A stretch of 55,299 nucleotides of DNA. Origin: an uncultured Gammaproteobacteria bacterium (lineage in GTDB: Bacteria; Patescibacteriota; Microgenomatia; CAZETR01; Amesbacteraceae). Below, in pieces: positions 1 through 55,299 of the stretch. A program made the position numbers and the translations under genes. Numbering within the stretch: the stretch's first letter is position 1; every line of letters begins with the position of its first letter. The stretch lies in contig CAZIVL010000001.1 in the NCBI GenBank assembly GCA_964543035.1, positions 433,736 to 489,034 of the forward strand, written 5' to 3'. The notes under the pieces were generated by a model, which had not been told where the DNA came from, did not search any database, and worked only from the letters and a program-made list of their open reading frames with translations.

Positions 1-303
1 GCCATCTTCACTTTTTTCGACGACTTCAGGAAAGACTATCAGTGGAGTCTTATTCACCACCCCATTTTTTATTTCCGTGATCTTCCCAGGCCTTTCCGTC
101 ACCAGCAGTCGGTTTTCTCCAGCAAATACTATCGCCCACGGCACAGACAATCCTCTCGCCACTTCTTCGATCTTCATTTCCCCCGTTGTCATTTGCTCTT
201 GGACCGTCTCCACCGGACTGACTTTAGTAGGCAGTTTAAGTGTGCCTCTCCAGTACCACACCCCAGCTACTATCAAAATGATTGCAACCCCAATCCACTT
301 CAT
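1..303 (-). CDS. PQQ-dependent sugar dehydrogenase (glucose/sorbosone dehydrogenase family), N-terminal part; the ORF runs off the window start
   Basis: My own reverse-complement translation from ATG (303-301) gives MKWIGVAIILIVAGVWYW (TM anchor) ...EEVARGLSVPWAIVFAGENRLLVTERPGKITEIKNG. This is the typical N-terminal signature of soluble aldose sugar dehydrogenases. The frame is open to base 1. It is absent from the ORF track because it has no stop in the window. Confidence 0.55.
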   Translation of the reverse strand, partial: MKWIGVAIILIVAGVWYWRGTLKLPTKVSPVETVQEQMTTGEMKIEEVARGLSVPWAIVFAGENRLLVTERPGKITEIKNGVVNKTPLIVFPEVVEKSEDG

Positions 304-368
304 TATCTACAAATCATATCATCATGATTCTTGTGACTACTCTAAGTTGAGAGTAAAATACTCAACTT

Positions 369-617
369 ATGTGTAATTTTTGTCCAGAACACAACGCTGA
401 AGCAGTACACAAGGCTGGAGATGTAGTGAATCTAAAACTAGGTATAGATTTTGGGAGAACTTTAGTAGATTTAAATACCGTAAGAGATTTAGAACGGCAG
501 TTTGGCACCCTTGTCAGCGGCCCAACCTCTGAAGATCTTGAAGCTGAGGTAACATGGTTTAGGACAATAATTCAAAATCCCAATCCTAGAGACAGTCACG
601 ATGCTGTTCTTCAGTGA
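369..617 (+). CDS. hypothetical protein (82 aa)
   Basis: ORF only. No recognisable motif and no clear RBS. Confidence 0.25.
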   Translation: MCNFCPEHNAEAVHKAGDVVNLKLGIDFGRTLVDLNTVRDLERQFGTLVSGPTSEDLEAEVTWFRTIIQNPNPRDSHDAVLQ

Positions 618-643
618 ATTCACTCTCAGTCGCGGCTACCTCC

Positions 644-862
644 TTACGGTCTGAGTTCGTAACGTCTTATGGGCCCATCTGGTCCGTCTTCCTCAGATGT
701 TACCCATTCACCAGCAGGTGTTACAGTCTTAACTACCACAAGTGCTCGGTTACCTGGAAGTAAGGCAAAGCTAGTCTCACTATATGGATCTGGGTGTTCA
801 TGAGAAAAATTGCTCATGCGGTTATACCCATCCGGCAATCCTCTTTCATAGACAACGCTCAT
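644..862 (-). CDS. hypothetical protein (72 aa)
   Basis: ORF only, convergent with 369-617. No recognisable motif. Confidence 0.25.
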   Translation of the reverse strand: MSVVYERGLPDGYNRMSNFSHEHPDPYSETSFALLPGNRALVVVKTVTPAGEWVTSEEDGPDGPIRRYELRP

Positions 863-924
863 AGTTAAATTTTAAAACTTACACATCTTGTGTCAACCGG
901 CAGATATTTAGCTATAATTGCCGG

Positions 925-1560
925 ATGTCAACAATAGTAGGCGTGTTTGCTCATCCAGATGACGAGGCTATGGGACCTGCCGGTACCATCGCCAAACTAG
1001 CTCAAGAAAATGAAGTTCACCTCATCTGTGTAACTGATGGTGATCATCAGGACAAGGGGCTCAAAAATATCCGTGACAAAGAGCTATCCAAGTCAGCCCA
1101 GATTTTGGGTGTAAAAAAAGTCGTTTTTCTGGATTTTGTCGACGGGTCTTTGTCCAACAGCAATTATCACAAGATCGCAGATGCTCTCAAAAAACAGCTG
1201 GATATTCTAAGACCCGAGACCATTATCACTTTTCACCCCAATGGTGTCTCAGGCCACATTGACCATCTTGTTGTCACCTCTGTCGTAAACTTTTTATTCC
1301 CCAAACTAAAGTACCTAAAAAAAGTCATGTACTTTGCCATGCGCGACATCGAGCGCCGTCTCATGCCAGGCTACTTTGTCTATATGCCAGATGGTTTGGC
1401 AAAAAAAGATGCCCATGAGGTCGTGGATACGAGATCAGTCTGGGATCAAAAGAAGAAGGCCATCCAAGCTCACAAATCCCAGTCGAGTGATGGAAACAAG
1501 ATTCTTCTTCGCGACAGCATCCTCCCCAAAGAAGAGTACTTCATTGTAAGATCAAAGTAG
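925..1560 (+). CDS. PIG-L/LmbE family N-acetylglucosaminyl deacetylase
   Basis: VFAHPDDEAMGPAG near the N-terminus plus a downstream GHIDH are the zinc-ligand signature of the PIG-L family. TATAAT at 913-918 lies only 6 nt before the ATG, so the transcript may be leaderless. Confidence 0.85.
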   Translation: MSTIVGVFAHPDDEAMGPAGTIAKLAQENEVHLICVTDGDHQDKGLKNIRDKELSKSAQILGVKKVVFLDFVDGSLSNSNYHKIADALKKQLDILRPETIITFHPNGVSGHIDHLVVTSVVNFLFPKLKYLKKVMYFAMRDIERRLMPGYFVYMPDGLAKKDAHEVVDTRSVWDQKKKAIQAHKSQSSDGNKILLRDSILPKEEYFIVRSK

Positions 1561-2624
1561 TGCATAAAAACGTATGTCATCCTGAACGCAGTGAAGGATC
1601 CAGTACTTTCTGGACTCTTCGCCTGTGGCTCAGAGTGACGGTCTTCGTGATAATGTTATTTTTTGTAACTCCCTCTCGCGCATCTTTTGACTTCCCGGCA
1701 AAATACGACATCACCTACACTTATTCCGCCGATCACCCGACGAAGGTCCATCAGAAGGTCACTTTGACCAACCGTTTTTCCCAGCTTCATCCGACTTCTT
1801 ACCAATTAGAAATTACGGGAGAAACCCCCACGAACATTACTGCCCGCGACACAGGTGGCCTTCTCAAATACCAGATTATGGCCCAGACTCCAGATCAGAC
1901 CGTCATAGAGTTTATATTCAATCGGCCTGTTGTGGGGAGAGGTAAGAGCTATACATTTGATGTCTACTACGAGATCCCGTCAGTCACCGAAGTATCCAGT
2001 CTCTGGGAGATCCATCTTCCTCAAGTGGGCAATATCGACCCCAACGATAGCTACAAGTTTCACTTGCTTGTACCCAACAGCTTTGGCCCTCTTATCACCT
2101 CTCACCCCTCCCCCACAAATACCGATGCCACCTCCCACCCAGGCTTTGTCCATGTCCAGTACAATTCTTCCGACCTCAGATCAAACACCGGTCTTGCCAC
2201 TTTCGGTTTTGCAGCTCTTCCACCAGGAATTGAAATCAAGTATCCCATCCAGATTTTTCCACCTCTGATTACCAAGTTTCAACTAGAAATCACAAACCCA
2301 AACCATTTTGCCGTCGACGCCCAGGATATCCAGCTTACATCTACTAATTTGCCCCTCAGAAATGAAGTCATTTCAGTTCCATCTCTTTATCCCGACCAAA
2401 AGCTGACTTTGGATATTCCCTTACAGCGGTTTTTTGTCCCGCAGATGTTGCCTAAAACTTTGACTCTTTGGGTCGGAAAAGAGCAAATCGCCTATAATAT
2501 CCCCAGTTACCTGTTTATTTCATGGTATGTCATCTTTATCGGGGTCGTCACATCCGCTCTGGTCTACGGTGGTCACGCTGCCCACCGTGCCGGGAGTCTA
2601 CATCTACAAAAACGAAAAAAATAA
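1560..2624 (+). CDS. hypothetical exported/membrane protein with a C-terminal TM helix
   Basis: Long ORF with C-terminal FISWYVIFIGVVTSALVY. The first ~26 codons (CHPERSEGSSTFWTLRLWL) read through palindromic repeat 1576-1639. The real start is therefore more likely GTG 1635 (MTVFVIMLFFVTPSRA, signal-like) or ATG 1653. Confidence 0.6.
   Translation: MHKNVCHPERSEGSSTFWTLRLWLRVTVFVIMLFFVTPSRASFDFPAKYDITYTYSADHPTKVHQKVTLTNRFSQLHPTSYQLEITGETPTNITARDTGGLLKYQIMAQTPDQTVIEFIFNRPVVGRGKSYTFDVYYEIPSVTEVSSLWEIHLPQVGNIDPNDSYKFHLLVPNSFGPLITSHPSPTNTDATSHPGFVHVQYNSSDLRSNTGLATFGFAALPPGIEIKYPIQIFPPLITKFQLEITNPNHFAVDAQDIQLTSTNLPLRNEVISVPSLYPDQKLTLDIPLQRFFVPQMLPKTLTLWVGKEQIAYNIPSYLFISWYVIFIGVVTSALVYGGHAAHRAGSLHLQKRKK
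1576..1639. repeat. Imperfect palindromic repeat, family GTCATCCTGAnC-N-GAAGGATCC (copy 1, both arms)
   Basis: Left arm is gtcatcctgaacgcagtgaaggatccag. The right arm, reverse-complemented, is gtcactctgagccacaggcgaagagtccag. It matches copies at 3804, 37530, 53589 and 55227. Confidence 0.8.
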
Positions 2625-3825
2625 GATCATCTACGTTGGCAAAGCCAAGAATTTGCGTGATCGGGTAAAAAGCTATTTTCAGCCTCCCACGAAGCTAGGT
2701 CCAAAGACCGCTCAGCTGGTCGAAAATATCACCTCTCTCGAATTTATTGAAGTCGGCTCCGAAGTTGAGGCACTGCTTTTGGAGTCGAGCCTCATAAAGA
2801 AATTCAAGCCTTTTTTCAACATCGCCGCCAAAGATGACAAGTCGCCATACTACATTCACATCACGCGAGAACAGTATCCAAAGCCAACAATCAACCATAC
2901 TAGCCATTTAGCCATCGCTGGTCCATTTTTAAACAGATTGGTGCCAGCACGTATTCTCAAGCTTTTTCGCAGGATCGCCCCTTACTGTGTGGCACCCAGA
3001 CCAGTAAGAAAACCTTGTTTTTATTCTCATCTCAATCTCTGCAACCCCTGTCCGGGCACAAGCCATATAACCATCCAACCATATAGCAATAACATCAGAA
3101 GACTCAAATATTTGTTAGGAGGAAACTTTTCCAGAGTCAGGTCCGATTTGACCAAGAAAATGCAGGGTGCCTCCAAAGTCCAAGATTACGAGCAAGCAGG
3201 TTTACTACGCGACCAGCTGCTCGCCCTCGAACAACTTACCTCTGCTCACATCTTGCCCGAAGAATATATTTCCAACCCCAATCTCATTCAAGACTCCAGA
3301 GCAGAATCACTAAACTCGCTTACCCTTATCCTCACACCATATCTCACCACTCACCACTCACCACTCAGCCTAAATAGAATTGAACTCTACGACAATGCCC
3401 ATCTCGCAGGAACTAGTCCCACTTCAGCCATGGTAGTGGCCATAGATGGGGAGATCACTCCTAGAAACTACCGGCATTTTACGATCCGTACCAGCAAATC
3501 AAATAGCGACGTCGACATAATGAATGAAGTTTTGACCAGAAGACTTAAGCGCACTGACTGGCCACATCCAGATCTAATAGTATTAGACGGCGGTTTACCG
3601 CAACTATCGTCATACAAGATACTAGATACAAAATACAAAATACCTGTAATCGCTTTAGCAAAAAGAGACGAGATTATCTACACTCTGGACAAGCAGGAAA
3701 TCAAGCTCCCCAAGGACCATCCAGGCCTGAGACTTCTTATTCGTCTTCGCGACGAAGCCCACAGATTTAGTAGGCGGTTGCACCACAAACATCAACGTTC
3801 ATCTGTCATCCCGACCAAGCGGTAG
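2527..3825 (+). CDS. uvrC: excinuclease ABC subunit C, short form lacking the C-terminal (HhH)2 domain
   Basis: GIY-YIG motif GVYIYKNEKNKIIYVGKAKNLRDRV, UVR domain DYEQAGLLRDQLLALEQL, and an RNase H-like endonuclease region IELYDNAHLAG. It is only 432 aa. The 98-nt overlap with the preceding ORF suggests a later start such as GTG 2569. Confidence 0.85.
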   Translation: MSSLSGSSHPLWSTVVTLPTVPGVYIYKNEKNKIIYVGKAKNLRDRVKSYFQPPTKLGPKTAQLVENITSLEFIEVGSEVEALLLESSLIKKFKPFFNIAAKDDKSPYYIHITREQYPKPTINHTSHLAIAGPFLNRLVPARILKLFRRIAPYCVAPRPVRKPCFYSHLNLCNPCPGTSHITIQPYSNNIRRLKYLLGGNFSRVRSDLTKKMQGASKVQDYEQAGLLRDQLLALEQLTSAHILPEEYISNPNLIQDSRAESLNSLTLILTPYLTTHHSPLSLNRIELYDNAHLAGTSPTSAMVVAIDGEITPRNYRHFTIRTSKSNSDVDIMNEVLTRRLKRTDWPHPDLIVLDGGLPQLSSYKILDTKYKIPVIALAKRDEIIYTLDKQEIKLPKDHPGLRLLIRLRDEAHRFSRRLHHKHQRSSVIPTKR

Positions 3826-3862
3826 CGCGTGGAGGGATCCCTCGACTACGCTCGGGATGACA
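3804..3862. repeat. Palindromic repeat, same family (copy 2, both arms); likely also acts as the uvrC terminator hairpin
   Basis: tgtcatcccgaccaagcggtagcgcgtggagggatccctcgactacgctcgggatgaca, with ends tgtcatcccga/tcgggatgaca complementary. It supplies the last codons (SSVIPTKR) and the stop of uvrC. Confidence 0.75.
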
Positions 3863-3881
3863 TTTAGTGTAAAGTATTAGT

Positions 3882-4292
3882 ATGCTTAGAATCCTGCTTC
3901 GTTCAATTGCGATTAATCTTGCTTGTGTATACGTAACCATTCAAATTCTTTCTGGAGTAGTTACTTATATAGGAGGTGTTCAGACCCTCCTTTTGGCCTC
4001 AGTAGCCATCGCAGGGGTCAATCTGATAGTCAAGCCCCTCATCAATCTTCTTCTGCTTCCCATCCATCTTGTCACCCTCGGAGTCTTTCGCTGGGTAGCC
4101 AATTTAGCCACTCTTTATATAGTCACCTGGCTCATCCCCAATCTCCAGGTCCATGCCTTTACCTTCCCCGGCCTCAATCTCAAATATCTCATAATTCCGA
4201 GCATCCACTTCACCGCCTTTGGTGCTTTTCTCGTCACTACTCTGGTTCTGACTCTCACCTTCCACTTCATATACTGGCTTTTGCAAGACTAA
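3882..4292 (+). CDS. small integral membrane protein (4 TM; possibly holin family IV/YvlD-like)
   Basis: 136 aa, almost entirely hydrophobic helices (LACVYVTIQILSG..., LLLASVAIAGVNLIV..., WVANLATLYIVTWLI...). The family assignment is tentative. Confidence 0.55.
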   Translation: MLRILLRSIAINLACVYVTIQILSGVVTYIGGVQTLLLASVAIAGVNLIVKPLINLLLLPIHLVTLGVFRWVANLATLYIVTWLIPNLQVHAFTFPGLNLKYLIIPSIHFTAFGAFLVTTLVLTLTFHFIYWLLQD

Positions 4293-4319
4293 ATATCAGA
4301 AACTGATATAATAAACCTC

Positions 4320-4529
4320 GTGAAAGAAGCTATCGATATCGCACAAATAATTGTGAGTATTGCTCTTGCTGGTCTTGTCCTTCTTCAGGCCAAAGGCACG
4401 GGTCTGGGTAGATCCTTCAAATCCACCTCTTTTCATTCCAGAAGAGGAGTGGAAAATCTAGTTTTCAAATCGACTATCGTTCTGGCTGTCGTATTTGTCT
4501 GCCTGTCACTCTTTGGACATTTCGTATAG
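4320..4529 (+). CDS. secG: preprotein translocase subunit SecG
   Basis: 69 aa with two TM helices. IVSIALAGLVLLQAKGTGLG matches the SecG LLQxGKG signature. GTG start. Confidence 0.7.
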   Translation: MKEAIDIAQIIVSIALAGLVLLQAKGTGLGRSFKSTSFHSRRGVENLVFKSTIVLAVVFVCLSLFGHFV

Positions 4530-4532
4530 AAC

Positions 4533-5882
4533 ATGTACAAAAAACTGCGCTTTGGGGTCAGGCTCACCACCGCCCTGTTTACAAAATATTATCTAGCCAT
4601 AATTTTGGGTCTGGTTTTAGGCATTGCTAGTTTCATCGGTCTCCCTCCGCTACTTTCCAGGTTGCCCTACATTCGCCCCACCGTGACCATTGCCCAAGTC
4701 GGCCGCTTTACCGAAAAAGATCTCCCATTATCAGTGCTACAAAAAATCTCAATTGGTCTAACTACAGTAGGTGAATCAGGCATTCCCACTCCAGGACTGG
4801 CTAGTAGTTGGCAGGCCACCGATTCCGGCAAAGTATATATATTTACTATTTCAGATCAGCTGCGCTGGCACGACGGCACACCGGTAAAAAGCACAGATAT
4901 TAGTCTCATCTTCAAAGATGCAGAAATTCAGACTCCAGACGATTCGCATCTGATTATCAAACTAAAAAATCCGTTTGCTCCCCTGGCAAGTATTGTCACA
5001 AGACCTCTTTTTAAGACTTCCAAAAATTCTCGACTGATTGGCGTGGGTTCCTACAAGCTCAAGACTATCAGACGAAACGGGGCCTTTATCGAGTCCATTA
5101 CCTTGACTCCAGTCGAAGTCGGTTCCAAGCTTCCACTTCTCAAGTACAATTTTTATTCCTCGCAATCTCAAGCCAGAACTGCCTTCAAGCTAGGACTAGT
5201 GACAGTTGTTCAGGGTGTGAATGAAGTTGAAGATCTGGCCAACTGGCCCAATCTTGAGGTGGAGACACATGTGTCTACCGACCGTCACGTAGTTCTATTC
5301 TTTGATACAGCAGGCGATATGTTCGCCGGAGCTTCAGGAAAAAACTTGAGACTGGCTCTCAACTACGCCATCGACAAGTCCAAATTCCGAGATAGAAGTA
5401 TTGGTCCTCTGGGTCTCAACTCTTGGGCCTACAACGATTCTATTCGCAAATACGACTTTGATCTAAAAAAAGCCAAAGAATTGTTATCCAAAGTAGAAAA
5501 AAAACCTGACCAAATAGACATTACCACTCTGCCCGTATACGAGCAGACTGCTCTCCAGATCAAATCCGATTGGGAGGCCATGGGCCTCAAGGTAAATATC
5601 AAGATAGTCCAAGACATCCCAGACGAATACCAGGTTCTTTTAGTCGCTCAAGTCATTCCCGTCGATCCTGACCAATACAACTTTTGGCATTCCACTCAAG
5701 GCGCCACCAACTTAAGTAGGTTCAACAATCCTCGTATCGACAAATTGCTCGAGGACGGCAGAAAAACCTTAGAGTTAGCCGAGCGCAAGAAGATCTACTC
5801 CGATTTTCAAAGATTCTTATTGGACGAATCTCCCGCCGTCTTCCTCTACTACCCAGAGACCTACACAATTACAAAAAAGTAG
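4533..5882 (+). CDS. ABC transporter substrate-binding protein, family 5 (peptide/nickel type), N-terminally anchored
   Basis: N-terminal TM helix, LRWHDGTPVKSTDI and C-terminal PAVFLYYP motifs typical of SBP_bac_5. No permease or ATPase genes are adjacent. Confidence 0.7.
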   Translation: MYKKLRFGVRLTTALFTKYYLAIILGLVLGIASFIGLPPLLSRLPYIRPTVTIAQVGRFTEKDLPLSVLQKISIGLTTVGESGIPTPGLASSWQATDSGKVYIFTISDQLRWHDGTPVKSTDISLIFKDAEIQTPDDSHLIIKLKNPFAPLASIVTRPLFKTSKNSRLIGVGSYKLKTIRRNGAFIESITLTPVEVGSKLPLLKYNFYSSQSQARTAFKLGLVTVVQGVNEVEDLANWPNLEVETHVSTDRHVVLFFDTAGDMFAGASGKNLRLALNYAIDKSKFRDRSIGPLGLNSWAYNDSIRKYDFDLKKAKELLSKVEKKPDQIDITTLPVYEQTALQIKSDWEAMGLKVNIKIVQDIPDEYQVLLVAQVIPVDPDQYNFWHSTQGATNLSRFNNPRIDKLLEDGRKTLELAERKKIYSDFQRFLLDESPAVFLYYPETYTITKK

Positions 5883-5895
5883 TCAAACACAGGGG

Positions 5896-5924
5896 TTGAC
5901 AACTATTTAGCACTCATGTTAAGT
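5896..5924 (+). promoter_or_regulatory. sigma-70-like promoter of hsp20
   Basis: TTGACA (5896-5901), 17-nt spacer, TTAAGT (5919-5924). A strong RBS AAAGGAGGTGA lies near 5957. Confidence 0.45.
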
Positions 5925-5933
5925 TAGTGCTAG
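5907..5933 (+). promoter_or_regulatory. CIRCE-like inverted repeat (HrcA operator)
   Basis: TTAGCACTC-N9-TAGTGCTAG against the consensus TTAGCACTC-N9-GAGTGCTAA: the left arm is perfect and the right arm matches 7/9. It overlaps the promoter spacer and -10 directly upstream of the small heat-shock gene. Confidence 0.65.
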
Positions 5934-5977
5934 TTGAGGACCACAGTAGCAAAAATGAAAGGAGGTGAGAACGATCA

Positions 5978-6373
5978 ATGAATCTTAGCTTAATCCCACG
6001 CACATTTTGGGACGACTCAGACGATCTTTTTTCCTTCTCATCTAGTCCATCGTCGGGAATCTCCGTTTCCGAGGACGACCAGAAGGTTTATGTCTCAGCC
6101 GCTCTTCCCGGCGTAGACGAAAAAGATATCGAGATCACTTTTGACAAGGGCACTCTCTGGGTAAAAGGTCAGGTAGAAGAAAAAGAAGAAGACAAAAAGC
6201 GCAAATACTATCGTCAATCTTCTTCCAACTTTAGTTACCAGATTGCAGTCCCGGGTGATCTGGACCAAAATTCCGAACCCGAAGCCAGGTACAAAAACGG
6301 CGTGATGACCGTGACTTTCAAAAAGTCACCTCAGTCTCAGCCCAAAAAGATTGCCATCAAGCAGTCAAACTAA
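5978..6373 (+). CDS. Hsp20/alpha-crystallin family small heat-shock protein
   Basis: 131 aa. YVSAALPGVDEKDIEITFDKGTLWVKG...YKNGVMTVTFKK is the alpha-crystallin domain pattern. Confidence 0.85.
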   Translation: MNLSLIPRTFWDDSDDLFSFSSSPSSGISVSEDDQKVYVSAALPGVDEKDIEITFDKGTLWVKGQVEEKEEDKKRKYYRQSSSNFSYQIAVPGDLDQNSEPEARYKNGVMTVTFKKSPQSQPKKIAIKQSN

Positions 6374-6390
6374 AGGCTTTCGGTCACTAA

Positions 6391-6417
6391 AAAACCCGCC
6401 TCAAAAGCGGGTTTTTA
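6391..6417 (+). terminator. rho-independent terminator (usable in both directions)
   Basis: aaaacccgc-ctcaaaa-gcgggtttt followed by T residues, immediately after the hsp20 stop. An A-run on the other side could serve the minus-strand tRNA. Confidence 0.75.
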
Positions 6418-6425
6418 GTTTATTG

Positions 6426-6496
6426 CTGCGGGACCTGGAGTCGAACCAAGATAAACGGGGCCAAAACCCGTTGTCCTACCTTTAGACGATCCCGCA
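6426..6496 (-). tRNA. tRNA-Gln (anticodon TTG)
   Basis: Hand fold of the reverse complement: TGCGGGA-TC-GTCT..GGAC-A-ACGGG-TTTTGGC-CCCGT-TTAT-CTTGG-TTCGACT-CCAGG-TCCCGCA-G. The U1:A72 pair is typical of Gln. CCA is not encoded. Confidence 0.8.
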
Positions 6497-6576
6497 ACGC
6501 AAGCATTAAGCTTGTCTGAATGCATTTTACAGCCATATCTGCCAATAAGGCTATACCAGTGGTAAAATTTGACCAA

Positions 6577-6648
6577 GTCCCCGTAGCTCAATGGATAGAG
6601 CAACTCCCTTCTAAGGAGAAGATGCTAGTTCGATTCTAGCCGGGGACA
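6577..6648 (+). tRNA. tRNA-Arg (anticodon TCT)
   Basis: GTCCCCG-TA-GCTC-AATGGATA-GAGC-A-ACTCC-CTTCTAA-GGAGA-AGAT-GCTAG-TTCGATT-CTAGC-CGGGGAC-A. Confidence 0.8.
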
Positions 6649-6670
6649 CAGGTATAATTAGGCTTATCTT

Positions 6671-6743
6671 GGGTCCGTAGCTCAGCTGGTAGAGCAAATC
6701 CCTCTTAAGGATGCGGTCGTGGGTTCGAATCCCACCGGGCCCA
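6671..6743 (+). tRNA. tRNA-Lys (anticodon CTT)
   Basis: GGGTCCG-TA-GCTC-AGCTGGTA-GAGC..AATCC-CTCTTAA-GGATG..GTGGG-TTCGAAT-CCCAC-CGGGCCC-A. Confidence 0.8.
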
Positions 6744-6821
6744 CTTGACACAAATAGTCACCGAAACGAGCACAAAAGATGTGATTGACGATTTTACAAA
6801 GGCCGGTGGTACTATCAAGAT

Positions 6822-7037
6822 ATGCAATCAACAAATGACCAACTCAAGCTACTTCGCCAAGAGCTCCACGAATTCAAGGACAGTTTGTTTTACTCGCGCA
6901 ATTCCGGCCAAAAAGATATCGAGGATGAGACAAAAATCATCAAAACCGAACTTCGCGATATTCACAGAAAACTAGATATATTGATCAAATATTTGCTTCA
7001 AAAAGAAGCACCCTTATCCGCTCCAACAAAGGTGTAG
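6822..7037 (+). CDS. small coiled-coil protein (71 aa)
   Basis: Heptad-like text LKLLRQELHEFKDSL...KTELRDIHRKLDILIKYLL. Preferred over the overlapping ORF 6745-6975. Confidence 0.45.
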   Translation: MQSTNDQLKLLRQELHEFKDSLFYSRNSGQKDIEDETKIIKTELRDIHRKLDILIKYLLQKEAPLSAPTKV

Positions 7038-7046
7038 AATAAACCA

Positions 7047-7337
7047 ATGCCCCTAACACAAAAAATAATTGAAGACGTAATCAGAAAAGTAATCGTGTCA
7101 GAACTAACAGGAGTAAATGCAAAACTCCACACTATTAGTTCTGATGTATCTGTGGTCAAGGAAGATCTGAAAAAACTAAGTAAAAAAGTAAGCAATCTTT
7201 CTGACACTGTTACGAGTTTTTCAGCAGATGTGCAAAAATTTGATCAAGAACAGACAATACTCTCAAGCCAAATTCCAAATCGCACAGATCGCATAGAAAA
7301 ACTCGAAAAAATAGTTTTTGGCTCCATCCAAGCCTAG
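7047..7337 (+). CDS. small coiled-coil protein (96 aa)
   Basis: VKEDLKKLSKKVSNLSDTVTSFSADVQKFDQEQ...RTDRIEKLEKIVFG. It resembles 6822-7037 and 14687-14974 in style. Confidence 0.5.
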   Translation: MPLTQKIIEDVIRKVIVSELTGVNAKLHTISSDVSVVKEDLKKLSKKVSNLSDTVTSFSADVQKFDQEQTILSSQIPNRTDRIEKLEKIVFGSIQA

Positions 7338-7684
7338 TTTTTTCCAACTTTGGCCACGGCCATTTTCTCCATTTTTTCAAGATTGTTACCAATAATTTGA
7401 TATCCAGGTCCTTTAATTTTTTCGAGCTCATCTCGATAGGCTCTTGCTTTAACAAAAAATTCTTCTACTTTTCCCGTATCGACCAAGGGTTTCACCTCAT
7501 CAGGTTTCATCCAGGAGTTTAGCTCTCCAATAGCCCTTCTGGCCTGATCCGAAGATTCAATAATATTTGCGGACTGATCGACAAAATGCTCAAAGTATCT
7601 TGCCCATGAGGCAACACACTCGGCTGGAGTTCGTGCGGATGCCGCTTCGATTAGCAATTTGGTGCTGGTAGTTGCTTCTTCCAT
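7334..7684 (-). CDS. hypothetical protein (116 aa)
   Basis: Clean ORF with no recognisable motif. Its ATG lies 41 nt downstream (minus sense) of the structured element A core. Confidence 0.5.
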   Translation of the reverse strand: MEEATTSTKLLIEAASARTPAECVASWARYFEHFVDQSANIIESSDQARRAIGELNSWMKPDEVKPLVDTGKVEEFFVKARAYRDELEKIKGPGYQIIGNNLEKMEKMAVAKVGKN

Positions 7685-7699
7685 GGACCAATTTTATCT

Positions 7700-8066
7700 T
7701 AAATAACATTAATTTTTGGTGTGTGGGGTCGGAGTTTATATTTTTTGAGTGTGGTAGGTTTCTTGCTTATCGCAAGTCCTTTACTGATTACAACATTTGT
7801 AACCAGATCCACAGCTCTCATTGTCCAATCTGGGGTAATCCCAAATTAGCAATGCAAAATATAAGAGTCCGACCCCCAAAATCTTTCTCGAGCATGCTCG
7901 TTATCCAAAGCGCAATTGCTTTGAAAAAAGAGTGTTCACTCGATCGAAATTTCGACGAGATCGTGAAAATTACTTACAGGGGTGTCCATGAAACAAGACA
8001 AGCCAATTGGCCCATCCATTCATGCTTTGCTCCGCTTCTGGAACAAACTTTTGACACCCCAATTAC
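7700..8066 (-). ncRNA. Candidate structured RNA element, copy A (unknown family), directly 3' of the 289-aa gene
   Basis: Core closed by GGGGTCGGA (7725-7733)/TCCGACCCC (7868-7876). Internal hairpins are CTTGC/GCAAG (7762-7776), TTACA/TGTAA (7788-7802) and TGGG-GTAAT-CCCA (7831-7843). A distal stem GGGGTGTC (7979-7986)/GACACCCC (8053-8060) ends 6 nt from the stop codon. The architecture is shared with copy B with compensatory changes. Strand assignment is tentative. Confidence 0.6.
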
Positions 8067-8936
8067 TTATCCGAAAAACACGATAAGCACAACTACAATC
8101 ACAACGGCCGCCACGATCGCCAAACCCAGCAAGAAGTTTTCAACTTCCTCTTGAATCTGCTGGATCAGGCGGATGAGGCTATAGTTCGAGCCGGCGGGGT
8201 GAGTCTCAAGCACGGGTGTGTGCCTTGAGTGTTGATCGGAATCGTCCCGGGGCGTGCTGGGCTTGGGCTTCGGCGCCGGCGGAGTGGAAATCGGGGCACG
8301 CGGCTCCATCTTCTTCAAAACTTCGGGCTTCGTCTCCTCGATGGTCACATGCGTGACTGAAACATACACGGTATTCGTGATGTTCATCGAATTGTCGTAC
8401 ACGATCTGGCCGGTGTTGGTCCAATTCCCGTTGCTGTAGTTAAAACCAGCAGAATTCGGACCTGACACGACGTTCGAAACGATGTTGCTATTGCTGACGT
8501 TACCCACGGGGGTAGTCAGTACGGGAGTCGCATTGTTCAGCGGCTCTTCAATGAAAAAAGCTTTCAGAGAAACGTTGAACCAATCGCAATTGGTGCCACT
8601 TACTTTGAATTGCGACCACCCGTTGTAGGGTTGACCATCGGCCAGCGCGAGGCTGTCGACACCCCAAACTTCGGGAATGCCAAAAACAAAGATGCCGCCG
8701 CGATCCGTCACCCCATATTGGATATCGCCATTGGACAAATGAAGTTCAACCAGTGTGTTGTACACGGGCTGAGCATTCTCGTCCTGAACAAGGACCTGCA
8801 CAAAGTACAATGGGCAATCCTTGCCTTCGGGGTGAACCACGGGCTGGCCACAGTCCGCATAGGCCGTAGGAACGAAAGTTCCAACGACGATAACCAGTAA
8901 CAGACCAAACAGGGCGAAGAAGATTTTCTTAGCCAT
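8067..8936 (-). CDS. secreted type I membrane protein with a carboxypeptidase-regulatory-like (CarboxypepD_reg) domain and a C-terminal TM anchor
   Basis: Signal peptide MAKKIFFALFGLLLVIVVGTFVPTAYA, then YFVQVLVQDENAQPVYNTLVELHLSNGDIQYGVTDRGGIFVFG, a Pro-rich PPAPKPKPSTP stretch, and C-terminal LGLAIVAAVVIVVVLIVFFG. RBS AAGGAGG precedes the ATG. It is visibly GC-richer than its neighbours. Confidence 0.75.
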   Translation of the reverse strand: MAKKIFFALFGLLLVIVVGTFVPTAYADCGQPVVHPEGKDCPLYFVQVLVQDENAQPVYNTLVELHLSNGDIQYGVTDRGGIFVFGIPEVWGVDSLALADGQPYNGWSQFKVSGTNCDWFNVSLKAFFIEEPLNNATPVLTTPVGNVSNSNIVSNVVSGPNSAGFNYSNGNWTNTGQIVYDNSMNITNTVYVSVTHVTIEETKPEVLKKMEPRAPISTPPAPKPKPSTPRDDSDQHSRHTPVLETHPAGSNYSLIRLIQQIQEEVENFLLGLAIVAAVVIVVVLIVFFG

Positions 8937-9194
8937 TTCTACTGGACCTCCTTAAAGGCCAGGTGTTTACACTCAGATGCAAGCATCTAAGGTAAACCAA
9001 AAAAGAAAATAGGGTTGATTTCACAGGCGTATTGAACGCAGCGGAGACACAAGATAAGGCTCGGGCTAGCACTCCCTTGCACTATCACTAGTGTCACCAA
9101 AAGGTGACAATAATTTGTGTCCCCATTGCGTCCAACAGACCAATGAAAACCCTTTAGTAATTCTCGAATCTCGATTTTTAATGTACTAGACTTC

Positions 9195-9266
9195 TGCATT
9201 TTCGGTCTACCGAAGCACGCTTTGTGCGTAGGAGACCTCATCAGCCCCGCTCAGCGGAGTAATGCA
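9195..9266 (-). ncRNA. Hammerhead ribozyme, type III topology (candidate)
   Basis: The reverse complement reads UGCAUU-A-CUCCGC-UGA-GCGGGG-CUGAUGA-GGUCU..(24 nt)..AGACC-GAA-AAUGCA. All invariant core nucleotides are present in order, and stems I (6 bp), II (5 bp plus extension) and III (6 bp) are present. The NUH site is UUA. Confidence 0.8.
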
Positions 9267-9394
9267 TATGGACCAAATTTTTAAGGGTCTTAAATTACTT
9301 ACGACCTTACGGTCGAAGTATTTTTGCTGTCGGACTTCGTCCGAACTATGACGCTGCATATCTTGATAGATATTTCGCGTCGCAATAAATAATT

Positions 9395-9815
9395 GTTATT
9401 TTCGTGTGTGGGGTAGGTGCTTGTGTCTTGTTTAGTGTGTGTTAATTTCTGCTCGTAGCAGAGTCTTCAACGATTCAAATTGCTCTGAATCGTTTTACAC
9501 GCTTGTTGTCCGTCATCTGGGTTAATCCCAAACGAAAGCCAACTTATACAAGATGCAAATGCACCTACCCTCAAGTTTTGTTTCTCCAGCAATGTCGCTG
9601 AATTAGACGCAACGTCTAACGAGCAAAAAAGCTAGGTATCCAAAACCCGAGAGGTTTCAATCTTCTGCAATCCACAATTAGGATTGACTTGCGGTCAAAG
9701 ACAAAAGTCATTGGCACAGAAGAGAAAGAGTTAGTTATCCGCCAGCCGGTTCTATGTTCAACCACTCGGTTGATTCACGGGGTTATCCCATTACATAGAA
9801 CCAGCTGATCGGTCT
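9395..9815 (-). ncRNA. Candidate structured RNA element, copy B (same family as 7700-8066), directly 3' of the 637-aa gene
   Basis: Core closed by GGGTAGGTGC (9411-9420)/GCACCTACCC (9561-9570). Hairpins are TCTGCT/AGCAGA (9448-9462), AACGATTC/GAATCGTT (9469-9494) and TGGG-TTAAT-CCCA (9518-9530). The distal 15-bp stem 9743-9757/9793-9807 starts 12 nt from the stop codon. Its single mismatch is C.A on plus, which is G.U on minus. Confidence 0.6.
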
Positions 9816-9819
9816 AGTA

Positions 9820-11733
9820 CTAATTCAGAATGGAGTTCACCGACTCAAGTGAGTACGGCGCGTGGACAAGGTCCCACCAGTCTGGTTGAAGAACTCGTTC
9901 CCCGGGTTGTGTGACATTGACTTGCGTCAAGTGTCCAGCTCCATCGCGATACCATAATTGGTTCGCAATAACAAAAGCTGCACGGGTACTACCATCCAAA
10001 TCTACGGCGACATCATTCGCAATGCGATCCACCAACTTCGGCGAATTGCTCACATTGGAGAACGACATCAATCCTTGATTCGACTTGGAAGTTTGGACAT
10101 CCCCAAAAGCATCAAACGACAAGTTCGTCGTTTTTTGATTGGAGCATCCAAATCCGTACTGACTACCATGAATGTTAACCACGCACAAAACGTCGACAGG
10201 GTTGCGAAAAGCAATCCAATTCCCATCTGGGCTTGTGTCTGGCCGAACACCTTTGATTTTCAGGTCACGAACGAACGTGTTCCATTGATCAGTGACATAA
10301 AGTTCGCCATCAATCACATAAGGAATCGTCCAATCACGCGACCATTCTGGCTGGATCTCATTCACATTATCTGTGAAAGTAATCTGTCGAAGGCCAGTAC
10401 CATCAACGCCAACAACCCATAGGTCCGCATTCTGTGCTTCAGGCATTTGAGCCGAAAACACAATCTTGCAGCCATCGGGGCTAATTGACGGGTTCAACAT
10501 CCATGCGCCATCAAGACGGGCGTCCCAAGTGATCAATTCAATAGTTGAACTAATAGGATTTACCAATCGGTAAATCTCAGATGTGTTCTCTTTGTCGTCT
10601 GCGACAACAAAGATGACATGCTCGACTGACACACAAAAACCCGGCTCAGGGATAGTCACCACGGGGGTAGCTTCCTGAGTAGGAGTATCTGTGGGCGTCG
10701 GGCTGGCCGTGGGCGTCGCAGTCGGAGTATTACTGGGCGTAGGCGTGGAACTCGGTGTCTCACTCGGAGTTGGCGTAGGGGAAGAAATTTCGATAAATCC
10801 CTTGCAATCCGGTGAAGAATTACCATCCACAAATGCCAAGTAGGTCCGCGAACCAGGTGTCAGGTCGTAATCGACACCATAATAGGTATTGTTAGTACCC
10901 ATTCTGCCACTAGAGACCAATTCCCATGTATCGAGTCGAAAAACTTCAACCCATTCACCATTACCCCACACGGTAAGAAAAATTACATTATCACCATGGG
11001 AGTACGAAACCTCCAGCAAATCACATTGCGAAGGGGGTTGTACGGTTGGCGTCGGCTGAGTTCCAGTCGGCGTCTGGGTGTTAGTAGGCGTATTCGTCGG
11101 GGTGGATGTGAAAGTGTTCGTCGGAGTACTCGTGTGAGTCTCCGTGGGGGTCGCCGTGAAAGTTGGCGTGTTAGTGTTCGTAGCTGTCGGGGGAATATTG
11201 GTATTTGTTTCAGTTGGAGTGCTGGTCCATGTGGCTGTCTGAGTCACGTTGCATGAGCGGCCGATAAAGGTCGTCCAATGGTGAACCAGATAGTCGAACA
11301 CGGGCACCCCGTTGATCCAAACCCAACCTCCGCGATGAACGTCAAACTGAACTTTGATACAACCTTCGATATTCAAATCGAGAGACAACTCAATGTCGCC
11401 TCCAGGTTGAACCCACTTCTGACCCGTCCCGGCCAAATGAATCTGACCGTGAAAGACGGTAGCGTCAAATGCGTCGAGTTCGACATCACAGACACTCTGA
11501 CCCTTATTATGGATCACAACAGAAGAAGAACCTTCGCCGCCACCGGAAGCATATTCCAGATTCCAGTCTTCGCAGGGCTTAGGCGTGCTCGTCATCTCGG
11601 GCGTCGCGGAAATCGCGGCCGTCGGAGTGGCTTCGGAATCAGCTTTCACTGTCCGTGTCGGATAAGAACCAATGGCGGATGCCAAAAGGCTTAAAACCAA
11701 AACCCAAAACGTAGGCTTACGGAACTTGTTCAT
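9820..11733 (-). CDS. secreted multidomain protein: signal peptide, two Cys-containing domains joined by PT-rich linkers, and a C-terminal TolB-like (PD40) beta-propeller
   Basis: MNKFRKPTFWVLVLSLLASAIG signal peptide. Long TPT/PTxT linkers. PD40-type repeats NPSISPDGCKIVFSA and RPDTSPDGNWIAFRN. High GC with C/G-rich third positions compared with flanking genes. Confidence 0.8.
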   Translation of the reverse strand: MNKFRKPTFWVLVLSLLASAIGSYPTRTVKADSEATPTAAISATPEMTSTPKPCEDWNLEYASGGGEGSSSVVIHNKGQSVCDVELDAFDATVFHGQIHLAGTGQKWVQPGGDIELSLDLNIEGCIKVQFDVHRGGWVWINGVPVFDYLVHHWTTFIGRSCNVTQTATWTSTPTETNTNIPPTATNTNTPTFTATPTETHTSTPTNTFTSTPTNTPTNTQTPTGTQPTPTVQPPSQCDLLEVSYSHGDNVIFLTVWGNGEWVEVFRLDTWELVSSGRMGTNNTYYGVDYDLTPGSRTYLAFVDGNSSPDCKGFIEISSPTPTPSETPSSTPTPSNTPTATPTASPTPTDTPTQEATPVVTIPEPGFCVSVEHVIFVVADDKENTSEIYRLVNPISSTIELITWDARLDGAWMLNPSISPDGCKIVFSAQMPEAQNADLWVVGVDGTGLRQITFTDNVNEIQPEWSRDWTIPYVIDGELYVTDQWNTFVRDLKIKGVRPDTSPDGNWIAFRNPVDVLCVVNIHGSQYGFGCSNQKTTNLSFDAFGDVQTSKSNQGLMSFSNVSNSPKLVDRIANDVAVDLDGSTRAAFVIANQLWYRDGAGHLTQVNVTQPGERVLQPDWWDLVHAPYSLESVNSILN

Positions 11734-11873
11734 TTTGCAATCAATCCTTTCAGGGTGATTACGTGCTGATGTACGCCTTGCTTGATTCGTCTGGGTTGAG
11801 AACGATTAACCCTCCTGGGTCTTTCTTTCTTAACCTTGCGGGCTTCAATAGACAAAGTAAATTTGTCAGCCAT
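11730..11873 (-). CDS. small basic protein (47 aa), translationally coupled to the 637-aa gene; not in the ORF track
   Basis: My translation is MADKFTLSIEARKVKKERPRRVNRSQPRRIKQGVHQHVITLKGLIAK. A strong RBS is present (AAGGAGGttcttATG). Its stop overlaps the next start as ATGA (11730-11733). Confidence 0.5.
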   Translation of the reverse strand: MADKFTLSIEARKVKKERPRRVNRSQPRRIKQGVHQHVITLKGLIAK

Positions 11874-12418
11874 AAGAACCTCCTTGGCTCTTATTTTTCA
11901 AAAAAGTACACGATGGTGAACGAACAGGTGATAGACTTTTCCCTAAAGTCTCTTCAGCGTATTACATGTCTAGACATTTTTTTGTCCATTACATGAATAA
12001 GTCTGGTTGCGACATACGTCACTATAAATCCTTCAGCTTGAGGTGCTGACAAAATGTGGATTTATGCAGGGTTTACGAACGGGGAAATAATAGGGGGTAA
12101 TAGAGGAAGATGCGAGGTGTGAAACGCAGTGGAAACCCAAATAACATTAGTATGATCAGTACCTGTCGGTTCAACAAAAATTGACTTTAACCAACAACTA
12201 ATCCCTTACCAAATCACTAGATTCCCAATGCGTCTCACAAGATGCACTTCCTTTAAACTAACTCTAAAACCTCTCTTTTTAACGTGCTAGCGTTATTAAG
12301 TAGTTACAGGATTAGTCTGAAAGCTATTTCCAGGCTTCCTAACTACGACTATAGGATACCATTAATCCCATAGTTTGTCAAGGGCAAATACATATCAGAT
12401 ACTCATTCTTCCCTCTCC

Positions 12419-14686
12419 TTGAGAAGGAGCGGGATTGAGGGTGAGGTATTGGCAAGCCTTGGATGCTATGATTTATATATGGAACCAGTAGTTCTCACTC
12501 TTCGTGTCCCCAAGACTTCGGAAAACACTCCCGAGCAGACGGCCCAGCTCCTGGCCTCACTGTCGCGCGCTACTTCAAAAGCAGGTCTTCTGGGTGGCAA
12601 AAATTTGCACCTTAGTCTGGAGGTCACAGTTCTAAATGGTCTCATTACTTTTATTATCGTCACCCCCAAATCACTAGAGTCTTTTGTCCGCTCTCAAATG
12701 CTCGCCACTTATCCCGACGTCGTCATAGAAATTATCGAAGATTATCTGAAAGACTGGTCAACTGAGAAACTGACCAACTGGTCAACTACGGTTGTCCGTC
12801 AACAGTACGCCCAATTCTTTCCACTAAGAGATTACGCCGACTACAAAGAGGTCGACCCTATGCTTCCTGTTTTGGGAGTACTATCAAAAGCCGCCGAAGG
12901 GGACAAAGTCTTACTGCAGTTTGTCTTGACCCCTGCTCCCTCATCTGTGCAAAAAAATGCTTATAGATATCTGCATCCTCAAACTGTCGAAAAAGCTCCC
13001 ACTCCAGAAGGCAAGAAACTGATCGATGACAAGCTATCTCAGCCCTTAGTCGGAGTCTCTATTCATCTGGCTACCTCAAATCCATTTCTGATTCCGGATA
13101 TTGCCGGCTCCATGTCCGTACTCAACAGACCAGATGGCAACAGCCTCATTTCCCGCAAACCTATGCCTTGGGAAAAGCGTGCACTTTGGCAATGTATTAT
13201 TAATCGCAAACCATTTAGCAATCTAACCATTCAGCCATCAGTATTAAATGTCATGGAGCTATCATCTCTTTGGCACTTACCAGGGATCTACACCAAGCTA
13301 CCCAATGTGGCTTGGTCAGCTCTCGCCGCCTCAGTCACCGAACCCCCTGAAAATTTACCCATATATTCTAACGATGTCATCCCGAGCAACGTCGAGGGAT
13401 CCCTTTCAACTCCCCAAGAGATTTCTCCGCGCGCTTCGCTTGGTCGAAATGACATTAATAATGACATTAACTTTTTTGCCAAAACCCAATTTAGAAACCA
13501 AGACGTCATCTTTGGCATCAAGCTCGAAGACCGTCTCAGACACACATATATCCTGGGCAAGTCCGGAACTGGTAAATCGACATTGCTCGAAAACATGGCG
13601 GTCGACGATTTTAAAAAGGGCAGGGGAGTCGCTTTCATCGATCCTCATGGAGACGCCTGTGACAATCTTTTGAATTACATTCCCAAAAATCGCATCAACG
13701 ACACCATCTACTTCAACCCCGCCGACCGCGAGCACCCCGTCAGTCTAAATATTTTAGAAGTCGACAATCCCGATCAAGCCGAGCTGGTGGCCTCTGGTAT
13801 AGTCTCCATCTTCTACAAGCTGTATGGCAGGTCTTGGGGTCCCAGGCTCGAGTATATCCTGCGAAATACCCTCCTCACACTTACTCAGATCCCCGGCAGC
13901 ACCTTGCCCGACGTCATCAAAATGCTGACGCAAAAAGATTTTCGCCAGAAGATCTACAAGCAGATGAAAAACGAGCAGTTACTAAGCTTCTGGCAAAACG
14001 AGTTTGACGTCTTAGAAGAAAAGACCCGAGCCGAGCAGATCAGCTCCATTCTCAACAAAGTCGGCCAGTTTGTAAACTCGCCTCTCATTCACGATCTCAT
14101 CTCTCACCCCAAGTCGACTATCAATCTTGAAAAAGTCCTAGACGAAGGCAAGATCCTGATTGCCAATCTGTCTCAAGGAAAATTGGGTGAGGACAATGCG
14201 ACACTTCTGGGAGCCATGCTCATTACCAAATTGCAGCTATCTGCCATGAAGCGGGTGGACATGCCCAAAGAAGACCGCAAAGAGTTTTTCCTATATGTGG
14301 ACGAGTTTCAAAACTTTGCCACCAATTCCTTTACCAAGATCCTCTCCGAGGCTCGCAAATTTAGGCTCGGCCTAGTACTCGCCAATCAATATATTTCCCA
14401 GATTCCCGAAGAGATCCAAAAAGCCATCTTTGGCAATGCCGGCACTGTCATCTCATTTGTCGTGGGTGCCGAGGACGCCCGGGTTATGGAAGCCGAATTT
14501 GGCAAGATCTTTACCAAAGAAGCTCTGGTTTCCCTCACCAAGCATCAGATAGCTCTCAAAATGACGATTGATAACTCTCTTTCCCAACCCTTCTCGGCCT
14601 ACACTCTTCCACCATTCAAATCCACAAATATGAACCGCGACAAAGTCATCGAATCCTCCAGACAAAGATACGCTCTAAAAAAATAG
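12419..14686 (+). CDS. P-loop ATPase of the TraD/VirD4 (type IV coupling protein)/HerA-like superfamily with a ~360-aa uncharacterised N-terminal region
   Basis: Walker A ILGKSGTGKSTLLEN followed by FIDPHGD. Walker B FFLYVDEFQNFAT. C-terminal GNAGTVISFVVGAEDA resembles the TraD/VirD4 motif. The TTG at 12419 lies inside hairpin 12411-12433, so the likely true start is ATG 12479 (MEPVVLTL). Confidence 0.75.
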   Translation: MRRSGIEGEVLASLGCYDLYMEPVVLTLRVPKTSENTPEQTAQLLASLSRATSKAGLLGGKNLHLSLEVTVLNGLITFIIVTPKSLESFVRSQMLATYPDVVIEIIEDYLKDWSTEKLTNWSTTVVRQQYAQFFPLRDYADYKEVDPMLPVLGVLSKAAEGDKVLLQFVLTPAPSSVQKNAYRYLHPQTVEKAPTPEGKKLIDDKLSQPLVGVSIHLATSNPFLIPDIAGSMSVLNRPDGNSLISRKPMPWEKRALWQCIINRKPFSNLTIQPSVLNVMELSSLWHLPGIYTKLPNVAWSALAASVTEPPENLPIYSNDVIPSNVEGSLSTPQEISPRASLGRNDINNDINFFAKTQFRNQDVIFGIKLEDRLRHTYILGKSGTGKSTLLENMAVDDFKKGRGVAFIDPHGDACDNLLNYIPKNRINDTIYFNPADREHPVSLNILEVDNPDQAELVASGIVSIFYKLYGRSWGPRLEYILRNTLLTLTQIPGSTLPDVIKMLTQKDFRQKIYKQMKNEQLLSFWQNEFDVLEEKTRAEQISSILNKVGQFVNSPLIHDLISHPKSTINLEKVLDEGKILIANLSQGKLGEDNATLLGAMLITKLQLSAMKRVDMPKEDRKEFFLYVDEFQNFATNSFTKILSEARKFRLGLVLANQYISQIPEEIQKAIFGNAGTVISFVVGAEDARVMEAEFGKIFTKEALVSLTKHQIALKMTIDNSLSQPFSAYTLPPFKSTNMNRDKVIESSRQRYALKK

Positions 14687-14974
14687 TCAGTTGGCCAGTT
14701 GGCCTAGCAAATCCATCATCTTCTTTGAAGGTTTGGCTCGAGGAAGTCCTGGTAACTTCAGATGAGTATCAATTCTGTCCAATCTCTTCTCATGATCAAT
14801 CGATCTTCTGTCCATCTCATCTACAAACACAGTCAATTTTTTATCAATCCTGTCTAATTTTTTGTGAATTGGGACCAATTTTTCATCAATTTTCTCAAGT
14901 CCTGGACCTAATTTCGCATCTAATCGTCCATCGATTAGCTCTCCTATCTTTTTTAGATCTTGATTCGTCAACAT
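14687..14974 (-). CDS. small coiled-coil protein (95 aa)
   Basis: LEKIDEKLVPIHKKLDRIDKKLTVFVDEMDRRSIDHEKRLDRIDTHL. The repetitive RIDxKL heptads are similar in style to 6822-7337. Confidence 0.5.
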   Translation of the reverse strand: MLTNQDLKKIGELIDGRLDAKLGPGLEKIDEKLVPIHKKLDRIDKKLTVFVDEMDRRSIDHEKRLDRIDTHLKLPGLPRAKPSKKMMDLLGQLAN

Positions 14975-15014
14975 ACCACCAGAATATCACACAGTTACAA
15001 TTACCAATCAAGCA

Positions 15015-15680
15015 CTAAATACTAAGTCTCCAAACCTTCCCAGTCGTCTTCAATTTCTCAATCCAATCAGTGATCGCAGTTGATAGTTTTTGCTGCTTAA
15101 GAGCGGCTTCCGCTTCAGCTTTCCTCTCTTCTGGTTTCAGTGATGCCAACAGTTTCTCATTTTCTTTCAGATAGGCATCTACTTCTTCAGCAGAGACAGA
15201 CGCTTCTTTCTCCACCGCTTTTTCCACTCTCATTTTGAGGATCAGATCTTTTTTCAGATCGTTAATTGTCATTCCTCTTTCGGCTAGCAATGTTTCCAAA
15301 TCAGTTCCTTCTCCCAAGGTTCCTTTGATTTCTTCGATCTTGGCATCTACTTCACTGTCTGGGATCTTGATACCTAGTTTGTCCAGTTCTGCCTCAGCCA
15401 GCTTCTGTGTAACCAGAGAATCTACCATTGCTAGTCCTCCCTGAGCAAACAATGCTTGGTCTACCTGATACCGAAAGATTGGCATGTTGTTGACCAGGGC
15501 TACCACAGGCCAAGTTTTAGTGCGATACCAAAAGAAGACTAAACCAGCAACTATTACTGCTAAACCAAAATACACTCTCATCCCACCACTCCTATTAGCC
15601 ACAGGTGCACTCATAACCGGAGTATCAAATGCCACTACGTCTTCTTCGACTTCTTTTTGGACTTTTCTTCTCGCTGCCAT
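15015..15680 (-). CDS. membrane-anchored SurA N-terminal domain/PrsA-like chaperone (no obvious parvulin domain)
   Basis: TM helix YFGLAVIVAGLVFFWY, then VDQALFAQGG...LVTQKLAEAELDKLGIKIPDSEVDAKIEEIK, typical of the SurA_N region. Confidence 0.5.
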   Translation of the reverse strand: MAARRKVQKEVEEDVVAFDTPVMSAPVANRSGGMRVYFGLAVIVAGLVFFWYRTKTWPVVALVNNMPIFRYQVDQALFAQGGLAMVDSLVTQKLAEAELDKLGIKIPDSEVDAKIEEIKGTLGEGTDLETLLAERGMTINDLKKDLILKMRVEKAVEKEASVSAEEVDAYLKENEKLLASLKPEERKAEAEAALKQQKLSTAITDWIEKLKTTGKVWRLSI

Positions 15681-15882
15681 GATGCAAGAAATAATATCCT
15701 ACATTTCCCACGCTCGCAACCCCCAAATATAGCTTGCACAAAAAGATATAATAGATATATGTCAGAAGAAACGATCGGAGATGCAAAATCAGAGCCAAAT
15801 GGCTGCGCCGACCAAATCTTCAAAGTCATTGAGTTTTGTTTGGTCATAAGCTTCGTCTCAATCCTCGCTGTATACTGATCTC

Positions 15883-16797
15883 ATGCTCGTAGACGAAATC
15901 GATATTGTTTTGACGGCTGGTCACGGCGGTCCAGGCAAGCTAGCTCCCGTAAAAACACCCACTTTTAGACCAGTTGGTGGCGACGGCGGCCGTGGGGGAG
16001 ATATCTATGCGACAGTTACTACAGACCTCATGGTGCTCAATCGACTTGCCGGTGTCCCCGAGATCAAAGCCGAGGATGGAGAAAAGGGCGGCATGAACGG
16101 CTCGTCCGGAAAAAATGGCTCAGATATCACCATCCAAATCCCCGTGGGGACTTCTATCGTGGATACTAAGACTGGAAAAATAATCGAAGCAGGTACACCC
16201 AATACCACGCTTCTTCTATGCAAAGGCGGCATCGGTGGCCGGGGTGGCAACTATCGAGCTCAGCCGGGGAGAGCCGGAGTCCAGATTCATGCCAAATTGA
16301 TTCTCAAGCTTATTGCCGACTACGGCTTTGTGGGACTACCAAATGCCGGCAAAAGCAGTCTCCTAAACGAGTTGACCAATGCCAACGCTCCCGTAGGAGC
16401 ATATCCCTTCACCACTCTCGAGCCAAATCTAGGAGTAATCGGCGGCAAAATCATTGCCGATATTCCAGGTCTTATCGAAGGAGCATCCGAAGGGAGAGGA
16501 CTGGGTATCAAGTTCCTAAAGCACATCGAAAAAGTTTCTACTCTCTATCACTGCATAGCCGCAGACAGTGAAAATATTTCAGCTGATTATGAGACTATTA
16601 CTCGAGAGTTGACAGAGTTTGGGTCCGGTCTTGAGACCAAGCCCAGAATCATAATTCTTACCAAGACTGATTTGGTCACTCAACACCAAATTGAATCAAG
16701 CGTAAATGAACTTCAAAAGTTTGGCCACGAAGTCCTCACCTGTTCTATATATGATCCCGAAAGCATCGATGCCCTAAAACTTCATCTCAGCTGTTAA
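15883..16797 (+). CDS. obg: GTPase Obg (short, no C-terminal domain)
   Basis: Obg fold with Gly-rich GGDGGRGGDIY and KGGIGGRGGN. G1 is GLPNAGKSSLL, G2 is FTTLEPNLG, G3 is DIPGLIEGA. Confidence 0.9.
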   Translation: MLVDEIDIVLTAGHGGPGKLAPVKTPTFRPVGGDGGRGGDIYATVTTDLMVLNRLAGVPEIKAEDGEKGGMNGSSGKNGSDITIQIPVGTSIVDTKTGKIIEAGTPNTTLLLCKGGIGGRGGNYRAQPGRAGVQIHAKLILKLIADYGFVGLPNAGKSSLLNELTNANAPVGAYPFTTLEPNLGVIGGKIIADIPGLIEGASEGRGLGIKFLKHIEKVSTLYHCIAADSENISADYETITRELTEFGSGLETKPRIIILTKTDLVTQHQIESSVNELQKFGHEVLTCSIYDPESIDALKLHLSC

Positions 16798-16810
16798 AAT
16801 AATCCTCACT

Positions 16811-18223
16811 ATGGCTCAAAACGACGTCGTCATTCGCTTTAACGAGGTTTCTTTCAAGTACAGTGACAAAAAAGTCATTCTGGACGAAGCCAATTTTTCA
16901 GTGCGCAGAAACACCATCATGACCATCATGGGTCAAAATGGCGCTGGCAAAAGCACCATCTTCAAGCTTCTTTTAGGAGAGCTCACTCCTCAGTCAGGAA
17001 AAATAAATATGGAGCTAGGAACTACCGTGGGTATTGCCAAGCAGATGATACCAGTAGACATGCAGGAGCTCGACATTGTCGCTTATTTCAAGACGGCTCT
17101 TCCAGACAAAGAATATGGTATCGAAGGCGATATTGTAAAAATCCTCAAAGTCGTAAACCTAGATATTCCTCTAACTAGGATTGTAAAGAGTCTTTCAGGG
17201 GGCCAAAAAGCCAGACTACTTCTGGCCTACGCCCTCATTTCTGAGCCCGATGTATTACTCCTAGATGAGCCCACCAACAATCTCGATAGTACCGGCATCG
17301 AGCACCTGACCACATTTCTGATTGAATACAAAAAAACTTGTCTCGTCATTTCTCACGACGCCGATTTTCTCAACTGCTTTACTGACGGAGTCATAAATCT
17401 GGATGTGGCTACGAAAAAAACGGAGCAATTCGAGGGCAACTATTATGACGTCTTGTCAGAAATGGCCGCCAAGCTCGAAAGAGACCGACTCCTAAATTCT
17501 AGGTTAGAAAAAAGTATTAAGGATCGCTTTGAAAAGATAAATAAGCTAGGTGGCAAAAGTATCGCCATGAGTCAGCTGGCCAGGAGGATAAGAGAAGATA
17601 TCGAGGAGGATAGGGAGGAGATGGTCGACATGCGAAGGGAAGATAAGACTATTCCAGATTTCACAATCAGAGACCAAGAGTACGTGGGTCAAATCGGAAG
17701 ACTTACACAGCCTGTCGAGCTGGGGTTAAACAAAGGCACCCGGGTTCTTATCAAAGGGCCAAATGGTATTGGCAAAAGTACTCTCCTCAAGTCTATTCTG
17801 AAAGGGGAGTCAGCCCAGATTAATTCCGAAGTCCGGATTGGTTACTACAGTCAGGATTTTTCCGAGCTGGACTTTGACCAGACGGGCTATGAGTCCCTAT
17901 ATTCAGTATCCCAGACCAAAAGAGTCCAGGATATTTATGAAGCCGGAGGCAGGTTCTTACTCAGTAGTGAAATCTTGGCCAACAAGGTAGAGTCTATGTC
18001 CGAAGGTCAAAAGGGGTTACTTTGTTACGCCCGGTTCATGCTCCAAGTTCCCGGCATCCTGATTTTGGACGAGCCCACCAATCACATCAACTTCCGCCAT
18101 ATTCCAGTCATAGCTAGCGCTATCAACAATTACAAAGGTCCCATCATCTTCGTCAGCCACTTAGCTGATTTTGTTGATAAGATAAAAGTAACAGTGGAAA
18201 TCGATCTAGAAAAATACAGATAG
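16811..18223 (+). CDS. ABC-F family ATPase (two ABC cassettes, no TM domain)
   Basis: GQNGAGKST/LSGGQKARLLLA/LLLDEPTN, then GPNGIGKSTLL/MSEGQKGLL/LILDEPTNH, with a charged linker (RIREDIEEDREEM) between them. Confidence 0.85.
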   Translation: MAQNDVVIRFNEVSFKYSDKKVILDEANFSVRRNTIMTIMGQNGAGKSTIFKLLLGELTPQSGKINMELGTTVGIAKQMIPVDMQELDIVAYFKTALPDKEYGIEGDIVKILKVVNLDIPLTRIVKSLSGGQKARLLLAYALISEPDVLLLDEPTNNLDSTGIEHLTTFLIEYKKTCLVISHDADFLNCFTDGVINLDVATKKTEQFEGNYYDVLSEMAAKLERDRLLNSRLEKSIKDRFEKINKLGGKSIAMSQLARRIREDIEEDREEMVDMRREDKTIPDFTIRDQEYVGQIGRLTQPVELGLNKGTRVLIKGPNGIGKSTLLKSILKGESAQINSEVRIGYYSQDFSELDFDQTGYESLYSVSQTKRVQDIYEAGGRFLLSSEILANKVESMSEGQKGLLCYARFMLQVPGILILDEPTNHINFRHIPVIASAINNYKGPIIFVSHLADFVDKIKVTVEIDLEKYR

Positions 18224-18232
18224 AAAAACCCG

Positions 18233-19612
18233 ATGTCAAAAACAGAGGTGTCTAGTACAGAGTATATAGCTCAAGTAAACAGAGTCGTAAAACAAGTTGT
18301 GGAGTCTCCTGACTACCTAGATCCATCGACGGGTTACGTTTCCCAAGCAGCCTGGAATAGTTTGGTCCAAGGTGGAATTTTAGCCGCTGCACTCCATGAT
18401 CGGGATCCCAAAAACTATCGAAGAGAGAAAATGGCAGTTATACGAGACACTTCCAGCACAGATCCCCAACTTGGTCTTATGTACGGCATCATGACAGCCC
18501 TCGTCATAGACAATATTTACAAATTTGCCCCAGATGGTTTAAGAAACGAGTATTTTGACAAGATAAGAGATGGTCGGTTGTGCGGACTCGCCTTTACAGA
18601 AAGAAAGATATCTGGCAGCTCCATACAAATGAATTCCCGCTTCACCGAGAATGGTTATCTAACTTTTTCAAAAAGATTTCAAGGCATCTCCGGTCACGAT
18701 CTTTTAGTCTTTGCCCAATCGACAGATAATCCGTACTTACTCGGTCTGTTTTTAGTTGAAAAACAATATATCACCACCGAATTTATCCAAACAGAAGGAC
18801 TCGGGGGCATTCCTTATGCTTTCAACTCAGGTCACGTACCAATGGATATCGTGCATCAAATTGCTTTACTCCACACCCGAAAAGACTTAGGGGTAATTCA
18901 ACAAATTTTCACAGAAAGCAGGTTGGGATTTCCTGGCATGTCTTTGGGTCAATTAGAACTCTTGGAGAGAATCGCAAAGCAGTATTCAGAAAACAGACTG
19001 ATCGGTGCCTCACTCCAAAAAGATATGGCAATTCCTAAAAGTGAACTGGAATCAATCATGGCCAGGCGAATGGTAGTACAAGCAATATATGAGCACAGTA
19101 TCGACTATTTAAATTTACATCCTGACACACTTAGGCTTGCTCCCGAAGGCAGTTTGATCAAAGCGCTCTCAACCGAATACGCGTTACTTGCCGCCCTCAC
19201 TGCAGCAAAGCTTGGCGGGGGAGACTCATATACTGCTGGTTCAAAATTGAGCCTAGTAAACGATATATGGCCGTTTACTATTTTTGAAGGCAACAATGAC
19301 ATGCTTTATAGCCAAGCAGGTCGATCACTTGCCCGAAGTTTATTGTATGACCAAGAATTGCCAGGTGGACTATTTGACAGGTCAAGAGCTGCCCAAAATC
19401 TTTTTCCAGGGTCCAAAGCGGTCATAGACAGATTGGTCGCAATTAACAAAGACGTGGGTTTAGAAAATATCTGGGGCCAAATAGCAGCCAGGTGTTTAGC
19501 TCTAGGTTGTTTAGACAAAGACCGACTAGACACTCACGACTACACCCTAGCCACCGAGCTTCTCAACCTAGAAATCCAACAAATCGGGCTAAAATACAAG
19601 ATCGGTATATAA
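18233..19612 (+). CDS. acyl-CoA dehydrogenase-fold protein (divergent)
   Basis: CGLAFTERKISGSS resembles ACAD signature 1. C-terminal AAKLGGGDSYTAGSKLSLVNDIWPFTIFEGNNDMLYSQAGRSL resembles the ACAD C-terminal helix bundle (..IYEGTNEI..). Confidence 0.5.
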   Translation: MSKTEVSSTEYIAQVNRVVKQVVESPDYLDPSTGYVSQAAWNSLVQGGILAAALHDRDPKNYRREKMAVIRDTSSTDPQLGLMYGIMTALVIDNIYKFAPDGLRNEYFDKIRDGRLCGLAFTERKISGSSIQMNSRFTENGYLTFSKRFQGISGHDLLVFAQSTDNPYLLGLFLVEKQYITTEFIQTEGLGGIPYAFNSGHVPMDIVHQIALLHTRKDLGVIQQIFTESRLGFPGMSLGQLELLERIAKQYSENRLIGASLQKDMAIPKSELESIMARRMVVQAIYEHSIDYLNLHPDTLRLAPEGSLIKALSTEYALLAALTAAKLGGGDSYTAGSKLSLVNDIWPFTIFEGNNDMLYSQAGRSLARSLLYDQELPGGLFDRSRAAQNLFPGSKAVIDRLVAINKDVGLENIWGQIAARCLALGCLDKDRLDTHDYTLATELLNLEIQQIGLKYKIGI

Positions 19613-19621
19613 TTTCAATAT

Positions 19622-20182
19622 ATGGACAACTACGAGAGATTTTCAGAACAAGCAGAGATAGACGAAGAAACGCTTGGTATATTTTCTCTGGCCAAAGAAA
19701 TTGCAATTGCAGCCAAAGAATCAGGCAAAAGGTACCATATGGGCGGGGGAATAGCGATTGATCTATCTGTAGGCAACATTACTCGCAATCATCACGACAT
19801 AGACTTTCATCCCGAGCTGGCTGATTTAGATTGGTGGCTCGCGTGGCTCAAGAAACATGATCTGAATCCAATTAGAATCGAAGATAGCCCCTTTCCAGAA
19901 ACATTTAAAGTGCGTAACAAATCGGGTAGTGCCGTGGTAGACCTCTGGCCATTTAGACTCACAGATGGCGTATTAGTTTTTAATCAAAATGGAGAGTATG
20001 TAGATACCGGCAAAAAATGGGACGAGACCAGAACTGTCGAGTTTCAAGGGGTAGAATTTAGAATAGAAAATCCTCTGAGAGTTCTAGATCAAAAAACTTA
20101 TGATTTTAGACACGGCAAGCCGATGAGAGAGCAAGACATTCACGATTTCAAACTGTTAGGTCAAGGACTACCAACTAGATAA
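19622..20182 (+). CDS. nucleotidyltransferase of the aminoglycoside-2''-adenylyltransferase-like (PF10706-type) family
   Basis: YHMGGGIAIDLSVGNITRNHHDIDF matches the remembered G-G-W-x-x-D-x-x-x-G-x-x-T-R-x-H-x-D-x-D pattern of that family. Confidence 0.5.
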   Translation: MDNYERFSEQAEIDEETLGIFSLAKEIAIAAKESGKRYHMGGGIAIDLSVGNITRNHHDIDFHPELADLDWWLAWLKKHDLNPIRIEDSPFPETFKVRNKSGSAVVDLWPFRLTDGVLVFNQNGEYVDTGKKWDETRTVEFQGVEFRIENPLRVLDQKTYDFRHGKPMREQDIHDFKLLGQGLPTR

Positions 20183-20394
20183 CGTAGCTACCAAACTTAC
20201 TTTTTATGAAATTTAAACAATTCAATCGGTTGACCTTTGTTCAAAACATCTCCCCAAAGAGTGAAAACAAGCAAAAATGGAGCCGCAACTCCCGAAATCA
20301 AAAATAACTTCATATCACCACTTCTTTGCCAAGGCAGTGACTCCAAGACAGATTCTATTAAACTTCTCGTCAGTGGAAACACTTCGTTTGACAT

Positions 20395-20471
20395 TGGGGT
20401 GGTCGACGGGATTTGAACCCGCAATCCCCAGATCCACAATCTGGTGCGTTAACCATTACGCTACGACCACC
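20395..20471 (-). tRNA. tRNA-His (anticodon GTG) with encoded G-1 and CCA
   Basis: The reverse complement is G-GTGGTCG-TA-GCG..CCAGA-TTGTGGA-TCTGG..GCGGG-TTCAAAT-CCCGT-CGACCAC-C-CCA. Confidence 0.85.
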
Positions 20472-20562
20472 ATGTTAATGGACGATGAGCTCGGCTCATA
20501 CGACCACCATGCGCAACACTAATTTTATCACGATGACAGGCACTAACTGTTAAAATCACCCC

Positions 20563-21309
20563 ATGAGCACTTCATGGCACAAAGCCGGGGACTGGTATGG
20601 CAAGATCGTGGGGGACTCTGGCCATCATTATCATCAGGAAGTGATTTTCCCCAAACTTCTCCCTCTTTTGGAGATTAGTTCAGGTTCAAAAGTCCTAGAT
20701 CTGGGCTGTGGCAACGGAGTTTTGGCAAATCATCTCCCAAAAAATACCACTTATTTTGGCCTCGATTCGGCAGCGTCTTTAGTAAATCTAGCCAAACAAA
20801 ATTCAAAAAATAAAAATCATCAGTTTTTTATTCACGACGTCACTCGTCCATACCCATTCCACTACACCGATTTCACCCACGCCATCTTTATTCTTTCTCT
20901 GCAGAATATAGAGCAGGGGAGTCAGGCTATTTTAGAAGCTTCTCGTCACCTCAAGCCAGGAGGGACACTGGCAATTGTCCTCAATCATCCAACATTTCGA
21001 ATCCCCAGACAAACAAGTTGGCAAATAGATCCCCAAAACAAGACAGAATATCGCCGTATTGATCGGTATCTGTCTCCTATCAAAATACCGATTACCACCC
21101 ATCCTGGCCAGCCAGACTCAAATGTAACCTGGACATTCCATCACCCCATAAGCGATTACATCCACTGGCTTAAAGAAGCAGGACTAAAGGTCACAAGTAT
21201 CGAGGAGTGGTCGGGAGACAAAACCAGTGTAGGCCGTGCCGCTCGCATGGAAAACCGGGCTAGGGCAGAATTTCCTCTCTTCATGGCCATCCTGGCGCAA
21301 AAGGGCTAA
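20563..21309 (+). CDS. class I SAM-dependent methyltransferase
   Basis: Motif I VLDLGCGNGVLA and post-I YFGLDSA, plus LKPGGTLAIV. Confidence 0.8.
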   Translation: MSTSWHKAGDWYGKIVGDSGHHYHQEVIFPKLLPLLEISSGSKVLDLGCGNGVLANHLPKNTTYFGLDSAASLVNLAKQNSKNKNHQFFIHDVTRPYPFHYTDFTHAIFILSLQNIEQGSQAILEASRHLKPGGTLAIVLNHPTFRIPRQTSWQIDPQNKTEYRRIDRYLSPIKIPITTHPGQPDSNVTWTFHHPISDYIHWLKEAGLKVTSIEEWSGDKTSVGRAARMENRARAEFPLFMAILAQKG

Positions 21310-21321
21310 AATATACTCTAA

Positions 21322-21395
21322 GCGCCCGTAGCTCAACGGATTAGAGCGACAGTCTTCGGAACTGCAGGTTGCAAGTTCGATTCTTGCCGGGCGCA
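21322..21395 (+). tRNA. tRNA-Arg (anticodon TCG)
   Basis: GCGCCCG-TA-GCTC-AACGGATT-AGAGC-G-ACAGT-CTTCGGA-ACTGC-AGGTT-GCAAG-TTCGATT-CTTGC-CGGGCGC-A. Confidence 0.75.
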
Positions 21396-21400
21396 CAAAC

Positions 21401-22423
21401 TTACCCTTCTCCCAAACTCTTTATCTCCGGCAACGAGGCTCCCATTATTCCCGCCAGGTCTCCATGCATGCCATGAGTGTGGTCAATTACAGATCTAAGT
21501 GATTTTTCTTGTCTACTCCACTTGGCCGAAAACCACTTTCTCTCCTTTTCTATTTCCTCTCGCATCACCTCAAACGCATCCACGATCGTCTCCACTCGCT
21601 GTTTAAACTCAATCCCAGACAAGTAGTTATAGAGAATCTCCATTTTTTCATTTTTACCTACGGCCGACTTACGGATGTAGTGTGCTTGGATTAGATTAGC
21701 TCGCAAGGCCATTGCCAGTCCTACCGCAAACGCCCTTCCACATACCCAAACCTGGTCCACAAAAGCCGCTGTTTTGATGTTGGAAGGCAAGTTTTCTGAG
21801 ACTACTACTGACAGCTCCGCCTTTAATTGTCTTTGGTCATCTTTGAGCTTGGCAATCCACCCCTCACTCCACTTAGCGTTTTTTATTTCCCACAGTATCA
21901 CTCCACACTTGGTCCCCCGACTATCCCACACTTCTTGAACGAGGTCCGCCCCTCTTATTCCCTTTGCCACCGGCTCTATCTTGTCATTGGGAAACTCAGA
22001 CTTTAGTTGATTTTCTAGTTCCAGCTCCATTACTTCTCCCTGATTTTGTTGCGAGCCTTGTTGCAATTTATGTTTGAGATCTTCGTTTACTTTTAGAGCA
22101 TCTGAGAGTTGCTTTTGCATTTCCAAAGTTTTTAGATGAGTTGACTCTTCAGCCTTTTTTATTGCCTCAACTCGGATCTTTTCTTCCTCAGCCATCAGTT
22201 TCTTTTGCATGTCTATCTCCATCTCCGATTCTCTCTTTTTCATATCTCTCATCTGCTTTATCATCTCTGCCACTTGATCATTCGAGTCTTTTATTCTTTT
22301 TTCATATTCATCCTTAAACCTCTGCACCTCTGTCTCTTTGACGCTCTCACGAACCTGGTGCATTACAGCCTCTGATATCTCGACCGATTTACCACAGTGT
22401 GGACATACGAAGTTTGTATCCAT
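21401..22423 (-). CDS. DUF2130-family protein (N-terminal zinc ribbon, long coiled coil, C-terminal nuclease-like domain)
   Basis: CPHCGKSVEISEAVMHQ at the N-terminus, a ~120-aa E/K-rich coiled coil, then GIRGADLVQEVWDSRGTKCGVILWEIKNAKWSEGWIAKLKDDQR, as remembered for DUF2130. Confidence 0.6.
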   Translation of the reverse strand: MDTNFVCPHCGKSVEISEAVMHQVRESVKETEVQRFKDEYEKRIKDSNDQVAEMIKQMRDMKKRESEMEIDMQKKLMAEEEKIRVEAIKKAEESTHLKTLEMQKQLSDALKVNEDLKHKLQQGSQQNQGEVMELELENQLKSEFPNDKIEPVAKGIRGADLVQEVWDSRGTKCGVILWEIKNAKWSEGWIAKLKDDQRQLKAELSVVVSENLPSNIKTAAFVDQVWVCGRAFAVGLAMALRANLIQAHYIRKSAVGKNEKMEILYNYLSGIEFKQRVETIVDAFEVMREEIEKERKWFSAKWSRQEKSLRSVIDHTHGMHGDLAGIMGASLPEIKSLGEG

Positions 22424-22452
22424 ATAGACAAGTCTATATAATAACTGCTAAC

Positions 22453-23562
22453 ATGAGTTTTATGAAGGCGCTGATCGCAATTGTTCTTGCCGCCGGTGCT
22501 TTGACATTCGTTTTCAACCAAGTAGATACCGACCCCACCGCCAAAGCAAACCGACCTCAGCCAATCAGAAAGATATCTGGTCTTATTCGTGATCGCCTCA
22601 GACCATCAGGGTCTCCATCAGGCACCCCCCTCCCATCCTCGGACAATCCGTTTGGTGTAATGTTTCCTTCAGTTCAGCTGTCGATTGATACCAAGATAGG
22701 TATGGCAAATTCCTTAGGTGCTTCATATTACAGACCCGCAGATGTAAAAGTTCACACCAACACGGTCAATTGCGCAGATTGCGCAAAACTCACAGCAGCA
22801 GGTTTCAAACTAGTTCTTACTACCAGAAATGGCGGGGGAGCAGGGAATCCCAGCACGCCTCCTTCAGACTACAATCTATACAAGGCAAATATTGCAAAAG
22901 TGTTGGATACATACAAACCCGCTCTTCTGGTCATCGAAAACGAAGAAAATTCTATGGCGCTATTTTATTCAGGTACTCCCACCCAATATCACGAGCAGCT
23001 CAGGACGGCATGTACCATTGCTCACCAAAAAGGTTACAAATGCACCAACGGGGGACTCGTAAGCAGTATGACAGCTGCCTTGGTCCTGGAAGACTATTAC
23101 AATGCAGGCAAAAGATCAGAAGCCGAAAGCTATTTCCAGAGGACGTTGGCCGGCCGTGATGGCGTACCAGCCACTTACGAGCAGCTCCGAGCCACCAGTG
23201 CATTTCAGACCCAAGTCACTCGTGGCCAGCAGCTAATAGCCGGTTACAAAGCCGCAGGTGCCGACTACATCAATTTTCACTGGTATGTCGCAGATACCAA
23301 AGCTCTAGAAGAGACACTGGCTTATTTGCGCCGCATTACCGGACTCCAACCTATCACCAATGAGATTGGTCAGCAAAACAACGAGAGTCCTACCCAAGTC
23401 ACGACCGTCATGCAAAAGGTCAAAGACTTAGGCATTCCTGTGGCAGTCTGGTTTAGTCACGATGTCTCAGGCTTTGCCGGAGCTAAGTCACTTTTCAATA
23501 CCGATGGCTCCATCCGCCCCAACGGCCAGGCCTTCGCCGACTTCATCTCTACAAACTACTAA
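22453..23562 (+). CDS. exported hypothetical protein, possibly a TIM-barrel glycoside-hydrolase-like fold
   Basis: The start is taken at ATG 22453 (MSFMKALIAIVLAAGALTFV signal/TM), because the track start 22399 overlaps the divergent gene. LLVIENEENS and YINFHWY are reminiscent of GH clan A motifs. This is a weak assignment. Confidence 0.4.
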   Translation: MSFMKALIAIVLAAGALTFVFNQVDTDPTAKANRPQPIRKISGLIRDRLRPSGSPSGTPLPSSDNPFGVMFPSVQLSIDTKIGMANSLGASYYRPADVKVHTNTVNCADCAKLTAAGFKLVLTTRNGGGAGNPSTPPSDYNLYKANIAKVLDTYKPALLVIENEENSMALFYSGTPTQYHEQLRTACTIAHQKGYKCTNGGLVSSMTAALVLEDYYNAGKRSEAESYFQRTLAGRDGVPATYEQLRATSAFQTQVTRGQQLIAGYKAAGADYINFHWYVADTKALEETLAYLRRITGLQPITNEIGQQNNESPTQVTTVMQKVKDLGIPVAVWFSHDVSGFAGAKSLFNTDGSIRPNGQAFADFISTNY

Positions 23563-24294
23563 ATGTCCTGGAACAAATTTGAATCTCGTCTTGGTGTCTT
23601 GTCATACCACGCGACCAAGCCAGCTCAAAAAACAGTCGTTTACATTCACGGAGGATTTGGAGGGGTAGATTCAACCGAAAATCTTAGTAACGAGCTCGAA
23701 TGCGAGTATCAAATTTTGTCTCCATGCCTACCAGGACACGGAAAATCGTTTGCTCTTAATCGAAAGTCTACTTACAACGATCTCAAAGATCCAGTTAGTG
23801 ACTTTTTGAATCATGTACACGACAAATTTGGAAAGTTCGTTTTGACTGGACATTCTCTAGGAGGAAGAGTAGCTTGGGACCTCAGTGAAACGCACACAGA
23901 TCACATAGACAAACTATTGTTGTTTTCACCACTTCTTACACCAATCAACAGTAGTTTTATTCAGACGGCCATCAGAGTCTCGACTGATTATGTATCATCG
24001 GTCAAAAGTCCAATTGAAAATATTTGGAAATATGGACTCATAGACAATTTTCTTCGTCCACTAGATCTAGTTCACATCTGGAGAATCATTTCATCATTAG
24101 GTCCTACAGAATTCACGAGTCAAACGCTTCCAGCCATGGTCGTCTGGGGAAAAAAAGACAAAGTATTACCTCTAGACAATACAAAAGTATTTCTAGCACA
24201 AATAAAGGCAGTTAGCTTGCTGAGCATCAACGAAGGTCATTATGGATACAACACTGGGGATCACTGGGACGAGATTAGAGAGTTTCTTAAGTGA
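23563..24294 (+). CDS. alpha/beta-fold hydrolase
   Basis: VVYIHGGFGG oxyanion region, nucleophile elbow LTGHSLGG, C-terminal EGHYG. Confidence 0.75.
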   Translation: MSWNKFESRLGVLSYHATKPAQKTVVYIHGGFGGVDSTENLSNELECEYQILSPCLPGHGKSFALNRKSTYNDLKDPVSDFLNHVHDKFGKFVLTGHSLGGRVAWDLSETHTDHIDKLLLFSPLLTPINSSFIQTAIRVSTDYVSSVKSPIENIWKYGLIDNFLRPLDLVHIWRIISSLGPTEFTSQTLPAMVVWGKKDKVLPLDNTKVFLAQIKAVSLLSINEGHYGYNTGDHWDEIREFLK

Positions 24295-24352
24295 TTTTGG
24301 TAAAATAGACCAGCGGTTATACGCTTTCAGCGTTACCCGCTCGCAGTAGCTC

Positions 24353-24426
24353 GCGGGTATAGCTCAATGGTAGAGCACCAGTTTTCCAAACTGGCTACAG
24401 GGGTCCGATTCCCCTTACCCGCTCCA
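24353..24426 (+). tRNA. tRNA-Gly (anticodon TCC), CCA encoded
   Basis: GCGGGTA-TA-GCTC-AATGGTA-GAGC-A-CCAGT-TTTCCAA-ACTGG-CTAC-AGGGG-TCCGATT-CCCCT-TACCCGC-T-CCA. The next gene's ATG starts 2 nt after the CCA. Confidence 0.85.
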
Positions 24427-24427
24427 G

Positions 24428-24787
24428 ATGCAAAAGACTAGTTTCAAAGACATTGATCAATACATAGCCACTTTCCCCAAAGATATCCAGTCTCGTCTCC
24501 AAAAGATACGCGAGACCATTCACGACACTGCTCCTAACGCCACCGAAGCCATCAGTTACCAAATGCCCACCTTTAAGCTGGGTGGCAAAAACTTGGTCCA
24601 CTTCGCCGGATTCAAAAACCACATTGGTATATATCCATTCCCATCTACTATAGAAGCTCTAACAAAAGAGCTTGCTCTCTACAAAACCAGCAAGGGTACC
24701 ATCCAGTTCCAACATTCAGACTCTATTCCTTTCGATTTACTCAAAAAGGTCGTCAGAGCGAGAGTAGCGGAGCGAACTTCTGCCTAA
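24428..24787 (+). CDS. DUF1801 (YdhG-like) domain protein
   Basis: FKDIDQYIATFPKDIQSRLQKIRETIHDTAPNATEAISYQMPTFKLGGKNLVHFAGFKNHIGIYP is the DUF1801 pattern. Confidence 0.7.
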   Translation: MQKTSFKDIDQYIATFPKDIQSRLQKIRETIHDTAPNATEAISYQMPTFKLGGKNLVHFAGFKNHIGIYPFPSTIEALTKELALYKTSKGTIQFQHSDSIPFDLLKKVVRARVAERTSA

Positions 24788-25277
24788 GCTCAACTAATTT
24801 TGGTTCAATGACCGCCTGGCAATACATAGCATCCTTGTGTGACTCGTAATATTTCTTGTGATAGTCTTCAGCTTCAAAAAATTCTGTAGCTGGTTCTACA
24901 GTTGTGACCACGCTTATTCCTTCACTCCTTAATTGTTCGACCATCTTTATCGCTTCGTCTTGTTGTTCTTCATTTGTAAAAAAGATTACTGACTTGTATT
25001 GTGTCCCCTCATCTGCCCCTTGTTTATTTAAACTAGTTGGATCATGTACTACAAAAAATACTTCCAGTATTTTTTCCACGCTTATGATTTCAGGATCAAA
25101 TCCAATTTTTGCCACCTCAACATGTCCAGTCTGCCCTGTACACACTTGCTCATAAGTAGGCGATGGCACCCTCCCTCCCATGTACCCCGGCACGACAGAA
25201 GTCACACCTTTTAAAGAAGCAAATACTGCCTCGGTGCACCAAAAGCACCCAGCCCCCAGATATATAGTTTCAGTCAT
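24753..25277 (-). CDS. msrA: peptide-methionine (S)-S-oxide reductase
   Basis: The GAGCFWCTEAVF active-site motif near the N-terminus, plus YHKKYY. Confidence 0.9.
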   Translation of the reverse strand: MTETIYLGAGCFWCTEAVFASLKGVTSVVPGYMGGRVPSPTYEQVCTGQTGHVEVAKIGFDPEIISVEKILEVFFVVHDPTSLNKQGADEGTQYKSVIFFTNEEQQDEAIKMVEQLRSEGISVVTTVEPATEFFEAEDYHKKYYESHKDAMYCQAVIEPKLVELRQKFAPLLSL

Positions 25278-25636
25278 TTGGCAGGGACAAACTTCATACT
25301 AATAGAGTTTACGCAGTGTCTCAAGTTTTTGGCCGTCATGCCCTCGCCTGCAAACACGTGTCCCAGATGGGCGCCACATTTTGCACAAGTGATTTCGGTT
25401 CTACTTCCATCCGTATCCACACTTCTTTTTATGGATCCCTCTATTTCATCATCAAAGCTGGGCCATCCGCAATAAGCATTGAACTTGTCTTGAGAACAAA
25501 ATAGGGGACTGTCACACCTTTTGCACACATACGTACCCGTTTCCCAAAAATCCTCATACTCTCCCGAAAATGGCACCTCGGTACCCTTGTCTTCAATGAC
25601 TCGTTTTTCTTCTTCAGTCAGTTTATTTATCTTCAT
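25274..25636 (-). CDS. msrB: peptide-methionine (R)-S-oxide reductase
   Basis: Two CxxC zinc motifs (CKRCDSPLF, CAKCGAHLGHVF) and the catalytic RHCVNS. Confidence 0.9.
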   Translation of the reverse strand: MKINKLTEEEKRVIEDKGTEVPFSGEYEDFWETGTYVCKRCDSPLFCSQDKFNAYCGWPSFDDEIEGSIKRSVDTDGSRTEITCAKCGAHLGHVFAGEGMTAKNLRHCVNSISMKFVPAK

Positions 25637-26732
25637 CGATGCAATCAGTTCCCAGACCTCCTACACAATTTTCAGTCGGGGGCTTACCCCGCTCAGGACA
25701 AGTCTCAGAGTATATACAGGCTTTGTCTTCTACTTGTTTTATTTGAGCATCTGACAATTTGTTTGTCCCAATCACGATTTGGTCTAGATCCGCCACTACA
25801 TATTCTTCTGGTCTTGTGGTCATCCTCTTACCATTGACCGCCCATTCTAGTTGAGTGGGGATGCTTTCACCCAAAGAAGTAAATAGCTGTCCCAACGTTG
25901 CTCCCTTTTTATGTATATGAATTATTTTGCCATTTCCATCATGAAAATGGATATCCACATGCTTTTCCATAAACCTCTCATTGGAGTAATCCAACATCTT
26001 TCCATCGTCAGAAAAAACAGCCAAGTCAGCATGAATGTGAATCTTGTCACTAGTCTGTGTCTTTGCCATCTCCCCTTCGATTATTTTTTTAAACTGGTCT
26101 AGTCCTCCCGGTAGCACTATATTTTCACCATTTACATAAAAGGTGGGAGTAGCATTGACCCCCAGATCTTCTCCTGACTTTTGCTGCGCTCGCACCAGAT
26201 TTATAACTGACTCAGAGTACATATCTGTCTTGGCTTTCTCCCAATCCAGACCCACTTCTTTGGCATATTTTGAAAATTCTGCATCTGTATTTTTGGCGTC
26301 ACTCCAAGCTTTTTGGTTTTCAAACAACTTGGCATACACTTCCCAAAACTTGCCTTGATTTGCGGCTGCTTGAGAAAATGTAGACGCAGACCACGCGTTA
26401 GCATGGATCGAAGTCAGGGGAAAATGCCTATACACCAGCCTCAATTGTGTGGGGTAGTCTTTCACTAGCTGCTCGATTATTGGGTAGTAAGCCGCACAAG
26501 AAGGACACTGAAAGTCAGAGTATTCGACCAAAGTTACTTGAGCATCTTTACTTCCCTTGACCATATCCTGATTTGTGACCTCTAACAATTTTGTATTTTC
26601 TTCTCCGGAACTTGTCGGATTATTTCTACTCGCCAAAAATATCCCCCCTCCAAGCAATACCACACAGGCCACTATTATTCCTATAACTATGCGCTTATCC
26701 ACAGACGAGTATTCTAAATCATCTATCCACAA
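25623..26732 (-). CDS. membrane-anchored DsbA-family thioredoxin-fold oxidoreductase with a His-rich and Cys-rich C-terminal extension
   Basis: TM helix, VTLVEYSDFQCPSCAAYYP (CxxC), GVNATPTFYVNG. Extra C-terminal ~140 aa with HIHADLAVF..HVDIHFHDGNGKIIHIHKKG and CIYSETCPERGKPPTENCVGGLGTDC. Confidence 0.75.
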   Translation of the reverse strand: MWIDDLEYSSVDKRIVIGIIVACVVLLGGGIFLASRNNPTSSGEENTKLLEVTNQDMVKGSKDAQVTLVEYSDFQCPSCAAYYPIIEQLVKDYPTQLRLVYRHFPLTSIHANAWSASTFSQAAANQGKFWEVYAKLFENQKAWSDAKNTDAEFSKYAKEVGLDWEKAKTDMYSESVINLVRAQQKSGEDLGVNATPTFYVNGENIVLPGGLDQFKKIIEGEMAKTQTSDKIHIHADLAVFSDDGKMLDYSNERFMEKHVDIHFHDGNGKIIHIHKKGATLGQLFTSLGESIPTQLEWAVNGKRMTTRPEEYVVADLDQIVIGTNKLSDAQIKQVEDKACIYSETCPERGKPPTENCVGGLGTDCIDEDK

Positions 26733-26752
26733 CTGACAACCAACAATTAGTT

Positions 26753-27925
26753 CTAAGGTGTGGGTCTCAATCTCCCAAAAGTAAATGATGAATAATCACT
26801 CAAAATATCCTCAAACAAAGTTTGAAGGATGTCAGATAGTTGGGTAGCATCCACAGCGTCATAAAAATTGGTCGCATATTTTTCCAACATCTCTTTTGTA
26901 GTCTGGGGGACCTGGACAGAAATTGTAACCGCATATGCATCTACCTCAGGATTCCGAAGCCCTAGTTTGTTTATCTCAGAGACTAGCACGTTTGTCCTAC
27001 CCAAATTACAAGCCGCAAAATCGTTTGCACTGCTCTCACAAGGATTATTGAAGTTGCATCCCGCAATCGCTCCACAATAATTCATTGCGATTCCGCTCGA
27101 TGTGGGATTGTTAGTATTTGGCTCTCCATCAGTAATTATTATTTCAATCTTTTTTAGTCGATCATTAGGAACAGGGTAGTTATTTGCAAAATAGTTATGC
27201 ATAAACTCAAGTCCTCCTCCTACATTGGTTCCACCAGAGTTCAAAGGTGCAGCACATGCCGGACTATTTTCTTGCCTATCTGCAAACTGGGTGGTAATGA
27301 CAGTTCGAAGAGCCGTCATATCTTGAGTCGGCTGCATGATCCATTTGTTAGTAATACCAAAGGTAGCCAAACCCAATCTCAAAAGTGGCAGCTCACCACC
27401 CGAGTTAAAGTTTGCCACCTCATCCACAAAAGCCAGGGCCGCCACCCGAGCCTCATGAAGCCTGGTCGTACAACTAGTTCCACTACAATTTGCATCTGCC
27501 CTCGTATTCATGCTCCCCGTACAGTCGATGTTCATTACCATATCCACTTGGTCATACAGTGCCTGAGAAGACACTTGAGCTTCCCTTACCAATCTCAGGC
27601 TAGTAGTCGCAAACTGCCTTTGTGCTACCACATCCATCGTGTATCTGTTTCCCTCTTGCACTCCCGTAGTGTCCAATACTGTACCATCAGCCAGCGTCTC
27701 TTGGATCGCAAATGGAAAGACAAAAGCATTAGGATAAGCCCCCAAAAATTTGGCCAACAAATCATTTATTCTGCTTTCGGCTGTGTAACCGGCTTTCAAT
27801 ACATCTACTAGAGCCGTTGATCTCTGTATCCCCAAAAGCAATCTCGCTTGCCATGCAGTCACCACAAACACACCTACCATTGATACCAAAAATACAGTTA
27901 TTAGAGTAGCAATTCCTTTTTTCAT
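26753..27925 (-). CDS. N-terminally anchored von Willebrand factor A (vWA) domain protein, pilus-associated by context
   Basis: TM helix ATLITVFLVSMVGVFVV. MIDAS-like MVMNIDCTGSM and IEIIITDGEPN. Its stop overlaps the upstream pilin gene. Confidence 0.7.
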   Translation of the reverse strand: MKKGIATLITVFLVSMVGVFVVTAWQARLLLGIQRSTALVDVLKAGYTAESRINDLLAKFLGAYPNAFVFPFAIQETLADGTVLDTTGVQEGNRYTMDVVAQRQFATTSLRLVREAQVSSQALYDQVDMVMNIDCTGSMNTRADANCSGTSCTTRLHEARVAALAFVDEVANFNSGGELPLLRLGLATFGITNKWIMQPTQDMTALRTVITTQFADRQENSPACAAPLNSGGTNVGGGLEFMHNYFANNYPVPNDRLKKIEIIITDGEPNTNNPTSSGIAMNYCGAIAGCNFNNPCESSANDFAACNLGRTNVLVSEINKLGLRNPEVDAYAVTISVQVPQTTKEMLEKYATNFYDAVDATQLSDILQTLFEDILSDYSSFTFGRLRPTP

Positions 27926-28377
27926 GGTGCAATAAGTGATGTAGTCTTGCGAACCGAAGTAACTATTTTTATAGTATCGGTTCTCAAAGCGTTGTTGGCA
28001 TCTTCCAAGCTCACATCGATTTGTAATGACGGATAATCCACATTTGCTGAGAAATCTTGGATCTCAAACTTAGTTACTTTTACTCCCTCGGACGTAAAAG
28101 GGTCTTCATTTTTATACAGTCTTCCATCTGCGCGCAAAGAATATACACTTTCGTCAATTATTAGATTTCCACCATCTCTTTCTACGCTGGTGGCCCACCG
28201 AACAGCATTAGACAATAGCAATATGGTGTCATTTTTTGTCCTCTCAAACATTTCTAGTTGCTTGGATCTGGTATCCGAAGTATAAAAAGTCACCATAAGT
28301 GAGCTCACTATCAAAAAAACAATCGAGGCCAGCCCCAAAGACACCAAGATTTCAATTAGAGTTGTTCCTCTTCTCAT
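27922..28377 (-). CDS. prepilin-type N-terminal cleavage/methylation domain protein (pseudopilin)
   Basis: MRRG/TTLIEILVSLGLASIVFLIV is the class III signal (G-x-T-L-I-E). Confidence 0.8.
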   Translation of the reverse strand: MRRGTTLIEILVSLGLASIVFLIVSSLMVTFYTSDTRSKQLEMFERTKNDTILLLSNAVRWATSVERDGGNLIIDESVYSLRADGRLYKNEDPFTSEGVKVTKFEIQDFSANVDYPSLQIDVSLEDANNALRTDTIKIVTSVRKTTSLIAP

Positions 28378-28856
28378 TGTGACAGGCTTGTAACTAACAG
28401 CGAAGTCTCAAGCTTCTTTTCTACCCCTGATTCTAACCAAGATATCTCAGTCGTCACTCTCTTACTAAATAAATCAATTTCAGAAGAAGATCCGCAAGGC
28501 AATTCTGCTCCAGTTCCCGTATCTCGACACACATCCGAGACTCTAATAGATCTCCCAAACTTCGCCTCCAAGCCTACCTCAGTCCCAGAAACTAATTCCC
28601 ATATAGGCCTTCCACTTATGTCCACACCCACGGCCGGATGATAGATTCCAGGCGTCACATCCCAATTAGACTGCAATACATTATAGGCAATTTCTACTCC
28701 TTCCATGAGCAGATTTCCGGCCAACTGATTTGTCTTGTTAGCATGTGATTTTGTAACCAGCCATCCAATAGTAGGCAAAAGTGTCGCAGAGATAATAGAG
28801 ATTACGGCTATTGCAATAATGACCTCAACTACTGAAAATCCCAATCTTTTTTTCAT
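28374..28856 (-). CDS. prepilin-type N-terminal cleavage/methylation domain protein (pseudopilin)
   Basis: MKKRLG/FSVVEVIIAIAVISIISATL class III signal with conserved E5. Confidence 0.8.
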   Translation of the reverse strand: MKKRLGFSVVEVIIAIAVISIISATLLPTIGWLVTKSHANKTNQLAGNLLMEGVEIAYNVLQSNWDVTPGIYHPAVGVDISGRPIWELVSGTEVGLEAKFGRSIRVSDVCRDTGTGAELPCGSSSEIDLFSKRVTTEISWLESGVEKKLETSLLVTSLSQ

Positions 28857-29290
28857 CTTATTTCTACTGTTCCAGATTTGTTAACAACTACTTCAACTAT
28901 GTTCCCCCGAGGAGCAGTAAGCCTAATTGCCTCAAAAGCGTCCGCTTCTCCCGTGTCCACAAAAAACCAGACGTCAAAGCCTGGTTGCCCAAATCGAGTG
29001 GGGGAGGCTAGGCTGAACTCAGCCTCCACATCAGTTCCTCTTGCGTCTCGAGAGACCATCTCATAACTTACAGCGTCTTTTTGTCTGACCCCCCATATTT
29101 TTTGATCTTTTGCTTCGCGGGAGTAGATATGAGTCCTCGTCAAAATAGATGACAAGATGTCAGCACTAGCGTTCAAAGCCTGTTTTTGCCTATAAGCAGT
29201 AATTCCCAAAACCGTTGGCACCAAAAAAATGGCCAAAAGTGCTAGCACCAAAATCATTTCAACGATCGTCAGGGCAGTTCGATTTTTCAT
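28853..29290 (-). CDS. prepilin-type N-terminal domain protein (GspH/FimT-like pseudopilin)
   Basis: MKNRTA/LTIVEMILVLALLAIFLV, with 4-nt overlaps chaining the three pilin genes. Confidence 0.7.
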   Translation of the reverse strand: MKNRTALTIVEMILVLALLAIFLVPTVLGITAYRQKQALNASADILSSILTRTHIYSREAKDQKIWGVRQKDAVSYEMVSRDARGTDVEAEFSLASPTRFGQPGFDVWFFVDTGEADAFEAIRLTAPRGNIVEVVVNKSGTVEIR

Positions 29291-29297
29291 AAAGATA

Positions 29298-29729
29298 CTA
29301 CTTCAAAGCCACTTCCAGGCTCGCAGTCTGCAATACAAACTCCGGTGGCAAAATCTGTGTGCTATCTGTGTCTATTGTGACCGTACCTGCACCACCCAAA
29401 GAAGTCACCCGAAATCTTCCCACTTCAGTCCTCCCCAAAAAAGCTTGGGCAAAATTCACACCAGCCTTGTCCGTCTCTATTTGTCCCGATACCACAAACG
29501 GGATATCCACATTCCCCACCAATTTTTTCAGAGCTTCAGATTCCACCATCACTTTTACACTCACCGATTGCCCAGGAGAGAGAATGACTGATGCCGGCTC
29601 AAACCAAATTCTAAGAATAGGGTTCGCGTCAGCAGAAGCAGATATAAACATTCTTTCCTTCAGAGTCGCTCCAAATATGACAACAGGCAGCAATGCTGCT
29701 ACTATTAAAAATGACGATAATGTTTTCAT
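29298..29729 (-). CDS. exported hypothetical protein (beta-rich; first gene of the pseudopilin operon)
   Basis: The start is taken at ATG 29729 (MKTLSSFLIVAALLPVVIFG signal). The track start 29807 would overlap the divergent gene. Confidence 0.55.
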   Translation of the reverse strand: MKTLSSFLIVAALLPVVIFGATLKERMFISASADANPILRIWFEPASVILSPGQSVSVKVMVESEALKKLVGNVDIPFVVSGQIETDKAGVNFAQAFLGRTEVGRFRVTSLGGAGTVTIDTDSTQILPPEFVLQTASLEVALK

Positions 29730-29763
29730 GATAGTATTAGTTATACAACAATAAATTTCCAAA

Positions 29764-32061
29764 ATGAACAAGCATACTGCCATATCGCTTCTCGCCACAA
29801 TTCTCATTTTGGTGTCAGCTTTTTTTGGGATTCAACTTTTGGTCAAGCGCGTCAATCTAAATAGTCAGGCCGACTCTACCATCGCCTCTTTGGAGACAGA
29901 ATTGGGAACTCGAATTCGAAGCATCACCCAAAGATCGGATACCACAGCCTCAGGGGGTTCATATATAGAGTTTGGTTCACCCACCTCACCCACAAATACT
30001 CCCGCTCCCATTACAGGTATCCGCCACATCGCCTCCACAAATGCCAAATCAGCCAAAGGTGTTACCTCAATTACGGTATCCCGACCAGCCGGTATCCAGG
30101 CTGGTGATATTTTACTGGCCACCATGCAATCTGATTATGGTGAAATGCCCAGAGAAAGTGCTGGTTCAATTCCTACCGGATGGAATTTAGTCAACAACGA
30201 CACGGATGGCCAAAATAGTGATCTATCTACCAGAGCTTATTGGAAAGTGGCTACCAATTCTGAACCCAGCAGTTACACTTGGCCAATTTTCAATGCTCAA
30301 ACTATTGCCATTGCCGGAGGAACTATTTCAATTTTCAGAGGAGTAGACACAGTCAATCCTATATTCGCCTGGGCTGCAAACCCAGAATCCTCAGGTCAAT
30401 TTGAACAAACATGTCCCTCAGTCAATTCGCCAGCAGCCGGCATGCTTGTTTGTTTCTTTTCCCACGACGATCCACCCAGGATCAATGTCACAACCAACAA
30501 TACAGGTCTTACCGAAATCAGCTATTTTCAAATCCCAGTCGACCCCAATTATGGTTTCGACGATTCTCACGAGACATCGTATCAGTTGAGACCCTCTTCA
30601 GGTCAGACAGGCGCAAAAACGGCCTATCTTGAAAACTCGTCCAAGGATGGCAACGATCACACTATTGCCATAGTACTACGCCCCTCAGGATCCACACCGC
30701 TTCCCACCGTTACGCCTGGCACGACGATTATTCCGACCAGCGGTCCCACAGCCACTCCAGCTCCTCCTCCAGCCGCAGGCTTCGTGACCAAACAACCAGG
30801 AAGACTTATGGTAAACGGTCAAGAGTTTAAATTTGCAGGGGCAAATATGTCATGGCTTGCTATGCGCACGGATGGAGGATACACCACAGACGCAGAAATT
30901 GATGATGCCTTAAACACAGCCGTCGAAATGGGCATCAAAGTGATTAGGTCTCATACTTTGGGCGTATCCGTCGGTTGTTCCCGTTGTATCAAACCAAGCA
31001 AAAATCAGATCAACAACCAAGCTTTCCGCAGCATTGATTACGCCATCAAGAGAGCAGGGGAATTGGGTATATATCTCATCATCCCATTCTCAGACCAAGC
31101 CGGCGGCGGAGGATACTACAGTGGAGGAAATCGTATCTTTGCCAGTTGGGAAGGAGTCAGTACCGACGCTTTTTATACCAATGACGCTGTCATCCAAAAT
31201 TACAAAGATTATGTCTCTCTAATTATCGACCATGTCAACCAATTTACCGGCACACCCAACTGGGACAACCCTTGGATACTAGCCTGGGAGACAGGCAACG
31301 AGATGCGCTCTGCTCCTTGTAGTTGGACTCGCGAAGCGTCAGCTTTTATCAAGTCCAAAGATTCAAGACATCTAGTTCTTGATGGCAATGACTTTTTCAA
31401 AGATTCACCCACAAATTGTAATGACCAAAGTTACTTGAGCATCGGTACAGTCGACATATTCCAAACCCATCATTACCCACTAAGCACTGCCAATATGATT
31501 TCCCACGCCAATCTGGCGGCAAACAATGGCAAAGCCTTTATCGAAGGAGAAAATGGCATCGTCGATGGCACTGGAGCCGGAGCCCTAACCACCATGTACG
31601 GAATAGTTGAAGGCAACAACAAAGTCTCAGGTAGTCTTTTCTGGCAATTCTTTGGTCACGCCGACGTCCGCGGATATCTTGCCGGTAATTCTGCCTTTAC
31701 TCTTCATTACCCTGGAGAGTCAGCAGACACTCGTCAAAAGACAGCTGACTTTAGAACCCACGCTTACAGACTCAGAGGACAATCAGTTCCCGCCAGCCGC
31801 GTCACAGCAAGCCCAGTTCTTCACACAATAAACAGTAATCAGATTTCCTGGCGTGGTGTCCCAGCAGCTGATGGTTACAGGATCGAAAGATCCACCAACG
31901 GCACTACCTGGACCCAAATAGGAACAGTAGCCCACGATGGCCAAGTTCCCTGGACCGATAGCACAACTCAATCAGGCACTCTATACTATTATCGTGTGCG
32001 AGCCGTAAATCGTGACGGTGTCGCTGGAGCCTACTCAAATGTTCAACAATATCAAAGATAA
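29764..32061 (+). CDS. exported glycoside hydrolase family 5-like enzyme (mannanase/cellulase type) with an N-terminal unknown domain, PT linker and C-terminal fibronectin type III domain
   Basis: N-terminal TM/signal. Linker PLPTVTPGTTIIPTSGPTATPAPPPAAG. GH5-like NPWILAWETGNEM. FN3 text YRIERSTNGTTWTQIG...GTLYYYRVRAVN. Confidence 0.7.
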   Translation: MNKHTAISLLATILILVSAFFGIQLLVKRVNLNSQADSTIASLETELGTRIRSITQRSDTTASGGSYIEFGSPTSPTNTPAPITGIRHIASTNAKSAKGVTSITVSRPAGIQAGDILLATMQSDYGEMPRESAGSIPTGWNLVNNDTDGQNSDLSTRAYWKVATNSEPSSYTWPIFNAQTIAIAGGTISIFRGVDTVNPIFAWAANPESSGQFEQTCPSVNSPAAGMLVCFFSHDDPPRINVTTNNTGLTEISYFQIPVDPNYGFDDSHETSYQLRPSSGQTGAKTAYLENSSKDGNDHTIAIVLRPSGSTPLPTVTPGTTIIPTSGPTATPAPPPAAGFVTKQPGRLMVNGQEFKFAGANMSWLAMRTDGGYTTDAEIDDALNTAVEMGIKVIRSHTLGVSVGCSRCIKPSKNQINNQAFRSIDYAIKRAGELGIYLIIPFSDQAGGGGYYSGGNRIFASWEGVSTDAFYTNDAVIQNYKDYVSLIIDHVNQFTGTPNWDNPWILAWETGNEMRSAPCSWTREASAFIKSKDSRHLVLDGNDFFKDSPTNCNDQSYLSIGTVDIFQTHHYPLSTANMISHANLAANNGKAFIEGENGIVDGTGAGALTTMYGIVEGNNKVSGSLFWQFFGHADVRGYLAGNSAFTLHYPGESADTRQKTADFRTHAYRLRGQSVPASRVTASPVLHTINSNQISWRGVPAADGYRIERSTNGTTWTQIGTVAHDGQVPWTDSTTQSGTLYYYRVRAVNRDGVAGAYSNVQQYQR

Positions 32062-33979
32062 ATTTGCAATCGTTACCCTCAGTCTACTTGTGTCCTTTCT
32101 TTTCGTGCCCAAAGCACTTGCTGCCGACGTCACCATAGTCGGGATTGGAGATATGGTCTGCGAGTTTTCCGACACCAGCACCTCATGTCGCCAGATGTCG
32201 AGAAGGCTTTCAAACCAGACATCGATCATCAATCCCCAATATGTGTTACCCCTTGGAGATCTTCAATATGTAAACGGAGAATACACAAATTTTACGAACA
32301 TCTTTGACTCAGACTGGGGTATTCACAAATCCAAAATGAAACCAATTCCAGGGAATCACGAGTATCACACCACTGGAGCGGCCGGATACTACAATTATTT
32401 TGGCACTCAAGCCACTGGTGTAAATGGCAAGGGGTATTACAGCTGGAATGCTGGGGACTGGCACATGATAGCTCTCAACTCAGAAATAGCCATCAGTGAA
32501 CAAGTTGCTTGGCTCAATTCAGATTTAGCAGCAAATCCCACAGCCTGTACCTTAGCTTATTATCACAGACCAAGATTTAGTTCAGGGAACAATCACGGTA
32601 GCGATAATACTGTTGCACCCTTCTGGGAAGCTTTGTACGCCAGGGGTGTGGACGTAGTACTTAACGGACACGAACACAATTACGAGAGATTCAATCTTCA
32701 AAACGCAACTGGCGGCTTGGATACCACCCGAGGCATTAGAGAATTTGTAGTAGGTACAGGCGGTCGCAGTTTCTACGGCTTCAATAATCCTCCACTTGCA
32801 ACCAGCCAGTTTCGAAGAACAGGAACAGGAGGAATCCTAAAATTGATTTTACATCCCACCAGCTATGATTTTTCATTCATCGACGATTTGGGCAACGTCA
32901 TAGATTCAGGCAGCGGCCAATGTGTTGGCGCAGCAGGCATTACTCCAAACCCAACAGTTGCTCCAACTCCTCCCCCCGCAGCCACCATAATCCCCACGGT
33001 GGTTCCCTGTGGTCCCACAAACACGGGTCAAGTCGTCATGAATACCAATCTTCCCACAGGGGTCTACAAAATCTGGGCTCGAGTTCAAACTTCAGGATTA
33101 GCAAACAATTTTTATGTAAGGGCTGACAATACCTGTACGCAAATCACCAATTCAGACAATTCTGGTGGTTGGATCTGGATTTCAGCAGGTCAAACAGTCG
33201 AGATGAGAGAACCGAATCAGACAGTGACTCTCATCGGCCGCGATGACGGAGTCAAAGTAGACAAAGTCATTCTTACCCAAAACATGGGCTGCACCCCCAC
33301 AGGATTTGGCGAAAACTGCGAAGTTGAACCCACAGCCACACCCACCCAAACTCCCCCCGGAACCACCATTGATCCCACTCCCACATTAATCTCTGCGTCT
33401 CCCACAGCCACTCCTCCACCAGGAGATCAAAATTCCGGAACTAGAATATTTCTAAATCCTATTGCTGATGCCAAAGTTATTGATACCAAGCCCTCCCAAA
33501 ACTTTGGCAACAACCTAGATTTACGAATCAATAGTATTCCCAACGGCTTTTACCGCGAAATGTCCAGGGCATATCTCATGTTTGATGTCTCTTCTCTAAA
33601 AGCCAATGTCGCCAATCTAAAGCTTCGATTTAGAGTCCGAGGTGGGGATTCAGCTTCCAAAAACATTCAATCTATCAGACTTGTCGACAGAAATGATTGG
33701 ACCGAATCAGGCATCAATTACAACAACGCTCCAGCTTTGGGTCGCACCCTTACTACATTCGGACCAACCAGTACAAATACATGGTACGAAATAACATTAC
33801 CCATCGATACCATTACTTCTGGTCAAACTCGCTTGTCTTTGGCCATCGAAAACTGCGCAGATTGCAGAGACGGCCTCAGTATTGACTCAAAAGAGACTTC
33901 AAACAAACCAGCTCTTATCATCAATGGTGGGGCTGCTGATACCTCAGGAGGTTCAGATATCGACGACGAAGATGACTAA
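32039..33979 (+). CDS. exported calcineurin-like metallophosphoesterase fused via PT linkers to carbohydrate-binding-like and DNRLRE-type C-terminal domains
   Basis: The start is taken at ATG 32039 (MFNNIKDKFAIVTLSLLVSFLFVPKALA). Motifs are GIGDM, GDLQY, GNHEY and LNGHEHNYER. The C-terminal part AYLMFDVSSLK...TESGINYNNAP resembles DNRLRE. The tail is acidic. Confidence 0.7.
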   Translation: MFNNIKDKFAIVTLSLLVSFLFVPKALAADVTIVGIGDMVCEFSDTSTSCRQMSRRLSNQTSIINPQYVLPLGDLQYVNGEYTNFTNIFDSDWGIHKSKMKPIPGNHEYHTTGAAGYYNYFGTQATGVNGKGYYSWNAGDWHMIALNSEIAISEQVAWLNSDLAANPTACTLAYYHRPRFSSGNNHGSDNTVAPFWEALYARGVDVVLNGHEHNYERFNLQNATGGLDTTRGIREFVVGTGGRSFYGFNNPPLATSQFRRTGTGGILKLILHPTSYDFSFIDDLGNVIDSGSGQCVGAAGITPNPTVAPTPPPAATIIPTVVPCGPTNTGQVVMNTNLPTGVYKIWARVQTSGLANNFYVRADNTCTQITNSDNSGGWIWISAGQTVEMREPNQTVTLIGRDDGVKVDKVILTQNMGCTPTGFGENCEVEPTATPTQTPPGTTIDPTPTLISASPTATPPPGDQNSGTRIFLNPIADAKVIDTKPSQNFGNNLDLRINSIPNGFYREMSRAYLMFDVSSLKANVANLKLRFRVRGGDSASKNIQSIRLVDRNDWTESGINYNNAPALGRTLTTFGPTSTNTWYEITLPIDTITSGQTRLSLAIENCADCRDGLSIDSKETSNKPALIINGGAADTSGGSDIDDEDD

Positions 33980-33984
33980 TTAAG

Positions 33985-34056
33985 TCGGGGTGCAGGGAAT
34001 TGAACCCTGTACTTCTCGCTCCCAAAGCGAGCGTTCTACCGATGAACTACACCCCG
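33985..34056 (-). tRNA. tRNA-Pro (anticodon TGG)
   Basis: The reverse complement is CGGGGTG-TA-GTTC-ATCGGTA-GAAC-G-CTCGC-TTTGGGA-GCGAG-AAGTA-CAGGG-TTCAATT-CCCTG-CACCCCG-A. Confidence 0.85.
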
Positions 34057-34069
34057 ATATTGCTATTAT

Positions 34070-34189
34070 AGCGAAAAGAGCGTTCTATCACGCCCTTCAC
34101 GACTCGCGAATGCCGTGCATGAGCGAGCAAGTGAAGCAAGGGATATGAAATATAGCGCACTATATTTCATACCGATGAACTACACCCCG
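34070..34189 (-). pseudogene. tRNA-Pro 5'-half fragment, split by an ~82-nt hairpin-rich insert
   Basis: gagcgttcta (34078-34087) and taccgatgaactacaccccg (34170-34189) together reproduce 34029-34056 of the intact gene. They are separated by an insert bounded by TA on both sides that contains an 11-bp perfect hairpin (34145-34170). Confidence 0.6.
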
Positions 34190-34815
34190 GACGTGAGTAA
34201 TTCTACCAATTTACTCACCAACTTTCTCTTAGTCGTCACTTTTGCCCGTCCCGGCACCTCAATAGTCAGACAACCTTTGGCGATTTTTTTTCTAATCAAC
34301 CACGTGCTCACAAACCCTCTCGTTCCTTGTTTGTCATCCACAGTTGACATTATTCGCCCGCCTTTTACTTGATGGCCCAGAGCCACATCGTCCAAACCAT
34401 TAAACATTTTTAGACCACAGTCATCCACGGCTAACTCAATTTTTTTCCAAATAGTAGGGGACAACTGTACATTATCATCGTATAAATAAAATTCGTCAGT
34501 CAGATCCGTATCTTCATGAAAATCGATCATCAGTTCAAAACTGTAATTCCTAAAAATTTGCATCGCTTCCATGATTTCTGGGTCAGTCGCTCCATCCACA
34601 AAGTTCCTATTTAGATCCAACCCATTCACATTTGTCCTGGTCCCAGCCTGCACTGCAGACTTACTCACAACCGGGATATACACAACATCTGAGAGCTTGT
34701 GTGATTTACTCTTCATCACCTCTTCCAACACTTTTGCAGTCTCATATTCATCCCCATGCATGCCAGAAATTATTAGAATTATTGGATCTTTACCGAGGAC
34801 AAAATGTTGCATCAT
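34180..34815 (-). CDS. M14-like zinc carboxypeptidase/succinylglutamate desuccinylase-aspartoacylase superfamily protein
   Basis: ILIISGMHGDEYE (HxxE zinc motif) and DFHED (a second His ligand context). The last codons read into the tRNA-Pro fragment. Confidence 0.55.
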   Translation of the reverse strand: MMQHFVLGKDPIILIISGMHGDEYETAKVLEEVMKSKSHKLSDVVYIPVVSKSAVQAGTRTNVNGLDLNRNFVDGATDPEIMEAMQIFRNYSFELMIDFHEDTDLTDEFYLYDDNVQLSPTIWKKIELAVDDCGLKMFNGLDDVALGHQVKGGRIMSTVDDKQGTRGFVSTWLIRKKIAKGCLTIEVPGRAKVTTKRKLVSKLVELLTSGV

Positions 34816-34816
34816 G

Positions 34817-34901
34817 TGCCGAGGAAGGGACTCGAACCCTTACAGCCGTTTAAAGCTGGGGGCTCTTAAGGCCCCTGCGTCTACCATTCCGCCACCTCGG
34901 C
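34817..34901 (-). tRNA. tRNA-Leu (anticodon TAA), long variable arm
   Basis: The reverse complement is GCCGAGG-TG-GCGGAATGGTAGACGC-A-GGGGC-CTTAAGA-GCCCC-(variable arm CAGCTTTAAACGGCTGT)-AAGGG-TTCGAGT-CCCTT-CCTCGGC-A. Confidence 0.85.
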
Positions 34902-34907
34902 ATGTTG

Positions 34908-34980
34908 TGGTCGCTAAGGGACTCGAACCCCTGACTTTCTCAGTGTAAATGAGACGCTCTACCAACTGAGCTAAGCGACC
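34908..34980 (-). tRNA. tRNA-Val (anticodon TAC)
   Basis: The reverse complement is GGTCGCT-TA-GCTC-AGTTGGTA-GAGC-G-TCTCA-TTTACAC-TGAGA-AAGTC-AGGGG-TTCGAGT-CCCTT-AGCGACC-A. Confidence 0.85.
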
Positions 34981-34984
34981 AGTG

Positions 34985-35066
34985 TGCCGGAAAGAGGACT
35001 CGAACCTCCATGCCTTGCGGCGCTACCACCTCAAGGTAGTGCGTCTACCAGTTTCGCCATCCCGGC
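34985..35066 (-). tRNA. tRNA-Leu (anticodon GAG), long variable arm
   Basis: The reverse complement is GCCGGGA-TG-GCGAAACTGGTAGACGC-A-CTACC-TTGAGGT-GGTAG-(variable arm)-GGAGG-TTCGAGT-CCTCT-TTCCGGC-A. Confidence 0.85.
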
Positions 35067-35083
35067 ATAAGCCAATTATAGCC

Positions 35084-35104
35084 TAGTGGGCGAGAGAGGA
35101 CTCG
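35084..35104. repeat. 21-bp direct repeat of the 3' end of tRNA-Leu(CAG) (second copy 35186-35206)
   Basis: tagtgggcgagagaggactcg occurs identically at 35084-35104 and 35186-35206. The second copy is the acceptor/T-arm 3' end of the intact tRNA. The 81-nt spacer contains ATTGTGGC-GAAA-GCCACAAT (35143-35162). Confidence 0.8.
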
Positions 35105-35188
35105 CACGCGTAGCGCGTCGCGACAGCGACGAGCTCCACGACATTGTGGCGAAAGCCACAATCTACATGGGCTACTGTATAGCTTTAG

Positions 35189-35274
35189 TGGGCGAGAGAG
35201 GACTCGAACCTCCACGACCGATTAAGGTCACTAGCACCTGAAGCTAGCGCGTCTACCAGTTTCACCACTCGCCC
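35189..35274 (-). tRNA. tRNA-Leu (anticodon CAG), long variable arm
   Basis: The reverse complement is GGGCGAG-TG-GTGAAACTGGTAGACGC-G-CTAGC-TTCAGGT-GCTAG-(variable arm)-GGAGG-TTCGAGT-CCTCT-CTCGCCC-A. Confidence 0.85.
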
Positions 35275-35312
35275 AAAGTAATCATATTATATAATATGGG
35301 AGGTATCTTTTC

Positions 35313-35385
35313 GCCGAGTTAGCCAAGGTGGTCAAGGCGGGCGCCTGAAGAGCGTCATATTAAGGTTCGACTCCTTAACTCGGCA
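35313..35385 (+). tRNA. tRNA-Phe (anticodon GAA), atypical D arm
   Basis: GCCGAGT-TA-GCCA-AGGTGGTCA-AGGC-G-GGCGC-CTGAAGA-GCGTC-ATAT-TAAGG-TTCGACT-CCTTA-ACTCGGC-A. The D stem has only 3 clean pairs. Confidence 0.6.
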
Positions 35386-35413
35386 CAAATCAATCCTGTA
35401 GTATAATTAAAGG

Positions 35414-35908
35414 GTGCAACAACAAAGACTAGCTGAAACAAAAAACTGGCTAACAAGGCGATATTTAGAAATAACAACAGTGGGAATAGTCGTAGAAAAC
35501 ACGATCCAACCTGTTATTGTTCAAAACTATCTAGACGGAACACCTCCCCCCTCCGAAAACATACTTTTCCTTTTAAACCATTTAGGTGACGTATCCAACG
35601 GCTTTTTCGGCGTACTGATACCAAATCTGATGCTAACTCTTATTTCAAGTACAGTTGATTTAAAAAAAGAAAATCAAAAAGTGCAACGACTTTTAAACAA
35701 ATTACAAATATTAACCATGTTGGCAATAGGAATATGGATAGTGGACGCAGAAACAACACGAATACTTCCATTAAGCGAACTAAGTACTCCAGATATACTA
35801 GATATCCCCATGGGTATATTCGGAATAATTACTGCAGCCCTTACAACACAGAGATTTCAAGAACACATAAACACTCACGCTAAACATGCCCAATCTAATA
35901 AGATTTGA
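35414..35908 (+). CDS. hypothetical membrane protein (164 aa)
   Basis: GTG-start ORF with several hydrophobic helices (FFGVLIPNLMLTLISS, ILTMLAIGIWIV, MGIFGIITAALT). No family recognised. Confidence 0.45.
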   Translation: MQQQRLAETKNWLTRRYLEITTVGIVVENTIQPVIVQNYLDGTPPPSENILFLLNHLGDVSNGFFGVLIPNLMLTLISSTVDLKKENQKVQRLLNKLQILTMLAIGIWIVDAETTRILPLSELSTPDILDIPMGIFGIITAALTTQRFQEHINTHAKHAQSNKI

Positions 35909-35979
35909 TAAAATACTGCTAGTACAGCAGCTACAGCTAGTTTGCATCAGCAAACAAGAGGTAGGCGCGACCAGAGGTT

Positions 35980-36053
35980 GCGGCTATGGTTCAGTGGTAG
36001 AACACGTCCTTGCCAAGGATGAGATACGGGTTCGATTCCCGTTAGCCGCTCCA
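35980..36053 (+). tRNA. tRNA-Gly (anticodon GCC), CCA encoded
   Basis: GCGGCTA-TG-GTTC-AGTGGTA-GAAC-A-CGTCC-TTGCCAA-GGATG-AGAT-ACGGG-TTCGATT-CCCGT-TAGCCGC-T-CCA. The next gene's ATG starts 2 nt after the CCA. Confidence 0.85.
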
Positions 36054-36054
36054 A

Positions 36055-36651
36055 ATGAAATCTCTTGCCCATATCGGCGTCATCAGTACTTTTCTTTTGG
36101 CCGTTCCAGCCACAATGACCCTATCCATATTGCTTCTTATTCAGATCAACAGCAACCCAGAACTAATCAACCCTTCCCCCAAAGTGCTGGGTGCATCACA
36201 GACATCATCTGTGCTAAATACACTTCCAGAAATCAAGCTCAATCACACCTATACCAGTGCTGATTCGAGACCTGCACTTGTCAAAAATTATCTAAAAAAA
36301 TACGGCTCCGTTTTAGAACCTTATTCAGATGAGATTGTTGCAGTATCAGACGAATATGACCTTGATTATAGGCTTCTGGTGGCCATTGCCCAACAAGAAT
36401 CCAATCTCTGTAAAAAAATTCCCGAAAATTCTTTTAACTGTTGGGGGTTCGGAATCTATGGTGACAAAGTTACCCGTTTTGACAACTATTCCCAAGCCTT
36501 CGAAATAATAGCAAAAACTTTGAAAAAAAATTATATTGATCAGGGACTGGATACTCCAGAAAAAATTATGGCCAAATACACACCTCCTTCTTTAGAGCTG
36601 GGCGGTCCCTGGGCCAGGGGTGTCAGTCAATTTTTATCGGAAATGGAGTAA
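36055..36651 (+). CDS. exported lysozyme-like/lytic transglycosylase-type (SLT or glucosaminidase-like) protein
   Basis: Signal MKSLAHIGVISTFLLAVPA. YRLLVAIAQQESNLCKK...NCWGFGIYG resembles the catalytic Glu-Ser region of SLT/muramidase folds. Confidence 0.5.
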   Translation: MKSLAHIGVISTFLLAVPATMTLSILLLIQINSNPELINPSPKVLGASQTSSVLNTLPEIKLNHTYTSADSRPALVKNYLKKYGSVLEPYSDEIVAVSDEYDLDYRLLVAIAQQESNLCKKIPENSFNCWGFGIYGDKVTRFDNYSQAFEIIAKTLKKNYIDQGLDTPEKIMAKYTPPSLELGGPWARGVSQFLSEME

Positions 36652-37426
36652 AATCCCCCTACGTATGGCCGCACACTACGACGATCCCAGCTACTCATAC
36701 GAAAAGTACTGGACCGACAGACGTTATGAGCATGACAGCGAAGTCACTGCTATCCAAAAATTTTTGGACAGAAAAAGCTTCAAAATCAGCGCAGACATCG
36801 GTGGGGGATTCGGTCGTCTAACGAGCCTCCTGGCCCAATATTCTCAAAAAACTCTCCTCATAGAGCCCTCAAAAAAACAGCGATTGCTTACTGCAAATCA
36901 TCTAGCCAAACACACCAAGATTGCAGTTCTTCCGGGCAGTATCGAGCGCACAGGACTTACAGAAGGAAGTCTAGACCTAGCCTTAGTCGTTCGCGTCATG
37001 CACCATCTACCCGACCCAAAAAAAGCTTTTCTCGAGCTCAACCGGATTATAAAACCAGGGGGATATTTGGTTCTGGAATTTGCCAATTCTCTAAACTTCA
37101 AATCCAGGCTTCACAGCCTCTGGACGGGCCAGTCCATCCTTCCTTCCCCCATTGAGCGCAGGAGCAATTCCAATATCAGAAAGCAGACTATTCCTTTTGT
37201 AAATCATCATCCGGAAACAGTCCTCAAAGCTCTTCGGTCTCACAATTTTGAGCCTGTTGAAATTCTAAGTGTTTCAAATTTTAGATTCGTTTTTTTCAAA
37301 AGATATATTCCAAAAAAGCTTCTTCTCACCCTAGAGTCTGTATTCCAAAAAACACTTTCTTCCCTATACTTTGGGCCAAGTATATTCATATTGGCCAAGA
37401 GACTTGACAATCCTATAACCCCATAG
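36620..37426 (+). CDS. class I SAM-dependent methyltransferase
   Basis: ISADIGGGFGRLTSLL (motif I) and IKPGGYLVLEF. The GTG at 36620 overlaps the previous gene by 32 nt. ATG 36665 (MAAHYDD) is an alternative start. Confidence 0.75.
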   Translation: MSVNFYRKWSKIPLRMAAHYDDPSYSYEKYWTDRRYEHDSEVTAIQKFLDRKSFKISADIGGGFGRLTSLLAQYSQKTLLIEPSKKQRLLTANHLAKHTKIAVLPGSIERTGLTEGSLDLALVVRVMHHLPDPKKAFLELNRIIKPGGYLVLEFANSLNFKSRLHSLWTGQSILPSPIERRSNSNIRKQTIPFVNHHPETVLKALRSHNFEPVEILSVSNFRFVFFKRYIPKKLLLTLESVFQKTLSSLYFGPSIFILAKRLDNPITP

Positions 37427-37483
37427 TACACTAGTTGTACGTTCCGCGGCTAGGTAGAAATATCTGGCGGTGGAATTATAAAA

Positions 37484-37516
37484 GCCTTGGCATCGGGCAG
37501 GAGCCAGGGCTTTTTT
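37484..37516 (+). terminator. rho-independent terminator of the methyltransferase gene
   Basis: GCCTTGG (37484-37490)...CCAGGGC (37504-37510) with one G.U, followed by TTTTTT (37511-37516). Confidence 0.6.
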
Positions 37517-37529
37517 AGTTGTATGACAT

Positions 37530-37560
37530 TGTCATTCTGAGCGAAGTCGAAGAATCCCTC
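37530..37560. repeat. Repeat family GTCATCCTGAGC..GAAGGATCC, copy 3 (single arm)
   Basis: tgtcattctgagcgaagtcgaagaatccctc. No partner arm is seen. Confidence 0.7.
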
Positions 37561-37585
37561 CCCATATTGTAAAATCACACCAGTT

Positions 37586-37670
37586 GGGCCGGTGGTGAAA
37601 TTGGTATACACGCAGGTTTTAGGAACCTGTCTCGCAAGAGGTGGAGGTTCAAGTCCTCTCCGGCCCACCA
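37586..37670 (+). tRNA. tRNA-Leu (anticodon TAG), long variable arm, CCA encoded
   Basis: GGGCCGG-TG-GTGAAATTGGTATACAC-G-CAGGT-TTTAGGA-ACCTG-(TCTCGCAAGAGGT)-GGAGG-TTCAAGT-CCTCT-CCGGCCC-A-CCA. Confidence 0.85.
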
Positions 37671-37875
37671 ATGACAGTTCGACCCGAACATGTACTTTAG
37701 CACATTGCTGAATACGAATTTGATTTTTACGAACGCTTAGTAAACGCTCCTACATTTATTGACCCCGATGAACTTGAATCAGAAACCATAATCGAGTACG
37801 GGTTAGAAAATTACCTTTATATAATTAGAGAGTATTACTTGTGATCGACAAATACCGAAACCCTATTCATTAAAC

Positions 37876-37905
37876 AAAAGAAAAACCCCAATCTTGCGAC
37901 CGGGG
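37876..37905 (-). terminator. rho-independent terminator of dinB
   Basis: The minus strand reads CCCCGGUC-GCAA-GAUUGGGG (8 bp including two G.U, GNRA loop) followed by UUUUUCUUUUG. On the plus strand the same stem would need two A.C mismatches. Confidence 0.7.
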
Positions 37906-37973
37906 TTCTTCACAGTCTTGCGACTGACTCTCTTGCGAGAGCTTGTGTATAGTACCATCCACATCAAACCATG

Positions 37974-39185
37974 TCAACTAGCAAATTGTTGATCACTTCC
38001 AAATCTATAATATTTATCTCCCAGATATCCAGTTACTTCTGGGCGTAGCAGCTCTCCTCCCAAAAGTGACGCGGGATACAGAGTAAACAAACCATATTTT
38101 TTATTGACCACATCTGTAGCCTTCAGCATTTCTTCCCTCCTACCAAAGACTGACAGCTGACAACTAAAGACCAAGTTAGTAATCCACACTCCCGCTTTTC
38201 GGACACCCAAAACTGGTTTCTTCAAATATTCTTTGGAGAGCAAGTCATAAATAATCAGGGGATCATCTGTAGGAGTCACAACTGTCTTTCTCGCCCAAAA
38301 TCCTTCTTCACCAGAGAGTGATAGACAAAAAGTCCTCCCCACCATTTTCATTTCTCGCAGCTTACCACACGCTTCTTCCAAAAGATTTCTCACCAGATTT
38401 AGGATTTCGGATTTAGAATTTAGAGCTTTGTAAGTCGTGTATGACCGACTTACGCTTTTGGCCGGATCCAGCTCAGAAGTCAGGCTCAAATCTTCATTGA
38501 GCCTCAAATAGACCAGGTCTTCTACTTCTGGCAGGAGTCCAGACACCGCTCTGGCCTGACCCAGGGTGTACAAGCCCTTATTATGCAGATATTTGGTTCT
38601 GGCAAACCCAATCCCACACACTTCTTCGACTGCCAAATGTTCTGTGGCAGACAGGTAGTTCTCAGGCGTCAGCCAAGTTAGTCCATCTGGTTTTTGCATT
38701 TCCGACCCCAATTTGGCCAATAGTCTCGTATGCGATATTCCCACCGAGCACTTGAGCCAATCTCCCAGCTCTTCCTTGATTCGTCTTTTGATATCCAAAG
38801 CGATTTCCAAAGCACCTCCGGCATAAAGCCCTAATGTATCCGTCACATCAATAAACGCTTCGTCTATAGAAAAAACTTCGACAAAAGGGGAGTAATCAGA
38901 AATTATTTTTATAAGTCCTGTCGTCACCGCAAAATATTTATCCATGTCCGATGGCACCAGGATTATCTGTGGACACAGTTTCTGCGCATCCCATACACCC
39001 ATCCCCGTTTTCACTCCATATTTTTTGGCCTCGATAGACGCCGCAATCACACATCCTCGCCCAGGCGCCTTCAGTATTCCCACCGGTTTTCCTCGCAGTC
39101 TGGGATTTGCCTGCTGCTCCACCGTAGCAAAGTAAGAATTCATATCCACATGCAAAATAGTCTTTCTCATGTTTGGATCGTCCAT
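37974..39185 (-). CDS. dinB: DNA polymerase IV (Y-family)
   Basis: ILHVDMNSYFATVEQ, FSIDEAFIDVT, and GISHTRLLAKLGSEMQKPDG are the canonical Y-family palm/finger motifs. Confidence 0.9.
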   Translation of the reverse strand: MDDPNMRKTILHVDMNSYFATVEQQANPRLRGKPVGILKAPGRGCVIAASIEAKKYGVKTGMGVWDAQKLCPQIILVPSDMDKYFAVTTGLIKIISDYSPFVEVFSIDEAFIDVTDTLGLYAGGALEIALDIKRRIKEELGDWLKCSVGISHTRLLAKLGSEMQKPDGLTWLTPENYLSATEHLAVEEVCGIGFARTKYLHNKGLYTLGQARAVSGLLPEVEDLVYLRLNEDLSLTSELDPAKSVSRSYTTYKALNSKSEILNLVRNLLEEACGKLREMKMVGRTFCLSLSGEEGFWARKTVVTPTDDPLIIYDLLSKEYLKKPVLGVRKAGVWITNLVFSCQLSVFGRREEMLKATDVVNKKYGLFTLYPASLLGGELLRPEVTGYLGDKYYRFGSDQQFAS

Positions 39186-39385
39186 ACTAGATCCTCCCGG
39201 TCTAGCTGCAGCTCAGCTTCCAATCCAACAGTGCTGATTGCAAAACATGTATATTTTCTTCCACCATCTTTTCTTTGAAAAATCAGATTAATAGTCGCCA
39301 CGTCGTATTCCCGCCCGTGCCACCAAAATTTTTCTGGCCAAGTCCGACCATAAGAAAACTTTGCTAATACATCAACACGGTCCAC
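39167..39385 (-). CDS. hypothetical small protein (72 aa) overlapping the dinB start by 19 nt
   Basis: ORF with Trp-rich text GRTWPEKFWWHGREYDV. Operon-like overlap with dinB. No family recognised. Confidence 0.4.
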   Translation of the reverse strand: MDRVDVLAKFSYGRTWPEKFWWHGREYDVATINLIFQRKDGGRKYTCFAISTVGLEAELQLDREDLVWTIQT

Positions 39386-39466
39386 AAAGTATTTGTACCA
39401 AATAAGACCCGAAGATGCAAGATATCAAAACGTGGGTTTTGCGTATCAACTTCGTCTAATGATCAA

Positions 39467-39859
39467 ATGGAAATATCCAGACATTGGCGATTACAACAAC
39501 AACGTTACGGACTAGTAGGAGAAATCTGTCCCCATTGTGACGAAAAAATCTTTCCCCCCAGAGATGTCTGTCCAAACTGCAGCGGTGACGCAAAAAATCC
39601 TTACCAATTTTCCGGCAAAGGCGAGGTCTACTCATTTACCACTATATATGACGCGCCCGAAGGATACGAAGGCCTAACTCCATACACAGTCGCACTTATA
39701 AGATTAGAGGAAGGTCCGCTAGTCACCGCCCAGCTCACCGATGTCGACAATGGCAAGGTAGAGATCGGCACTCCAGTCGAGATGGTCACACGCAAATTAC
39801 GTGAAGATGGAGATAAGGGCATCATAGTCTACGGCTACAAATTTCGACCTCAAATGTGA
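39467..39859 (+). CDS. Zn-ribbon/OB-fold protein (DUF35 family)
   Basis: CPHCDEKIFPPRDVCPNCSG rubredoxin-like ribbon followed by an OB-fold region (GEVYSFTTIY...VALIRLEEGPLVTAQL). Confidence 0.75.
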   Translation: MEISRHWRLQQQRYGLVGEICPHCDEKIFPPRDVCPNCSGDAKNPYQFSGKGEVYSFTTIYDAPEGYEGLTPYTVALIRLEEGPLVTAQLTDVDNGKVEIGTPVEMVTRKLREDGDKGIIVYGYKFRPQM

Positions 39860-40464
39860 TATCATCCCACTCAATGAACAGCCGCAATCTTCTCATAGCA
39901 GCCGTCATCATTGTGGGCGGATTGATTCTTCTAAATTACAAATCCCTCTCCTCAAAACTCCTCCCATCAGGTAAACTCCAAGAAGAAAACAGTATGGACA
40001 ACACAAAATCAGTCACCGACGAGCCCATCACAGGCAAGCCTCAAGTGGAGATTGCGACATCCAAAGGCAAGATCGTTTTGGAGCTTCGCCCAGACGTGGC
40101 CCCCAAGACAGTTGCCAATTATCTTGGTAAGTGGTCCGATGGTTCGTGCAATGGCCGCACTTTCCACAGAGTAGAGGACTGGGTAGTCCAAGGTTGTGAT
40201 CCCAAAGGCGATGGCACGGGTGGAGAGTCCAGCCTTCCCACAGAGACTTCTTCCGAATCATTCACCGCTGGCAGTCTAGGAGTAGCCAGGCGAGCCGTCC
40301 CCAAGGATGTGTCAAATGACAGCCAGTTCTTTATCGTCAAATCAGATTCTACTTTTCTAAACGGTGACTATACCTATTTTGGAAAAGTTATCTCCGGCAT
40401 GGATGTGGTAAATGCCCTCGCAGTCGGCGATAAGATCATAGAAACCACCGTTCTCTCCAAATAA
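39856..40464 (+). CDS. membrane-anchored cyclophilin-type peptidyl-prolyl cis-trans isomerase
   Basis: FHRVEDWVVQGCDPKGDGTGGES, SQFFIV and YTYFGKVISGMDVV. ATG 39874 (MNSRNLLIAAVIIVGG) is the more likely start. Confidence 0.85.
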   Translation: MISSHSMNSRNLLIAAVIIVGGLILLNYKSLSSKLLPSGKLQEENSMDNTKSVTDEPITGKPQVEIATSKGKIVLELRPDVAPKTVANYLGKWSDGSCNGRTFHRVEDWVVQGCDPKGDGTGGESSLPTETSSESFTAGSLGVARRAVPKDVSNDSQFFIVKSDSTFLNGDYTYFGKVISGMDVVNALAVGDKIIETTVLSK

Positions 40465-40470
40465 TCGCAT

Positions 40471-41169
40471 ATGTCAGACATCACTCATCTTCCCAATGGT
40501 AACATCGAAATCCCGATTACCTTGCCATGGGCAGATGTCCAAAAAGAGTTTGATCATCAGATAGACGATGCAGTGGCCAAAGCCAAGATCGAGGGTTTTA
40601 GGCCTGGTAAAGCTCCCAGAGAGCTCGTAGCAGCCCGTCTAGACCAAAACGATCTAGTCACCCACGCCATCCAGCACCTTTTACCTGCAGTTTACGCCAA
40701 AGCCATCAAAGAAGCAGGCATCAAACCCATCGTCTATCCACACTTGCGACTTGTATCAGGAAAGCAAAATGAAGACTGGAAGTTTATAGCCACCACCTGC
40801 GAACCCCCTGTAGTAAATCTACCAGAGGACTTAAAATTGACCAAGTTGGCTTCCGATTTGTCTCGTGAGGACAAGCTAGAAAAAATTATAGGTGAGCTCA
40901 AAAAATATGCCCCCAAAATTCCCGATGTCTTAGTAGAAGAAGAGTCCAATCACAGACTCACGGCTCTGGCCGAAAACGTCACCAAATTAGGCATGTCCAT
41001 GGACAATTATCTGTCTTCAAAAAAACTGACTGCCGAAGATCTCAAAGCTAGTACCGCCATCCAAGCCAAAGCCGATCTCGAAGTCGAATTTATCCTCCAA
41101 ACTGTCCAAGATCTATACAAAAAGAAGGATCGCAAAGAAACCCTTGACCACTTGCTCTCAGTGGTATAA
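40471..41169 (+). CDS. tig: trigger factor-like chaperone lacking the FKBP PPIase domain
   Basis: N-terminal ribosome-binding domain with EGFRPGKAPRELV (TF signature GFRxGKxP), joined directly to a C-terminal-arm-like segment. It is only 232 aa. Confidence 0.65.
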   Translation: MSDITHLPNGNIEIPITLPWADVQKEFDHQIDDAVAKAKIEGFRPGKAPRELVAARLDQNDLVTHAIQHLLPAVYAKAIKEAGIKPIVYPHLRLVSGKQNEDWKFIATTCEPPVVNLPEDLKLTKLASDLSREDKLEKIIGELKKYAPKIPDVLVEEESNHRLTALAENVTKLGMSMDNYLSSKKLTAEDLKASTAIQAKADLEVEFILQTVQDLYKKKDRKETLDHLLSVV

Positions 41170-41178
41170 TAGATATAT

Positions 41179-41796
41179 ATGTCACAGCCTATAGGAAATA
41201 AAGTGAAGAGCCCTCCTACTAACTTCTTCGAGGCTCTAAAAGATCTAGGGGAAAGCACGCTTTCTGAAGCCAAAGTCCAGATAAAAAAAGTCGTCACCGA
41301 CGATATTCCCCAGGCCATCGGCATGGCTCCGGCAGGCACCCTCAAACAAGGCGAATCTCTGTCTGTAGCCGATCTCAAAAAAGCCGAAAACAAAGGTTAC
41401 ACTGAGGCCAAATCTGAGTTCAACGTTCAATTGCGCCAGATGCAAGAGGACGAGCGCAGACGTCTTCTTGCTATCGAAAATCAGACCAGACAGCAAATCA
41501 CGTCTATTCAGGCAGAAATCAAGCTTCTGGCCCAATCCACCAAAGAGCTCGGAAAAGAGTTCGAGATTGCAGCCAGTCAGGCCGTGGTCAATCCTGGCAT
41601 CTATCACAAGAACTTTTTTGCCCACCTCAGCTCTCTTATCAAGACCTTGCGTCAGCAAGTTCAGGATTCCAAGCATTGGCTAGCCACGACCAACGCCAGA
41701 GCTGGCAAACGTGGTGCTTACTGGTCAGGTGTAAAAAAGAGCGGTACATCCTTCATGCTCTCTTCTGAGCGATATATGGTAACATCAACTGGATAA
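41179..41796 (+). CDS. hypothetical protein (205 aa)
   Basis: Clean ORF with a coiled-coil middle. No family recognised. Confidence 0.5.
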   Translation: MSQPIGNKVKSPPTNFFEALKDLGESTLSEAKVQIKKVVTDDIPQAIGMAPAGTLKQGESLSVADLKKAENKGYTEAKSEFNVQLRQMQEDERRRLLAIENQTRQQITSIQAEIKLLAQSTKELGKEFEIAASQAVVNPGIYHKNFFAHLSSLIKTLRQQVQDSKHWLATTNARAGKRGAYWSGVKKSGTSFMLSSERYMVTSTG

Positions 41797-41890
41797 ACAT
41801 ATGTCAAAGACTTTAAATTTTGCTTTTTTCTTTACCCCGCATGCGGGGCGGTTTGGGTGATTTAAAAAAAATTACCCCAGACGGCAATAG

Positions 41891-41912
41891 CCCCGCACCA
41901 AGCGGGGTTTTT
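41891..41912 (+). terminator. rho-independent terminator
   Basis: CCCCGC-ACCAA-GCGGGG followed by TTTTTCTTTT. A related palindrome CCCCGCATGCGGGG lies at 41836-41849. Confidence 0.7.
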
Positions 41913-42066
41913 CTTTTGGAAAAACTATGAAAGATATACCTCAACCAAAACCAGAGTCCCAGCTCGAAAAAACCATCTCAGTATGGCTCGCTTATTTGGT
42001 TCAAAAAAATCAGGCAGAGGCTGATCGAACCCTGAGAGTTATCAATCGCAAGGCTTTAAAAGTTCC

Positions 42067-42765
42067 ATGGAAAAAATAATTGCCCATTTAGGCCTACCTG
42101 GCTCGTACAGTCATCAGGCCACCCTCAGATATTTTGGCAAAAAAGCCGTGGTTCTATCGTGCTTATCATTTGATGAGATCATTTCCAAGATAAAAGAGGG
42201 CACAGTGTCCCATGGAGTCATCCCGGTATCAAACAGTCTGACAGGGCCTATTGCTGACAATTACCAGCTTATACGAGCCTCCACCCTAGCCGTAGTGGGG
42301 GAATTGGATCTTCCCATTCATCATTGTCTGGCCAGTGTTTCTTATGCATTGCAGGGTGAGACAAAAAAAATCTACTCCCATCCCCAGGCTCTTTCCCAGT
42401 GCAAAAGATATCTCAGCAAATACCCTGAAGTCGACCAAATTTCATATGCCGATACTGCATCAGCAGCCAAATACGTCAGTGATCAAAAAGACCCATCACT
42501 AGCAGTCATTTGTAGCAAATCAGCAGCCAAAATCTATAGCTTAAAAGTCCTGGCACCAAACATCGAAGACCAATCTAGCAACACTACGCACTTCTATATC
42601 ATAAGTCGACCCGAACTTTCTCAATATCGCACCCAAATTGATTCAATTGACAAACAAATCATCAAATTGATTTCAAAAAGACTCAGTATTTGCAAAGAAG
42701 TAGGCAACATAAAAAACATCTCAAATTACCCATACTTGATTCCACCCGTGAACAGTTGGTCATAA
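42067..42765 (+). CDS. pheA: prephenate dehydratase fused to the N-terminal part of a chorismate mutase domain (reading frame broken near 42711-42716)
   Basis: PDT domain (LGLPGSYSHQA...NTTHFYII), then the CM type II helix 1 YRTQIDSIDKQIIKLISKRLSICKEVGNIK. The ACT domain is absent. Confidence 0.8.
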   Translation: MEKIIAHLGLPGSYSHQATLRYFGKKAVVLSCLSFDEIISKIKEGTVSHGVIPVSNSLTGPIADNYQLIRASTLAVVGELDLPIHHCLASVSYALQGETKKIYSHPQALSQCKRYLSKYPEVDQISYADTASAAKYVSDQKDPSLAVICSKSAAKIYSLKVLAPNIEDQSSNTTHFYIISRPELSQYRTQIDSIDKQIIKLISKRLSICKEVGNIKNISNYPYLIPPVNSWS

Positions 42766-42869
42766 AAAAAGTCCAAAGTTACTCAAACTTGGACAATACG
42801 TTTGTAAAAAAACTATATTCAGTAATTATTTCTCACTGTCGGAGTGTTCAAAATCGAAGGGAGGTGTAA
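42729..42869 (+). pseudogene. pheA: remainder of the chorismate mutase domain in a different frame (frameshifted continuation of pheA)
   Basis: My translation of 42729-42866 is PILDSTREQLVIKKVQSYSNLDNTFVKKLYSVIISHCRSVQNRREV. This is the expected continuation (PIxDxxRE..) of CM helix 1. One extra A in the A6 run 42711-42716 restores GNIKKHLKLPILDSTRE. Confidence 0.7.
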
Positions 42870-42942
42870 AAGTGTATGTGTGAAAGAGTTGTAGCAGATT
42901 GGATAAGGCAAGTACAAATACGTCAAGGAAAGATTGTCGAAA

Positions 42943-44154
42943 TCAAAGTTTCAACCACTTCTGAAAAACCTGATCCAGCAAAACCCGATCAACCCGTCCC
43001 TGCTCCAGATCCACAGGAGTCAAAAGAGAAGGAGAAGAAGGACTAATTTTTCCTGTCACTTCATCCGCGTACCTCTCTTGAATCGCCTGGGCATTAGTAT
43101 TTACAGGCAAGCTGATCTCCGAGGCCAGCTTGTCTTGGGTGTCAAACACTCGGATCTTACCAATTGCAGTCATACCTACTGCGTTTCCAGCAAACAGCAT
43201 CGACCATTTTCCACTCTGCAAATCAGAGATCGAAAACACCTTTTCCGATACCGCAAATCCCATCTTAGGAAACATGTACTCAACTCCAAATTGTCTAGTA
43301 GTACCTGCCAATATATAGGTGTCTTTAGGTTGTACTCTGATTTCTCCGGTCTCAGATATCAAAAACAGGTCTTCACCAATCCCATCCGCCGGCACCACTC
43401 CACCAATGTCATCCGAGAGCCTGTATGGTCCAGGACAGAGTATCTCGTCGATCTCAATTCCCAACTCTTTCTTTAGTTTATCGGCCCGACTCCGTAGCTT
43501 TCGTCCATGAGCATAATTTCTTGCCTCTTTGGCGACGACTGGGTGTTCCCGCACCGTATCCAAAAACAATGCAACCTCCAATCCACCTGGTCTATCGGGA
43601 ATATATTTTGGCCAGTTCCAAGAAAGAGCCGTCAGATCAGATTTCACTCCACTTTCGCCTCCCACTCCATATGACTGTTCCCAGCTTCCCGATACCACAG
43701 GTCTGATATAAGCTCGGGACAGTTCTCCATTTTTAGATCTCAAGATACTTTCACCCAAGACCGATAGCCAAGTTTTTATCGCCTCATCCAATTCAGAGGC
43801 CAAAACAGGCAGTTCGAGTCCCACAGTTTCCGCACTTTTTTGCAATCTGGCAAATCTTTCAGGATACAAGATCATATTTGCTCCGGAGAGCTTCCCGTTC
43901 TCAGAGACTGGGTTGATGCTCATGCCCTCGAATATTAGTTGTGCATAGTCATGGGCAGGGTTTTCTCTTACTTCTTGGTTCAATGGATGCCAAGAGGGCA
44001 CAATAATCAATTTATTTTCGGTTCTGTCATATGTCAGGACATACACAGCTCCCGGTTTTTTTGCCAAAAAGATTTCTCTCAACTTTTTATGCTCCTCGTT
44101 GGGCACAGGATACATATCTAACCTAGATTTATCCGGAATATACTTTGAGATCAT
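42943..44154 (-). CDS. class IV (branched-chain/D-amino acid) aminotransferase-fold protein, divergent
   Basis: YAQLIFEGMS, YPERFARLQKSAETVGLELP, RAYIRPVV, ILAGTTRQFGVE and MLFAGNAVGMTAIGKI line up with remembered IlvE-family blocks. Confidence 0.55.
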   Translation of the reverse strand: MISKYIPDKSRLDMYPVPNEEHKKLREIFLAKKPGAVYVLTYDRTENKLIIVPSWHPLNQEVRENPAHDYAQLIFEGMSINPVSENGKLSGANMILYPERFARLQKSAETVGLELPVLASELDEAIKTWLSVLGESILRSKNGELSRAYIRPVVSGSWEQSYGVGGESGVKSDLTALSWNWPKYIPDRPGGLEVALFLDTVREHPVVAKEARNYAHGRKLRSRADKLKKELGIEIDEILCPGPYRLSDDIGGVVPADGIGEDLFLISETGEIRVQPKDTYILAGTTRQFGVEYMFPKMGFAVSEKVFSISDLQSGKWSMLFAGNAVGMTAIGKIRVFDTQDKLASEISLPVNTNAQAIQERYADEVTGKISPSSPSLLTPVDLEQGRVDRVLLDQVFQKWLKL

Positions 44155-44178
44155 ATAGCCTTATAATTGTATCACCCT

Positions 44179-44252
44179 GGACTCGTAGCTCAGTTGGTTA
44201 GAGCGTGGCATTGACATTGCCAAGGCCACAGGTTCGAATCCTGTCGGGTCCA
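44179..44252 (+). tRNA. tRNA-Val (anticodon GAC)
   Basis: GGACTCG-TA-GCTC-AGTTGGTTA-GAGC-G-TGGCA-TTGACAT-TGCCA-AGGCC-ACAGG-TTCGAAT-CCTGT-CGGGTCC-A. Confidence 0.85.
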
Positions 44253-44259
44253 CAACAAA

Positions 44260-45081
44260 ATGAATATTGGAGCACATACATCAATAGCCGGAGGTTTCGA
44301 TAAATGTATCGATCGCATTGTAGAAATGGGTGGCAATTGTCTCATGACTTTTGCTTCCTCCCCCCGGTCTCTTCAGTACAAGGACATAGACCCCAAAACT
44401 ATAGCCAGCTATCTCGCAAAGAAAAAAAGCGCGAATATCGGCCCCCACTTTTTCCACGGAGTCTATTTAGCAAACCTAGCCGCCGAGAGCAAATCACACC
44501 TCAAAATCAGTATGGACTCCCTTATTTTTTACCAAAGATTAGCAGGTGAAATCGGCGGGGTCGGAACCATCTTGCACATAGGAAGTCACAAAGGTGTAGG
44601 CTTTGAAAAAGTTTTGAGTCAGATTATCGCTTCGGTAAACTATATCCTGGACAGCTCACCCAAAGGAATTAGACTAATTTTAGAAAACGCAGCCGGCCAA
44701 AATGGGACTATAGGAAGTCTCAAAGAATTAGCCCAGATTATAGGAAGAGTAGGGGACAAGTCAAAAATTGGCGTCTGTTTGGATACTCAGCACGCATTTG
44801 CAGGCGGAATCAAGATTGAAACACTCTTGGATCAATTTGATCAGATAGTGGGCATCAAACACCTGTCAGTCATTCATCTCAACGATTCCAAATCTGATTT
44901 TGGTTCTCACTTGGACCGTCACGAAAATCTAGGCGAAGGCAAGATTGGTATTGAGCCCCTACGCAAATTTCTGGCCGACTCCAGACTCAAAAATATCCCA
45001 ATAATTATAGAAGTTCCGGGCAGTGGAGCAGGACCTCGAAAAGAGGACATTGACACCCTCAAATCATTGGTAGATAATTAA
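44260..45081 (+). CDS. nfo: deoxyribonuclease IV (endonuclease IV)
   Basis: MNIGAHTSIAGG, ILENAAGQ, CLDTQHAFAGG and IHLNDSK are Nfo/AP endonuclease 2 motifs. Confidence 0.9.
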   Translation: MNIGAHTSIAGGFDKCIDRIVEMGGNCLMTFASSPRSLQYKDIDPKTIASYLAKKKSANIGPHFFHGVYLANLAAESKSHLKISMDSLIFYQRLAGEIGGVGTILHIGSHKGVGFEKVLSQIIASVNYILDSSPKGIRLILENAAGQNGTIGSLKELAQIIGRVGDKSKIGVCLDTQHAFAGGIKIETLLDQFDQIVGIKHLSVIHLNDSKSDFGSHLDRHENLGEGKIGIEPLRKFLADSRLKNIPIIIEVPGSGAGPRKEDIDTLKSLVDN

Positions 45082-45205
45082 TCTAATCTATTTTGGTCGT
45101 AGGCCTCACCAACCTGCACAAAGACCAAAGATCTAAATTGAGCCACCAAGTAGCTAGTTGGAACCCTGGGACTAGCGAAGCGGGGGCTTTTTTATTTTCA
45201 AACAC

Positions 45206-46435
45206 ATGAATGACAACGATCACAAAATATTAGGCAAAGAGCTAGACCTCTTCACCTTTTCCGACACTGTCGGCAAGGGTTTGCCATTGTGGACACCAAA
45301 AGGATCGATCATTAGGCGCGAATTAGAGCGTTGGGTCGTCGACGAAGAAATAAAAGATGGCTATCTACACGTCTATACACCAGATATAGCCAAATTAGAT
45401 CTATTCGAGAAGTCAGGTCATTACCCTTATTACAAAGACTCCATGTACGCCCCGATTGAAATCGATGACGAAAAATTTATGTTACGTCCCATGACTTGTC
45501 CACACCACTTCGAATTATATTTATCTCGTCCCCATAGCTACAAAGAATTACCGATCAGATATGCAGAACTTGCAAAGCTCTACCGCTACGAACAATCAGG
45601 TGAACTAATGGGGCTCCAAAGAGTTAGATCATTTTGCTTGGCCGACGCCCATATCATTACAAATCAGGAACACATGAACTCGGAGTTTAACCGAGTTCTG
45701 GATTTGATTGAGAAAATGGTTCACACTTTGGGCCTAGAACCTCAAAAAGATTATTGGTACCGACTATCACTCGGCGATAGATCCAATACCGAAAAGTACT
45801 ATAAAGACGATGCGGCTTGGGACCATGCAGAAAATATATTAAGAGATGTACTCAGGTCAAGAAACTCACACTTTGTCGAGGCAGCTGGCGAGGCTGCCTT
45901 CTATGGACCGAAGATCGATATTCAGATGAGAAACGCAAACGGCAAAGAAGAAACAGCTTTTACTGTCCAATATGACTTTGTTATGCCAAAACGTTTTAAA
46001 CTAAGTTACATAAACGAGAAAGGCGAAGAGCAAGAACCTCTTGTCATCCATCGTAGCTCAATCGGCTGTATAGAGCGCATTATTGCCTTTTTGATCGAAA
46101 AGTATTCAGGTGCATTCCCCACGTGGCTTTCCCCGGTCCAGGTAGTAGTATTGCCCATATCTGACAAACAGCTAGATTACGCTCAAAAAGTTGCAACTGA
46201 GCTAAAAGCCGCCAAGATCAGAGTGGAGCTCAATGACAAAAACGAGCCTCTAAACGCCAGAATCCGTGATGCTGGAAACCAAAAAGTCCCCTATATAGTC
46301 GTAGTCGGCGACAAAGAAGTCGAGTCTGGCTCGGTTTCAATTAGAAAGCGTGGTCAGCAAAATTCAATCGTCTCGAGCCTGGCTAAGTTCACATCTGAAG
46401 TTAAGAATGCTATAATTACTAGGTCTAGTGAGTAA
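45206..46435 (+). CDS. thrS: threonine--tRNA ligase, catalytic core plus anticodon-binding domain only
   Basis: It starts at HKILGKELDLFTF (the beginning of the class II core). Motifs are RPMTCPHH, FRYEQSGELMGLQRVRSF, GPKIDIQ and HRSSIGCIERIIAFLIE. It is 409 aa, with no TGS or editing domains. Confidence 0.9.
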   Translation: MNDNDHKILGKELDLFTFSDTVGKGLPLWTPKGSIIRRELERWVVDEEIKDGYLHVYTPDIAKLDLFEKSGHYPYYKDSMYAPIEIDDEKFMLRPMTCPHHFELYLSRPHSYKELPIRYAELAKLYRYEQSGELMGLQRVRSFCLADAHIITNQEHMNSEFNRVLDLIEKMVHTLGLEPQKDYWYRLSLGDRSNTEKYYKDDAAWDHAENILRDVLRSRNSHFVEAAGEAAFYGPKIDIQMRNANGKEETAFTVQYDFVMPKRFKLSYINEKGEEQEPLVIHRSSIGCIERIIAFLIEKYSGAFPTWLSPVQVVVLPISDKQLDYAQKVATELKAAKIRVELNDKNEPLNARIRDAGNQKVPYIVVVGDKEVESGSVSIRKRGQQNSIVSSLAKFTSEVKNAIITRSSE

Positions 46436-47000
46436 CCCGCATTTTAGGATCAACCATCAAATTCAGGCCAAGGAGGTCCGCCTTCTTCGAGCCGATGGCT
46501 CCCAAATAGGCGTCGTCACTCGCGATGAAGCACTTTCCCAAGCCAAAACCGAAAAAGTAGACGCAGTCGAGATAGCCCCCATGGCCGTCCCGCCGGTCGT
46601 CAAACTTATCGACTACAAGAAGCTCTTGTACCAGATGGCCAAAAAGGAGCAGGCTGCCAAAGCCTCCGCCAAAAAGGTCGATCTTAAAGAAGTCCGTTTG
46701 ACGCCGTTTATGGCCGAAAACGATTTTGCGACCAGAATTGGTCGGGGCAGAGAGTTTCTCACCGAAGGCAACAAGCTAAGAATCGCCATCAAATTTGTGG
46801 GCCGCCAGCTTGGCAAAAAGAACTTCGGAGACGTAGTCATGAATAGAGCTTTCGCGGCTTTGGAAGATATCAGTACTGTCGATCAGCCAGCCAAATGGTT
46901 TGGCAAGCAGTACATAGCAACCCTGACACCAGTTAAAAAATCAGCAAAAGTTGAAAAACAAAATGAGCAACAAACAGAAAACTCGCAAATCAGTAGCTAA
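46428..47000 (+). CDS. infC: translation initiation factor IF-3
   Basis: INHQIQAKEVRLLRADGSQIGVV and the C-terminal domain KEVRLTPFMAENDFATRIGRGREFL. The start codon is uncertain (the track uses GTG 46428). Confidence 0.9.
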   Translation: MSNPHFRINHQIQAKEVRLLRADGSQIGVVTRDEALSQAKTEKVDAVEIAPMAVPPVVKLIDYKKLLYQMAKKEQAAKASAKKVDLKEVRLTPFMAENDFATRIGRGREFLTEGNKLRIAIKFVGRQLGKKNFGDVVMNRAFAALEDISTVDQPAKWFGKQYIATLTPVKKSAKVEKQNEQQTENSQISS

Positions 47001-47163
47001 GCGCTTCAAGATTTCTGGCACCGGAAAAGTGATTCGCAGAGTCTCGTTCGGCCGCCACATCAGAGCTAGTAAGTCTGCAGTCCAAAAGCGCAGATACCGA
47101 AAATCAGCCATCCTTACCGGTCGCGTAGCCAGAAGAGTTAGACGCCTACTTGCAATCTCATGA
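46963..47163 (+). CDS. rpmI: 50S ribosomal protein L35
   Basis: [29 protein letters not shown] 46963 is preferred over the TTG at 46951. Confidence 0.9.
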
Positions 47164-47510
47164 GAGTAAAATCATCTCGTCGCCAAAGACACAACAAAAT
47201 CCTAAATCTTGCAAAAGGTTACAGGATGACTCGAAACAGGCTATACAAAGTAGCTCGTGAAGCAGTCATTCACGCCGGCCAATACGCTTTTGCCGGCCGT
47301 CACCTCAAGAGGCGTGATCTGAGAGCCACTTGGATCGTTCGCATGAACGCAGCTCTTCGAGAGCTTGGAGTTACATACTCAAAGTTCATTCCCGCTCTAA
47401 AAAATGCCAAGATTGAGATCGACAGAAAGATTTTAGCTGAACTCGCCGTTCGCAACTCAAAAGCCTTCAAAGCAGTCGTCGAGACCGCAGGCTTTACCAC
47501 TTCCAAGTAA
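47160..47510 (+). CDS. rplT: 50S ribosomal protein L20
   Basis: [36 protein letters not shown]... is a canonical L20 N-terminus. ATGA overlap with rpmI. Confidence 0.95.
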
Positions 47511-47534
47511 TAGGGGAGTGGTCATTATCCAAAA

Positions 47535-47557
47535 CTCCCCACAAAGGGAGTTTTTTT
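47535..47557 (+). terminator. rho-independent terminator after rplT (an alternative hairpin is possible)
   Basis: CTCCC-CACAAA-GGGAG followed by TTTTTTT. The 5' arm can alternatively pair with GGGGAGT (47513-47519). Confidence 0.65.
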
Positions 47558-47582
47558 ATTGCGTTTGATATAAAATAAATCC

Positions 47583-47726
47583 ATGAGCATCACCGAAAAC
47601 CCTAATCCAAATGAATTCATCGACATGCTCAAAGTCGGAACTGCCATGATTGTAACTGGACTTATGTTACTGTACCTAGCCCGACCCATTATCAATAAAT
47701 TATTTCCCACCAAACACAAAGAATAA
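47583..47726 (+). CDS. small membrane protein (47 aa); not in the ORF track
   Basis: My translation is MSITENPNPNEFIDMLKVGTAMIVTGLMLLYLARPIINKLFPTKHKE, with one TM helix. It is co-directional with the operon and ends 2 nt before pheS. The antisense track ORF 47525-47719 is judged spurious. Confidence 0.4.
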   Translation: MSITENPNPNEFIDMLKVGTAMIVTGLMLLYLARPIINKLFPTKHKE

Positions 47727-47728
47727 AC

Positions 47729-48751
47729 ATGCGTGACAAATTAAACAATCTAAAAAACCAAGCCCTGGGGCAGATTATGTCCGCCACATCAGCCCAAGAA
47801 CTAGAAGATATTAGGGTTCAGTATCTTGGAAAAAAAGGGGCAATTACTGAAATCGCCAAAGAATTACCCAAATTATCAGCCGAAGACAAACAAGACATCG
47901 GCCCATTATTCAACGACGTCAAAACCTCTATCTCAGAGGCTCTCTCCCGTTCTACAAACAACAGACAACCCTCAACTGACAACTATGACCATACTTTACC
48001 AGGCACCAAGCCCACCTTAGGCCATCTGCACCCAGTGACAACTGCCATTGAGGAGATCAGCGGTATTTTCGAAAAGATTGGCTTTGTGAGAGTGAGATAC
48101 CCTGAGGTCGACTGGGATTGGTATGCATTTGAGAGTCTCAATATGCCAAAAAGTCACCCCGCTCGTGATGATTGGGAAACTTTTTTTGTGGACGCTCCAG
48201 AGGACAAAAAAATGGGCAAAATAGTTTTGACTCCTCATACCTCAAACGGCCAAGTTCGCGAGATGGAAAGACTAGGTGGTCCACCCATTAGGATGATAAA
48301 CATTGCCAAATGTTACAGGCGCCAGTCAGACGTCTCACACACTGTCATGTTCCACCAGTTCGAAGGACTAGTCGTTGACAAAGATATAAATATTACTCAC
48401 CTCAAAGGCACGATTGATTACTTCGTGAAGCAATTTTTTGGGTCAGACAGAAAGTCCAGATTACGTCCATATCATTTTCAGTTCACCGAGCCATCATTTG
48501 AAGTGGACGTCACTTGCGATATCTGTTTAGGTAAAGGTTGCAAGCTCTGCAAAGAAGGCTGGCTCGAGCTAGGTGGCGCCGGCATGGTGCATCCCAATGT
48601 TCTGAAAGCAGGTAAAATCGATTCCGAAAAATTCACTGGCTTTGCCTTCGGCTGGGGGGTCGAGAGGACTTACATGATGAAATCGGGTCTCAAAATCCCA
48701 GATCTTAGGCTTTTATATTCCAATGATATTAGATTTTTAAATCAATTTTAA
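47729..48751 (+). CDS. pheS: phenylalanine--tRNA ligase alpha subunit
   Basis: HPARDDWETFF, YRRQSDVSHTVMFHQFEGL, GAGMVHPNVL and FAFGWGVERT are class II PheS motifs. Confidence 0.95.
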   Translation: MRDKLNNLKNQALGQIMSATSAQELEDIRVQYLGKKGAITEIAKELPKLSAEDKQDIGPLFNDVKTSISEALSRSTNNRQPSTDNYDHTLPGTKPTLGHLHPVTTAIEEISGIFEKIGFVRVRYPEVDWDWYAFESLNMPKSHPARDDWETFFVDAPEDKKMGKIVLTPHTSNGQVREMERLGGPPIRMINIAKCYRRQSDVSHTVMFHQFEGLVVDKDINITHLKGTIDYFVKQFFGSDRKSRLRPYHFQFTEPSFEVDVTCDICLGKGCKLCKEGWLELGGAGMVHPNVLKAGKIDSEKFTGFAFGWGVERTYMMKSGLKIPDLRLLYSNDIRFLNQF

Positions 48752-48756
48752 AAAAT

Positions 48757-50583
48757 ATGCAAATACTTATTCCTGACTCATGGTTGAGAGAGTATCTGGA
48801 GACAGATGCTACTCCTCATGATATCCAAAAAGCCTTATCTCTCTGTGGTCCATCTATTGAGAGGCTCCATGAATCCAATGGAGATTATATATATGACATA
48901 GAAGTTACGACCAACCGGGTAGATTGCATGTCCATTTATGGCATCGCCCGCGAAGCAGCCGCCATCTTGCCCCACTTTGGCCACACAGCCAAATTATTGT
49001 GTGACCCTTTTGAGACCAAAATTTCGTTCAAAACCAGTCCCACGGTCGATTATCTAAAGGCGGTAGTAGATCCTGCTCTCTGTCCCAGATTTAGCGCTAT
49101 TTTGATAAAAAATGTAAGACTCGGTCCTTCCCCAGACTGGGTCATAAAAAAGCTAGAAGCAGTCGGCATGCGCGGCCTAAACAATGTAGTCGACATTAGC
49201 AATCTTCTGATGCACGAATTGGGTCAACCTGTTCACACTTTTGATTACGACAAGGTCCAAGGACACACCATGACTCTTCGCGAAAGCAAAGCCGGGGAGT
49301 CAGTAACTACATTGGATGGCAAAAAACATACTCTTTCGGGCCACGACATAGTCATTGCTGATAGCAGCAAAAGATTGATCGATCTTTGCGGCATCATGGG
49401 AGGCCTAGATTCAGCAGTTGATGACCAGACCAAAAATGTCTTGCTCTTTGTCCAGACATATGAGCCCGTCCACATTCGAAAAACTTCCATGGGTCTCTCT
49501 CACAGGACTAGTGCTGCAGTTCTTTTTGAAAAAGGGTTGTATGTCGAAAGTGTATTACCCACTATGGAAAAGGCACTTCAATTATTCAAAGAGCTTACAG
49601 GTGGTACGCCAGAAAAGTTGGCCCTCGATATCTATTCCGAGCTACCCCACACCGAAAAGGTGACTCTTTCCGAAAGTCTGATTTCTTCTCACTTGGGGAT
49701 TTCTCTCAGCCTTTCTGAGATTACCGGGATTCTATATAGTCTAGGTTTCCACAAAAATCATGTTCCCTGGTGGAGAAAAAACGATATCCAGATCCCAGAA
49801 GATCTCGTAGAGGAGGTTGCTCGCATTTATGGGTATCACAATCTACCATCTCAGCTTATGACTGGCGCTTTGCCTACCAACAGACCCAACGATTCAGAAT
49901 TTTATTGGGTGGGCAAGATCAAGCAAGCTCTCAAGTATTGGGGCTTCACTGAAACCTATACATGCTCTCTAGTAGAGAATGACCTAAATGGTCTCAAGCT
50001 AAAAAACCCTCTCTCATCAGAATGGGCTTATCTGCGTACCAACCTCGCAGATTCTCATCAAAAAATTATTTCCGAAAATAGAGGTCGCGTACCCGAGCTC
50101 AACTTATTTGAGATCGCCAATGTATACAGTCCTGTTAAAAACGGACTGCCAAAAGAAAACCTTCATCTAATTCTTTGTACTACAAATACAGATGTATCTC
50201 GTCTAAAGGGGATCGTAACTAGCTTGTTACAAGATTTACTTGGTCTTTCCCCGACAGACATCCAGATTTCATTTCTCAATTCCACACTCGTATATGAAAC
50301 AGATCTTTCAGATTTGTTGACGAAAGCCACAAGTATCAAAAAATTCACTCCTATCTCACCTTATCAATCGGTCATTGAGGATCTCAATGTTACTTTGTCT
50401 TCCAGTTACGATGACTTGATAAAAAAGATTTACAAAACCAGTCCTCTGATAAAACAGATTGATCTGATCGATAAATACGAAAATAGATTAACTCTTCGTA
50501 TCACATATCATGATGAAAAAAGGCAGCTTTCCAAAGAAGATATCGCCCCAATCCGCGCAAAACTAGAAGTCCTGGTTGACTGA
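48757..50583 (+). CDS. pheT: phenylalanine--tRNA ligase beta subunit (short, no N-terminal tRNA-binding domain)
   Basis: B3/4 domain (TNRVDCMSIYGIAREAA), B5 domain, and a C-terminal FDX-ACB-like region. 608 aa. Confidence 0.9.
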   Translation: MQILIPDSWLREYLETDATPHDIQKALSLCGPSIERLHESNGDYIYDIEVTTNRVDCMSIYGIAREAAAILPHFGHTAKLLCDPFETKISFKTSPTVDYLKAVVDPALCPRFSAILIKNVRLGPSPDWVIKKLEAVGMRGLNNVVDISNLLMHELGQPVHTFDYDKVQGHTMTLRESKAGESVTTLDGKKHTLSGHDIVIADSSKRLIDLCGIMGGLDSAVDDQTKNVLLFVQTYEPVHIRKTSMGLSHRTSAAVLFEKGLYVESVLPTMEKALQLFKELTGGTPEKLALDIYSELPHTEKVTLSESLISSHLGISLSLSEITGILYSLGFHKNHVPWWRKNDIQIPEDLVEEVARIYGYHNLPSQLMTGALPTNRPNDSEFYWVGKIKQALKYWGFTETYTCSLVENDLNGLKLKNPLSSEWAYLRTNLADSHQKIISENRGRVPELNLFEIANVYSPVKNGLPKENLHLILCTTNTDVSRLKGIVTSLLQDLLGLSPTDIQISFLNSTLVYETDLSDLLTKATSIKKFTPISPYQSVIEDLNVTLSSSYDDLIKKIYKTSPLIKQIDLIDKYENRLTLRITYHDEKRQLSKEDIAPIRAKLEVLVD

Positions 50584-53061
50584 AAACTCTACATATCTAG
50601 ACCCATCTTGTCCTTTTTCGTTATAAGCCTTCACATCTATTTTATGCTTGCCATCTGTCACCCCAGTAAATGTGATCTCCCAGGGCTTATCAGAAAAAGT
50701 CTGTTTTAGAGTTCCATCGAGATAGATTTCCACCTTAGTAATCTTGCTGACATCTGTTACATCCACTTTTACATACACGTCACTTCCATTTATTCGTGAT
50801 CTGTCACTGGGGGACTGAATAGTAATCCAAACTGAGTTTGTACTCCCACAAAACTCGGTTGGTGGATGATATTTTGGATCTGCCTGTTCAGAAAGCCAAG
50901 CGTTTATTCCTTCTTGCCACTTATTCACTCCGTTGTGCTGGGCCAAAAATGGATCATTTTCAGAAAAATACCAGGCTTCTTTCTCTTCATAATTATTACT
51001 TGCCACATCCGCCACGGTCGCGAGCTTTCCCTCCCCCTTACACACTTTGATTTTTTTGTGAATTGGATCATCTCCCACGGGCTCAGTGCCAGCGGCAAAA
51101 TACTCCTTCCTACTTTCATAACCATCATGGGCCGGATATCCAGAGTATTTGTCCACATCCATTTCCACCATACCATCTGGCTTTACAAATTCTTCTTTGG
51201 GATCATCTTTATATGCCGCTTGTATCACTTTTTTCCAAATTGGAGCGGCACCTGTAATACCAGAGGCCACTCCAGTCATAATCGAATTGTCATTATTTCC
51301 CACCCACACACCCACCAAAACCGAGGGTGTCCACCCGATTGTCCAGTTATCTCTTTTGTCATTGGTCGTTCCAGTCTTTACCGCCACTTGACGGTCAGTA
51401 ATATTTATCGAAGCCAATGGACCAAAAGTGATACTTCTGGCCGATTGATCGGAAAGAATCGAAGAAATAATAAAGGCCTCCTGAGGAGTCAATACTTGTC
51501 TTCCAAGAGATGGCTTATGTTCTTCCAATACATTGCCCTCCGAGTCAGTGACTTTAAGTATCGATATAGGTTCTACTTTTTTGCCTCCATTGGCAAATGC
51601 CGAATAGGCAGAAGAGAGTTCCACTAGTCTCACTTCTCCACCTCCCAATGTCACAGACAGCCCCACCCGTTTCATCAAAGCATCAGTAGGTTCCAGAGTA
51701 CTAAGACCCATATCATATGCCGTCTGCAACATGTTCTTTATCCCCACCAGAGACAGCATCTTTACAGCTGGAATATTCAAAGAATTTCCCAATGCATCTC
51801 GGACTGTAACTGGCCCACGAAACTTTAGATCATAATTTTCCGGCACATACTCAGGCTTGTCACCGCCTGGAAACACCGTTTTCGTATCCATAAGCATGGT
51901 GGCAGCCGTATATCCTTTTCTAAGACCAGCCAGATATGTAACCGGTTTAATAGTCGATCCAGGTTGGCGAAGTGCAGTCGCCACATTGTATTTCCCATCA
52001 TAGTCAGGGTCTTCCCATCCCCGAGACCCCACCATCGATAGTATCTCTCCTGTTTTCGGATCAATTACAACTACTGCTCCGTTGGTAATTTTCAGATACT
52101 TAACCTTGTTTATCTCTTCTGTCACCGTTTTTTGGGCCAGCTCATGCAAATCCAAATCGAGCGTTGTAGTTACTCGCAGTCCTCCCGTCTCCACTACCTT
52201 CTCCCCATAGCTCTCAATTAGCTTTTGTCTGACATAGAATACAAAATGTGGAGCCTTAAGTAGCCCCGACTGAGTGGCTATCTCTATTTTTCCCACCTGC
52301 TCCCGAGCTTCTGCTTCCTGATCTTTTGTAATATATCCGTCTTCTCGCATGCGTCGCAGCACCTCCTGCGCTCTTCCTACATACAGATCTCCCACATAAG
52401 GGGAGTAACGAGTCGGGGACTGTGGTAGTCCTGCTAGTATCGCAGCTTCTGGCAAATTGACTTCAGAGATTGGTTTTCCAAAATACATTTCAGACGCCGC
52501 TTCTACTCCCCACGCAGTCCCTCCATAAGGATTCTCATTTAGATACATTTGGAGTATGGTGTCCTTGCTGTATTTCCTCTCGACTTGGATAGCAAGTATA
52601 AACTCCTTAAGTTTTCGAATCGGAGTCCTGCGATTGTCCAAAAGGGTATTTTTTACCAACTGTTGCGTCAGAGTCGACCCTCCCACTACCCGCCCGTTTC
52701 TAAATACATAGTTGTATACGATCCTAAATGGGGTCAGAGGGTCAAAGCCACCGTGTTTATAAAAATCCTTATCCTCGATGGCCACCGTCGCCTGTCGCAG
52801 TACAATCGGAATTACAGATAGATCAACTGGTGTTCTTCTCTGGTCAGAAAATACATCGTACAACAGTTTGCCATTTCGATCATAAATTTTGGTAGCAAAT
52901 CCATCTCTTCGGACTACTCGATCAGGCGTTGGCAAATCGCGAGCAAAATAAGCAAATACCACCAGCACAAAAACGATTCCAAATATCGCTCCAAAAAAAG
53001 ATATATAAGCGAGCCTCAAAAGCAGTCTTGCCTTTGCAGTTCGCCTGGAAAGCCTTATCAT
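50563..53061 (-). CDS. class A penicillin-binding protein (PBP1A family: glycosyltransferase 51 + transpeptidase) with a C-terminal Ig-like domain
   Basis: GT51 motifs AIEDKDFYKHGG and GGSTLTQQLVKN. Transpeptidase motifs are QPGSTIKP (SxxK) and KTGTTND. A beta-rich C-terminal tail is present. Confidence 0.9.
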   Translation of the reverse strand: MIRLSRRTAKARLLLRLAYISFFGAIFGIVFVLVVFAYFARDLPTPDRVVRRDGFATKIYDRNGKLLYDVFSDQRRTPVDLSVIPIVLRQATVAIEDKDFYKHGGFDPLTPFRIVYNYVFRNGRVVGGSTLTQQLVKNTLLDNRRTPIRKLKEFILAIQVERKYSKDTILQMYLNENPYGGTAWGVEAASEMYFGKPISEVNLPEAAILAGLPQSPTRYSPYVGDLYVGRAQEVLRRMREDGYITKDQEAEAREQVGKIEIATQSGLLKAPHFVFYVRQKLIESYGEKVVETGGLRVTTTLDLDLHELAQKTVTEEINKVKYLKITNGAVVVIDPKTGEILSMVGSRGWEDPDYDGKYNVATALRQPGSTIKPVTYLAGLRKGYTAATMLMDTKTVFPGGDKPEYVPENYDLKFRGPVTVRDALGNSLNIPAVKMLSLVGIKNMLQTAYDMGLSTLEPTDALMKRVGLSVTLGGGEVRLVELSSAYSAFANGGKKVEPISILKVTDSEGNVLEEHKPSLGRQVLTPQEAFIISSILSDQSARSITFGPLASINITDRQVAVKTGTTNDKRDNWTIGWTPSVLVGVWVGNNDNSIMTGVASGITGAAPIWKKVIQAAYKDDPKEEFVKPDGMVEMDVDKYSGYPAHDGYESRKEYFAAGTEPVGDDPIHKKIKVCKGEGKLATVADVASNNYEEKEAWYFSENDPFLAQHNGVNKWQEGINAWLSEQADPKYHPPTEFCGSTNSVWITIQSPSDRSRINGSDVYVKVDVTDVSKITKVEIYLDGTLKQTFSDKPWEITFTGVTDGKHKIDVKAYNEKGQDGSRYVEFSVNQDF

Positions 53062-53082
53062 GATGGAATATAATCATACTTC

Positions 53083-53187
53083 ATGAGCAGATCCAATCGC
53101 AAACACCGGATACTAACCGCAATAGTGGTCATTGTAAGTGGCTTAGCACTTCTCGCAGGATCCATTCTTCCATATCTATCTTTTTAG
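53083..53187 (+). CDS. possible small membrane protein (34 aa); not in the ORF track
   Basis: MSRSNRKHRILTAIVVIVSGLALLAGSILPYLSF, ending 1 nt before the recG ATG. Weak evidence. Confidence 0.25.
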   Translation: MSRSNRKHRILTAIVVIVSGLALLAGSILPYLSF

Positions 53188-53188
53188 A

Positions 53189-55225
53189 ATGCAACTCTCA
53201 GACGAGATTACAAAGGTATCAGGAATTGGGCCCATCATGGCCACAAAACTAGGCAAGCTGGGCATCTTCACAGTTTTTGATCTTCTTTATCACATCCCAT
53301 TTCGTTACGAAGATCGCAGTTTAATAAAAAATATTCACGACCTACGAGTAGGGGATACGGCTACGGTAATTGGGACTATCGAGTCTATTGCAAATGTAAC
53401 GACAAAAAAAGGCAAACCCATACAAGTAGCCAGTGTCTCTGATGCCACAGGCAAACTCGCGGTCTACTGGTTCAATCAGACATTTTTAGTCCGAATGTTA
53501 AAGAAAGGTATGACTCTGGCATTTTTTGGAAAAATGGATTTCATGGGTCGGACTCCCGCCCTCATCTCACCAGACTATGAATTAATTAGTCATCCTGCTC
53601 GCGAAGCGCGAACCGATGAGGCTCCACGTAGTGAAGGATCCAGTACAAATGTTGGCCGCATTATTCCTATTTATTCCGAAACCAGTGGTCTTTCTTCAAA
53701 ATGGCTCAGATCAAAAATTTATCCGTTACTACAAACATTGTCAGAGGCAGATCCCTATCCAAATTATCCCGAGCTACCCCACTGGAAAGAATCCCTAATC
53801 AATATCCATTTTCCAAATACTTTATACATGATACAAAATACTTCATACAAAAAACGCCTCGCTTTTGACGAGCTCCTCATTCTCCAGCTCGAGGCCCAAA
53901 ATAATCGAGCAGTGTGGCAAAAGACCAAACTTTCTCACACTTTTCATATCGATAGCTCCAAGATAAATCAATTCATAAACACGCTTCCTTTTACACTCAC
54001 CACTTCACAGATAAAGGCCACAGGAGAAATTATTTCCGATCTGGCCAAACCCACTCCCATGAACAGATTGTTGGAAGGAGATGTAGGTTCAGGAAAAACA
54101 GTAGTTGCTGCAACTGCTGCATATATCTCCTATTTAAATGGCTTTCAGACAGCAATTCTTGCCCCCACTCAGATTCTCGCGCAGCAACACTACGAAACAA
54201 TTTTAAAATTATTTCCAGATTTACAAATCGGATTAATAACGGCAAATAAAAAGTTAAATATTAAACACTCAACATTAAACATTTTGATTGGCACCCACTC
54301 ACTTCTTTCAAACTTAGACTTGTTAGACAAAGTTGGACTTGTAGTCATAGACGAACAACATCGCTTTGGCGTAGCTCAGAGAGCCACCGCCGCAAAAATT
54401 GGCAAGTCACCCCATATTCTGACTATGACCGCCACTCCGATACCACGTAGCATGGCACTCACCTTATACGGAGATCTTTCTCTCTCAACATTAGATGAGG
54501 TACCAAAAAACAGACTTCCCATAAAAACCTGGGTCGTCCCCGAGTCCAAGCGCGATTCAATGTATAACTGGATAATTGATCAACTGGGAAACTATAAATC
54601 ACAGGTCTTTTGGGTTTGTCCTCTAATAGAGGATAGTACGAGTGAGACCCTAACTGATGTCAAAGCCGTGACTTCAGAATTCAATAAATTAAAGTCAGTT
54701 TTCCCAAATCACAAGCTCGGTCTGTTACACGGAAAATTAAAATCGACAGAAAAAGACCAGGTCCTAGAAAAATTCAAATCAGGTGAGACTGATATATTAG
54801 TTACCACCCCGGTCGTCGAGGTTGGTATCGACATCCCAGGTGCTACCATTATGGTTATTGAGGCCGCCAACCGCTTTGGCCTGGCTCAACTACATCAGCT
54901 CAGGGGTCGCGTAGGCAGGGCAGCCACGCAGTCTTATTGCTTACTATTTTCCACTCAAGAAGACTCACCTCGTCTCAAACATCTAGAATCAAAGTCCTCA
55001 GGTCATGCTCTTGCTGAGCTGGATCTGACTATCCGAGGGTCAGGCAATATCTTTGGCACTAGCCAGCACGGCCTACCCCAGCTTAGAGTCGCAGATTACA
55101 GTGACTTGGACCTAGTTACAAAGGCCAGGGATTACGCCCAAAAACTATATCCAGATCTCCCAAATTACCCCGTATTGCAGTCTCTGGTTAAAAAAGTTAA
55201 AATGACAACGATTATTAACAATTAG
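53189..55225 (+). CDS. recG: ATP-dependent DNA helicase RecG
   Basis: Wedge/OB N-terminus. Helicase motifs are GDVGSGKTVVA, VVIDEQHRFG, MTATPIPRS and QLRGRVGR. It carries an in-frame repeat-derived insert at 53589-53646. Confidence 0.95.
   Translation: MQLSDEITKVSGIGPIMATKLGKLGIFTVFDLLYHIPFRYEDRSLIKNIHDLRVGDTATVIGTIESIANVTTKKGKPIQVASVSDATGKLAVYWFNQTFLVRMLKKGMTLAFFGKMDFMGRTPALISPDYELISHPAREARTDEAPRSEGSSTNVGRIIPIYSETSGLSSKWLRSKIYPLLQTLSEADPYPNYPELPHWKESLINIHFPNTLYMIQNTSYKKRLAFDELLILQLEAQNNRAVWQKTKLSHTFHIDSSKINQFINTLPFTLTTSQIKATGEIISDLAKPTPMNRLLEGDVGSGKTVVAATAAYISYLNGFQTAILAPTQILAQQHYETILKLFPDLQIGLITANKKLNIKHSTLNILIGTHSLLSNLDLLDKVGLVVIDEQHRFGVAQRATAAKIGKSPHILTMTATPIPRSMALTLYGDLSLSTLDEVPKNRLPIKTWVVPESKRDSMYNWIIDQLGNYKSQVFWVCPLIEDSTSETLTDVKAVTSEFNKLKSVFPNHKLGLLHGKLKSTEKDQVLEKFKSGETDILVTTPVVEVGIDIPGATIMVIEAANRFGLAQLHQLRGRVGRAATQSYCLLFSTQEDSPRLKHLESKSSGHALAELDLTIRGSGNIFGTSQHGLPQLRVADYSDLDLVTKARDYAQKLYPDLPNYPVLQSLVKKVKMTTIINN
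53589..53646. repeat. Repeat family GTCATCCTG..GAAGGATCC, copy 4, in-frame inside recG
   Basis: gtcatcctg-[ctcgcgaagcgcgaaccgatgaggctccac]-gtagtgaaggatccagtac. Its ends match copy 1 (gtcatcctgaacgca-gtgaaggatccagtac). It is translated as SHPAREARTDEAPRSEGSST. Confidence 0.75.
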
Positions 55226-55226
55226 T

Positions 55227-55255
55227 TGTCATCCTGAGCTTGCCGAAGGATCCAC
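55227..55255. repeat. Repeat family GTCATCCTGAGC..GAAGGATCC, copy 5 (single arm), just after the recG stop
   Basis: tgtcatcctgagcttgccgaaggatccac. Confidence 0.7.
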
Positions 55256-55299
55256 TTTTTTGAATTTATGACTCCACTACCCAAGAGACGATGGTCAAC

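Follow-up and report, generated by a model that had tools for sequence, protein, structure and literature searches.

The window (the whole stretch of 55,299 nucleotides analysed here) derives from an ultrasmall Microgenomates (Amesbacteria-related) Patescibacteria bacterium. We hold with moderate confidence that its segment 7685-12478 is a resident, ribozyme-processed, and hypervariable operon encoding two exported or surface proteins, whose coding bodies are in fast turnover. An earlier note had described the same segment as an island acquired beside a tRNA cluster and composed of two cassettes of accessory genes, a ribozyme, and paired RNA elements; the data reported below confirm the two cassettes, their accessory content, and the RNAs, but not the acquisition.

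The compositional distinctness of the segment, previously judged by eye, holds. In 1-kb windows, the GC content peaks at 0.516 (8001-9000) and 0.508 (10501-11500), all the other windows being at or below 0.486 (mean 0.448). Both genes had been considered GC-richer than their surroundings; the two peaks do coincide with them, and gene 1 (8067-8936, minus strand) has the highest GC3 among 52 genes (0.645, the runner-up being 0.545), whereas the GC3 of gene 2 (9820-11733, minus strand) is 0.503, inside the range of the other genes, and its GC excess comes from position 2 (0.484), i.e., from its Thr/Pro-rich linkers. With amino-acid content conditioned, the synonymous-codon z versus all genes is -6.9 for gene 1 and -7.8 for gene 2 (background minimum -4.0); versus same-strand genes, deemed the correct background (mean -0.46, sd 1.29, minimum -3.5), it is -11.7 and -10.6, respectively, the strongest outliers in the window. 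Codons ending in A account for 9% (gene 1) and 14.5% (gene 2) of the total, against 25-37% in the other minus-strand genes (16/16), all of which also show a strand-specific C3 depletion that is missing in genes 1 and 2. Moreover, the tetranucleotide correlation with the rest of the window reaches its minimum at 9501-11500 (z -4.25), and the 2-kb windows starting at 7501-11001 are low without exception (8/8, z -2.1 to -4.3), representing eight of the nine lowest. In the three relatives compared (L083, L086, and L088, with an ATPase 68-88% identical), the cassette genes occupying this position have A3 of 0.13-0.15 and C3 of 0.26-0.34, against 0.25-0.33 and 0.09-0.16 in their same-strand neighbours; the codon signature is thus a property of the gene class or of the locus, and not of one recent insertion. 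Lastly, the non-coding gaps are long, as had been noted: those of 883, 685, and 382 nt are the first, second, and fourth longest of the window, where the median gap is 20 nt. Their GC content (0.40-0.43) is ordinary for intergenic DNA, which elsewhere in the window has 0.38-0.47, so that they are AT-rich only in relative terms.

The same locus, together with its flanks (SBP, tRNA-Arg/Lys, ATPase, SurA-like, and Obg), is present in three genomes with 80-100% identity in the ATPase, and a fourth genome (ATPase 68% identical) has the ATPase-side architecture in common. In L083/L084/L087 and L086, the flanking proteins are 73-94% identical and the tRNA-Arg/Lys are the same; the flanks of the block are 72-83% identical to L086/L083. 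Within 7685-12478, blastn retrieved similarity to L086/L083 (74-96%) only at 7692-7974, 9036-9284, 9385-9738, and 12188-12402; besides these non-coding blocks, there are two short coding matches, corresponding to a signal peptide (8887-8935) and to a C-terminal motif (8197-8317). According to these alignments, conservation is inverted, with non-coding DNA at the identity of housekeeping genes and coding bodies devoid of detectable nucleotide similarity, except for the two short pieces. The relatives keep the RNAs while their proteins differ, so that the locus is an old variable one rather than a recent insertion. A chimeric assembly can be discarded, since two independent assemblies cross all the borders at even depth: contig L001, from one run, equals window 6596-10194 at 100%, and contig L002, from another run, equals 8138-21733 at 100% (depth 9.4/8.7 and 10.8/12.4). 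The contig joins lie inside genes, none at the island borders, and no joints are reported.

Gene 1 codes for an exported protein of 289 aa that begins with a signal peptide, has an all-beta ectodomain and a conserved juxtamembrane motif, and is anchored by a C-terminal transmembrane segment. The product of gene 2, an exported protein of 637 aa, has a signal peptide, a pair of Pro/Thr linkers, and, at the C-terminus, a PD40 beta-propeller. The export formerly proposed for both is in agreement with the Sec-type signal peptides read at both N-termini; the protein of gene 1 ends in a transmembrane helix. Concerning the domains, the TolB-like propeller suggested for gene 2 is supported by a PD40 repeat (25.1 bits vs a cut-off of 20.9), whereas the CarboxypepD_reg-like domain suggested for gene 1 has no Pfam support, and the structure model of this protein (pLDDT 40) is too poor for testing it. 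The search for the affinity of the two proteins retrieved for gene 1 only the same-position proteins of L083 and L086 (32-42% identity), which share with it the signal peptide and a fully conserved (100%) motif of 24 aa. Gene 2 is essentially an orphan, its best match having 27% identity across 35% of its length; the proteins at its position have no more in common than the signal peptide or one 75-aa domain, their C-termini differ, and they measure 637 aa (PD40 propeller), 553 aa (transmembrane anchor), and 440 aa. Since the gene content varies between close relatives, it can be regarded as accessory. Upstream of gene 2 there is a putative ORF of 46 codons (11733-11873, minus strand) for a basic peptide, with an AAGGAGG ribosome-binding site and a stop codon overlapping the ATG of gene 2 (ATGA); L086 harbors a 28-codon uORF in the equivalent place, and in L083 the uORF is fused in frame with the main ORF.

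The ribozyme between the two genes (9193-9269, minus strand) is a real type III hammerhead, with an intact core (CUGAUGA...GAAA) and helices I, II, and III of 6, 5(+), and 6 bp; cleavage is predicted on the 3' side of A9260, between minus-strand positions 9260 and 9259. In the orthologues of L083 and L086, the core is retained and helices I and II show compensatory changes; compared to L086, helix II underwent G-C to C-G and C-G to U-A exchanges, with identical length and the same bulge. In an alignment of eight sequences, 10 out of 15 pairs are compensatory, a count that is in part circular, because the hammerheads from other loci were chosen with a descriptor demanding pairing. This descriptor, for which 0.005 chance matches per window are expected, found the window copy plus seven more in related loci; CM R2 assigns the window copy 72.6 bits, and its matches in 1.4 Mb are on the array strand and upstream of the ATPase in 16 cases out of 16. 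The curated hammerhead models of Rfam do not detect the window copy, and none of the related copies reaches the gathering score; with Hammerhead_3, the L003 homologue gives an end-to-end alignment (23 bits). Helix I is short (6 bp plus a triloop), with no tertiary contact identified. In other Microgenomates, hammerheads of a similar kind are interspersed in same-strand gene arrays located upstream of this ATPase; the arrays of the relatives hold three to six copies each, against one in the window.

The other RNAs occur as two homologous structured copies each, on the sense strand. Element A is a multi-helix 3' element of about 190-230 nt, whose copy 1 (7699-7925, minus strand; CM R1 211 bits) is 83-89% identical to those of L083/L086 and whose copy 2 (9385-9625, minus strand; CM R1 169 bits), carrying the conserved boxes UUUGGGAUUNNCCCAGA and CCCCACACAC, comprises a pair of small hairpins and then a closing helix around three hairpins. 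Over six copies, the element has 35 pairs, with 97% of cells paired and 12 pairs compensatory; 0 of 500 shuffles were as good and slid controls pair at 31-46%. The abundance of G-U pairs and the better fold z of the gene strand (-7.2 and -7.9 vs -4.3 and -5.2) indicate that this is the RNA strand. Element B is represented by a long-range helix in each 5' UTR, with an inner hairpin in copy 1 (9030-9126, minus strand; gene 1) and 21 bp long in copy 2 (12109-12238, minus strand; gene 2); RNAalifold on six copies gave 21 pairs, eight of which with compensatory changes, and the inner hairpin of copy 1 covaries (CACC/GGUG, CAUC/GAUG, and CAUU/AAUG). The fold z is -5.6 for the whole 5' UTR of gene 2 and -9.7 for that of gene 1. 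Elements A and B, which have no Rfam match, were found in three genomes only: CM R1, run on related loci totalling 650 kb, detected no further element A, and pattern scans in metagenome and viral collections retrieved nothing real. A conserved leader motif is also duplicated, with copy 1 at 9151-9189 (CUAGUACAUUAAAAAUCGAGAUUCGAGAAUUACUAAAGG) and the homologous copy 2 at 12250-12292 (CGCUAGCACGUUAAAAAGAGAGGUUUUAGAGUUAG...), both on the minus strand; the motif also stands after the hammerheads of L088. Further upstream, a 5'-proximal stem-loop of the gene 2 leader (12300-12346, minus strand; GUAGUUAGGA...UCCUGUAACUAC) and a promoter-like site retrieved by consensus scan (12353-12381, minus strand; TTGACA-17-TATCCT with TG) fall in the block 12255-12402, whose identity is 91% to L086 and 81% to L083; the site is divergent from the ATPase gene and may serve the cassette transcript. 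Near the stop codon of gene 2 there is a hairpin (9743-9807, minus strand; inverted repeat I12, 15 nt, 93% complementary), and L083 and L086 have a hairpin of different sequence in its place.

On the basis of these data, we can depict the following scenario. The operon would be transcribed on the minus strand from the promoter-like site that faces away from the conserved T4CP-like ATPase gene, giving an RNA made up of two like units, each consisting of a structured 5' leader (conserved motif plus long helix B), a Shine-Dalgarno sequence, the coding sequence, and the 3' element A of about 230 nt, a conserved structure in both. The hammerhead between the units would cut this bicistronic RNA after A9260; the gene 2 message would then end shortly past element A copy 2 with a cyclic phosphate, and that of gene 1 would start with a 5'-OH and the folded ribozyme, ahead of leader B1, a layout equal to the one that the promoter-proximal stem-loop would give to gene 2. 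For elements A and B, the most likely role is the control of mRNA stability or translation, which we consider the weakest step. Metatranscriptome contigs, a handful, undirected and of low depth, were found at 11843-12103, 9924-10413, and 8768-9024. The RNA scaffold evolves at the housekeeping rate, the coding bodies being replaced or diverged past recognition among close relatives, most likely via recombination anchored in the conserved scaffold and from a separate gene pool; since neither a donor nor a second allele was found for either cassette, it is the pattern itself that would point to recombinational turnover. Gene-class-specific codon selection might alternatively account for the codon signature.

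The orthology of gene 1 across three genomes is likewise compatible with vertical inheritance in which divergence was very fast, and one might imagine that nothing was imported, the surface-protein genes having evolved in situ under strong diversifying selection and class-specific codon selection (e.g., for mRNA stability or translation). The signal peptide and the invariant 24-aa motif retained at the same position, the A3-poor signature recurring in three relatives, and the failure to find a donor would all agree with this idea, which we nevertheless consider rather unlikely: point divergence does not yield the different lengths and architectures at the gene 2 position, the cassette genes lack the C3 depletion of the other 16 minus-strand genes, and codons are normal both in other secreted or Thr-rich proteins (29764-32061 and 32012-33979) and in the highly expressed L20 and IF3. 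An origin from a remnant or domesticated phage, or another mobile element beside the T4CP-like ATPase gene, with long transcripts cut by hammerheads, is less probable still. Clustered hammerheads flanking variable genes in polycistronic RNAs are typical of prophages (Perreault et al. 2011, PMC3088659), a hammerhead of the same subfamily (46 bits) is present in one viral contig of IMG/VR (L091), the composition is foreign-like, and the L012 and L009 arrays contain small orphan genes with GC3 of 0.6-0.7 (the L012 genome having 39% GC); yet no phage, integrase, or transposase family was found in the island, its neighbours, or the L012/L009 array proteins, the sole PHROG match sits on a low-complexity linker, and the locus keeps its synteny from genome to genome and has a host-like scaffold and no att repeats of 12 nt or more in 6801-13500.

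The recent integration of a genomic island by the tRNA cluster, tied to a conjugative TraD/VirD4 system, is largely refuted by synteny and we regard it as very improbable, foreign codon usage notwithstanding. The tRNA-Gln, tRNA-Arg, and tRNA-Lys genes are indeed close to the block and tRNA-Lys(CTT) ends at 6744, 941 nt before 7685, in agreement with the distance of about 0.9 kb given in the earlier note, but this interval is occupied by small genes. Integrases, transposases, and reverse transcriptases are absent, as the note had reported, from the proteins at 6822-15680, no tRNA-derived repeat of at least 12 nt exists in 6801-13500, and an assembly artefact is excluded. The adjacent "TraD/VirD4-like" ATPase does match TrwB_AAD_bind/DUF87, but it is a widespread, core-like chromosomal gene of Patescibacteria that mostly does not neighbour virB4, with 594 confirmed relatives in species genomes; a preprint reports 5,713 T4CP homologues for 2,918 CPR genomes, the majority away from virB4 (bioRxiv 10.1101/2025.01.22.634366).

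With tRNA-linked genomic islands, the operon shares deviant codons and oligonucleotides, accessory exported proteins, and a nearby tRNA cluster; unlike them, it has no integrase and no att duplication, does not adjoin the tRNA, and occupies the same site in relatives, with only the coding bodies foreign-like and a host-like, conserved scaffold. In integron gene-cassette arrays, too, unrelated ORFs succeed one another on the same strand, a conserved folded element, imperfectly palindromic, stands behind each of them, and the gene content varies between these elements. The attC core sites of integrons have the consensus GTTRRRY / RYYYAAC; element A, by contrast, spans about 190-230 nt with four helices and lacks such sites, its G-U pairs reveal selection on the gene-strand RNA, no IntI integrase is present, and both cassettes are preceded by a long leader of their own, which includes a ribosome-binding site.

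Loci that encode variable surface proteins behind conserved 5' regions, such as Mycoplasma vsp/vlp and Campylobacter fetus sap, resemble the operon in the conserved leader and signal peptide joined to highly variable ectodomains, and in the exported or anchored products of a host-dependent bacterium; however, in the window we saw neither silent copies nor an invertible promoter nor a phase switch driven by repeats, and the variation that we document concerns different genomes rather than a single clone. Finally, compared to the prophage hammerhead clusters (Perreault et al. 2011, PMC3088659), the locus is chromosomal, syntenic, and without phage genes, the window itself has a single hammerhead, of type III, with an extended helix II (34-42 nt) and below or outside the Rfam models, and this is joined with the structured RNAs A and B, both without Rfam match. 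The two systems have in common gene-strand hammerheads in the gaps between inconstant genes, and the same proposed role, that is, the cutting of a long transcript into gene-length messages.

The gene content of the window (55,299 nt, 44.8% GC) is that of a small-genome bacterium, including 15 tRNAs and the housekeeping genes for UvrC, trigger factor, IF3, L20, a class II tRNA synthetase, PBP1, and Obg. The block at 7685-12478 harbors two genes for exported proteins, cassette gene 1 (8067-8936, minus strand, 289 aa) and cassette gene 2 (9820-11733, minus strand, 637 aa), with non-coding gaps of 382, 883, and 685 nt around them (the last one shrinks to 605 nt with a 46-codon uORF counted). These three gaps rank first, second, and fourth by length in the window, where the median gap is 20 nt; thus, the earlier note was right in describing them as unusually long but not as AT-rich, their GC content (0.40-0.43) being ordinary for the intergenic DNA of the window. 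The compositional deviation of the block is restricted to its coding bodies. In 1-kb windows, the GC content peaks at 0.516 and 0.508 over genes 1 and 2, respectively, with all the other windows at 0.486 or less, and the tetranucleotide correlation to the rest of the window has its minimum at the block (z down to -4.25). Gene 1 has the highest GC content at third codon positions (GC3 of 0.645) of the 52 genes, while the surplus GC of gene 2 is located at codon position 2, because of its Thr/Pro-rich linkers.

Synonymous codon choice is a stronger signal than GC. The codon z-score, i.e., the log-likelihood given the amino acids of each gene and the codon preferences of the window, is -6.9 for gene 1 and -7.8 for gene 2 on the background of all genes, with none of the remaining genes below -4.0; the by-eye impression that the two genes stand compositionally apart was, therefore, correct. 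Third codon positions are also asymmetric between the strands, plus-strand genes having C3 and G3 fractions of 0.30 and 0.15 and minus-strand genes 0.14 and 0.27. On a minus-strand background, the z-scores reach -11.7 (gene 1) and -10.6 (gene 2) vs. a mean of -0.46 (sd 1.29, minimum -3.5). Codons ending in A account for 9% (gene 1) and 14.5% (gene 2) vs. 25-37% in all 16 other minus-strand genes; neither gene has the C3 depletion typical for the minus strand, ATA, CTA, AGA, and GTA are nearly absent from both, and NCG codons are enriched about threefold. A simple inversion does not account for this signature, since plus-strand genes (A3 of 0.275, G3 of 0.15) are unlike the cassettes. Other secreted Thr-rich and highly expressed genes of the window (those for L20, IF3, a GH5 protein, and a CBM96 protein) have normal codons; therefore, neither the protein type nor the expression level explains the signal. 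As for the strands themselves, the plus strand is C-rich regardless of the coding direction (e.g., plus-strand genes vs. the minus-strand genes at 24753-29807), and the cumulative GC skew declines steadily over all 55 kb; a similar strand disparity has reportedly been observed in one complete Microgenomates genome (PMC7143001).

The borders of the block were checked for the chimeric assembly considered in the earlier note. Per-run Logan contigs from two runs match 6596-10194 and 8138-21733 at 100% identity, the depth is even over the block and its flanks (9.4/8.7 and 10.8/12.4 in the Logan contigs), and the contig joins fall within genes, at different positions in the two runs, with no joints reported. 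Identical contigs from two runs at even depth rule out an assembly artefact. The sequence of the window is complete in two wastewater metagenome runs, and traces of it were retrieved from sludge runs.

The same neighbourhood was found in three further assemblies: a groundwater genome (L083/L084/L087), a Logan contig (L086), and a more distant genome (L088), where the T4CP-like ATPase encoded beside the block (12419-14686 in the window) is 80-88%, 88%, and 68% identical to that of the window, respectively. The proteins flanking the block in L083 and L086 share 73-94% identity with their window counterparts, and both loci have tRNA-Arg/Lys genes beside the block. The tRNA-Arg(TCT)/tRNA-Lys(CTT) pair (6425-6744 in the window) is on the opposite strand relative to the block in L086 (534-1139) and L083 (12423-12820), and small coiled-coil genes are interleaved differently between tRNAs and block in these two loci; therefore, this intervening DNA has been rearranged. 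Small coiled-coil proteins of 70-130 aa, whose Pfam matches are weak coiled-coil ones (e.g., XhlA, Lpp-like), flank the block and the ATPase in several genomes; their genes are located at 6822-7037 (+), 7047-7337 (+), and 14687-14974 (-) in the window, at 686-1063 and 1335-1655 in L086, and at 3172-3567 in the related locus L003. Moreover, the ATPase gene of L086 is separated from the cassette promoter region by Fic and NYN-domain genes (7663-10004), both absent from the window.

The comparison of the block with L086 and L083 by blastn revealed an inverted pattern of conservation. Similarity covers the non-coding segments 7692-7974, 9036-9284, 9385-9738, and 12188-12402 (74-96% identity; the housekeeping flanks are 72-83% identical), and the only coding matches are two short pieces of gene 1, its signal peptide and a C-terminal motif. 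The gene 1 protein shares 32-42% identity with the same-position proteins of the relatives; its 24-residue juxtamembrane motif PKPSTPRDDSDQHSRHTPVLETHP (8197-8317, minus strand, residues about 224-247) is 100% conserved in the L083 protein, which is otherwise 33% identical, and is shorter in the L086 homologue (RRDDSDQHSR). This motif could be a sorting or processing signal. The proteins at the gene 2 position (637, 553, and 440 aa) differ at their C-termini, the only shared part being the signal peptide or a single domain of about 75 aa. A third gene lies 3' of the first structured RNA element (A1, see below) in both L083 and L086 (69% identical to each other, host-like GC3) and is absent from the window. 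Regarding the taxonomic affinity that the earlier note had proposed to derive from protein searches, gene 1 gave one cluster of relatives, and gene 2 is otherwise an orphan, with weak or low-complexity matches in a search of 5.8 billion proteins. Solved structures gave no match to either protein, and the AlphaFold model of the gene 1 protein has a pLDDT of 40; the CarboxypepD_reg-like domain attributed to this protein in the earlier note is putative. No relatedness between genes 1 and 2 is detectable, and an Amesbacteria protein in L003, considered as a relative of gene 2, turned out to be unrelated.

The conserved non-coding DNA around the two genes (the scaffold) embeds two structured RNAs. 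Element A lies 3' of each gene, at 7699-7925 (A1) and 9385-9625 (A2). According to the alignment of six copies from three genomes, it folds as a closing helix around three hairpins, with 35 pairs, 97% of cells paired, and compensatory changes at 12 pairs; none of 500 shuffles was as good, and slid controls paired at 31-46%. Two further small hairpins 5' of the closing helix also covary. The many G-U pairs and the better fold z-scores (-7.2 and -7.9 on the minus strand vs. -4.3 and -5.2) favour the minus strand, i.e., that of the genes, for the RNA. The invariant boxes UUUGGGAUUNNCCCAGA and CCCCACACAC each occur exactly twice in the window. Element B occupies both 5' UTRs (copies B1 and B2) and combines the conserved single-stranded motif CUAGYACRUUAAAA...GAGA...AGAG with a long-range helix of 21 bp on its 3' side, in which eight of the 21 pairs carry compensatory changes; these 5' UTRs fold far better than shuffles (z -9.7 and -5.6). 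Rfam 15 yielded nothing relevant to either element at E up to 5 (6700-12700, both strands), and at gathering score it recognized tRNAs alone in the whole window. The covariance model of element A (R1) retrieved no copy outside the six training ones from 650 kb of related loci, nor did a pattern scan of a viral collection; the sole metagenome match to the pattern (L090) was a chance one. To date, element A is restricted to three close genomes, and the leader motif of element B has a wider distribution, including L088. A terminator scan found no convincing intrinsic terminator after gene 1 or gene 2.

Between A2 and B1, on the gene strand, lies a hammerhead at 9269-9193 with the sequence AUGCAUU-A / CUCCGC-UGA-GCGGGG / CUGAUGA / G[34-nt hairpin]C / GAAA / AUGCA. 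The core residues (C3-U4-G5-A6-N7-G8-A9 and G12-A13-A14) are correctly placed as CUGAUGA and GAAA and are invariant in all eight aligned copies; helices I, II, and III comprise 6, 5(+2+4), and 6 bp, respectively, the first two capped and the third open. The G10.1-C11.1 and A15.1-U16.1 pairs are present, position 17, which must not be G, is A (9260), and the minimum-free-energy fold of 9185-9275 is exactly the hammerhead junction. A strict descriptor written by us, for which 0.005 chance matches are expected per shuffled window, recovered this copy and seven more in related loci vs. about 0.13 expected in 1.4 Mb. The orthologous hammerheads of L083 and L086, picked up by homology and not by the descriptor, have an unchanged core and helix III, while helix I swaps C-G/U-G. 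Their helix II is rebuilt by compensatory changes within an unchanged overall architecture: from the window to L086, G-C is replaced by C-G and C-G by U-A, the 34-nt length and the bulged U being retained. The alignment of eight sequences shows compensatory change at 10 of its 15 pairs, a level reached by none of 500 shuffles; where copies had been selected with the descriptor, this count is in part circular. A second MAFFT alignment (A9) had one row misaligned, and alignment A8 was preferred. A 50-codon ORF at 9359-9207 was judged spurious; its conservation is due to its overlap with the hammerhead.

Searching 171 nt (9150-9320) against Rfam did not retrieve any match to the hammerhead at E up to 10, and none of six related loci reached the gathering score. 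The shorter L003 hammerhead, tested against RF00008 (Hammerhead ribozyme type III), aligned end to end with 23.1 bits, the gathering threshold being 48.5 bits. The failure of Rfam to detect the window hammerhead is likely due to its long helix II and short helix I. Thus, by its defining features and comparative support, the window copy is classed as a complete type III hammerhead, of a kind that Rfam misses and with predicted site-specific self-cleavage.

The covariance model built on these ribozymes (R2) detected 16 hammerheads in 1.4 Mb of loci around the ATPase, all of them upstream of the ATPase gene and on the opposite strand. Single copies occur in the window, L083, L086, and L003, and multiple ones in L088 (three), L009 (three), and L012 (six). 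They occupy gaps within same-strand gene arrays, and on the minus strand of L012 (2345-6373), L009 (1283-5213), and L088 (2290-7724) they alternate with short orphan genes. In L088, every hammerhead is followed by the same leader motif as that of the window. No phage families were found among the array proteins of L012 and L009. One short gene within the L012, L009, and L088 arrays codes for a cupredoxin; two L088 hammerheads have an identical 61-nt core, and two from L009 carry insertions that extend them to about 145 nt. The hammerhead of L003, an Amesbacteria relative, directly precedes a terminator-like hairpin (197-227, minus strand) bordered by runs of A and U (AAAAAAAGCGGGCC...GCCCGCUUUUUUU). 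A predicted viral contig of 63 kb (L091; IMG/VR UViG_3300036980_000702) contains one more member of this hammerhead subfamily at 4775-4834 (plus strand), which has the same helix I (UCCCGC-AAA-GCGGGA) and a score of 46 bits with R2.

Different scenarios can be depicted for the origin of the block. Integron cassette arrays combine an IntI integrase with attC sites having conserved core sites; the block resembles such arrays in its repeated elements, but it has no IntI, and the ends of element A (GGGGUCGGA...UCCGACCCC) are unlike the consensus of attC core sites. A diversity-generating retroelement pairs a reverse transcriptase with a template repeat and a variable repeat that diverge at adenines; here, there is no reverse transcriptase, and the repeats are non-coding structured RNAs whose differences are compensatory and not adenine-specific. 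The absence of meaningful PHROG or Pfam matches speaks against a phage origin. As for a genomic island integrated at a tRNA, only the deviant composition fits: the Pfam scan of the proteins at 6822-15680 confirmed the lack of integrase, transposase, and reverse transcriptase already noticed by eye, no exact match of at least 12 nt to any of three tRNAs occurs within 6801-13500, and the same scaffold and cassette positions are occupied at this site in L083/L084 and L086. The ATPase, described as TraD/VirD4-like in the earlier note, matches TrwB_AAD_bind, DUF87, and DUF8128, and is nearest to Candidatus Amesbacteria/Microgenomates proteins (66-70% identity), with 594 confirmed relatives in species-representative genomes, nearly all Patescibacteria. 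Of the proteins scanned in the vicinity of the block, none but the ATPase gave a T4SS-related match; its neighbours as called in the relatives, and the other genes scanned in the window, are housekeeping genes. In 2,918 CPR genomes, 5,713 VirD4-like T4CP homologues lie mostly away from virB4 (preprint 10.1101/2025.01.22.634366). The ATPase is a resident gene and probably no marker of a conjugative element. Of the acquired, RNA-punctuated accessory module proposed in the earlier note, the accessory and RNA-punctuated character is supported, but synteny and the lack of integration marks contradict a recently acquired tRNA island.

The cassette genes of L083, L086, and L088 have A3 and C3 fractions of 0.13-0.15 and 0.26-0.34, and their same-strand neighbours of 0.25-0.33 and 0.09-0.16; the codon signature is, therefore, common to the cassettes of the window and of these relatives, and the array genes of L012 are also GC3-rich. 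The contrast between a host-like, conserved scaffold and unalignable, differently composed coding bodies suggests a replacement of the coding bodies by recombination inside the scaffold. Very fast divergence in situ under a class-specific codon selection is a serious rival to such replacement, especially for gene 1.

The block is partly transcribed, with contigs from sludge metatranscriptomes at 11843-12103, 9924-10413, and 8768-9024, and none over the hammerhead region (9100-9700). The deepest contigs of the region (word depth 15.6 and 6.1 in two runs) are confined to 11843-12103, in the gene 2 leader, and start 6-16 nt past the 3' arm of helix B2; they could stem from a leader fragment that is processed or stable, or else from an effect of the structured RNA on the assembly. 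Strong AAGGAGG ribosome-binding sites precede gene 1 and a uORF (11733-11873, minus strand, 46 codons) that would encode a basic peptide and whose stop overlaps the gene 2 start (ATGA). The counterpart of the uORF has 28 codons in L086 and is an in-frame N-terminal extension of the main ORF in L083; in this region, the window and L086 share the conserved DNA block GCAAGGTTAAGAAAG.

The locus consists of two units, with conserved RNA structures on the gene strand and an intact hammerhead between the units. We infer the following as the most likely course of events: a single transcript would start from the promoter-like site at 12381-12353 and would be cut by the hammerhead after 9260. After the cut, the gene 1 message would begin with a 5'-OH and a folded structure, comparable to the promoter-proximal stem-loop of gene 2, and the gene 2 message would carry element A near its 3' end; elements A and B might tune stability or translation.

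A wider reading, which we consider improbable, is that Microgenomates possess a dedicated cassette system beside the T4CP-like ATPase gene, in which the scaffold of ribozyme and elements A and B would both process the messages and anchor the swaps. Within this doubtful scenario, each unit may be processed to its own message, and the coding bodies of surface proteins may be swapped from a compositionally distinct, shared pool. Element A (about 190 nt, with four helices and invariant single-stranded boxes) could, in turn, represent a novel class of functional RNA, e.g., a processing/stability module or a new ribozyme, and not just a passive 3' UTR.

The genomes of Patescibacteria, which live attached to host cells, are tiny and tightly packed; the block devotes about 1.9 kb of conserved structured RNA, including a ribozyme missed by curated models, to two fast-changing exported proteins. 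If our main reading, a ribozyme-processed operon, is right, the locus would offer a testable case of ribozyme-based mRNA processing in Patescibacteria and two new RNA motifs for characterisation, and hammerhead arrays upstream of the T4CP-like ATPase gene would mark variable surface-protein loci in related genomes. The locus is also a caution for island finders, since its foreign-looking composition belongs to an old resident locus and not to a recent insertion.

A full-text search, of incomplete coverage and thus weak evidence of novelty, retrieved no paper linking hammerheads to Patescibacteria/CPR. The nearest precedent is represented by the hammerheads clustered around variable genes in prophage polycistronic RNAs, whose cleavage was demonstrated in vitro (PMC3088659), whereas in the locus analyzed here it is predicted. 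Compared to that system, four aspects are new: the locus is chromosomal and syntenic and encodes exported proteins of Patescibacteria; the ribozyme is a variant that has a long helix II and is overlooked by curated models; the hammerhead is associated with two undescribed RNA motifs; and it is linked to a T4CP-like ATPase gene.

Follow-up and report, generated by a model that had tools for sequence, protein, structure and literature searches.

The attC sites of integrons are known for being recognized by their structure, and such sites keep their fold through sequence change. Among RNAs, natural tandems of a sensor and a ribozyme include the glmS ribozyme and the c-di-GMP-II aptamer next to a group I intron, and the 5′ leaders of ompA and aprE are simple hairpins that stabilize their transcripts. 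In bacterial prophage-like regions, hammerhead ribozymes are found beside individual genes or small groups of genes, flanking them (Perreault et al. 2011, PMC3088659), and their use to separate the cistrons of long transcripts is documented (PMC3088659). A further set, comprising DUF3800-I, drum, skipping-rope, and raiA, consists of orphan bacterial RNA motifs with complex folds (Weinberg et al. 2017, PMC5737381).

The locus described here lies in a window of 55,299 nucleotides (the whole stretch of DNA that was analyzed) from a member of the Patescibacteria, a groundwater bacterium with a reduced genome of ~1 Mb. To our knowledge, the Patescibacteria (CPR) account for a large share of bacterial diversity and their regulatory and catalytic RNAs are almost wholly undescribed; our literature search found no description of structured RNAs or hammerheads in this group. 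The locus is part of an island located between a tRNA cluster and housekeeping genes, with a TrwB/VirD4-like ATPase and a gene content that varies.

A conserved structured domain on both sides of a surface-protein gene

Two copies of a domain of ~160-170 nt, copy A at 7719..7876 and copy B at 9404..9570 (both on the minus strand), bracket the gene of a 289-aa membrane-anchored protein (8067..8936, minus strand). The copies are paralogues of ancient origin and represent a structured RNA domain that had not been described before; they share a multi-helix fold at 47-62% identity. The initial annotation had noticed the common fold, which we confirm, and described the copies as sharing little primary sequence, which this identity supports only in part. 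All the helices and blocks it listed are present at the coordinates it gave, including both hairpins and the helix with a bulged base, and so are the blocks TCTGGG(G/T)TAATCCCAAA and GTGTGTGGGG; TTGTCC and TGCAAA, also given as conserved, are not kept in the orthologues described below. The repeat of ~155 nt that it delimited is a genuine domain, but the homologous unit is larger, with ~110 nt more on the 5′ side and ~25 nt more on the 3′ side (RNA sense).

The fold is organized by a G+C-rich closing helix, P1, which is lengthened by P2, around two three-way junctions. P1 pairs GGGGTCGGA (7725-7733) with TCCGACCCC (7868-7876) in copy A and GGGTAGGTGC (9411-9420) with GCACCTACCC (9561-9570) in copy B. 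Read on the minus strand, this corresponds to 7876-7868 with 7733-7725 in A, where P2 continues the helix, and to 9570-9561 with 9420-9411 in B. The tip of arm P3 is a hairpin of unvarying sequence, UUUGGG-AUUNN-CCCAGA, in which a U·G pair is invariant (UUUGGG-AUUAC-CCCAGAU at 7845-7828 in A; 9532-9515 in B), and arm P4, a connector in copy A, bears two hairpins, P5 and P6, which both covary. Immediately 3′ of P1 follows an invariant unpaired tail, CCCCACACAC (7728-7719 in A, 9413-9404 in B), and then an A/U-rich stretch. The motif after the tail is conserved (CAAAAAUUAAUGUUAUUUAAGAU at 7695..7718 for A and GAAAAUAACAAUUAUUUAUUG at 9380..9403 for B, both minus strand) and partly palindromic, with the consensus AAAA-N-RUUAUUUA in all six units known. 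An extension of P1 by AUUUUG/CAAAAU, read from the sequences, is seen in A copies only and does not covary, and an apparent match of the P3 loop to the 3′ strand of P5 as complementary sequences, read in the same way, is not kept in B copies. An automated search for loop-loop or pseudoknot covariation returned only the nested helices and an upstream hairpin, P-1.

Hairpin P-1 belongs to the 5′ flanks of the copies, which are homologous to each other. The flank of A (7889..7941, minus strand) comprises a terminator-like hairpin with U6 (7941-7924), P-1 (7923-7906, loop AAUUGCG), a palindromic hairpin P0, CGAGCAUGCUCG, at 7900-7889, and GAGAAAGAUUUUG leading into P1. Covariation affects five of the six pairs of P-1 across the six units. 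In the flank of B (9587..9686, minus strand), the hairpins are CAAUCC-UAAUUGU-GGAUUG (9686-9668), GAAACCUCUCGGGUUUU with a U run (9658-9642), P-1 (9619-9603), and P0 (9600-9587). The block 9718-9660 has 80-97% identity to its counterpart in one related genome (L040), and the hairpin at 9686-9668 is also found in a distant locus, L048, with a compensatory change.

These features greatly exceed what chance would produce. Long conserved blocks occur at just the A and B sites in 55 kb, where shuffles lead to an expectation of 0. The single-sequence fold z-scores of the two copies are -4.8 and -6.6 on the plus strand, and -8.6 and -8.9 on the minus strand. The region has stops in almost every frame and no conserved ORF on either strand.

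Both copies recur at matching syntenic positions in two related Patescibacteria genomes, L040, which comes from Hainich groundwater and which we reached by homology to the 289-aa protein, and L042, which we reached, as the more distant loci, by way of Obg. We aligned the six sequences, i.e., the A and B copies of the window, L040, and L042 (alignment A5). In this alignment, 94.2% of the pair cells are canonical, and 18 of the 41 pairs show double (compensatory) changes, events that are few and phylogenetically linked because the six sequences come from three closely related genomes and two paralogue groups. Its pairs have a covariation score of 0.468, compared with 0.199 for shuffled alignments (none of the 500 shuffles reached the observed value) and at most 0.083 for slid controls. 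RNAalifold predicted 38 pairs from the six sequences, 17 of them with double changes, and each sequence folded alone gives the same architecture. The B orthologues retain every helix at an identity of just 51-58%, while the A unit shows 70-97% DNA identity across genomes; the housekeeping proteins of the three genomes are 76-89% identical (76-78% for Obg and the solute-binding protein). The proposal that the repeats form a structured nucleic acid with a function, maintained through compensatory changes, is thus borne out in three genomes, whose orthologous pairs also provide homologues beyond the two copies of the window.

A covariance model (CM R1) scores copy A at 196 bits and copy B at 156 bits and finds two copies per locus at constant positions. 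It reveals no third copy in the window and no copy in the loci with 61-65% Obg identity. The distribution of the domain is narrow, with six copies in three related metagenome-assembled genomes. A MITE or another IS-derived repeat would be expected to yield many near-identical dispersed copies, with terminal inverted repeats and target-site duplications; we found two in 55 kb, at fixed syntenic positions and with the divergence of old paralogues, in agreement with the earlier remark that this is not a recent MITE duplication.

The initial annotation had left the strand open. We assign the domain to the minus strand, because G·U cells (23) exceed A·C cells (6) in the minus-strand reading of the six sequences, because the sense MFE is below the antisense MFE in 6/6 sequences, because CM R1 gives 153-196 bits in sense and at most 29 bits in antisense, and because an RNA-only element, the hammerhead described below, has the same orientation. 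The flanking genes are on the minus strand too.

We found no known RNA family at these sites. Searching the whole window with Rfam 15 (4227 models) at gathering thresholds gave tRNAs only; with the limit relaxed to E≤10, the 2.1-kb region produced two chance matches elsewhere, and slices of 200 nt taken from A and from B produced none. The models cover tmRNA, RNase P, SRP, 6S, Y RNA, and all riboswitches, as well as twister/pistol/hatchet/HDV/glmS, HEARO, GOLLD/ROOL, and the DUF3800 motifs, so the first impression that neither copy belongs to a known family holds under the scan that had been suggested. ARAGORN detected tRNAs only and no tmRNA, and blastn against phages and plasmids returned no match. 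A pattern based on the conserved loop had 36 matches in viral contigs, all of them chance or coding. Combined with GGACAA it gave one match in GTDB genomes, by chance and in a coding region, a pattern that was too strict because GGACAA is not conserved. Combined with the tail it had 0 matches in JGI metagenomes and 0 in viral contigs.

The genes around the copies offer few functional indications. The order on the minus strand is 637-aa gene then B, and 289-aa gene then A, with both genes encoding surface proteins. The 289-aa gene is the sole flanking gene homologous in all three genomes (42% protein identity over 47% of the length). Pfam and PHROG gave no assignment, and no function, to the flanking proteins. 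The 116-aa protein encoded downstream of A is an orphan for which a homology search found no relatives, and the orthologous A copies precede an unrelated gene of 663 aa; the suggestion that the domain is a leader of the 116-aa gene does not hold. Though the downstream gene varies, the linker after A is conserved over its first ~20 nt, and the start codons after A lack a Shine-Dalgarno sequence. On the upstream side, the distance from the stop codon of the preceding gene to P1 is constant, at ~190-196 nt in the A units and 241-252 nt in the B units. Terminator-like hairpins after the upstream gene precede each unit, and the downstream side has no terminator: P1 is followed by CACACAC(C/G)AAAA, and the terminator scan lists no intrinsic terminator on its 3′ side. 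No consensus promoter passed our scan near the A and B units, and the -35/-10 candidates read by eye are weak.

A hammerhead motif and a third structured block

Downstream of B, the region at 9193..9268 (minus strand) carries, judging from its core and covarying stems, a complete type III hammerhead ribozyme motif for which self-cleavage is predicted. It is absent from the initial annotation and lies 48-144 nt downstream of B (range across genomes). It is the strongest clue to the region acting as RNA. Stem III is UGCAUU/AAUGCA, stem I is CUCCGC-UGA-GCGGGG, the core CUGAUGA is at 9244-9238, and a long stem II, GGUCU...AGACC, is followed by GAAA; cleavage is predicted after A9260 (9260|9259). 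We took the acceptance criteria from PMC3088659. The catalytic core has C3-U4-G5-A6-N7-G8-A9 and G12-A13-A14, the core-adjacent pairs C1.1-G2.1, G10.1-C11.1, and A15.1-U16.1 are intact, and the cleavage site (UGCAUU-A|C) has H at position 17. Stems I and II are closed by loops, stem III is open, and stems III, I, and II covary. Neither CUGAUGA nor GAAA varies among the six sequences, which represent four genomes.

A search with cmscan does not list the copy of the window, which we attribute to its 34-nt stem II and its UUA cleavage triplet. Its homologue in L048 matches Rfam Hammerhead_3 over the full length at 30.2 bits (E 5e-5), below the gathering score of 48.5 bits; stem II of this homologue contains a 26-nt insert. 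In L048 and L045, which are more distantly related, stem III of the hammerhead is directly adjoined by another structured element. A hammerhead-based scan of JGI metagenomes identified one further hammerhead (L050), which is not accompanied by the A/B domain, and copy A has no hammerhead nearby. Since anything from 48 to 144 nt can separate B from the hammerhead, tight coupling between the two is not evident.

A third structured block, element C (9043..9124, minus strand), recognized by conservation and compensatory changes, separates the hammerhead from the Shine-Dalgarno sequence of the 289-aa gene. Its closing helix is GGGGACACAA/UUGUGUCUCC, the inner hairpin shows compensatory changes, and GUGCUAGC is invariant. 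Element C has 80-97% identity to L040 and is also present in L042, L045 (twice), and L048. The inventory of the locus comprises two ~170-nt paralogues, a hammerhead missed by current Rfam scans, and this third block. Around genes for surface proteins that evolve fast, a genome of ~1 Mb keeps several non-coding RNAs of elaborate structure, and the constraint on these structures is stronger than that on the proteins themselves.

Possible roles of the domain

The reading that we favor, still tentatively, is that A and B represent a new structured RNA domain, restricted to this lineage and placed on the 5′ side of the transcription units downstream, and that the hammerhead would sever the B copy. 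The domain would be transcribed together with the gene that follows, as the 5′ portion of its transcription unit, and would act as a portable leader or processing module, not as a regulator of one particular gene family. It may protect the 5′ end, be recognized by a protein, or offer a CA/AU-rich unstructured tail to ribosomes before start codons lacking a Shine-Dalgarno sequence. In the B unit, the type III hammerhead would cut the transcript 48-144 nt downstream of the domain. The predicted cleavage would free the B domain as an RNA with a 2′,3′-cyclic phosphate end and leave the 289-aa mRNA with a 5′-OH, headed by the hammerhead core and element C. The two three-way junctions and the invariant loop nucleotides exceed what a stabilizer or leader needs, which suggests a more specific partner (ligand, protein, or RNA). 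If the domain is indeed a portable leader or processing module, it would inform us on how expression is organized in organisms with few protein regulators. The transcript boundaries are our inference, and with upstream hairpins that terminate poorly, the domain could instead form the 3′ terminus of the mRNA before it.

A distinctly less probable account, but one to be taken seriously, is that the two paralogues are stand-alone trans-acting small RNAs or ribonucleoprotein scaffolds, made from their own promoter or by processing, which for B would fall to the hammerhead. The invariant hairpin would then be a protein-binding site, or the unpaired CCCCACACAC tail a base-pairing seed. This fits the invariance of the apical hairpin with its U·G pair and of the single-stranded tail while the helices drift, the terminator-like hairpins upstream of the units, the lack of conservation of the gene downstream of A, and the fact that the hammerhead would release the B RNA. 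As to a promoter and a 3′ end of its own, the hexamers seen by eye are weak, and the hammerhead could make the 3′ end of B, with no equivalent at A. Against this account, P1 is followed by neither an intrinsic terminator nor a U run, and the complement of the tail, GUGUGUGGG, is not enriched in the window (11 matches with at most one mismatch against 9.5 expected). Since neither Pfam nor PHROG assigns the flanking proteins, they do not allow a partner protein to be identified.

The copies could also be distal 3′-UTR domains of the upstream surface-protein mRNAs, serving as a cap against exonucleases; the B transcript would be trimmed at its 3′ end by the hammerhead. We consider this unlikely. 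The upstream genes do have the same sense, their stop codons are at a fixed distance with the entire region after the stop conserved, and A remains with a homologous upstream gene when the downstream gene changes. Against this, one or two terminator-like elements (hairpin plus U6) stand between the stop codon and the domain, and the window has three more hairpins between B and the hammerhead site, so that B would not be the 3′-terminal structure. The domain is also more complex than known 3′ stabilizers.

Quite improbable, in our view, is a ligand-sensing, riboswitch-like aptamer controlling the downstream genes. The size, the multi-junction fold, the conserved junction and loop nucleotides, and the location upstream of start codons resemble those of aptamers, and the folds suggest that CCACA of the tail could compete with the 3′ strand of P4. 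However, the genes found downstream (116 aa, 663 aa, and 289 aa) are unrelated, where a riboswitch should precede functionally related ones. From the domain to the start codon or hammerhead that comes next, there is no terminator-like site, and no platform sequestering a Shine-Dalgarno sequence; the hammerhead would uncouple B from its gene, and no riboswitch of Rfam matches.

The presence of a hammerhead raises the idea of a new catalytic or allosteric RNA acting together with it, for which we see equally little chance; its purely catalytic form, a new self-cleaving RNA working with the hammerhead, for instance in the joint excision and ligation or circularization of an RNA segment, is a shade less probable still. 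In the catalytic version, the domain would cleave itself at its own 5′ side, and the segment up to the hammerhead would leave with 5′-OH and 2′,3′-cyclic-phosphate ends, ready for ligation or circularization. In the allosteric version, A/B would be a sensor domain gating hammerhead cleavage. The ribozyme classes twister-sister, pistol, and hatchet, which were published separately, were reportedly discovered by their association with hammerhead and twister loci, and here a hammerhead is close by in all three genomes, next to a complex fold with invariant unpaired nucleotides; in the distant relatives, another structured element abuts stem III. But A has no hammerhead, the distance from B to the hammerhead is variable, ~170 nt exceeds every small self-cleaving class, and Rfam detected no core resembling a known ribozyme in the A and B slices. 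Similar suspicions about other orphan motifs have failed in experiments (PMC5737381). The element fused to stem III in L045 and L048 would fit a family of composite devices in Patescibacteria. A catalytic or ligand-sensing domain would represent a new functional RNA class, and an allosteric one would make this the first natural allosteric hammerhead.

It is very improbable that the functional molecule is folded single-stranded DNA (a recombination site, a transfer origin, or a single-strand promoter of a mobile island): the island does lie at a tRNA cluster with a TrwB/VirD4-like ATPase and variable gene content, and attC-like sites likewise hold their fold while their sequence changes, but the copies sit at fixed syntenic positions, co-oriented with genes and an RNA-only hammerhead, they have a branched fold with an invariant U·G pair, their arms are devoid of attC-type core sites, and the scanned neighbors include no integrase or relaxase. 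Specifically, the arms GGGGTCGGA/TCCGACCCC and GGGTAGGTGC/GCACCTACCC have no R″ (RYYYAAC), no R′ (GTTRRRY), and no GTT core, and no integrase domain was found in the neighboring proteins within ~8 kb. The suggestion that the repeats are a recombination or cassette boundary is not supported, the integron-type core sites being absent.

Comparison with described elements

The similarity to the ompA and aprE leaders lies in a helix that closes the putative 5′ end whatever gene follows, with an unstructured A/U/C-rich stretch before the start codon; unlike these simple hairpins, A/B has two three-way junctions and invariant nucleotides. As in natural tandem sensor-ribozymes, a structured domain is found just upstream of a predicted self-processing RNA on one putative transcript, and in L045 and L048 the element touches stem III. 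In contrast to them, no ligand or coupling helix was identified, a variable spacer of 48-144 nt follows B, and A has no ribozyme. Integron attC sites resemble the copies in being direct repeats that bracket a gene, with a fold that outlasts the sequence, bulged stem bases, and variable adjacent content. They differ in their R″/R′ cores and nearby integrase, which A/B lacks, whereas A/B has a branched ~170-nt fold with invariant loops and orthologues conserved in place and co-oriented with an RNA ribozyme.

With the orphan motifs of PMC5737381, some of which had been suspected of being ribozymes, the domain shares multiple helices, strong covariation, invariant unpaired nucleotides, and a lack of likeness to ordinary riboswitches. 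It matches none of them in sequence or structure (Rfam models negative), has no 3′ terminator, and is known from three related Patescibacteria genomes as a conserved pair around one gene. Compared with the hammerheads of PMC3088659, the locus differs in having a single hammerhead and a gene bracketed by two larger domains without a hammerhead core. It resembles them in the canonical core, the intergenic location on the sense strand beside a single gene with no annotated function, the variable island, and the role that would be expected from it, i.e., cutting a long transcript into pieces.

A structured RNA domain in two copies

The initial annotation had placed two copies of a multi-helix domain in this region, and we found both of them, with every helix and conserved block it listed, at its positions. 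We delimit copy A as 7719-7876 and copy B as 9404-9570, one on each side of a 289-aa gene. Across the 55 kb of the window, the conserved blocks of 17 to 27 nt are confined to these two sites, whereas chance alone would give none. Compared with shuffled controls, each copy folded singly is far more stable, with z = -8.6 and -8.9 for the minus strand and a less marked z = -4.8 and -6.6 for the plus strand. To these we could add the A and B copies of two related Patescibacteria loci (L040 and L042), and each of the six sequences reached the same architecture when folded singly. RNAalifold predicted 38 pairs from the six, 17 with double (compensatory) changes. In a structure of 41 pairs, 94.2% of the cells are canonical and 18 pairs have changed on both sides, which bears out the claim that structure was kept through sequence change. 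The covariation score is 0.468, compared with 0.199 for shuffles; none of 500 shuffles reached it, and sliding the partners by 1-3 columns brought it down to 0.083 or less. The A/B domain is real, and selection has maintained it as a structured RNA.

The initial annotation was right about a functional RNA and a real structured domain, but it had written out the opposite strand. The RNA strand is the minus strand of the window, as indicated by the excess of G·U over A·C cells (23 vs 6 in the six sequences), by a sense MFE lower than the antisense one in six of six sequences, and by the scores of the covariance model of the domain (153-196 bits in sense, at most 29 bits in antisense). No conserved ORF crosses the domain, and there are stop codons in nearly all frames. 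The G+C-rich closing helix P1 is continued by P2, which is missing in the B copy of L040. P3 is a long hairpin at the first three-way junction, P4 a connector with a bulged base, and P5 and P6 are hairpins at the second three-way junction. Four parts are invariant in sequence: the tip of P3 (UUUGGG-AUUNN-CCCAGAU, including a U·G pair), the AAG between P5 and P6, the top of the stem and loop of P6 (UGC-N-A-NN-AGCA), and the unpaired CCCCACACAC immediately 3′ of P1.

Relatives and extent of the two units

By the names of its closest Obg relatives, the window comes from a Microgenomates-like bacterium of the Patescibacteria. A search of 5.8 billion proteins gave no homologue of the 116-aa protein adjoining copy A and, for the 289-aa protein, a single distant one (42% identity over 47% of its length), encoded on the groundwater MAG contig L040. 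This contig is syntenic with the window (protein identity of 76% for Obg and 78% for the solute-binding protein) and has both copies around the homologous gene. Both are also present in L042, which was reached via Obg (89% identical), so that homologues exist beyond the two copies of the window and the domain is known from six sequences in three related genomes. Although the genomes are well diverged, the DNA of the A unit is 70-97% identical, far above the adjoining coding sequence. The copies fall into two orthologous groups (77-90% identity among A, 51-58% among B, and 47-62% between A and B). Hence, the duplication is older than the split of the three genomes. The presence of two copies per locus at fixed positions rules out a dispersed repeat, in line with the earlier argument against a recent MITE duplication.

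The A/B locus lies in a variable island, bounded by a tRNA-Gln/Arg/Lys cluster on one side and by the SurA-like and Obg genes on the other. The genes of this island differ among the three genomes: L042 has Fic and NYN genes there, L040 a giant PKD-domain protein. The window has 15 tRNA genes, and a tRNA region lies at 6425-6744.

Towards the RNA 5′ end, A and B stay homologous for about another 110 nt, which form a series of simple hairpins, some with U runs behind them. In one of these (P-1), five of six pairs covary, and a conserved GAGAAA-rich stretch separates the flank hairpins from P1. On the 3′ side, the homology continues with an A-run and then a partly palindromic RUUAUUUA motif. Judging from coordinates, the distance between the upstream stop codon and P1 is constant, at about 190-196 nt for A and 241-252 nt for B. 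A 15-bp inverted repeat (9743-9807, 93% complementary) directly follows the stop codon of the 637-aa gene and is probably its terminator or processing hairpin. At the other end, AAAAUUGGUCCAU (region 7672-7700), just ahead of the AUG of the 116-aa ORF (7334-7684, minus), resembles the linker preceding the hammerhead after copy B. This likeness hints that the two units have recombined and that the 663-aa gene found after A in L040 and L042 has been replaced.

A hammerhead ribozyme and further conserved blocks

The strand that encodes B also encodes, downstream of it, a complete type III hammerhead (9268→9193, minus), with the layout UGCAUU-A|CUCCGC-UGA-GCGGGG-CUGAUGA-GGUCU…AGACC-GAAA-AAUGCA. 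Its stem II is long and its cleavage triplet is UUA. The hammerhead of the window was not reported by Rfam cmscan. Its core, H17 and the pairs beside the core are intact, which are the published grounds for accepting a hammerhead (PMC3088659). It is conserved in L040, L042 and two more distant loci (L045 and L048), with three covarying stems and an invariant core. The L048 hammerhead has the canonical GUC site and a full-length match to Rfam Hammerhead_3 (30.2 bits, E 5e-5); a 26-nt insert in stem II keeps it under the gathering score. Given type III, B would end up on the 5′ product of the predicted cleavage, and the RNA running on into the 289-aa gene would carry the hammerhead core at its 5′ end.

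A third conserved structured block, element C (9124-9043, minus), separates the hammerhead from the Shine-Dalgarno of this gene. It has a closing helix and an inner hairpin, the latter showing compensatory changes, and contains GUGCUAGC as an invariant stretch. Element C has no match in Rfam. It is spread more widely than A/B, being found in L040 (~8016-8097) and L042 (~1450-1535) and also in the distant relatives L045 (~8455-8530 and ~11885-11960) and L048 (~2105-2180). Two minus-strand ORFs (8987-9241, 84 aa, and 9207-9359, 50 aa) share sequence with the hammerhead, with element C and with further conserved non-coding hairpins. Neither is likely to be a gene, and nothing in the 450 nt ahead of the 289-aa gene looks coding.

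Where the window has B, the loci L045 and L048 have another structured element, rod-like in shape, directly against stem III of the hammerhead; it is not recognised by the covariance model (CM R1). It is part of repeated non-coding modules of these more distant, Microgenomates-like genomes (8244-9290 and 11670-12732 in L045, 1760-2620 in L048, all minus). Their order is the rod-like element fused to a type III hammerhead, element C, the conserved motif GAAAGUUUUGACA-N7-8-UAUAAU, and a hairpin-rich RNA of about 90 nt with a terminator at its end. DUF3800 genes adjoin the modules in L045. Elsewhere in the window, a strongly conserved intergenic block upstream of a TrwB/VirD4-like ATPase gene (12209-12336, plus; 5348-5475, minus, in L040; 3849-3976, plus, in L042) contains GUGCUAGC and has no Rfam match. 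Within the 289-aa CDS, some 60-75 nt of 8205-8290 (minus) are 93-100% identical in DNA to L040, while the rest of the gene is poorly conserved. This block encodes ...PRDDSDQHSR..., the candidate constraint being on protein or on RNA, and its hairpin CUCAAGGCAC-ACACCC-GUGCUUGAG has another loop containing CACAC.

Possible functions and comparison with known RNAs

Terminator-like hairpins stand ahead of each unit and nothing terminator-like stands behind, which suggests that the downstream transcription unit may have the domain as its 5′ part. We tentatively favour a portable structured leader or processing module that would be recognised via the invariant hairpin and tail, and that the hammerhead would detach from the mRNA in the B unit. 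A leader specific to the 116-aa gene, as proposed in the initial annotation, is ruled out by the orthologous A copies, which precede the unrelated 663-aa gene; the first ~20 nt after the tail of A stay conserved although the next gene differs.

The domain might instead be a stand-alone or processed trans-acting RNA, which is possible if doubtful. That it caps the upstream mRNAs in their 3′ UTR seems improbable to us; a terminator is ruled out by the lack of a U run after P1. We leave only a small chance to a classical riboswitch, which is unlikely given the unrelated genes downstream, the missing expression platform and a hammerhead that would cut B off from its gene. We give about as little weight to a new ribozyme or an allosteric partner of the hammerhead, and a single-stranded DNA site is the most improbable reading. 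The recombination or cassette boundary put forward earlier did not hold in the form of an attC site, as the core sequences are absent and there is no integrase among the scanned neighbours.

Searches of Rfam 15 returned only 15 tRNAs for the whole window at gathering thresholds, no family matching A/B for the 2.1-kb region at E≤10, and no match for 200-nt slices of each copy at E≤10, in agreement with the earlier failure to name a known family. No further members were found by blastn against phages and plasmids or by pattern scans of viral contigs, JGI metagenomes and GTDB genomes, the GTDB pattern including GGACAA, a block later seen not to be conserved. In the literature searched, we found no description of structured RNAs or hammerheads in Patescibacteria. 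The A/B domain is new at the level of the RNA family, being absent from Rfam. Its known distribution is narrow, and it belongs to a locus unusually rich in conserved RNA structure, hammerhead ribozyme included.

Follow-up and report, generated by a model that had tools for sequence, protein, structure and literature searches.

Stabilising hairpins and RNase III hairpins between cistrons are known from the REP elements in malEFG, the hairpins of the puf operon and the early RNA sites of phage T7. The hairpins described below resemble them, being long stems that follow stop codons inside what would be a multi-gene transcript; their sequence is free, their structure is kept, and segmental stability of the message is to be expected. 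They differ in being unique and branched, and in always being followed by a conserved structured RNA of ~290-450 nt. Rho-independent terminators also place a stable hairpin less than 20 nt from a stop codon, and in integrons each ORF is followed by an imperfect attC hairpin, the sequence of which varies while the fold is kept. Large bacterial RNAs such as OLE, GOLLD, ROOL, HEARO and raiA, whose functions are unknown or came to light only recently, span hundreds of nucleotides, with many conserved and covarying helices, invariant unpaired nucleotides and a narrow range. Type III hammerhead ribozymes (RF00008) that cut polycistronic bacterial RNAs between genes have been documented as well (Perreault et al. 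2011, PMC3088659).

The window analysed here, a stretch of 55,299 nt from a tiny groundwater bacterium, carries two paralogous intercistronic RNAs on its minus strand, copy A (7685-8066, ~380 nt) and copy B (8937-9819, ~560 nt up to the predicted ribozyme cut), between co-directional genes for secreted or membrane proteins (Table 1). The stop-adjacent stems, which the original prediction had singled out, are the opening domain of large, conserved and previously undescribed RNAs that lie between fast-evolving surface-protein genes. The RNAs known so far belong to a narrow, Amesbacteria-like clade of Patescibacteria. Besides the window, the layout is found only in two related Patescibacteria genomes (L010 and L030), and in all three the order is variable gene, copy B, gene for a ~300-aa membrane protein, copy A, variable gene. 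Read in the sense of the genes, the module runs from the stop codon over 6-18 nt into a variable hairpin, a conserved multi-hairpin linker and a conserved core of several helices closed by a G/C-rich one, and ends with CCCCACACAC and an AU-rich tail. The predicted order of stop, variable hairpin, linker and core recurs in all six instances from the three genomes.

Table 1. Features of the locus, in coordinates of the window.
Feature	Position	Strand	Details	Basis
Copy A AU-rich tail	7685-7711	-	AAAAAUUAAUGUUAUUUA...; reaches ATG (7684) of 116-aa gene	sequence
Copy A core	7712-7886	-	model R1 190.2 bits minus vs 16.5 plus	model R1; covariation
Copy A linker	7887-7978	-		alignment, consensus fold
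Copy A variable hairpin	7979-8060	-	closing stem GGGGUGUC/GACACCCC	sequence, fold
Central gene	8067-8936	-	289-aa protein, stop 8067-8069	ORF list
Structured leader of 289-aa gene	9036-9131	-	closing helix ACGCAAUGGGGACACAA/UUGUGUCUCCGCUGCGU	alignment
Type III hammerhead motif	9266->9195	-		descriptor search, fold, conservation
Window-specific insertion	9288-9396	-	three hairpins; 109 nt	alignment gaps
Copy B core	9397-9580	-	model R1 163.6 bits	model R1; covariation
Copy B linker	9581-9742	-		alignments, fold
Copy B variable hairpin	9743-9807	-	15-bp closing stem, one G.U	sequence, fold, inverted-repeat ranking (I5)
Upstream gene	9820-11733	-	637-aa secreted protein, stop 9820-9822	ORF list
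Promoter-like site	12353-12381	-	TTGACA-17-TATCCT with TG	promoter scan

The 637-aa protein encoded upstream of copy B combines a signal peptide with Pro/Thr-rich linkers and a single PD40 beta-propeller repeat (Pfam match); its counterparts in the relatives, of 553 and 440 aa, are barely alignable. The 289-aa protein, which has a signal peptide and a membrane anchor at its C-terminus, belongs to an orphan family with a single homologue among the 5.8 billion proteins searched; its gene lies between B and A in each of the three genomes. The protein is 32-48% identical to its two counterparts, and its gene is a mosaic in which positions 8197-8317 are 84% identical to L010 while the remainder has diverged. 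The gene 3' of copy A encodes 116 aa in the window, an orphan in the protein homologue search, and unrelated proteins of 663 aa (L010) and 503 aa (L030) in the relatives. Apart from the single PD40 repeat and coiled-coil noise, the flanking proteins have no informative domain in Pfam or PADLOC. The two genes that end at the hairpins had been called GC-rich; they do lie above the window, though only modestly (52.5% and 49.8% against 44.8%).

The RNAs are far better conserved than these proteins. The linker and core of copy A share 83-89% nucleotide identity with L010 and L030, neighbouring housekeeping genes reach 68-77% in the same comparison, and the flanking proteins either share 32-48% identity or cannot be aligned. 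The copy B linker is 79% identical to that of L010. Small conserved ORFs in the spacers were considered and rejected: substitutions are distributed 20/23/24, without codon periodicity, stops occur in all frames, and indels break the frames.

The stems do lie, as had been described, 6 and 12 nt past the two minus-strand stops, that of copy A behind the 289-aa ORF and that of copy B behind the 637-aa ORF. In copy A, GGGGTGTC (7979-7986) and GACACCCC (8053-8060) form eight perfect pairs and enclose two hairpin arms, the second of which has a G.U-rich GGAUGGGCC-AAUU-GGCUUGUCU nested inside CAUGAA/UUCAUG. This hairpin folds at -41.0 kcal/mol in the sense orientation and -26.9 kcal/mol in the antisense orientation, with five and zero G.U pairs, respectively. 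In copy B, the arms CAGCCGGTTCTATGT (9743-9757) and ACATAGAACCAGCTG (9793-9807) enclose a UCAACC/GGUUGA hairpin and a GGGAUAACCCC hairpin (-42.9 kcal/mol, z = -7.9). At 9747:9803, the one mismatch among its 15 pairs, the plus strand has C.A and the minus strand G.U, exactly as first read, and the stem is the top high-identity spaced inverted repeat of the window. All nested hairpins reported earlier (CAUGAA/UUCAUG, GCCAAUUGGC, UCAACC/GGUUGA and GGGAUAACCCC) appear in the minimum-free-energy folds. The GGGAUAACCCC motif, which had been likened to a hairpin of the core, is present in the window's copy B hairpin but found only there, and is thus not conserved.

Comparison with the homologous loci, proposed as a check in the original prediction, shows the stop-proximal stems retained in both relatives. 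All six instances have a branched hairpin of 65-95 nt, with closing stems of 8-19 bp and z-scores of -3.1 to -7.9, and these hairpins represent five unrelated sequences; at the copy B position, the stem of the relatives equals that of the window in length but is unrelated to it in sequence. The window is rich in short inverted repeats (44 pairs of >=11 nt), and functionless chance palindromes in an AT-rich spacer might come to mind. They are ruled out by the presence of the hairpin in six of six instances, by the strong covariation and conservation above that of housekeeping genes, and by z-scores that reach -11.

The linkers are chains of small hairpins. That of copy A has CGA-UCUC-GUCG, GAGUG-AA-CACUC (which becomes GAGAG..CUCUC in relatives), UCAAAGC-AAUUGC-GCUUUGG and CGAGC-AU-GCUCG; that of copy B has CUUCUG/CAGAAG (CUCC/GGAG in L030), AAUCC..GGAUU, AAACC-UCUC-GGUUU and UUAGACG-UUG-CGUCUAA. 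In the copy A core, helix P1 pairs 7877-7868 with 7734-7725, followed inwards by the hairpins UUUGGGAUUACCCCAGAU (7845-7828), 7806-7784 and CUUGCGAUAAGCAAG (7776-7762), and the CCCCACACAC tail lies at 7729-7719. The copy B core is closed by GGGUAGGUGC (9570-9561) and GCACCUACCC (9420-9411) as P1, and has a UUUGGGAUUAACCCAGAU hairpin (9532-9515), two variable hairpins and the CCCCACACAC tail at its end. The tail consensus is common to all six copies; no Shine-Dalgarno sequence is visible in the copy A tail before the 116-aa gene.

The core fold is maintained by covariation. In the alignment, paired cells make up 98.9% and compensatory changes are seen in 11 of the 30 pairs, a level reached by none of 500 shuffles, and slid controls are 36-51% paired. 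As the family occurs in three genomes only, this comparative evidence amounts to six sequences. The paralogy of A and B was detected by a structure-aware model and MAFFT and is missed by ordinary BLAST. The two paralogues are otherwise ~72-74% identical, yet their single-stranded motifs and loops are invariant. An AUUAC loop, CCCCACACAC and UUAUUUA are very highly conserved. Such conservation of loops and single strands exceeds what a simple exonuclease block would need and points to a specific partner. When the window was searched for sequences with which the CCCCACACAC tail could pair, only chance-level partial matches came up.

Several observations place the RNA on the strand of the genes, as had been proposed. 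Folding both strands of the six full intergenic regions, a suggested check, gave sense folds that are more stable by 13-55 kcal/mol and richer in G.U pairs in every region. Minus-strand z-scores of the whole intergenic regions are -8.3 for A and -11.2 for B, compared with -5.1 and -6.8 for the plus strand; the stop-proximal segments give -5.0 and -7.9 compared with -3.5 and -5.2. By a 200-nt scan, crude because of its few mononucleotide shuffles, the intergenic regions belong to the most highly structured parts of the window. With the core model, the gene strand reaches 120-191 bits and the opposite strand 16-25 bits. These strand-specific scores, together with the invariant U.G and G.U pairs of the core, assign the RNA to the gene strand, on which the hammerhead motif described below also lies. 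The elements had been interpreted as 3' extensions of the genes. Strand and module order lend this partial support, but that the unit belongs to the upstream gene does not follow from them: the RNAs are intercistronic and lie on either side of the ~300-aa gene, with different outer genes in the three genomes, copy B runs on towards the next gene through a hammerhead motif and a structured leader, and copy A stops 28-45 nt short of the next start codon.

The conserved non-coding blocks enclose variable genes, and each hairpin lies directly 3' of an ORF and varies with the 3' end of that gene. The two cores moreover form direct repeats around the ~300-aa gene, itself a mosaic. All this would suit recombination sites at the DNA level, where hairpins and conserved blocks serve as cassette boundaries for swapping variable surface-protein genes. 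We consider such a role very unlikely. The G.U pairs behind the strand asymmetry are A.C mismatches in DNA of the other strand, compensatory changes maintain RNA helices, and the RYYYAAC...GTTRRRY pair occurs in none of the six hairpins on either strand. No integrase or transposase is encoded by the ORFs scanned within ~10 kb, and the hairpins are not dispersed repeats: across the 150 kb of sequence compared, each has no match but itself or its orthologue. Integron attC sites were rejected on similar grounds (no R''/R' core sites, no integrase within ~10 kb, and a G.U-dependent strand bias that points to RNA), as was a REP or MITE identity, the hairpins not being multi-copy. Conserved flanks could promote ordinary homologous exchange as a side effect.

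Searches for known families agree that the RNA is new. With the 4227 models of Rfam 15, the window has no match above the gathering score except tRNAs, and nothing meaningful matches 7300-9900 at E up to 10; covariance models of OLE, GOLLD, ROOL, HEARO, raiA, riboswitches and other ribozymes give no match. A scan of a genome collection with the core pattern returned seven matches, one of them a real relative, and a metagenome scan returned 18, all chance matches in GC-rich coding DNA. There was none in the viral scan and none by phage and plasmid BLAST. The core model matches neither the more distant Amesbacteria loci L032-L035 nor the chance loci, and a literature search returned nothing relevant on hammerheads or structured RNAs in these phyla.

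Size and architecture recall OLE, GOLLD, ROOL, HEARO and raiA. Unlike those, A and B are strictly intercistronic, occur as diverged paralogues side by side, open with a variable 5' hairpin, have an attached ribozyme and are known from three genomes. The likeness raises the question of whether linker and core, at ~290-480 nt and at least eight helices, act in trans as a free-standing RNA with a protein or a second RNA as binding partner. Such an RNA would be either freed from the operon or transcribed from a promoter of its own, the hairpin and ribozyme only setting its ends. The invariance of single-stranded motifs and loops across the paralogues, the two copies per genome and the defined 3' end that a hammerhead would give fit this picture. 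We nevertheless regard it as unlikely: no partner was found, the neighbouring proteins matching no family, the RNAs are strictly intercistronic and syntenic in three of three genomes, and neither the 55-kb window nor the related loci hold a further copy of the core.

Beyond its core, copy B continues into a putative, unannotated hammerhead self-cleaving ribozyme and the structured leader of the next gene; copy A is without a ribozyme. The motif consists of stem III UGCAUU/AAUGCA, the triplet UUA, stem I CUCCGC-UGA-GCGGGG, the core CUGAUGA, a long stem II hairpin closed by G-C, and GAAA, and cleavage is predicted after A9260. The conserved catalytic core of type III hammerheads comprises C3-U4-G5-A6-N7-G8-A9, G12-A13-A14 and an H17 that is not G. 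That of copy B is complete (CUGAUGA, G10.1-C11.1, GAA, A15.1-U16.1, H17 = A9260) and is the same in L010 and L030. The acceptance criteria of PMC3088659 are three helices with canonical core-adjacent pairs and an open stem III. Here, C-G, G-C and A-U pairs adjoin the core, the lengths of stems I, II and III are 7, 5 and 6 bp, and stem III is open. The descriptor search gave one match in the window against 0.01 expected, and the minimum-free-energy fold yields a three-way junction. In L010 and L030 the motif is kept, with changes limited to stems I and II. Across these three sequences alone, 94.7% of cells are paired with two compensatory pairs, both in stem II, which is indistinguishable from shuffles. 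The distant relative L035 has a canonical type III hammerhead at a similar position (RF00008, 40 bits, E = 5e-8; gathering threshold 48.5 bits).

With the type III hammerheads of PMC3088659, the copy B motif shares the complete core, three helices, an NUH triplet, the open stem III and the location between co-directional genes, where it would cut a long transcript into gene-length pieces. It departs from them in its long stem II (34-42 nt), a stem I loop of 3 nt with no obvious loop-loop contact, UUA in place of GUC, and a score below the reportable range of Rfam, RF00008 giving no match on 9170-9290 at E up to 10. It also stands at the 3' end of a large structured RNA, whereas type III hammerheads occur alone or in tandem arrays. 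Since the atypically long stem II is missed by standard models, similar ribozymes may be under-counted in these phyla.

A hammerhead needs upstream RNA to cut off, and neither the promoter scan nor the alignments of the three genomes hold a conserved promoter-like site between hairpin and core; from these two points, we infer co-transcription. The transcript with both RNAs probably begins at the strong promoter-like site at 12353-12381, upstream of the cluster: together with its leader (12188-12402), it is 81-91% conserved at the nucleotide level in L010 and L030, and it may drive the whole cluster.

One could instead take each stop-proximal hairpin as the terminator of the upstream gene, linker and core as a separately transcribed cis-regulatory or ligand-sensing leader, and the hammerhead as trimming that leader in copy B. 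The stems are long and G/C-containing, like those of terminators, and the stop-proximal hairpin of L035, which runs into UUUUUU, is terminator-like and is followed by a structured RNA and hammerhead before the next gene. The core ends of copy A lie 28-45 nt before the next start codon, and each genome has the core upstream of two different genes. We judge this possible but doubtful. With a terminator defined as a G/C-rich hairpin with a U-tract within 0-2 nt, a U-tract is lacking after all six closing stems of the window, L010 and L030 (in the window, the stems run into UGUAAGUAAUUU and AUAACUAACUCU), and the terminator scan flagged no closing stem. A canonical terminator identity was rejected on these grounds. 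The hairpins are also much larger than terminators, and branched. The leader part faces the missing promoter-like site, the lack of an Rfam riboswitch match and the gene after copy A, which changes entirely while the RNA stays 83-89% identical. This is unusual for a gene-specific riboswitch or leader, and a riboswitch-like leader of that kind was dismissed in the absence of a constant downstream gene family.

The reading that we prefer, with a probability of roughly 0.45, is that co-transcribed intercistronic RNA modules segment and stabilise the operon transcript, or release a stable RNA. The modules would be made within the operon transcript, and the hammerhead just 3' of the copy B core would cut this RNA after A9260. 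The upstream product would be the 637-aa message with a large folded 3' domain and a cyclic-phosphate end, which should block 3'-to-5' exonucleases; the downstream product would be the 289-aa message, which would begin at a 5'-OH and have a structured leader of its own. The near-perfect hairpin by the stop codon may form a second boundary, either as the target of a double-strand-specific nuclease or as a barrier, and such a boundary would let linker and core come free as a discrete stable RNA. Two points count against this reading: copy A, having no ribozyme, would lack a defined 3' boundary, and the strong conservation of loops and single strands goes beyond what it calls for. More tentatively, linker and core might constitute a new large-RNA class of an ultra-small Patescibacteria lineage, excised by the boundary hairpin and its own hammerhead, with a specific molecular job (binding of a protein or ligand, or control of how the surface-protein genes are transcribed or translated) instead of the role of a passive stabiliser.

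The genomes of Patescibacteria are tiny and leave little DNA to spare. This locus nonetheless devotes ~1.3 kb to non-coding sequence, which is conserved above the neighbouring housekeeping genes while the surrounding proteins evolve very fast. In this uncultured lineage, the new RNA family is a concrete candidate for controlling surface-protein expression at the RNA level, and boundary hairpin, structured RNA and ribozyme together offer a directly testable case of operon segmentation by RNA alone. Its importance is limited mainly by the three known carrier genomes.

Two further structures lie between the copy B core and the 289-aa gene. The hairpin at 9302-9315, whose GUAA (GNRA) loop had been cited in support of minus-strand transcription, exists, but falls within the 109-nt insertion that is absent from both relatives; at this position, L010 has a REP-like element (4-5 copies) and L030 has nothing. 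The structured leader includes a covarying hairpin, UGUCACC-UUUU-GGUGACA, and overlaps a promoter-like TTGTCA-18-GATAGT from the promoter scan; in the 200-nt scan, positions 9001-9200 of the minus strand have z = -8.05.

Two paralogous structured RNAs, copy A behind the 289-aa gene and copy B behind the 637-aa gene, each consist in gene sense of a stop-proximal hairpin, a linker and a core. The closing stems had been placed 6 nt (copy A) and 12 nt (copy B) after the stop codons in the original prediction, and both can be read there directly from the sequence. The nested hairpins described with them are all present in the minimum-free-energy folds, and the lone mismatch of the 15-bp stem of copy B is, as claimed, a G.U wobble pair in the minus strand, with C.A as its plus-strand counterpart. 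This stem is the top high-identity spaced inverted repeat across the 55-kb window. The fold z-scores are -8.3 on the minus and -5.1 on the plus strand for 7685-8069, and -11.2 and -6.8, respectively, for 9242-9822; a crude 200-nt scan likewise ranks both regions among the window's most structured stretches. The observed stems are thus correct and not due to chance.

The genes and RNAs follow one another on the minus strand in the order promoter-like site and leader, 47-aa ORF, 637-aa gene, spacer B, 289-aa gene, spacer A and 116-aa gene. A coding function of the spacers was considered and rejected: they are non-coding, since stops occur in every frame, the longest ORFs are broken by indels, and the between-genome substitutions have no codon phase (20/23/24). 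Rfam matches over the window are limited to tRNAs, and positions 7300-9900 match none of all 4227 Rfam families, even at E = 10. The 15 tRNA genes spread over the 55 kb, the housekeeping genes (UvrC, Obg, HSP20, ABC transporter parts) and the VirD4/TrwB-like ATPase gene fit a phage or plasmid less well than a small Patescibacteria chromosome. The conserved leader lies upstream of the 47-aa ORF and possibly represents another conserved RNA belonging to this operon.

Features in and around the two RNA modules (window coordinates unless stated otherwise)
Feature	Position	Strand	Remark
289-aa gene	stop 8067-8069	minus	membrane-anchored product; ORF list
637-aa gene	stop 9820-9822	minus	secreted product; ORF list
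47-aa ORF	11730-11873	minus	overlaps 637-aa gene start
Promoter-like site, strong	12381-12353	minus	TTGACA-17-TATCCT with TG; promoter scan
Conserved leader region	12188-12402	minus	after promoter-like site; 81-91% identity to two relatives
VirD4/TrwB-like ATPase gene	12419-14686		
Spacer A, 382 nt	7685-8066	minus	between 289-aa and 116-aa genes
Spacer B, 883 nt	8937-9819	minus	between 637-aa and 289-aa genes
Copy A stem	8060-8053 with 7986-7979	minus	GGGGUGUC pairs with GACACCCC (RNA sense)
Copy B stem	9807-9793 with 9757-9743	minus	15 bp
Type III hammerhead motif	9266->9195	minus	unannotated; between core B and 289-aa gene
Insertion, 109 nt	9288-9396	minus	three hairpins, including GNRA-loop 9302-9315
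Conserved structured domain	9036-9131	minus	directly upstream of 289-aa gene
REP-like copies, window	1575-1609, 53615-53649, 55227-55261 (also 3804-3862)		
REP-like copies, L010 genome	2350-2378, 7760-7788, 16444-16474, 18937-18965		

The flanking proteins are orphans in homologue searches. One pattern scan of representative genomes yielded a syntenic contig (L005/L010, also L011) from a groundwater Patescibacteria assembly, and a third genome (L030) was reached via its 88% identical copy of a neighbouring solute-binding protein, whose named relatives are Amesbacteria/Microgenomates. All three genomes share the order variable secreted gene, B, ~300-aa gene, A, variable gene. The three ~300-aa proteins have 32-48% amino-acid identity to that of the window, the upstream proteins are barely alignable, and the window's gene after A is unrelated to those of the relatives. 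Linker plus core of A, by comparison, have 83% (L010) and 89% (L030) nucleotide identity. The nucleotide values are 68-77% for housekeeping genes from these alignments and 79-97% for tRNAs. The non-coding modules are thus the most constrained non-tRNA sequence of the neighbourhood. The 289-aa gene itself is mosaic: 121 nt at 8197-8317, a Pro-rich segment, are 84% nucleotide-identical to L010 whereas the remaining protein reaches only 32-48% identity, which suggests recombination or a constrained segment.

A long hairpin begins 6-18 nt past the stop in all six instances from the three genomes, with closing stems of 8 to ~19 bp and z-scores of -3.1 to -7.9. Five of the hairpin sequences are unrelated; the sole similar pair, copy A of L010 and L030, differs at two stem positions, where the changes result in pairs of the G.U and U.G types. 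Of the two strands, the gene-sense one is the more stable in 5/6 hairpins and 6/6 whole spacers and is richer in G.U pairs (5 versus 0 in the copy A hairpin). Since the fold is retained whatever the sequence, and the pairing works only for gene-strand RNA, the central point of the original prediction is confirmed. Two of its supporting details fell away: the GGGAUAACCCC motif is confined to the window's copy B, and the GUAA-loop hairpin 9302-9315 lies within an insertion absent from the other genomes.

The six core sequences, aligned to a covariance model (R1), form four helices with 98.9% of cells paired and both-side changes in 11 of 30 pairs. None of 500 shuffles reaches any covariation measure, slid controls give 36-51% paired cells and 0-4 covarying pairs, and RNAalifold independently finds the same helices. 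The UUUGGGAUUNNCCCAGAU hairpin contains one invariant U.G and one mostly G.U pair, which fix the strand of the core; R1 scores the gene strand at 120-191 bits versus 16-25 bits for the opposite strand. The core-closing helix covaries between the paralogues (GGGGUCGG/CCGACCCC versus GGGUAGGUG/CACCUACCC) and is followed in all six copies by an unpaired CCCCACACAC and an AU-rich UUAUUUA tail. The linkers are likewise multi-hairpin domains with some compensatory changes. A role at the DNA level, in recombination, is disfavoured by this covariation, by the G.U asymmetry, and by the absence of a recombinase and of attC core sites from the stop-proximal hairpins, which are not dispersed repeats either.

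In each of the three genomes R1 matches two copies and no others; it matches nothing in the more distant relatives (L032-L035), the metagenome-scan chance hits or the rest of the window; phage and plasmid collections contain nothing similar. The RNA family is real and, as far as can be seen, confined to one narrow clade.

The hammerhead motif reads UGCAUUA/CUCCGCUGAGCGGGG-CUGAUGA-G...C-GAAA-AUGCA, the slash marking the predicted cut after A9260. All invariant nucleotides of the hammerhead core are present, the core-adjacent pairs are canonical, UUA is a permitted NUH triplet, and minimum-free-energy folding gives the three-way junction. A descriptor search of the window returns this site alone, where shuffled windows would yield 0.01 on average, and also recovers the orthologous site in L030; in L010 the core is kept and stem II contains an internal loop. 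Variation is limited to stems I and II (n=3 sequences; not statistically significant). The motif is rated a probable active ribozyme. Bacterial polycistronic RNAs are known to be cut between genes by hammerheads (PMC3088659). The copy B motif resembles such intergenic hammerheads but receives no score from the Rfam hammerhead model, probably because of its 34-nt stem II and UUA triplet. L035, an Amesbacteria-like genome, has a comparably placed textbook example of type III (RF00008, 40 bits, E = 5e-8) at 20213-20266 on the minus strand, ~300 nt past a Pro/Thr-rich secreted protein gene and directly before a PAP2 gene; the ~220-nt RNA in between is highly structured (z = -8.4) and unrelated to the core of A and B.

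The modules are most simply modelled as intercistronic parts of one long minus-strand transcript. The cluster is preceded by the strong promoter-like site and conserved leader, and the hairpin-to-core intervals have no conserved promoter-like site. Core B would be co-transcribed with the hammerhead and the 289-aa leader, because a cut 7 nt into the motif matters only with upstream RNA. After self-cleavage, the upstream message would terminate in ~560 compactly folded nucleotides, potentially a good 3' exonuclease block, and the downstream message would carry a 5'-OH end. The hairpin at the stop codon, long and nearly perfect, could form a second boundary, as a double-strand nuclease site or barrier, and its folding could be coupled to translation of the upstream gene, since it lies within the ribosome footprint of the stop. 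The hairpins behave like intercistronic stabiliser or processing hairpins but are unique and branched. A terminator followed by a leader is a serious alternative, favoured by the U-tract after the stop-proximal hairpin of L035; the hairpins of A and B have none. Another serious alternative is a discrete trans-acting RNA: loops and single strands are very highly conserved and so point to a specific partner.

The single ingredients are of known kinds. No described family matches core and linker, and no source searchable here describes the combination of a variable boundary hairpin with a ~290-450-nt conserved structured RNA, in two paralogues flanking one gene, and an attached atypical hammerhead. 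The chance that the modules represent a genuinely new functional RNA class is put at roughly one in four; they are known from a very narrow range of genomes.

The domain upstream of the 289-aa gene contains a covarying hairpin (UGUCACC-UUUU-GGUGACA, UGUCAUC-GAAA-GAUGACA, UGUCAUU-GAAAA-AUGACA) and overlaps a promoter-like TTGTCA-18-GATAGT; 9001-9200 has the window's lowest 200-nt z-score, -8.05. Strongly negative values (-4.5 to -5.4, crude scan) also occur at 41401-42000 (+), 46601-46800 (+) and 37801-38000 (-), where Rfam finds nothing. The junction between core and ribozyme tolerates insertions, as the 109-nt insertion is found only in the window's genome. One L010 copy of a short dispersed palindromic REP-like element, TGTCATCCTGAACGCAGTGAAGGATCC, occupies the same interval, where the window has its different insertion. 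The copy A tail at 7685-7700 (-), AAAAUUGGUCCAUGG, runs into the 116-aa start codon and resembles AAAAUUUGGUCCAUAUGCAUUA at 9267-9285 (-), which precedes the copy B hammerhead. This likeness is absent from the A copies of L010 and L030 and may reflect a rearrangement in which the downstream gene was replaced.

Follow-up and report, generated by a model that had tools for sequence, protein, structure and literature searches.

A candidate type III hammerhead ribozyme between two same-strand genes of a Patescibacteria chromosome, with a subfamily of related bacterial hammerheads

Does the gap of 883 nt between two minus-strand genes of a Patescibacteria chromosome hold a self-cleaving ribozyme, and what would its cleavage do to an RNA transcribed across it? 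The question is raised by a short element in a stretch of DNA of 55,299 nucleotides, referred to throughout as the window, which belongs to the Patescibacteria (CPR, Microgenomates group), has a G+C content of 44-45% and carries many tRNA genes. The original prediction had placed a complete hammerhead in an intergenic region and on the same strand as both neighbouring genes; this placement is borne out, as the ribozyme shares the minus strand with the genes of the 637-aa and 289-aa proteins. The genes that matter for the argument are listed below.

12419-14686: gene of a VirD4/TrwB-like ATPase (assigned by Pfam)
9820-11733, minus strand: gene of a 637-aa secreted protein, the upstream cistron (open reading frame; Pfam PD40, E 1.6e-5)
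8067-8936, minus strand: gene of a 289-aa secreted or membrane-anchored protein, the downstream cistron (open reading frame; no Pfam match)

The 637-aa protein displays a signal peptide, Pro/Thr-rich linkers and a PD40 beta-propeller repeat, and the stop codon of its gene lies 553 nt before the ribozyme. Between the ribozyme and the ATG of the 289-aa gene there are 258 nt, with AAGGAGG ahead of the ATG.

Hammerheads are known from viroids, satellite RNAs, plants, animals and bacteria. The minus-strand RNA of positions 9195-9266 reads UGCAUU A CUCCGC UGA GCGGGG CUGAUGA GGUCUCC[UACGCACAAAGCGUGCUUC]GG U AGACC GAA AAUGCA. Its parts were located by reading the sequence, by folding, and by a type III descriptor of our own, which demands CUGANGA, GAA, an H17 other than G and, in each of the three stems, 4 bp or more; two covariance models, R1 and R2, described further on, also bear on the element as a whole.

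9195-9266, minus strand: type III hammerhead with complete core, 72 nt (sequence, descriptor, models R1 and R2)
9261-9266, minus strand: 5' strand of stem III, UGCAUU (positions 16.6-16.1), pairing with 9195-9200
9259-9260, minus strand: predicted cleavage site, after H17 (A9260) and before C9259, which is position 1.1 (hammerhead numbering)
9245-9259, minus strand: stem I hairpin CUCCGC-UGA-GCGGGG, 6 bp including one G.U pair, with a loop of 3 nt (sequence, fold, descriptor)
9238-9244, minus strand: catalytic core C3-U4-G5-A6-U7-G8-A9, CUGAUGA (sequence)
9204-9237, minus strand: extended stem II (minimum free energy fold, and the same plan in relatives)
9201-9203, minus strand: core G12-A13-A14, GAA (sequence; invariant in the family)
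9195-9200, minus strand: 3' strand of stem III, AAUGCA (positions 15.1-15.6), with A15.1 pairing to U16.1 (sequence and descriptor)

Helices I, II and III thus comprise 6, 5 (+2) and 6 bp around the core, and both the A15.1-U16.1 and the G10.1-C11.1 pair are present. The base of stem II is formed by GGUCU and AGACC, 5 bp closed by G10.1-C11.1, beyond which a CC/GG step, with a U bulging from its 3' strand, leads through an internal loop into a GCAC/GUGC hairpin. The cleavage triplet is UUA, so that H17 is A and not G, in keeping with the NUH rule. Strand order runs from the 5' strand of stem III through H17, stem I with its loop, the core, stem II with its loop and GAA to the 3' strand of stem III; stems I and II are looped and stem III is open, which is the type III arrangement. 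On re-reading, the sequence given in the original prediction proved exact, and each invariant core position that it had named was found in order by the sequence reading and by the descriptor. Its three stems and type III topology were recovered independently by the descriptor as 6/5/6 bp, and hammerhead numbering leads to the same predicted junction, 9260/9259.

Such an arrangement could in principle arise by chance. The bare heptamer CTGATGA occurs 10 times in the window, which equals the chance prediction, and the signal therefore resides in the full arrangement and not in the heptamer. The descriptor, applied to both strands of the window, returned a single match, that at 9195-9266 on the minus strand. 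In 100 dinucleotide-preserving shuffles the mean number of matches was 0.02 when the stems were set at 4/4/4 bp and 0 at 5/5/5. A chance look-alike is ruled out by these shuffles together with the two covariance models. That the window holds no second hammerhead, claimed earlier from a scan by eye, agrees with the descriptor, with R1 and R2 run with filters off, and with Rfam, none of which found another one in the window.

Relatives were sought in two ways. The VirD4-like gene served as the anchor for a first set of 80 loci, 1.33 Mb in all, in which the type III descriptor located canonical type III hammerheads at three, L002, L008 and L011. Metagenome contigs were scanned for a stem I and core pattern derived from the window, CCGCNNNGCGGGNCTGATGAG. 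About 24 matches to this pattern complete a full hammerhead, and about 100 matches in GC-rich coding DNA complete none, which constitutes a built-in negative control. Descriptor matches with very long loops in L158 and L040 were discarded as probable false positives. Among six pattern matches on viral contigs five are incomplete hammerheads; L202, a predicted viral contig, carries one member of the family. Altogether about 40 type III hammerheads were found in related Patescibacteria and metagenome loci, and every member found is of type III.

These relatives share an architecture. Stem I follows the consensus YCCCGC-NNA-GCGGGR; stem II consists of a 5-bp segment IIa, a CC...GG step, a single C or U bulging from the 3' strand and a variable hairpin insert; stem III has 4-9 bp and differs in sequence from copy to copy. 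The window sequence matches every point of this plan. The last base of loop 1 is an invariant A in 18 relatives though the search pattern had left this base free, and the UGA loop of the window conforms to it. GUC-type cleavage sites dominate in the family: of 33 unique members, 25 have C at H17, 4 have A and 4 have U. The UUA of the window is a minority form. Two elements are conserved among family members and recur in the window: the A that forms the third base of loop 1 (9251 in the window) and the lone bulged C or U that follows 5 bp of stem II (the U at 9209). In the subfamily the bulged base stands at the height of loop 1. These two elements are candidates for a tertiary contact between stems I and II of the kind that favours fast cleavage at physiological Mg2+. 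A protective hairpin directly 5' of the ribozyme is marginal as a family feature (p ~0.05) and weak in the window, and is not claimed here.

Whether the stems are maintained as pairs was examined in the 18 relatives with the window left out. In these, 97.6% of cells are paired, as against 38-49% when the partners are slid by 1-3 columns. Changes on both sides of a pair were seen in 12 of 19 pairs overall, 5 of 6 in stem III and 6 of 7 in stem II, a signal that comes partly from selection, the descriptor having demanded at least 4 bp per stem. The stems of the window, aligned to R1, depart from the family consensus yet stay paired.

Covariance model R1 was built from the 18 relatives and contains no window sequence, its training set having been gathered in part with the window-derived pattern. 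It scores 9195-9266 on the minus strand at 56.4 bits over the full length (E 3.8e-18, a rough value owing to shortened calibration), the runner-up in the window reaching 13.9 bits. Model R2 was built from 7 sibling hammerheads on the same contigs, none of which matches the window-derived pattern; in these siblings stem I has 7 bp and a loop of the GUGU type, and stem II is short. R2 is free of the circularity of R1 because its seven siblings were never selected by that pattern, and it gives the same segment 31.8 bits (E 1.5e-8, again rough because of the shortened calibration) with a runner-up at 11.1 bits. Judged by its sequence and predicted structure, the segment is a hammerhead.

The original prediction had proposed the Rfam hammerhead models as a check, and this search was negative at the gathering score and at E<=10 alike. 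At the gathering score the whole window yields only 15 tRNAs and no hammerhead. The Rfam hammerhead families produce no match on 9100-9360 at E<=10, and a search of 7300-12500 at E<=5 produces neither a hammerhead nor any other ribozyme family; twister, pistol, hatchet and twister-sister likewise gave no match near the window hammerhead in the Rfam scan. The gathering score of RF00008 (Hammerhead_3) is 48.5 bits, which is an operational threshold and not a biochemical definition. The same model gives canonical relatives in L008 and L011 41.9, 34.4 and 33.5 bits, all below 48.5, and misses that of L002 altogether. Since canonical relatives receive 33-42 bits or nothing, RF00008 is insensitive to the bacterial subfamily; its failure on the window sequence reflects the training set of the model, and the negative result is not counted against the window ribozyme because clear relatives are under-scored in the same manner.

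Folding of the window RNA gives -26.2 kcal/mol for the hammerhead and -27.3 kcal/mol for the minimum free energy structure, a gap of 1.1 kcal/mol. The latter keeps stems I and II, while pairing of CAUUA with UGAUG lengthens stem I and competes with stem III and the core; the pairing probability of stem III is about 0.33. The relatives in L002 and L146 have the same competing fold, and other members fold straight into the hammerhead. In terms of the folding model, a gap of 1.1 kcal/mol, in which any tertiary contact is not yet counted, should present no obstacle to the active structure.

The closest genome bears on the conservation of the element. The nearest homologues of the VirD4/TrwB-like ATPase are found in Candidatus Amesbacteria (66% identity) and in other CPR metagenome-assembled genomes, and L002, a Ca. 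Amesbacteria locus, represents the closest genome. It carries a hammerhead about 3.5 kb upstream of its VirD4-like gene on the divergent strand, as in the window. Absence of the segment from homologous loci had been named at the outset as evidence that would tell against the ribozyme; in L002 the hammerhead occupies the equivalent position and is the only island that aligns between the two intergenic regions. The gene 5' of the L002 hammerhead encodes a 500-aa PKD protein which is not homologous to the 637-aa protein of the window, so that synteny is supported solely by the VirD4-like gene and the relative position. An exact look-up of the 289-aa protein returned only L001, a short contig identical to the window and so uninformative for comparison.

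The hammerheads of the family stand between consecutive open reading frames of the same strand, typically with 35-100 nt separating them from the preceding stop codon and 20-130 nt from the start that follows. They usually form same-strand arrays of 2-6 members spaced by about 420-1300 nt: six in L115 and six in L011, three in L008 and three in L159, and two each on at least six other short contigs. The six hammerheads of L011 and the six of L115 are all on one strand, and lie between consecutive genes wherever the order was examined. The window hammerhead is single and lies 258 nt from the next start, in which most relatives differ from it.

Taken together, these observations favour the reading that 9195-9266 on the minus strand is a functional type III hammerhead of a Patescibacteria-like subfamily which cuts itself between two cistrons, a reading to which a probability of about 0.8 is assigned. 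Its most likely role is the cutting of a polycistronic RNA between the 637-aa and the 289-aa genes, where co-transcription of the genes, cleavage in vivo and an effect on expression are all presumed. A cistron-separating role is proposed because the relatives lie between same-strand genes, and because it fits the findings on clustered bacterial hammerheads (PMC3088659). A good promoter-like site is located upstream of the 637-aa gene at 12381-12353, and the minus strand from the 637-aa gene to the ribozyme has no terminator-like site.

By this mechanism, a minus-strand RNA running from the 637-aa towards the 289-aa gene would fold into a three-stem junction, and an internal transesterification would cut it between A9260 and C9259. 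The upstream product would be the mRNA of the 637-aa protein with a 3' UTR of about 560 nt and a 2',3'-cyclic phosphate end. The downstream product would begin with a 5'-OH and the compactly folded ribozyme, behind which would come the 258-nt leader, the ribosome-binding site and the 289-aa open reading frame. The two cistrons would then reside on separate molecules, the stability and translation of which could differ.

Like the type III hammerheads of RF00008, the window element has the CUGAUGA...GAA core, A15.1-U16.1, G10.1-C11.1, an H17 other than G and an open stem III, and by analogy the same chemistry is expected, with 2',3'-cyclic phosphate and 5'-OH ends. It differs from them in a loop 1 of only 3 nt, in the length of stem II, where an insert of 24 nt and a bulged base take the place of a small loop, and in being encoded in a Patescibacteria chromosome instead of forming part of a replicating RNA.

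Clustered bacterial hammerheads have been shown to cut polycistronic transcripts into the expected pieces in vitro (Perreault et al. 2011, PMC3088659). The relatives described here resemble those clusters in forming arrays, in their intergenic, same-strand placement and in the varying identity of the neighbouring genes, and the proposed role, the reduction of long transcripts to gene-length mRNAs, is the same. The window differs from those clusters in having a single copy and in its neighbours, which are genes of secreted or membrane proteins by a VirD4-like ATPase gene. Nor was a sign of prophage or integrase seen among the neighbours examined: Pfam, applied to 7 window proteins on either side of the site and to 12 from L002, L011 and L115, revealed no phage or integrase domain. 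Type II hammerheads are very common in bacteria (PMC3088659), whereas all members found here are of type III.

Twister and other self-cleaving ribozymes occur in 3' UTRs and polycistronic mRNAs of bacteria (Felletti et al. 2017, as summarised in PMC6765202). The proposal that processing of mRNA alters its stability or translation is common to twister and the present hammerheads, the folds being different, and the hammerheads of L002 and L190 likewise lie in a 3' UTR just before a terminator. The glmS ribozyme, for its part, requires GlcN6P and is tied to one gene, and the 5'-OH product of its cleavage determines the fate of the mRNA. Both it and the window hammerhead are chromosomal self-cleaving RNAs of bacteria in an mRNA leader; the hammerhead differs in being ligand-free and in having neighbours that vary. 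The role of bacterial self-cleaving ribozymes outside glmS is largely elusive, and mRNA processing is the leading idea (2019 review, PMC6765202).

The comparison with 3' UTR ribozymes leads to the best surviving alternative, which accepts a real ribozyme and assigns to it the maturation of the 3' end of the 637-aa mRNA, the 289-aa gene having its own promoter. Cleavage would then shorten the long 3' UTR, or RNA arising from read-through, and so give the mRNA a defined end. In L002 a strong intrinsic terminator (GCGGGCcaaaGCCCGC and a U-run) directly follows the hammerhead and no gene is present there, and in L190 a terminator follows after about 35 nt; these two cases make 3'-end trimming a serious rival for the window copy. 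It also accords with the distance of 258 nt to the ATG in the window, with a weak sigma-70-like site past the ribozyme at 9110-9081 on the minus strand, and with the effect that ribozymes in bacterial 3' UTRs can have on expression (PMC6765202). However, most relatives lie 20-130 nt before the next start, which is too close for a promoter, and the minus strand of the window has no terminator-like site past the ribozyme. The promoter-like site is itself a weak match (9/12), and such matches are rarer in the window than in shuffled sequence (3 found, 8.1 expected). On balance, 3'-end maturation of the 637-aa mRNA, with a separate promoter for the downstream gene, is regarded as unlikely for this copy, and separation of two cistrons is preferred.

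A second alternative starts from the variability of the neighbouring genes. The hammerhead might be part of a repeated intergenic module that marks exchangeable cassettes of surface proteins or spreads in genomes, and the cleavage of RNA would then be secondary to cassette turnover or to excised, possibly circular, RNAs between tandem copies. Non-homologous genes do stand beside equivalent hammerheads (the 637-aa PD40 protein in the window, the 500-aa PKD protein in L002). L112 and L108 are 99.5% identical through the last base of stem III and unrelated beyond it, the homology of L115 and L166 ends about 14 nt past the hammerhead, and in L011 an identical 27-nt GC hairpin is repeated ahead of three hammerheads; spliced or circular products have moreover been raised as a possibility by Perreault et al. 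(2011, PMC3088659). The same breakpoints would, however, be expected of metagenome contigs wrongly joined during assembly at a repeated sequence of 60 nt, and with one hammerhead in the window there is no unit that could be excised between two. A Pfam search among the neighbours examined detected no integrase, recombinase or reverse transcriptase.

The intergenic elements of the window itself also speak against such a module. The original prediction had described two cassettes, the 637-aa gene with an element B and the 289-aa gene with an element A. This framing holds only in part: A and B share a real core of 147 nt, but no copy of it was found in related loci. BLAST of A, B and the post-ribozyme leader against about 200 loci found no copies, and neither did a scan of viral contigs with an element pattern whose spacing fits only copy B. 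Both the marking or spreading of cassettes and a secondary role for cleavage are judged quite improbable in the window, and the cutting between cistrons is retained as the preferred reading.

An inactive relic or chance look-alike, in which the extended stem I, the UUA triplet or the loss of a tertiary contact prevents cleavage, might be argued from the negative Rfam result, from the partial sequestration of the core in the most stable fold and from a single copy in a position atypical of most relatives, but it is very improbable: chance is excluded by R1, R2 and the shuffles, every core base is intact, subfamily features left free by the search pattern are retained (the loop 1 A, the CC/GG step and the stem II bulge), and the competing fold, above which the active one lies by only 1.1 kcal/mol, is shared by L002 and L146.

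The ribozyme class, the type III form, the occurrence in bacteria and the intercistronic placement are already known. What is modestly new is the host lineage, the architecture of a subfamily that RF00008 misses, and dense arrays by a VirD4-like gene in several CPR genomes; the literature searched contains no paper linking hammerheads with Patescibacteria or the candidate phyla radiation. Hammerheads are probably under-annotated in CPR genomes, because the curated RF00008 model misses this bacterial subfamily. The related arrays, with a ribozyme between consecutive small genes, are also natural systems of small size in which to ask whether cleavage determines how strongly adjoining cistrons are expressed relative to each other. 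Taken alone, the window is ordinary, representing one more hammerhead in the expected kind of bacterial site.

A wider conjecture, which we consider unlikely, is that hammerhead modules may systematically punctuate whole operons of Patescibacteria, replacing RNase-dependent maturation of mRNA in these reduced genomes, and may mark points at which cassettes of surface-protein genes by the VirD4-like gene are exchanged. RNA between tandem copies might circularise, and the window copy would be one outpost of the system.

The surroundings of the ribozymes contain a further minor feature. The motif DTCTTT occurs within 60 nt downstream in 14 of 41 family members as against a background of 9% (p ~1e-5), the window copy being among those that lack it. 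Some modules combine a conserved hairpin before the ribozyme with DTCTTT after it.

Hammerheads of the window, of the closest genome (L002, Ca. Amesbacteria) and of two related contigs (L008 and L011) score between 33 and 42 bits with the Rfam model RF00008 (Hammerhead_3), below 48.5, or give no match at all. The hammerheads which are missed or under-scored by this model are the canonical ones of Patescibacteria, so that the subfamily will probably escape standard annotation. A full member is also found on one predicted viral contig; it was scored with R1, the covariance model built from 18 relatives with the window copy excluded.

L202 (IMGVR_UViG_3300036980_000702) 4778-4832, plus strand: full subfamily hammerhead, R1 score 50.8 bits

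The hammerheads of the window, L002, L008 and L011 are located 3-8 kb upstream of the VirD4-like gene (12419-14686 in the window), on the strand divergent from it. In three of the related contigs the ribozymes form dense, same-strand arrays, in which consecutive small genes are separated by one ribozyme wherever the gene order was examined.

L011 2347-6371, minus strand: array of 6 hammerhead copies
L115 2423-5284, minus strand: array of 6 hammerhead copies
L008 1285-5210, minus strand: array of 3 hammerhead copies

Two other family members are followed by a strong intrinsic terminator instead of a gene, which suggests that some hammerheads of the family act in 3' UTRs.

L002 170-227, minus strand: hammerhead followed by a strong intrinsic terminator
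L190 about 480-510, plus strand: hammerhead followed by a strong intrinsic terminator

Comparison of related contigs revealed that homology stops at the 3' edge of the hammerhead in two pairs. In the first pair, 99.5% identity extends to the final base of stem III, past which the two contigs are unrelated; the match of the second pair ends ∼14 nt past the ribozyme.

L112 470-700, plus strand, and L108 485-717, minus strand: first breakpoint pair
L115 about 3845 and L166 about 12517: second breakpoint pair

These breakpoints mean either that gene cassettes turn over at the hammerhead modules or that a repeated sequence gave rise to assembly chimeras.

Of the 41 hammerheads, 14 have the motif DTCTTT, often in the form AGTTCTTTRAAA, in the 60 nt downstream of them, while the share for random windows is 9% (p about 1e-5). 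In some cases the motif lies directly 5' of the ribosome-binding site. Examples are present in the 3' flanks at L011 6300 (minus strand), L113 2464 (plus), L115 4811 (minus) and L008 3034 (minus); the 3' flank of the window hammerhead is devoid of the motif. On the 5' side, a hairpin stands ahead of many family hammerheads, among them those of L159, L176, L102 and L011, and its loop is often rich in A; in L011 an identical 27-nt GC hairpin precedes three copies. After cleavage, such a hairpin would end up close to the new 3' end. Such 5' hairpins are no more than marginally enriched relative to the background (p about 0.05), and the one in the window is weak. Two small, stable hairpins are also placed between element B, the repeated segment associated with the 637-aa gene, and the window hammerhead (within 9296-9344).

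Window 9271-9289, minus strand: weak 5'-flank hairpin GACC...GGUC, −3.1 kcal mol−1
Window 9315-9302, minus strand: hairpin CGACC-GUAA-GGUCG with a GNRA-type loop, lengthened to 9320-9296 in the MFE fold
Window 9344-9330, minus strand: hairpin UCGGAC-GAA-GUCCGA
Window 8987-9241, minus strand: 84-aa ORF starting inside the hammerhead

The ORF is probably spurious, because the segment is kept as RNA structure; the identical public contig (L001) carries a 50-aa gene call at the same spot.

Local alignment places elements A and B in the 3' regions of the two flanking genes.

Window 9386-9532, minus strand: element B, 3' region of the 637-aa gene
Window 7700-7845, minus strand: element A, 3' region of the 289-aa gene

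The homology of their common 147-nt core is real (alignment score 55, where shuffled sequences average 19.6 with an sd of 2.6), and the core contains the hairpin UUUGGGAUUA(A/C)CCCAGAU and a CCCCACACAC tract. A search of ∼200 related loci gave no further A/B copies and the Rfam scan gave no match for the element; comparison of the two sequences points weakly to a common fold. The hammerhead follows the end of element B at a distance of ∼120 nt, whereas no hammerhead follows element A.

Elsewhere, the 55-kb window carries 15 tRNA genes, six of which (Pro, Leu, Val, Leu, Leu and Phe) form a tight cluster.

Window 33984-35386 (∼34.0-35.4 kb), both strands: cluster of six tRNA genes
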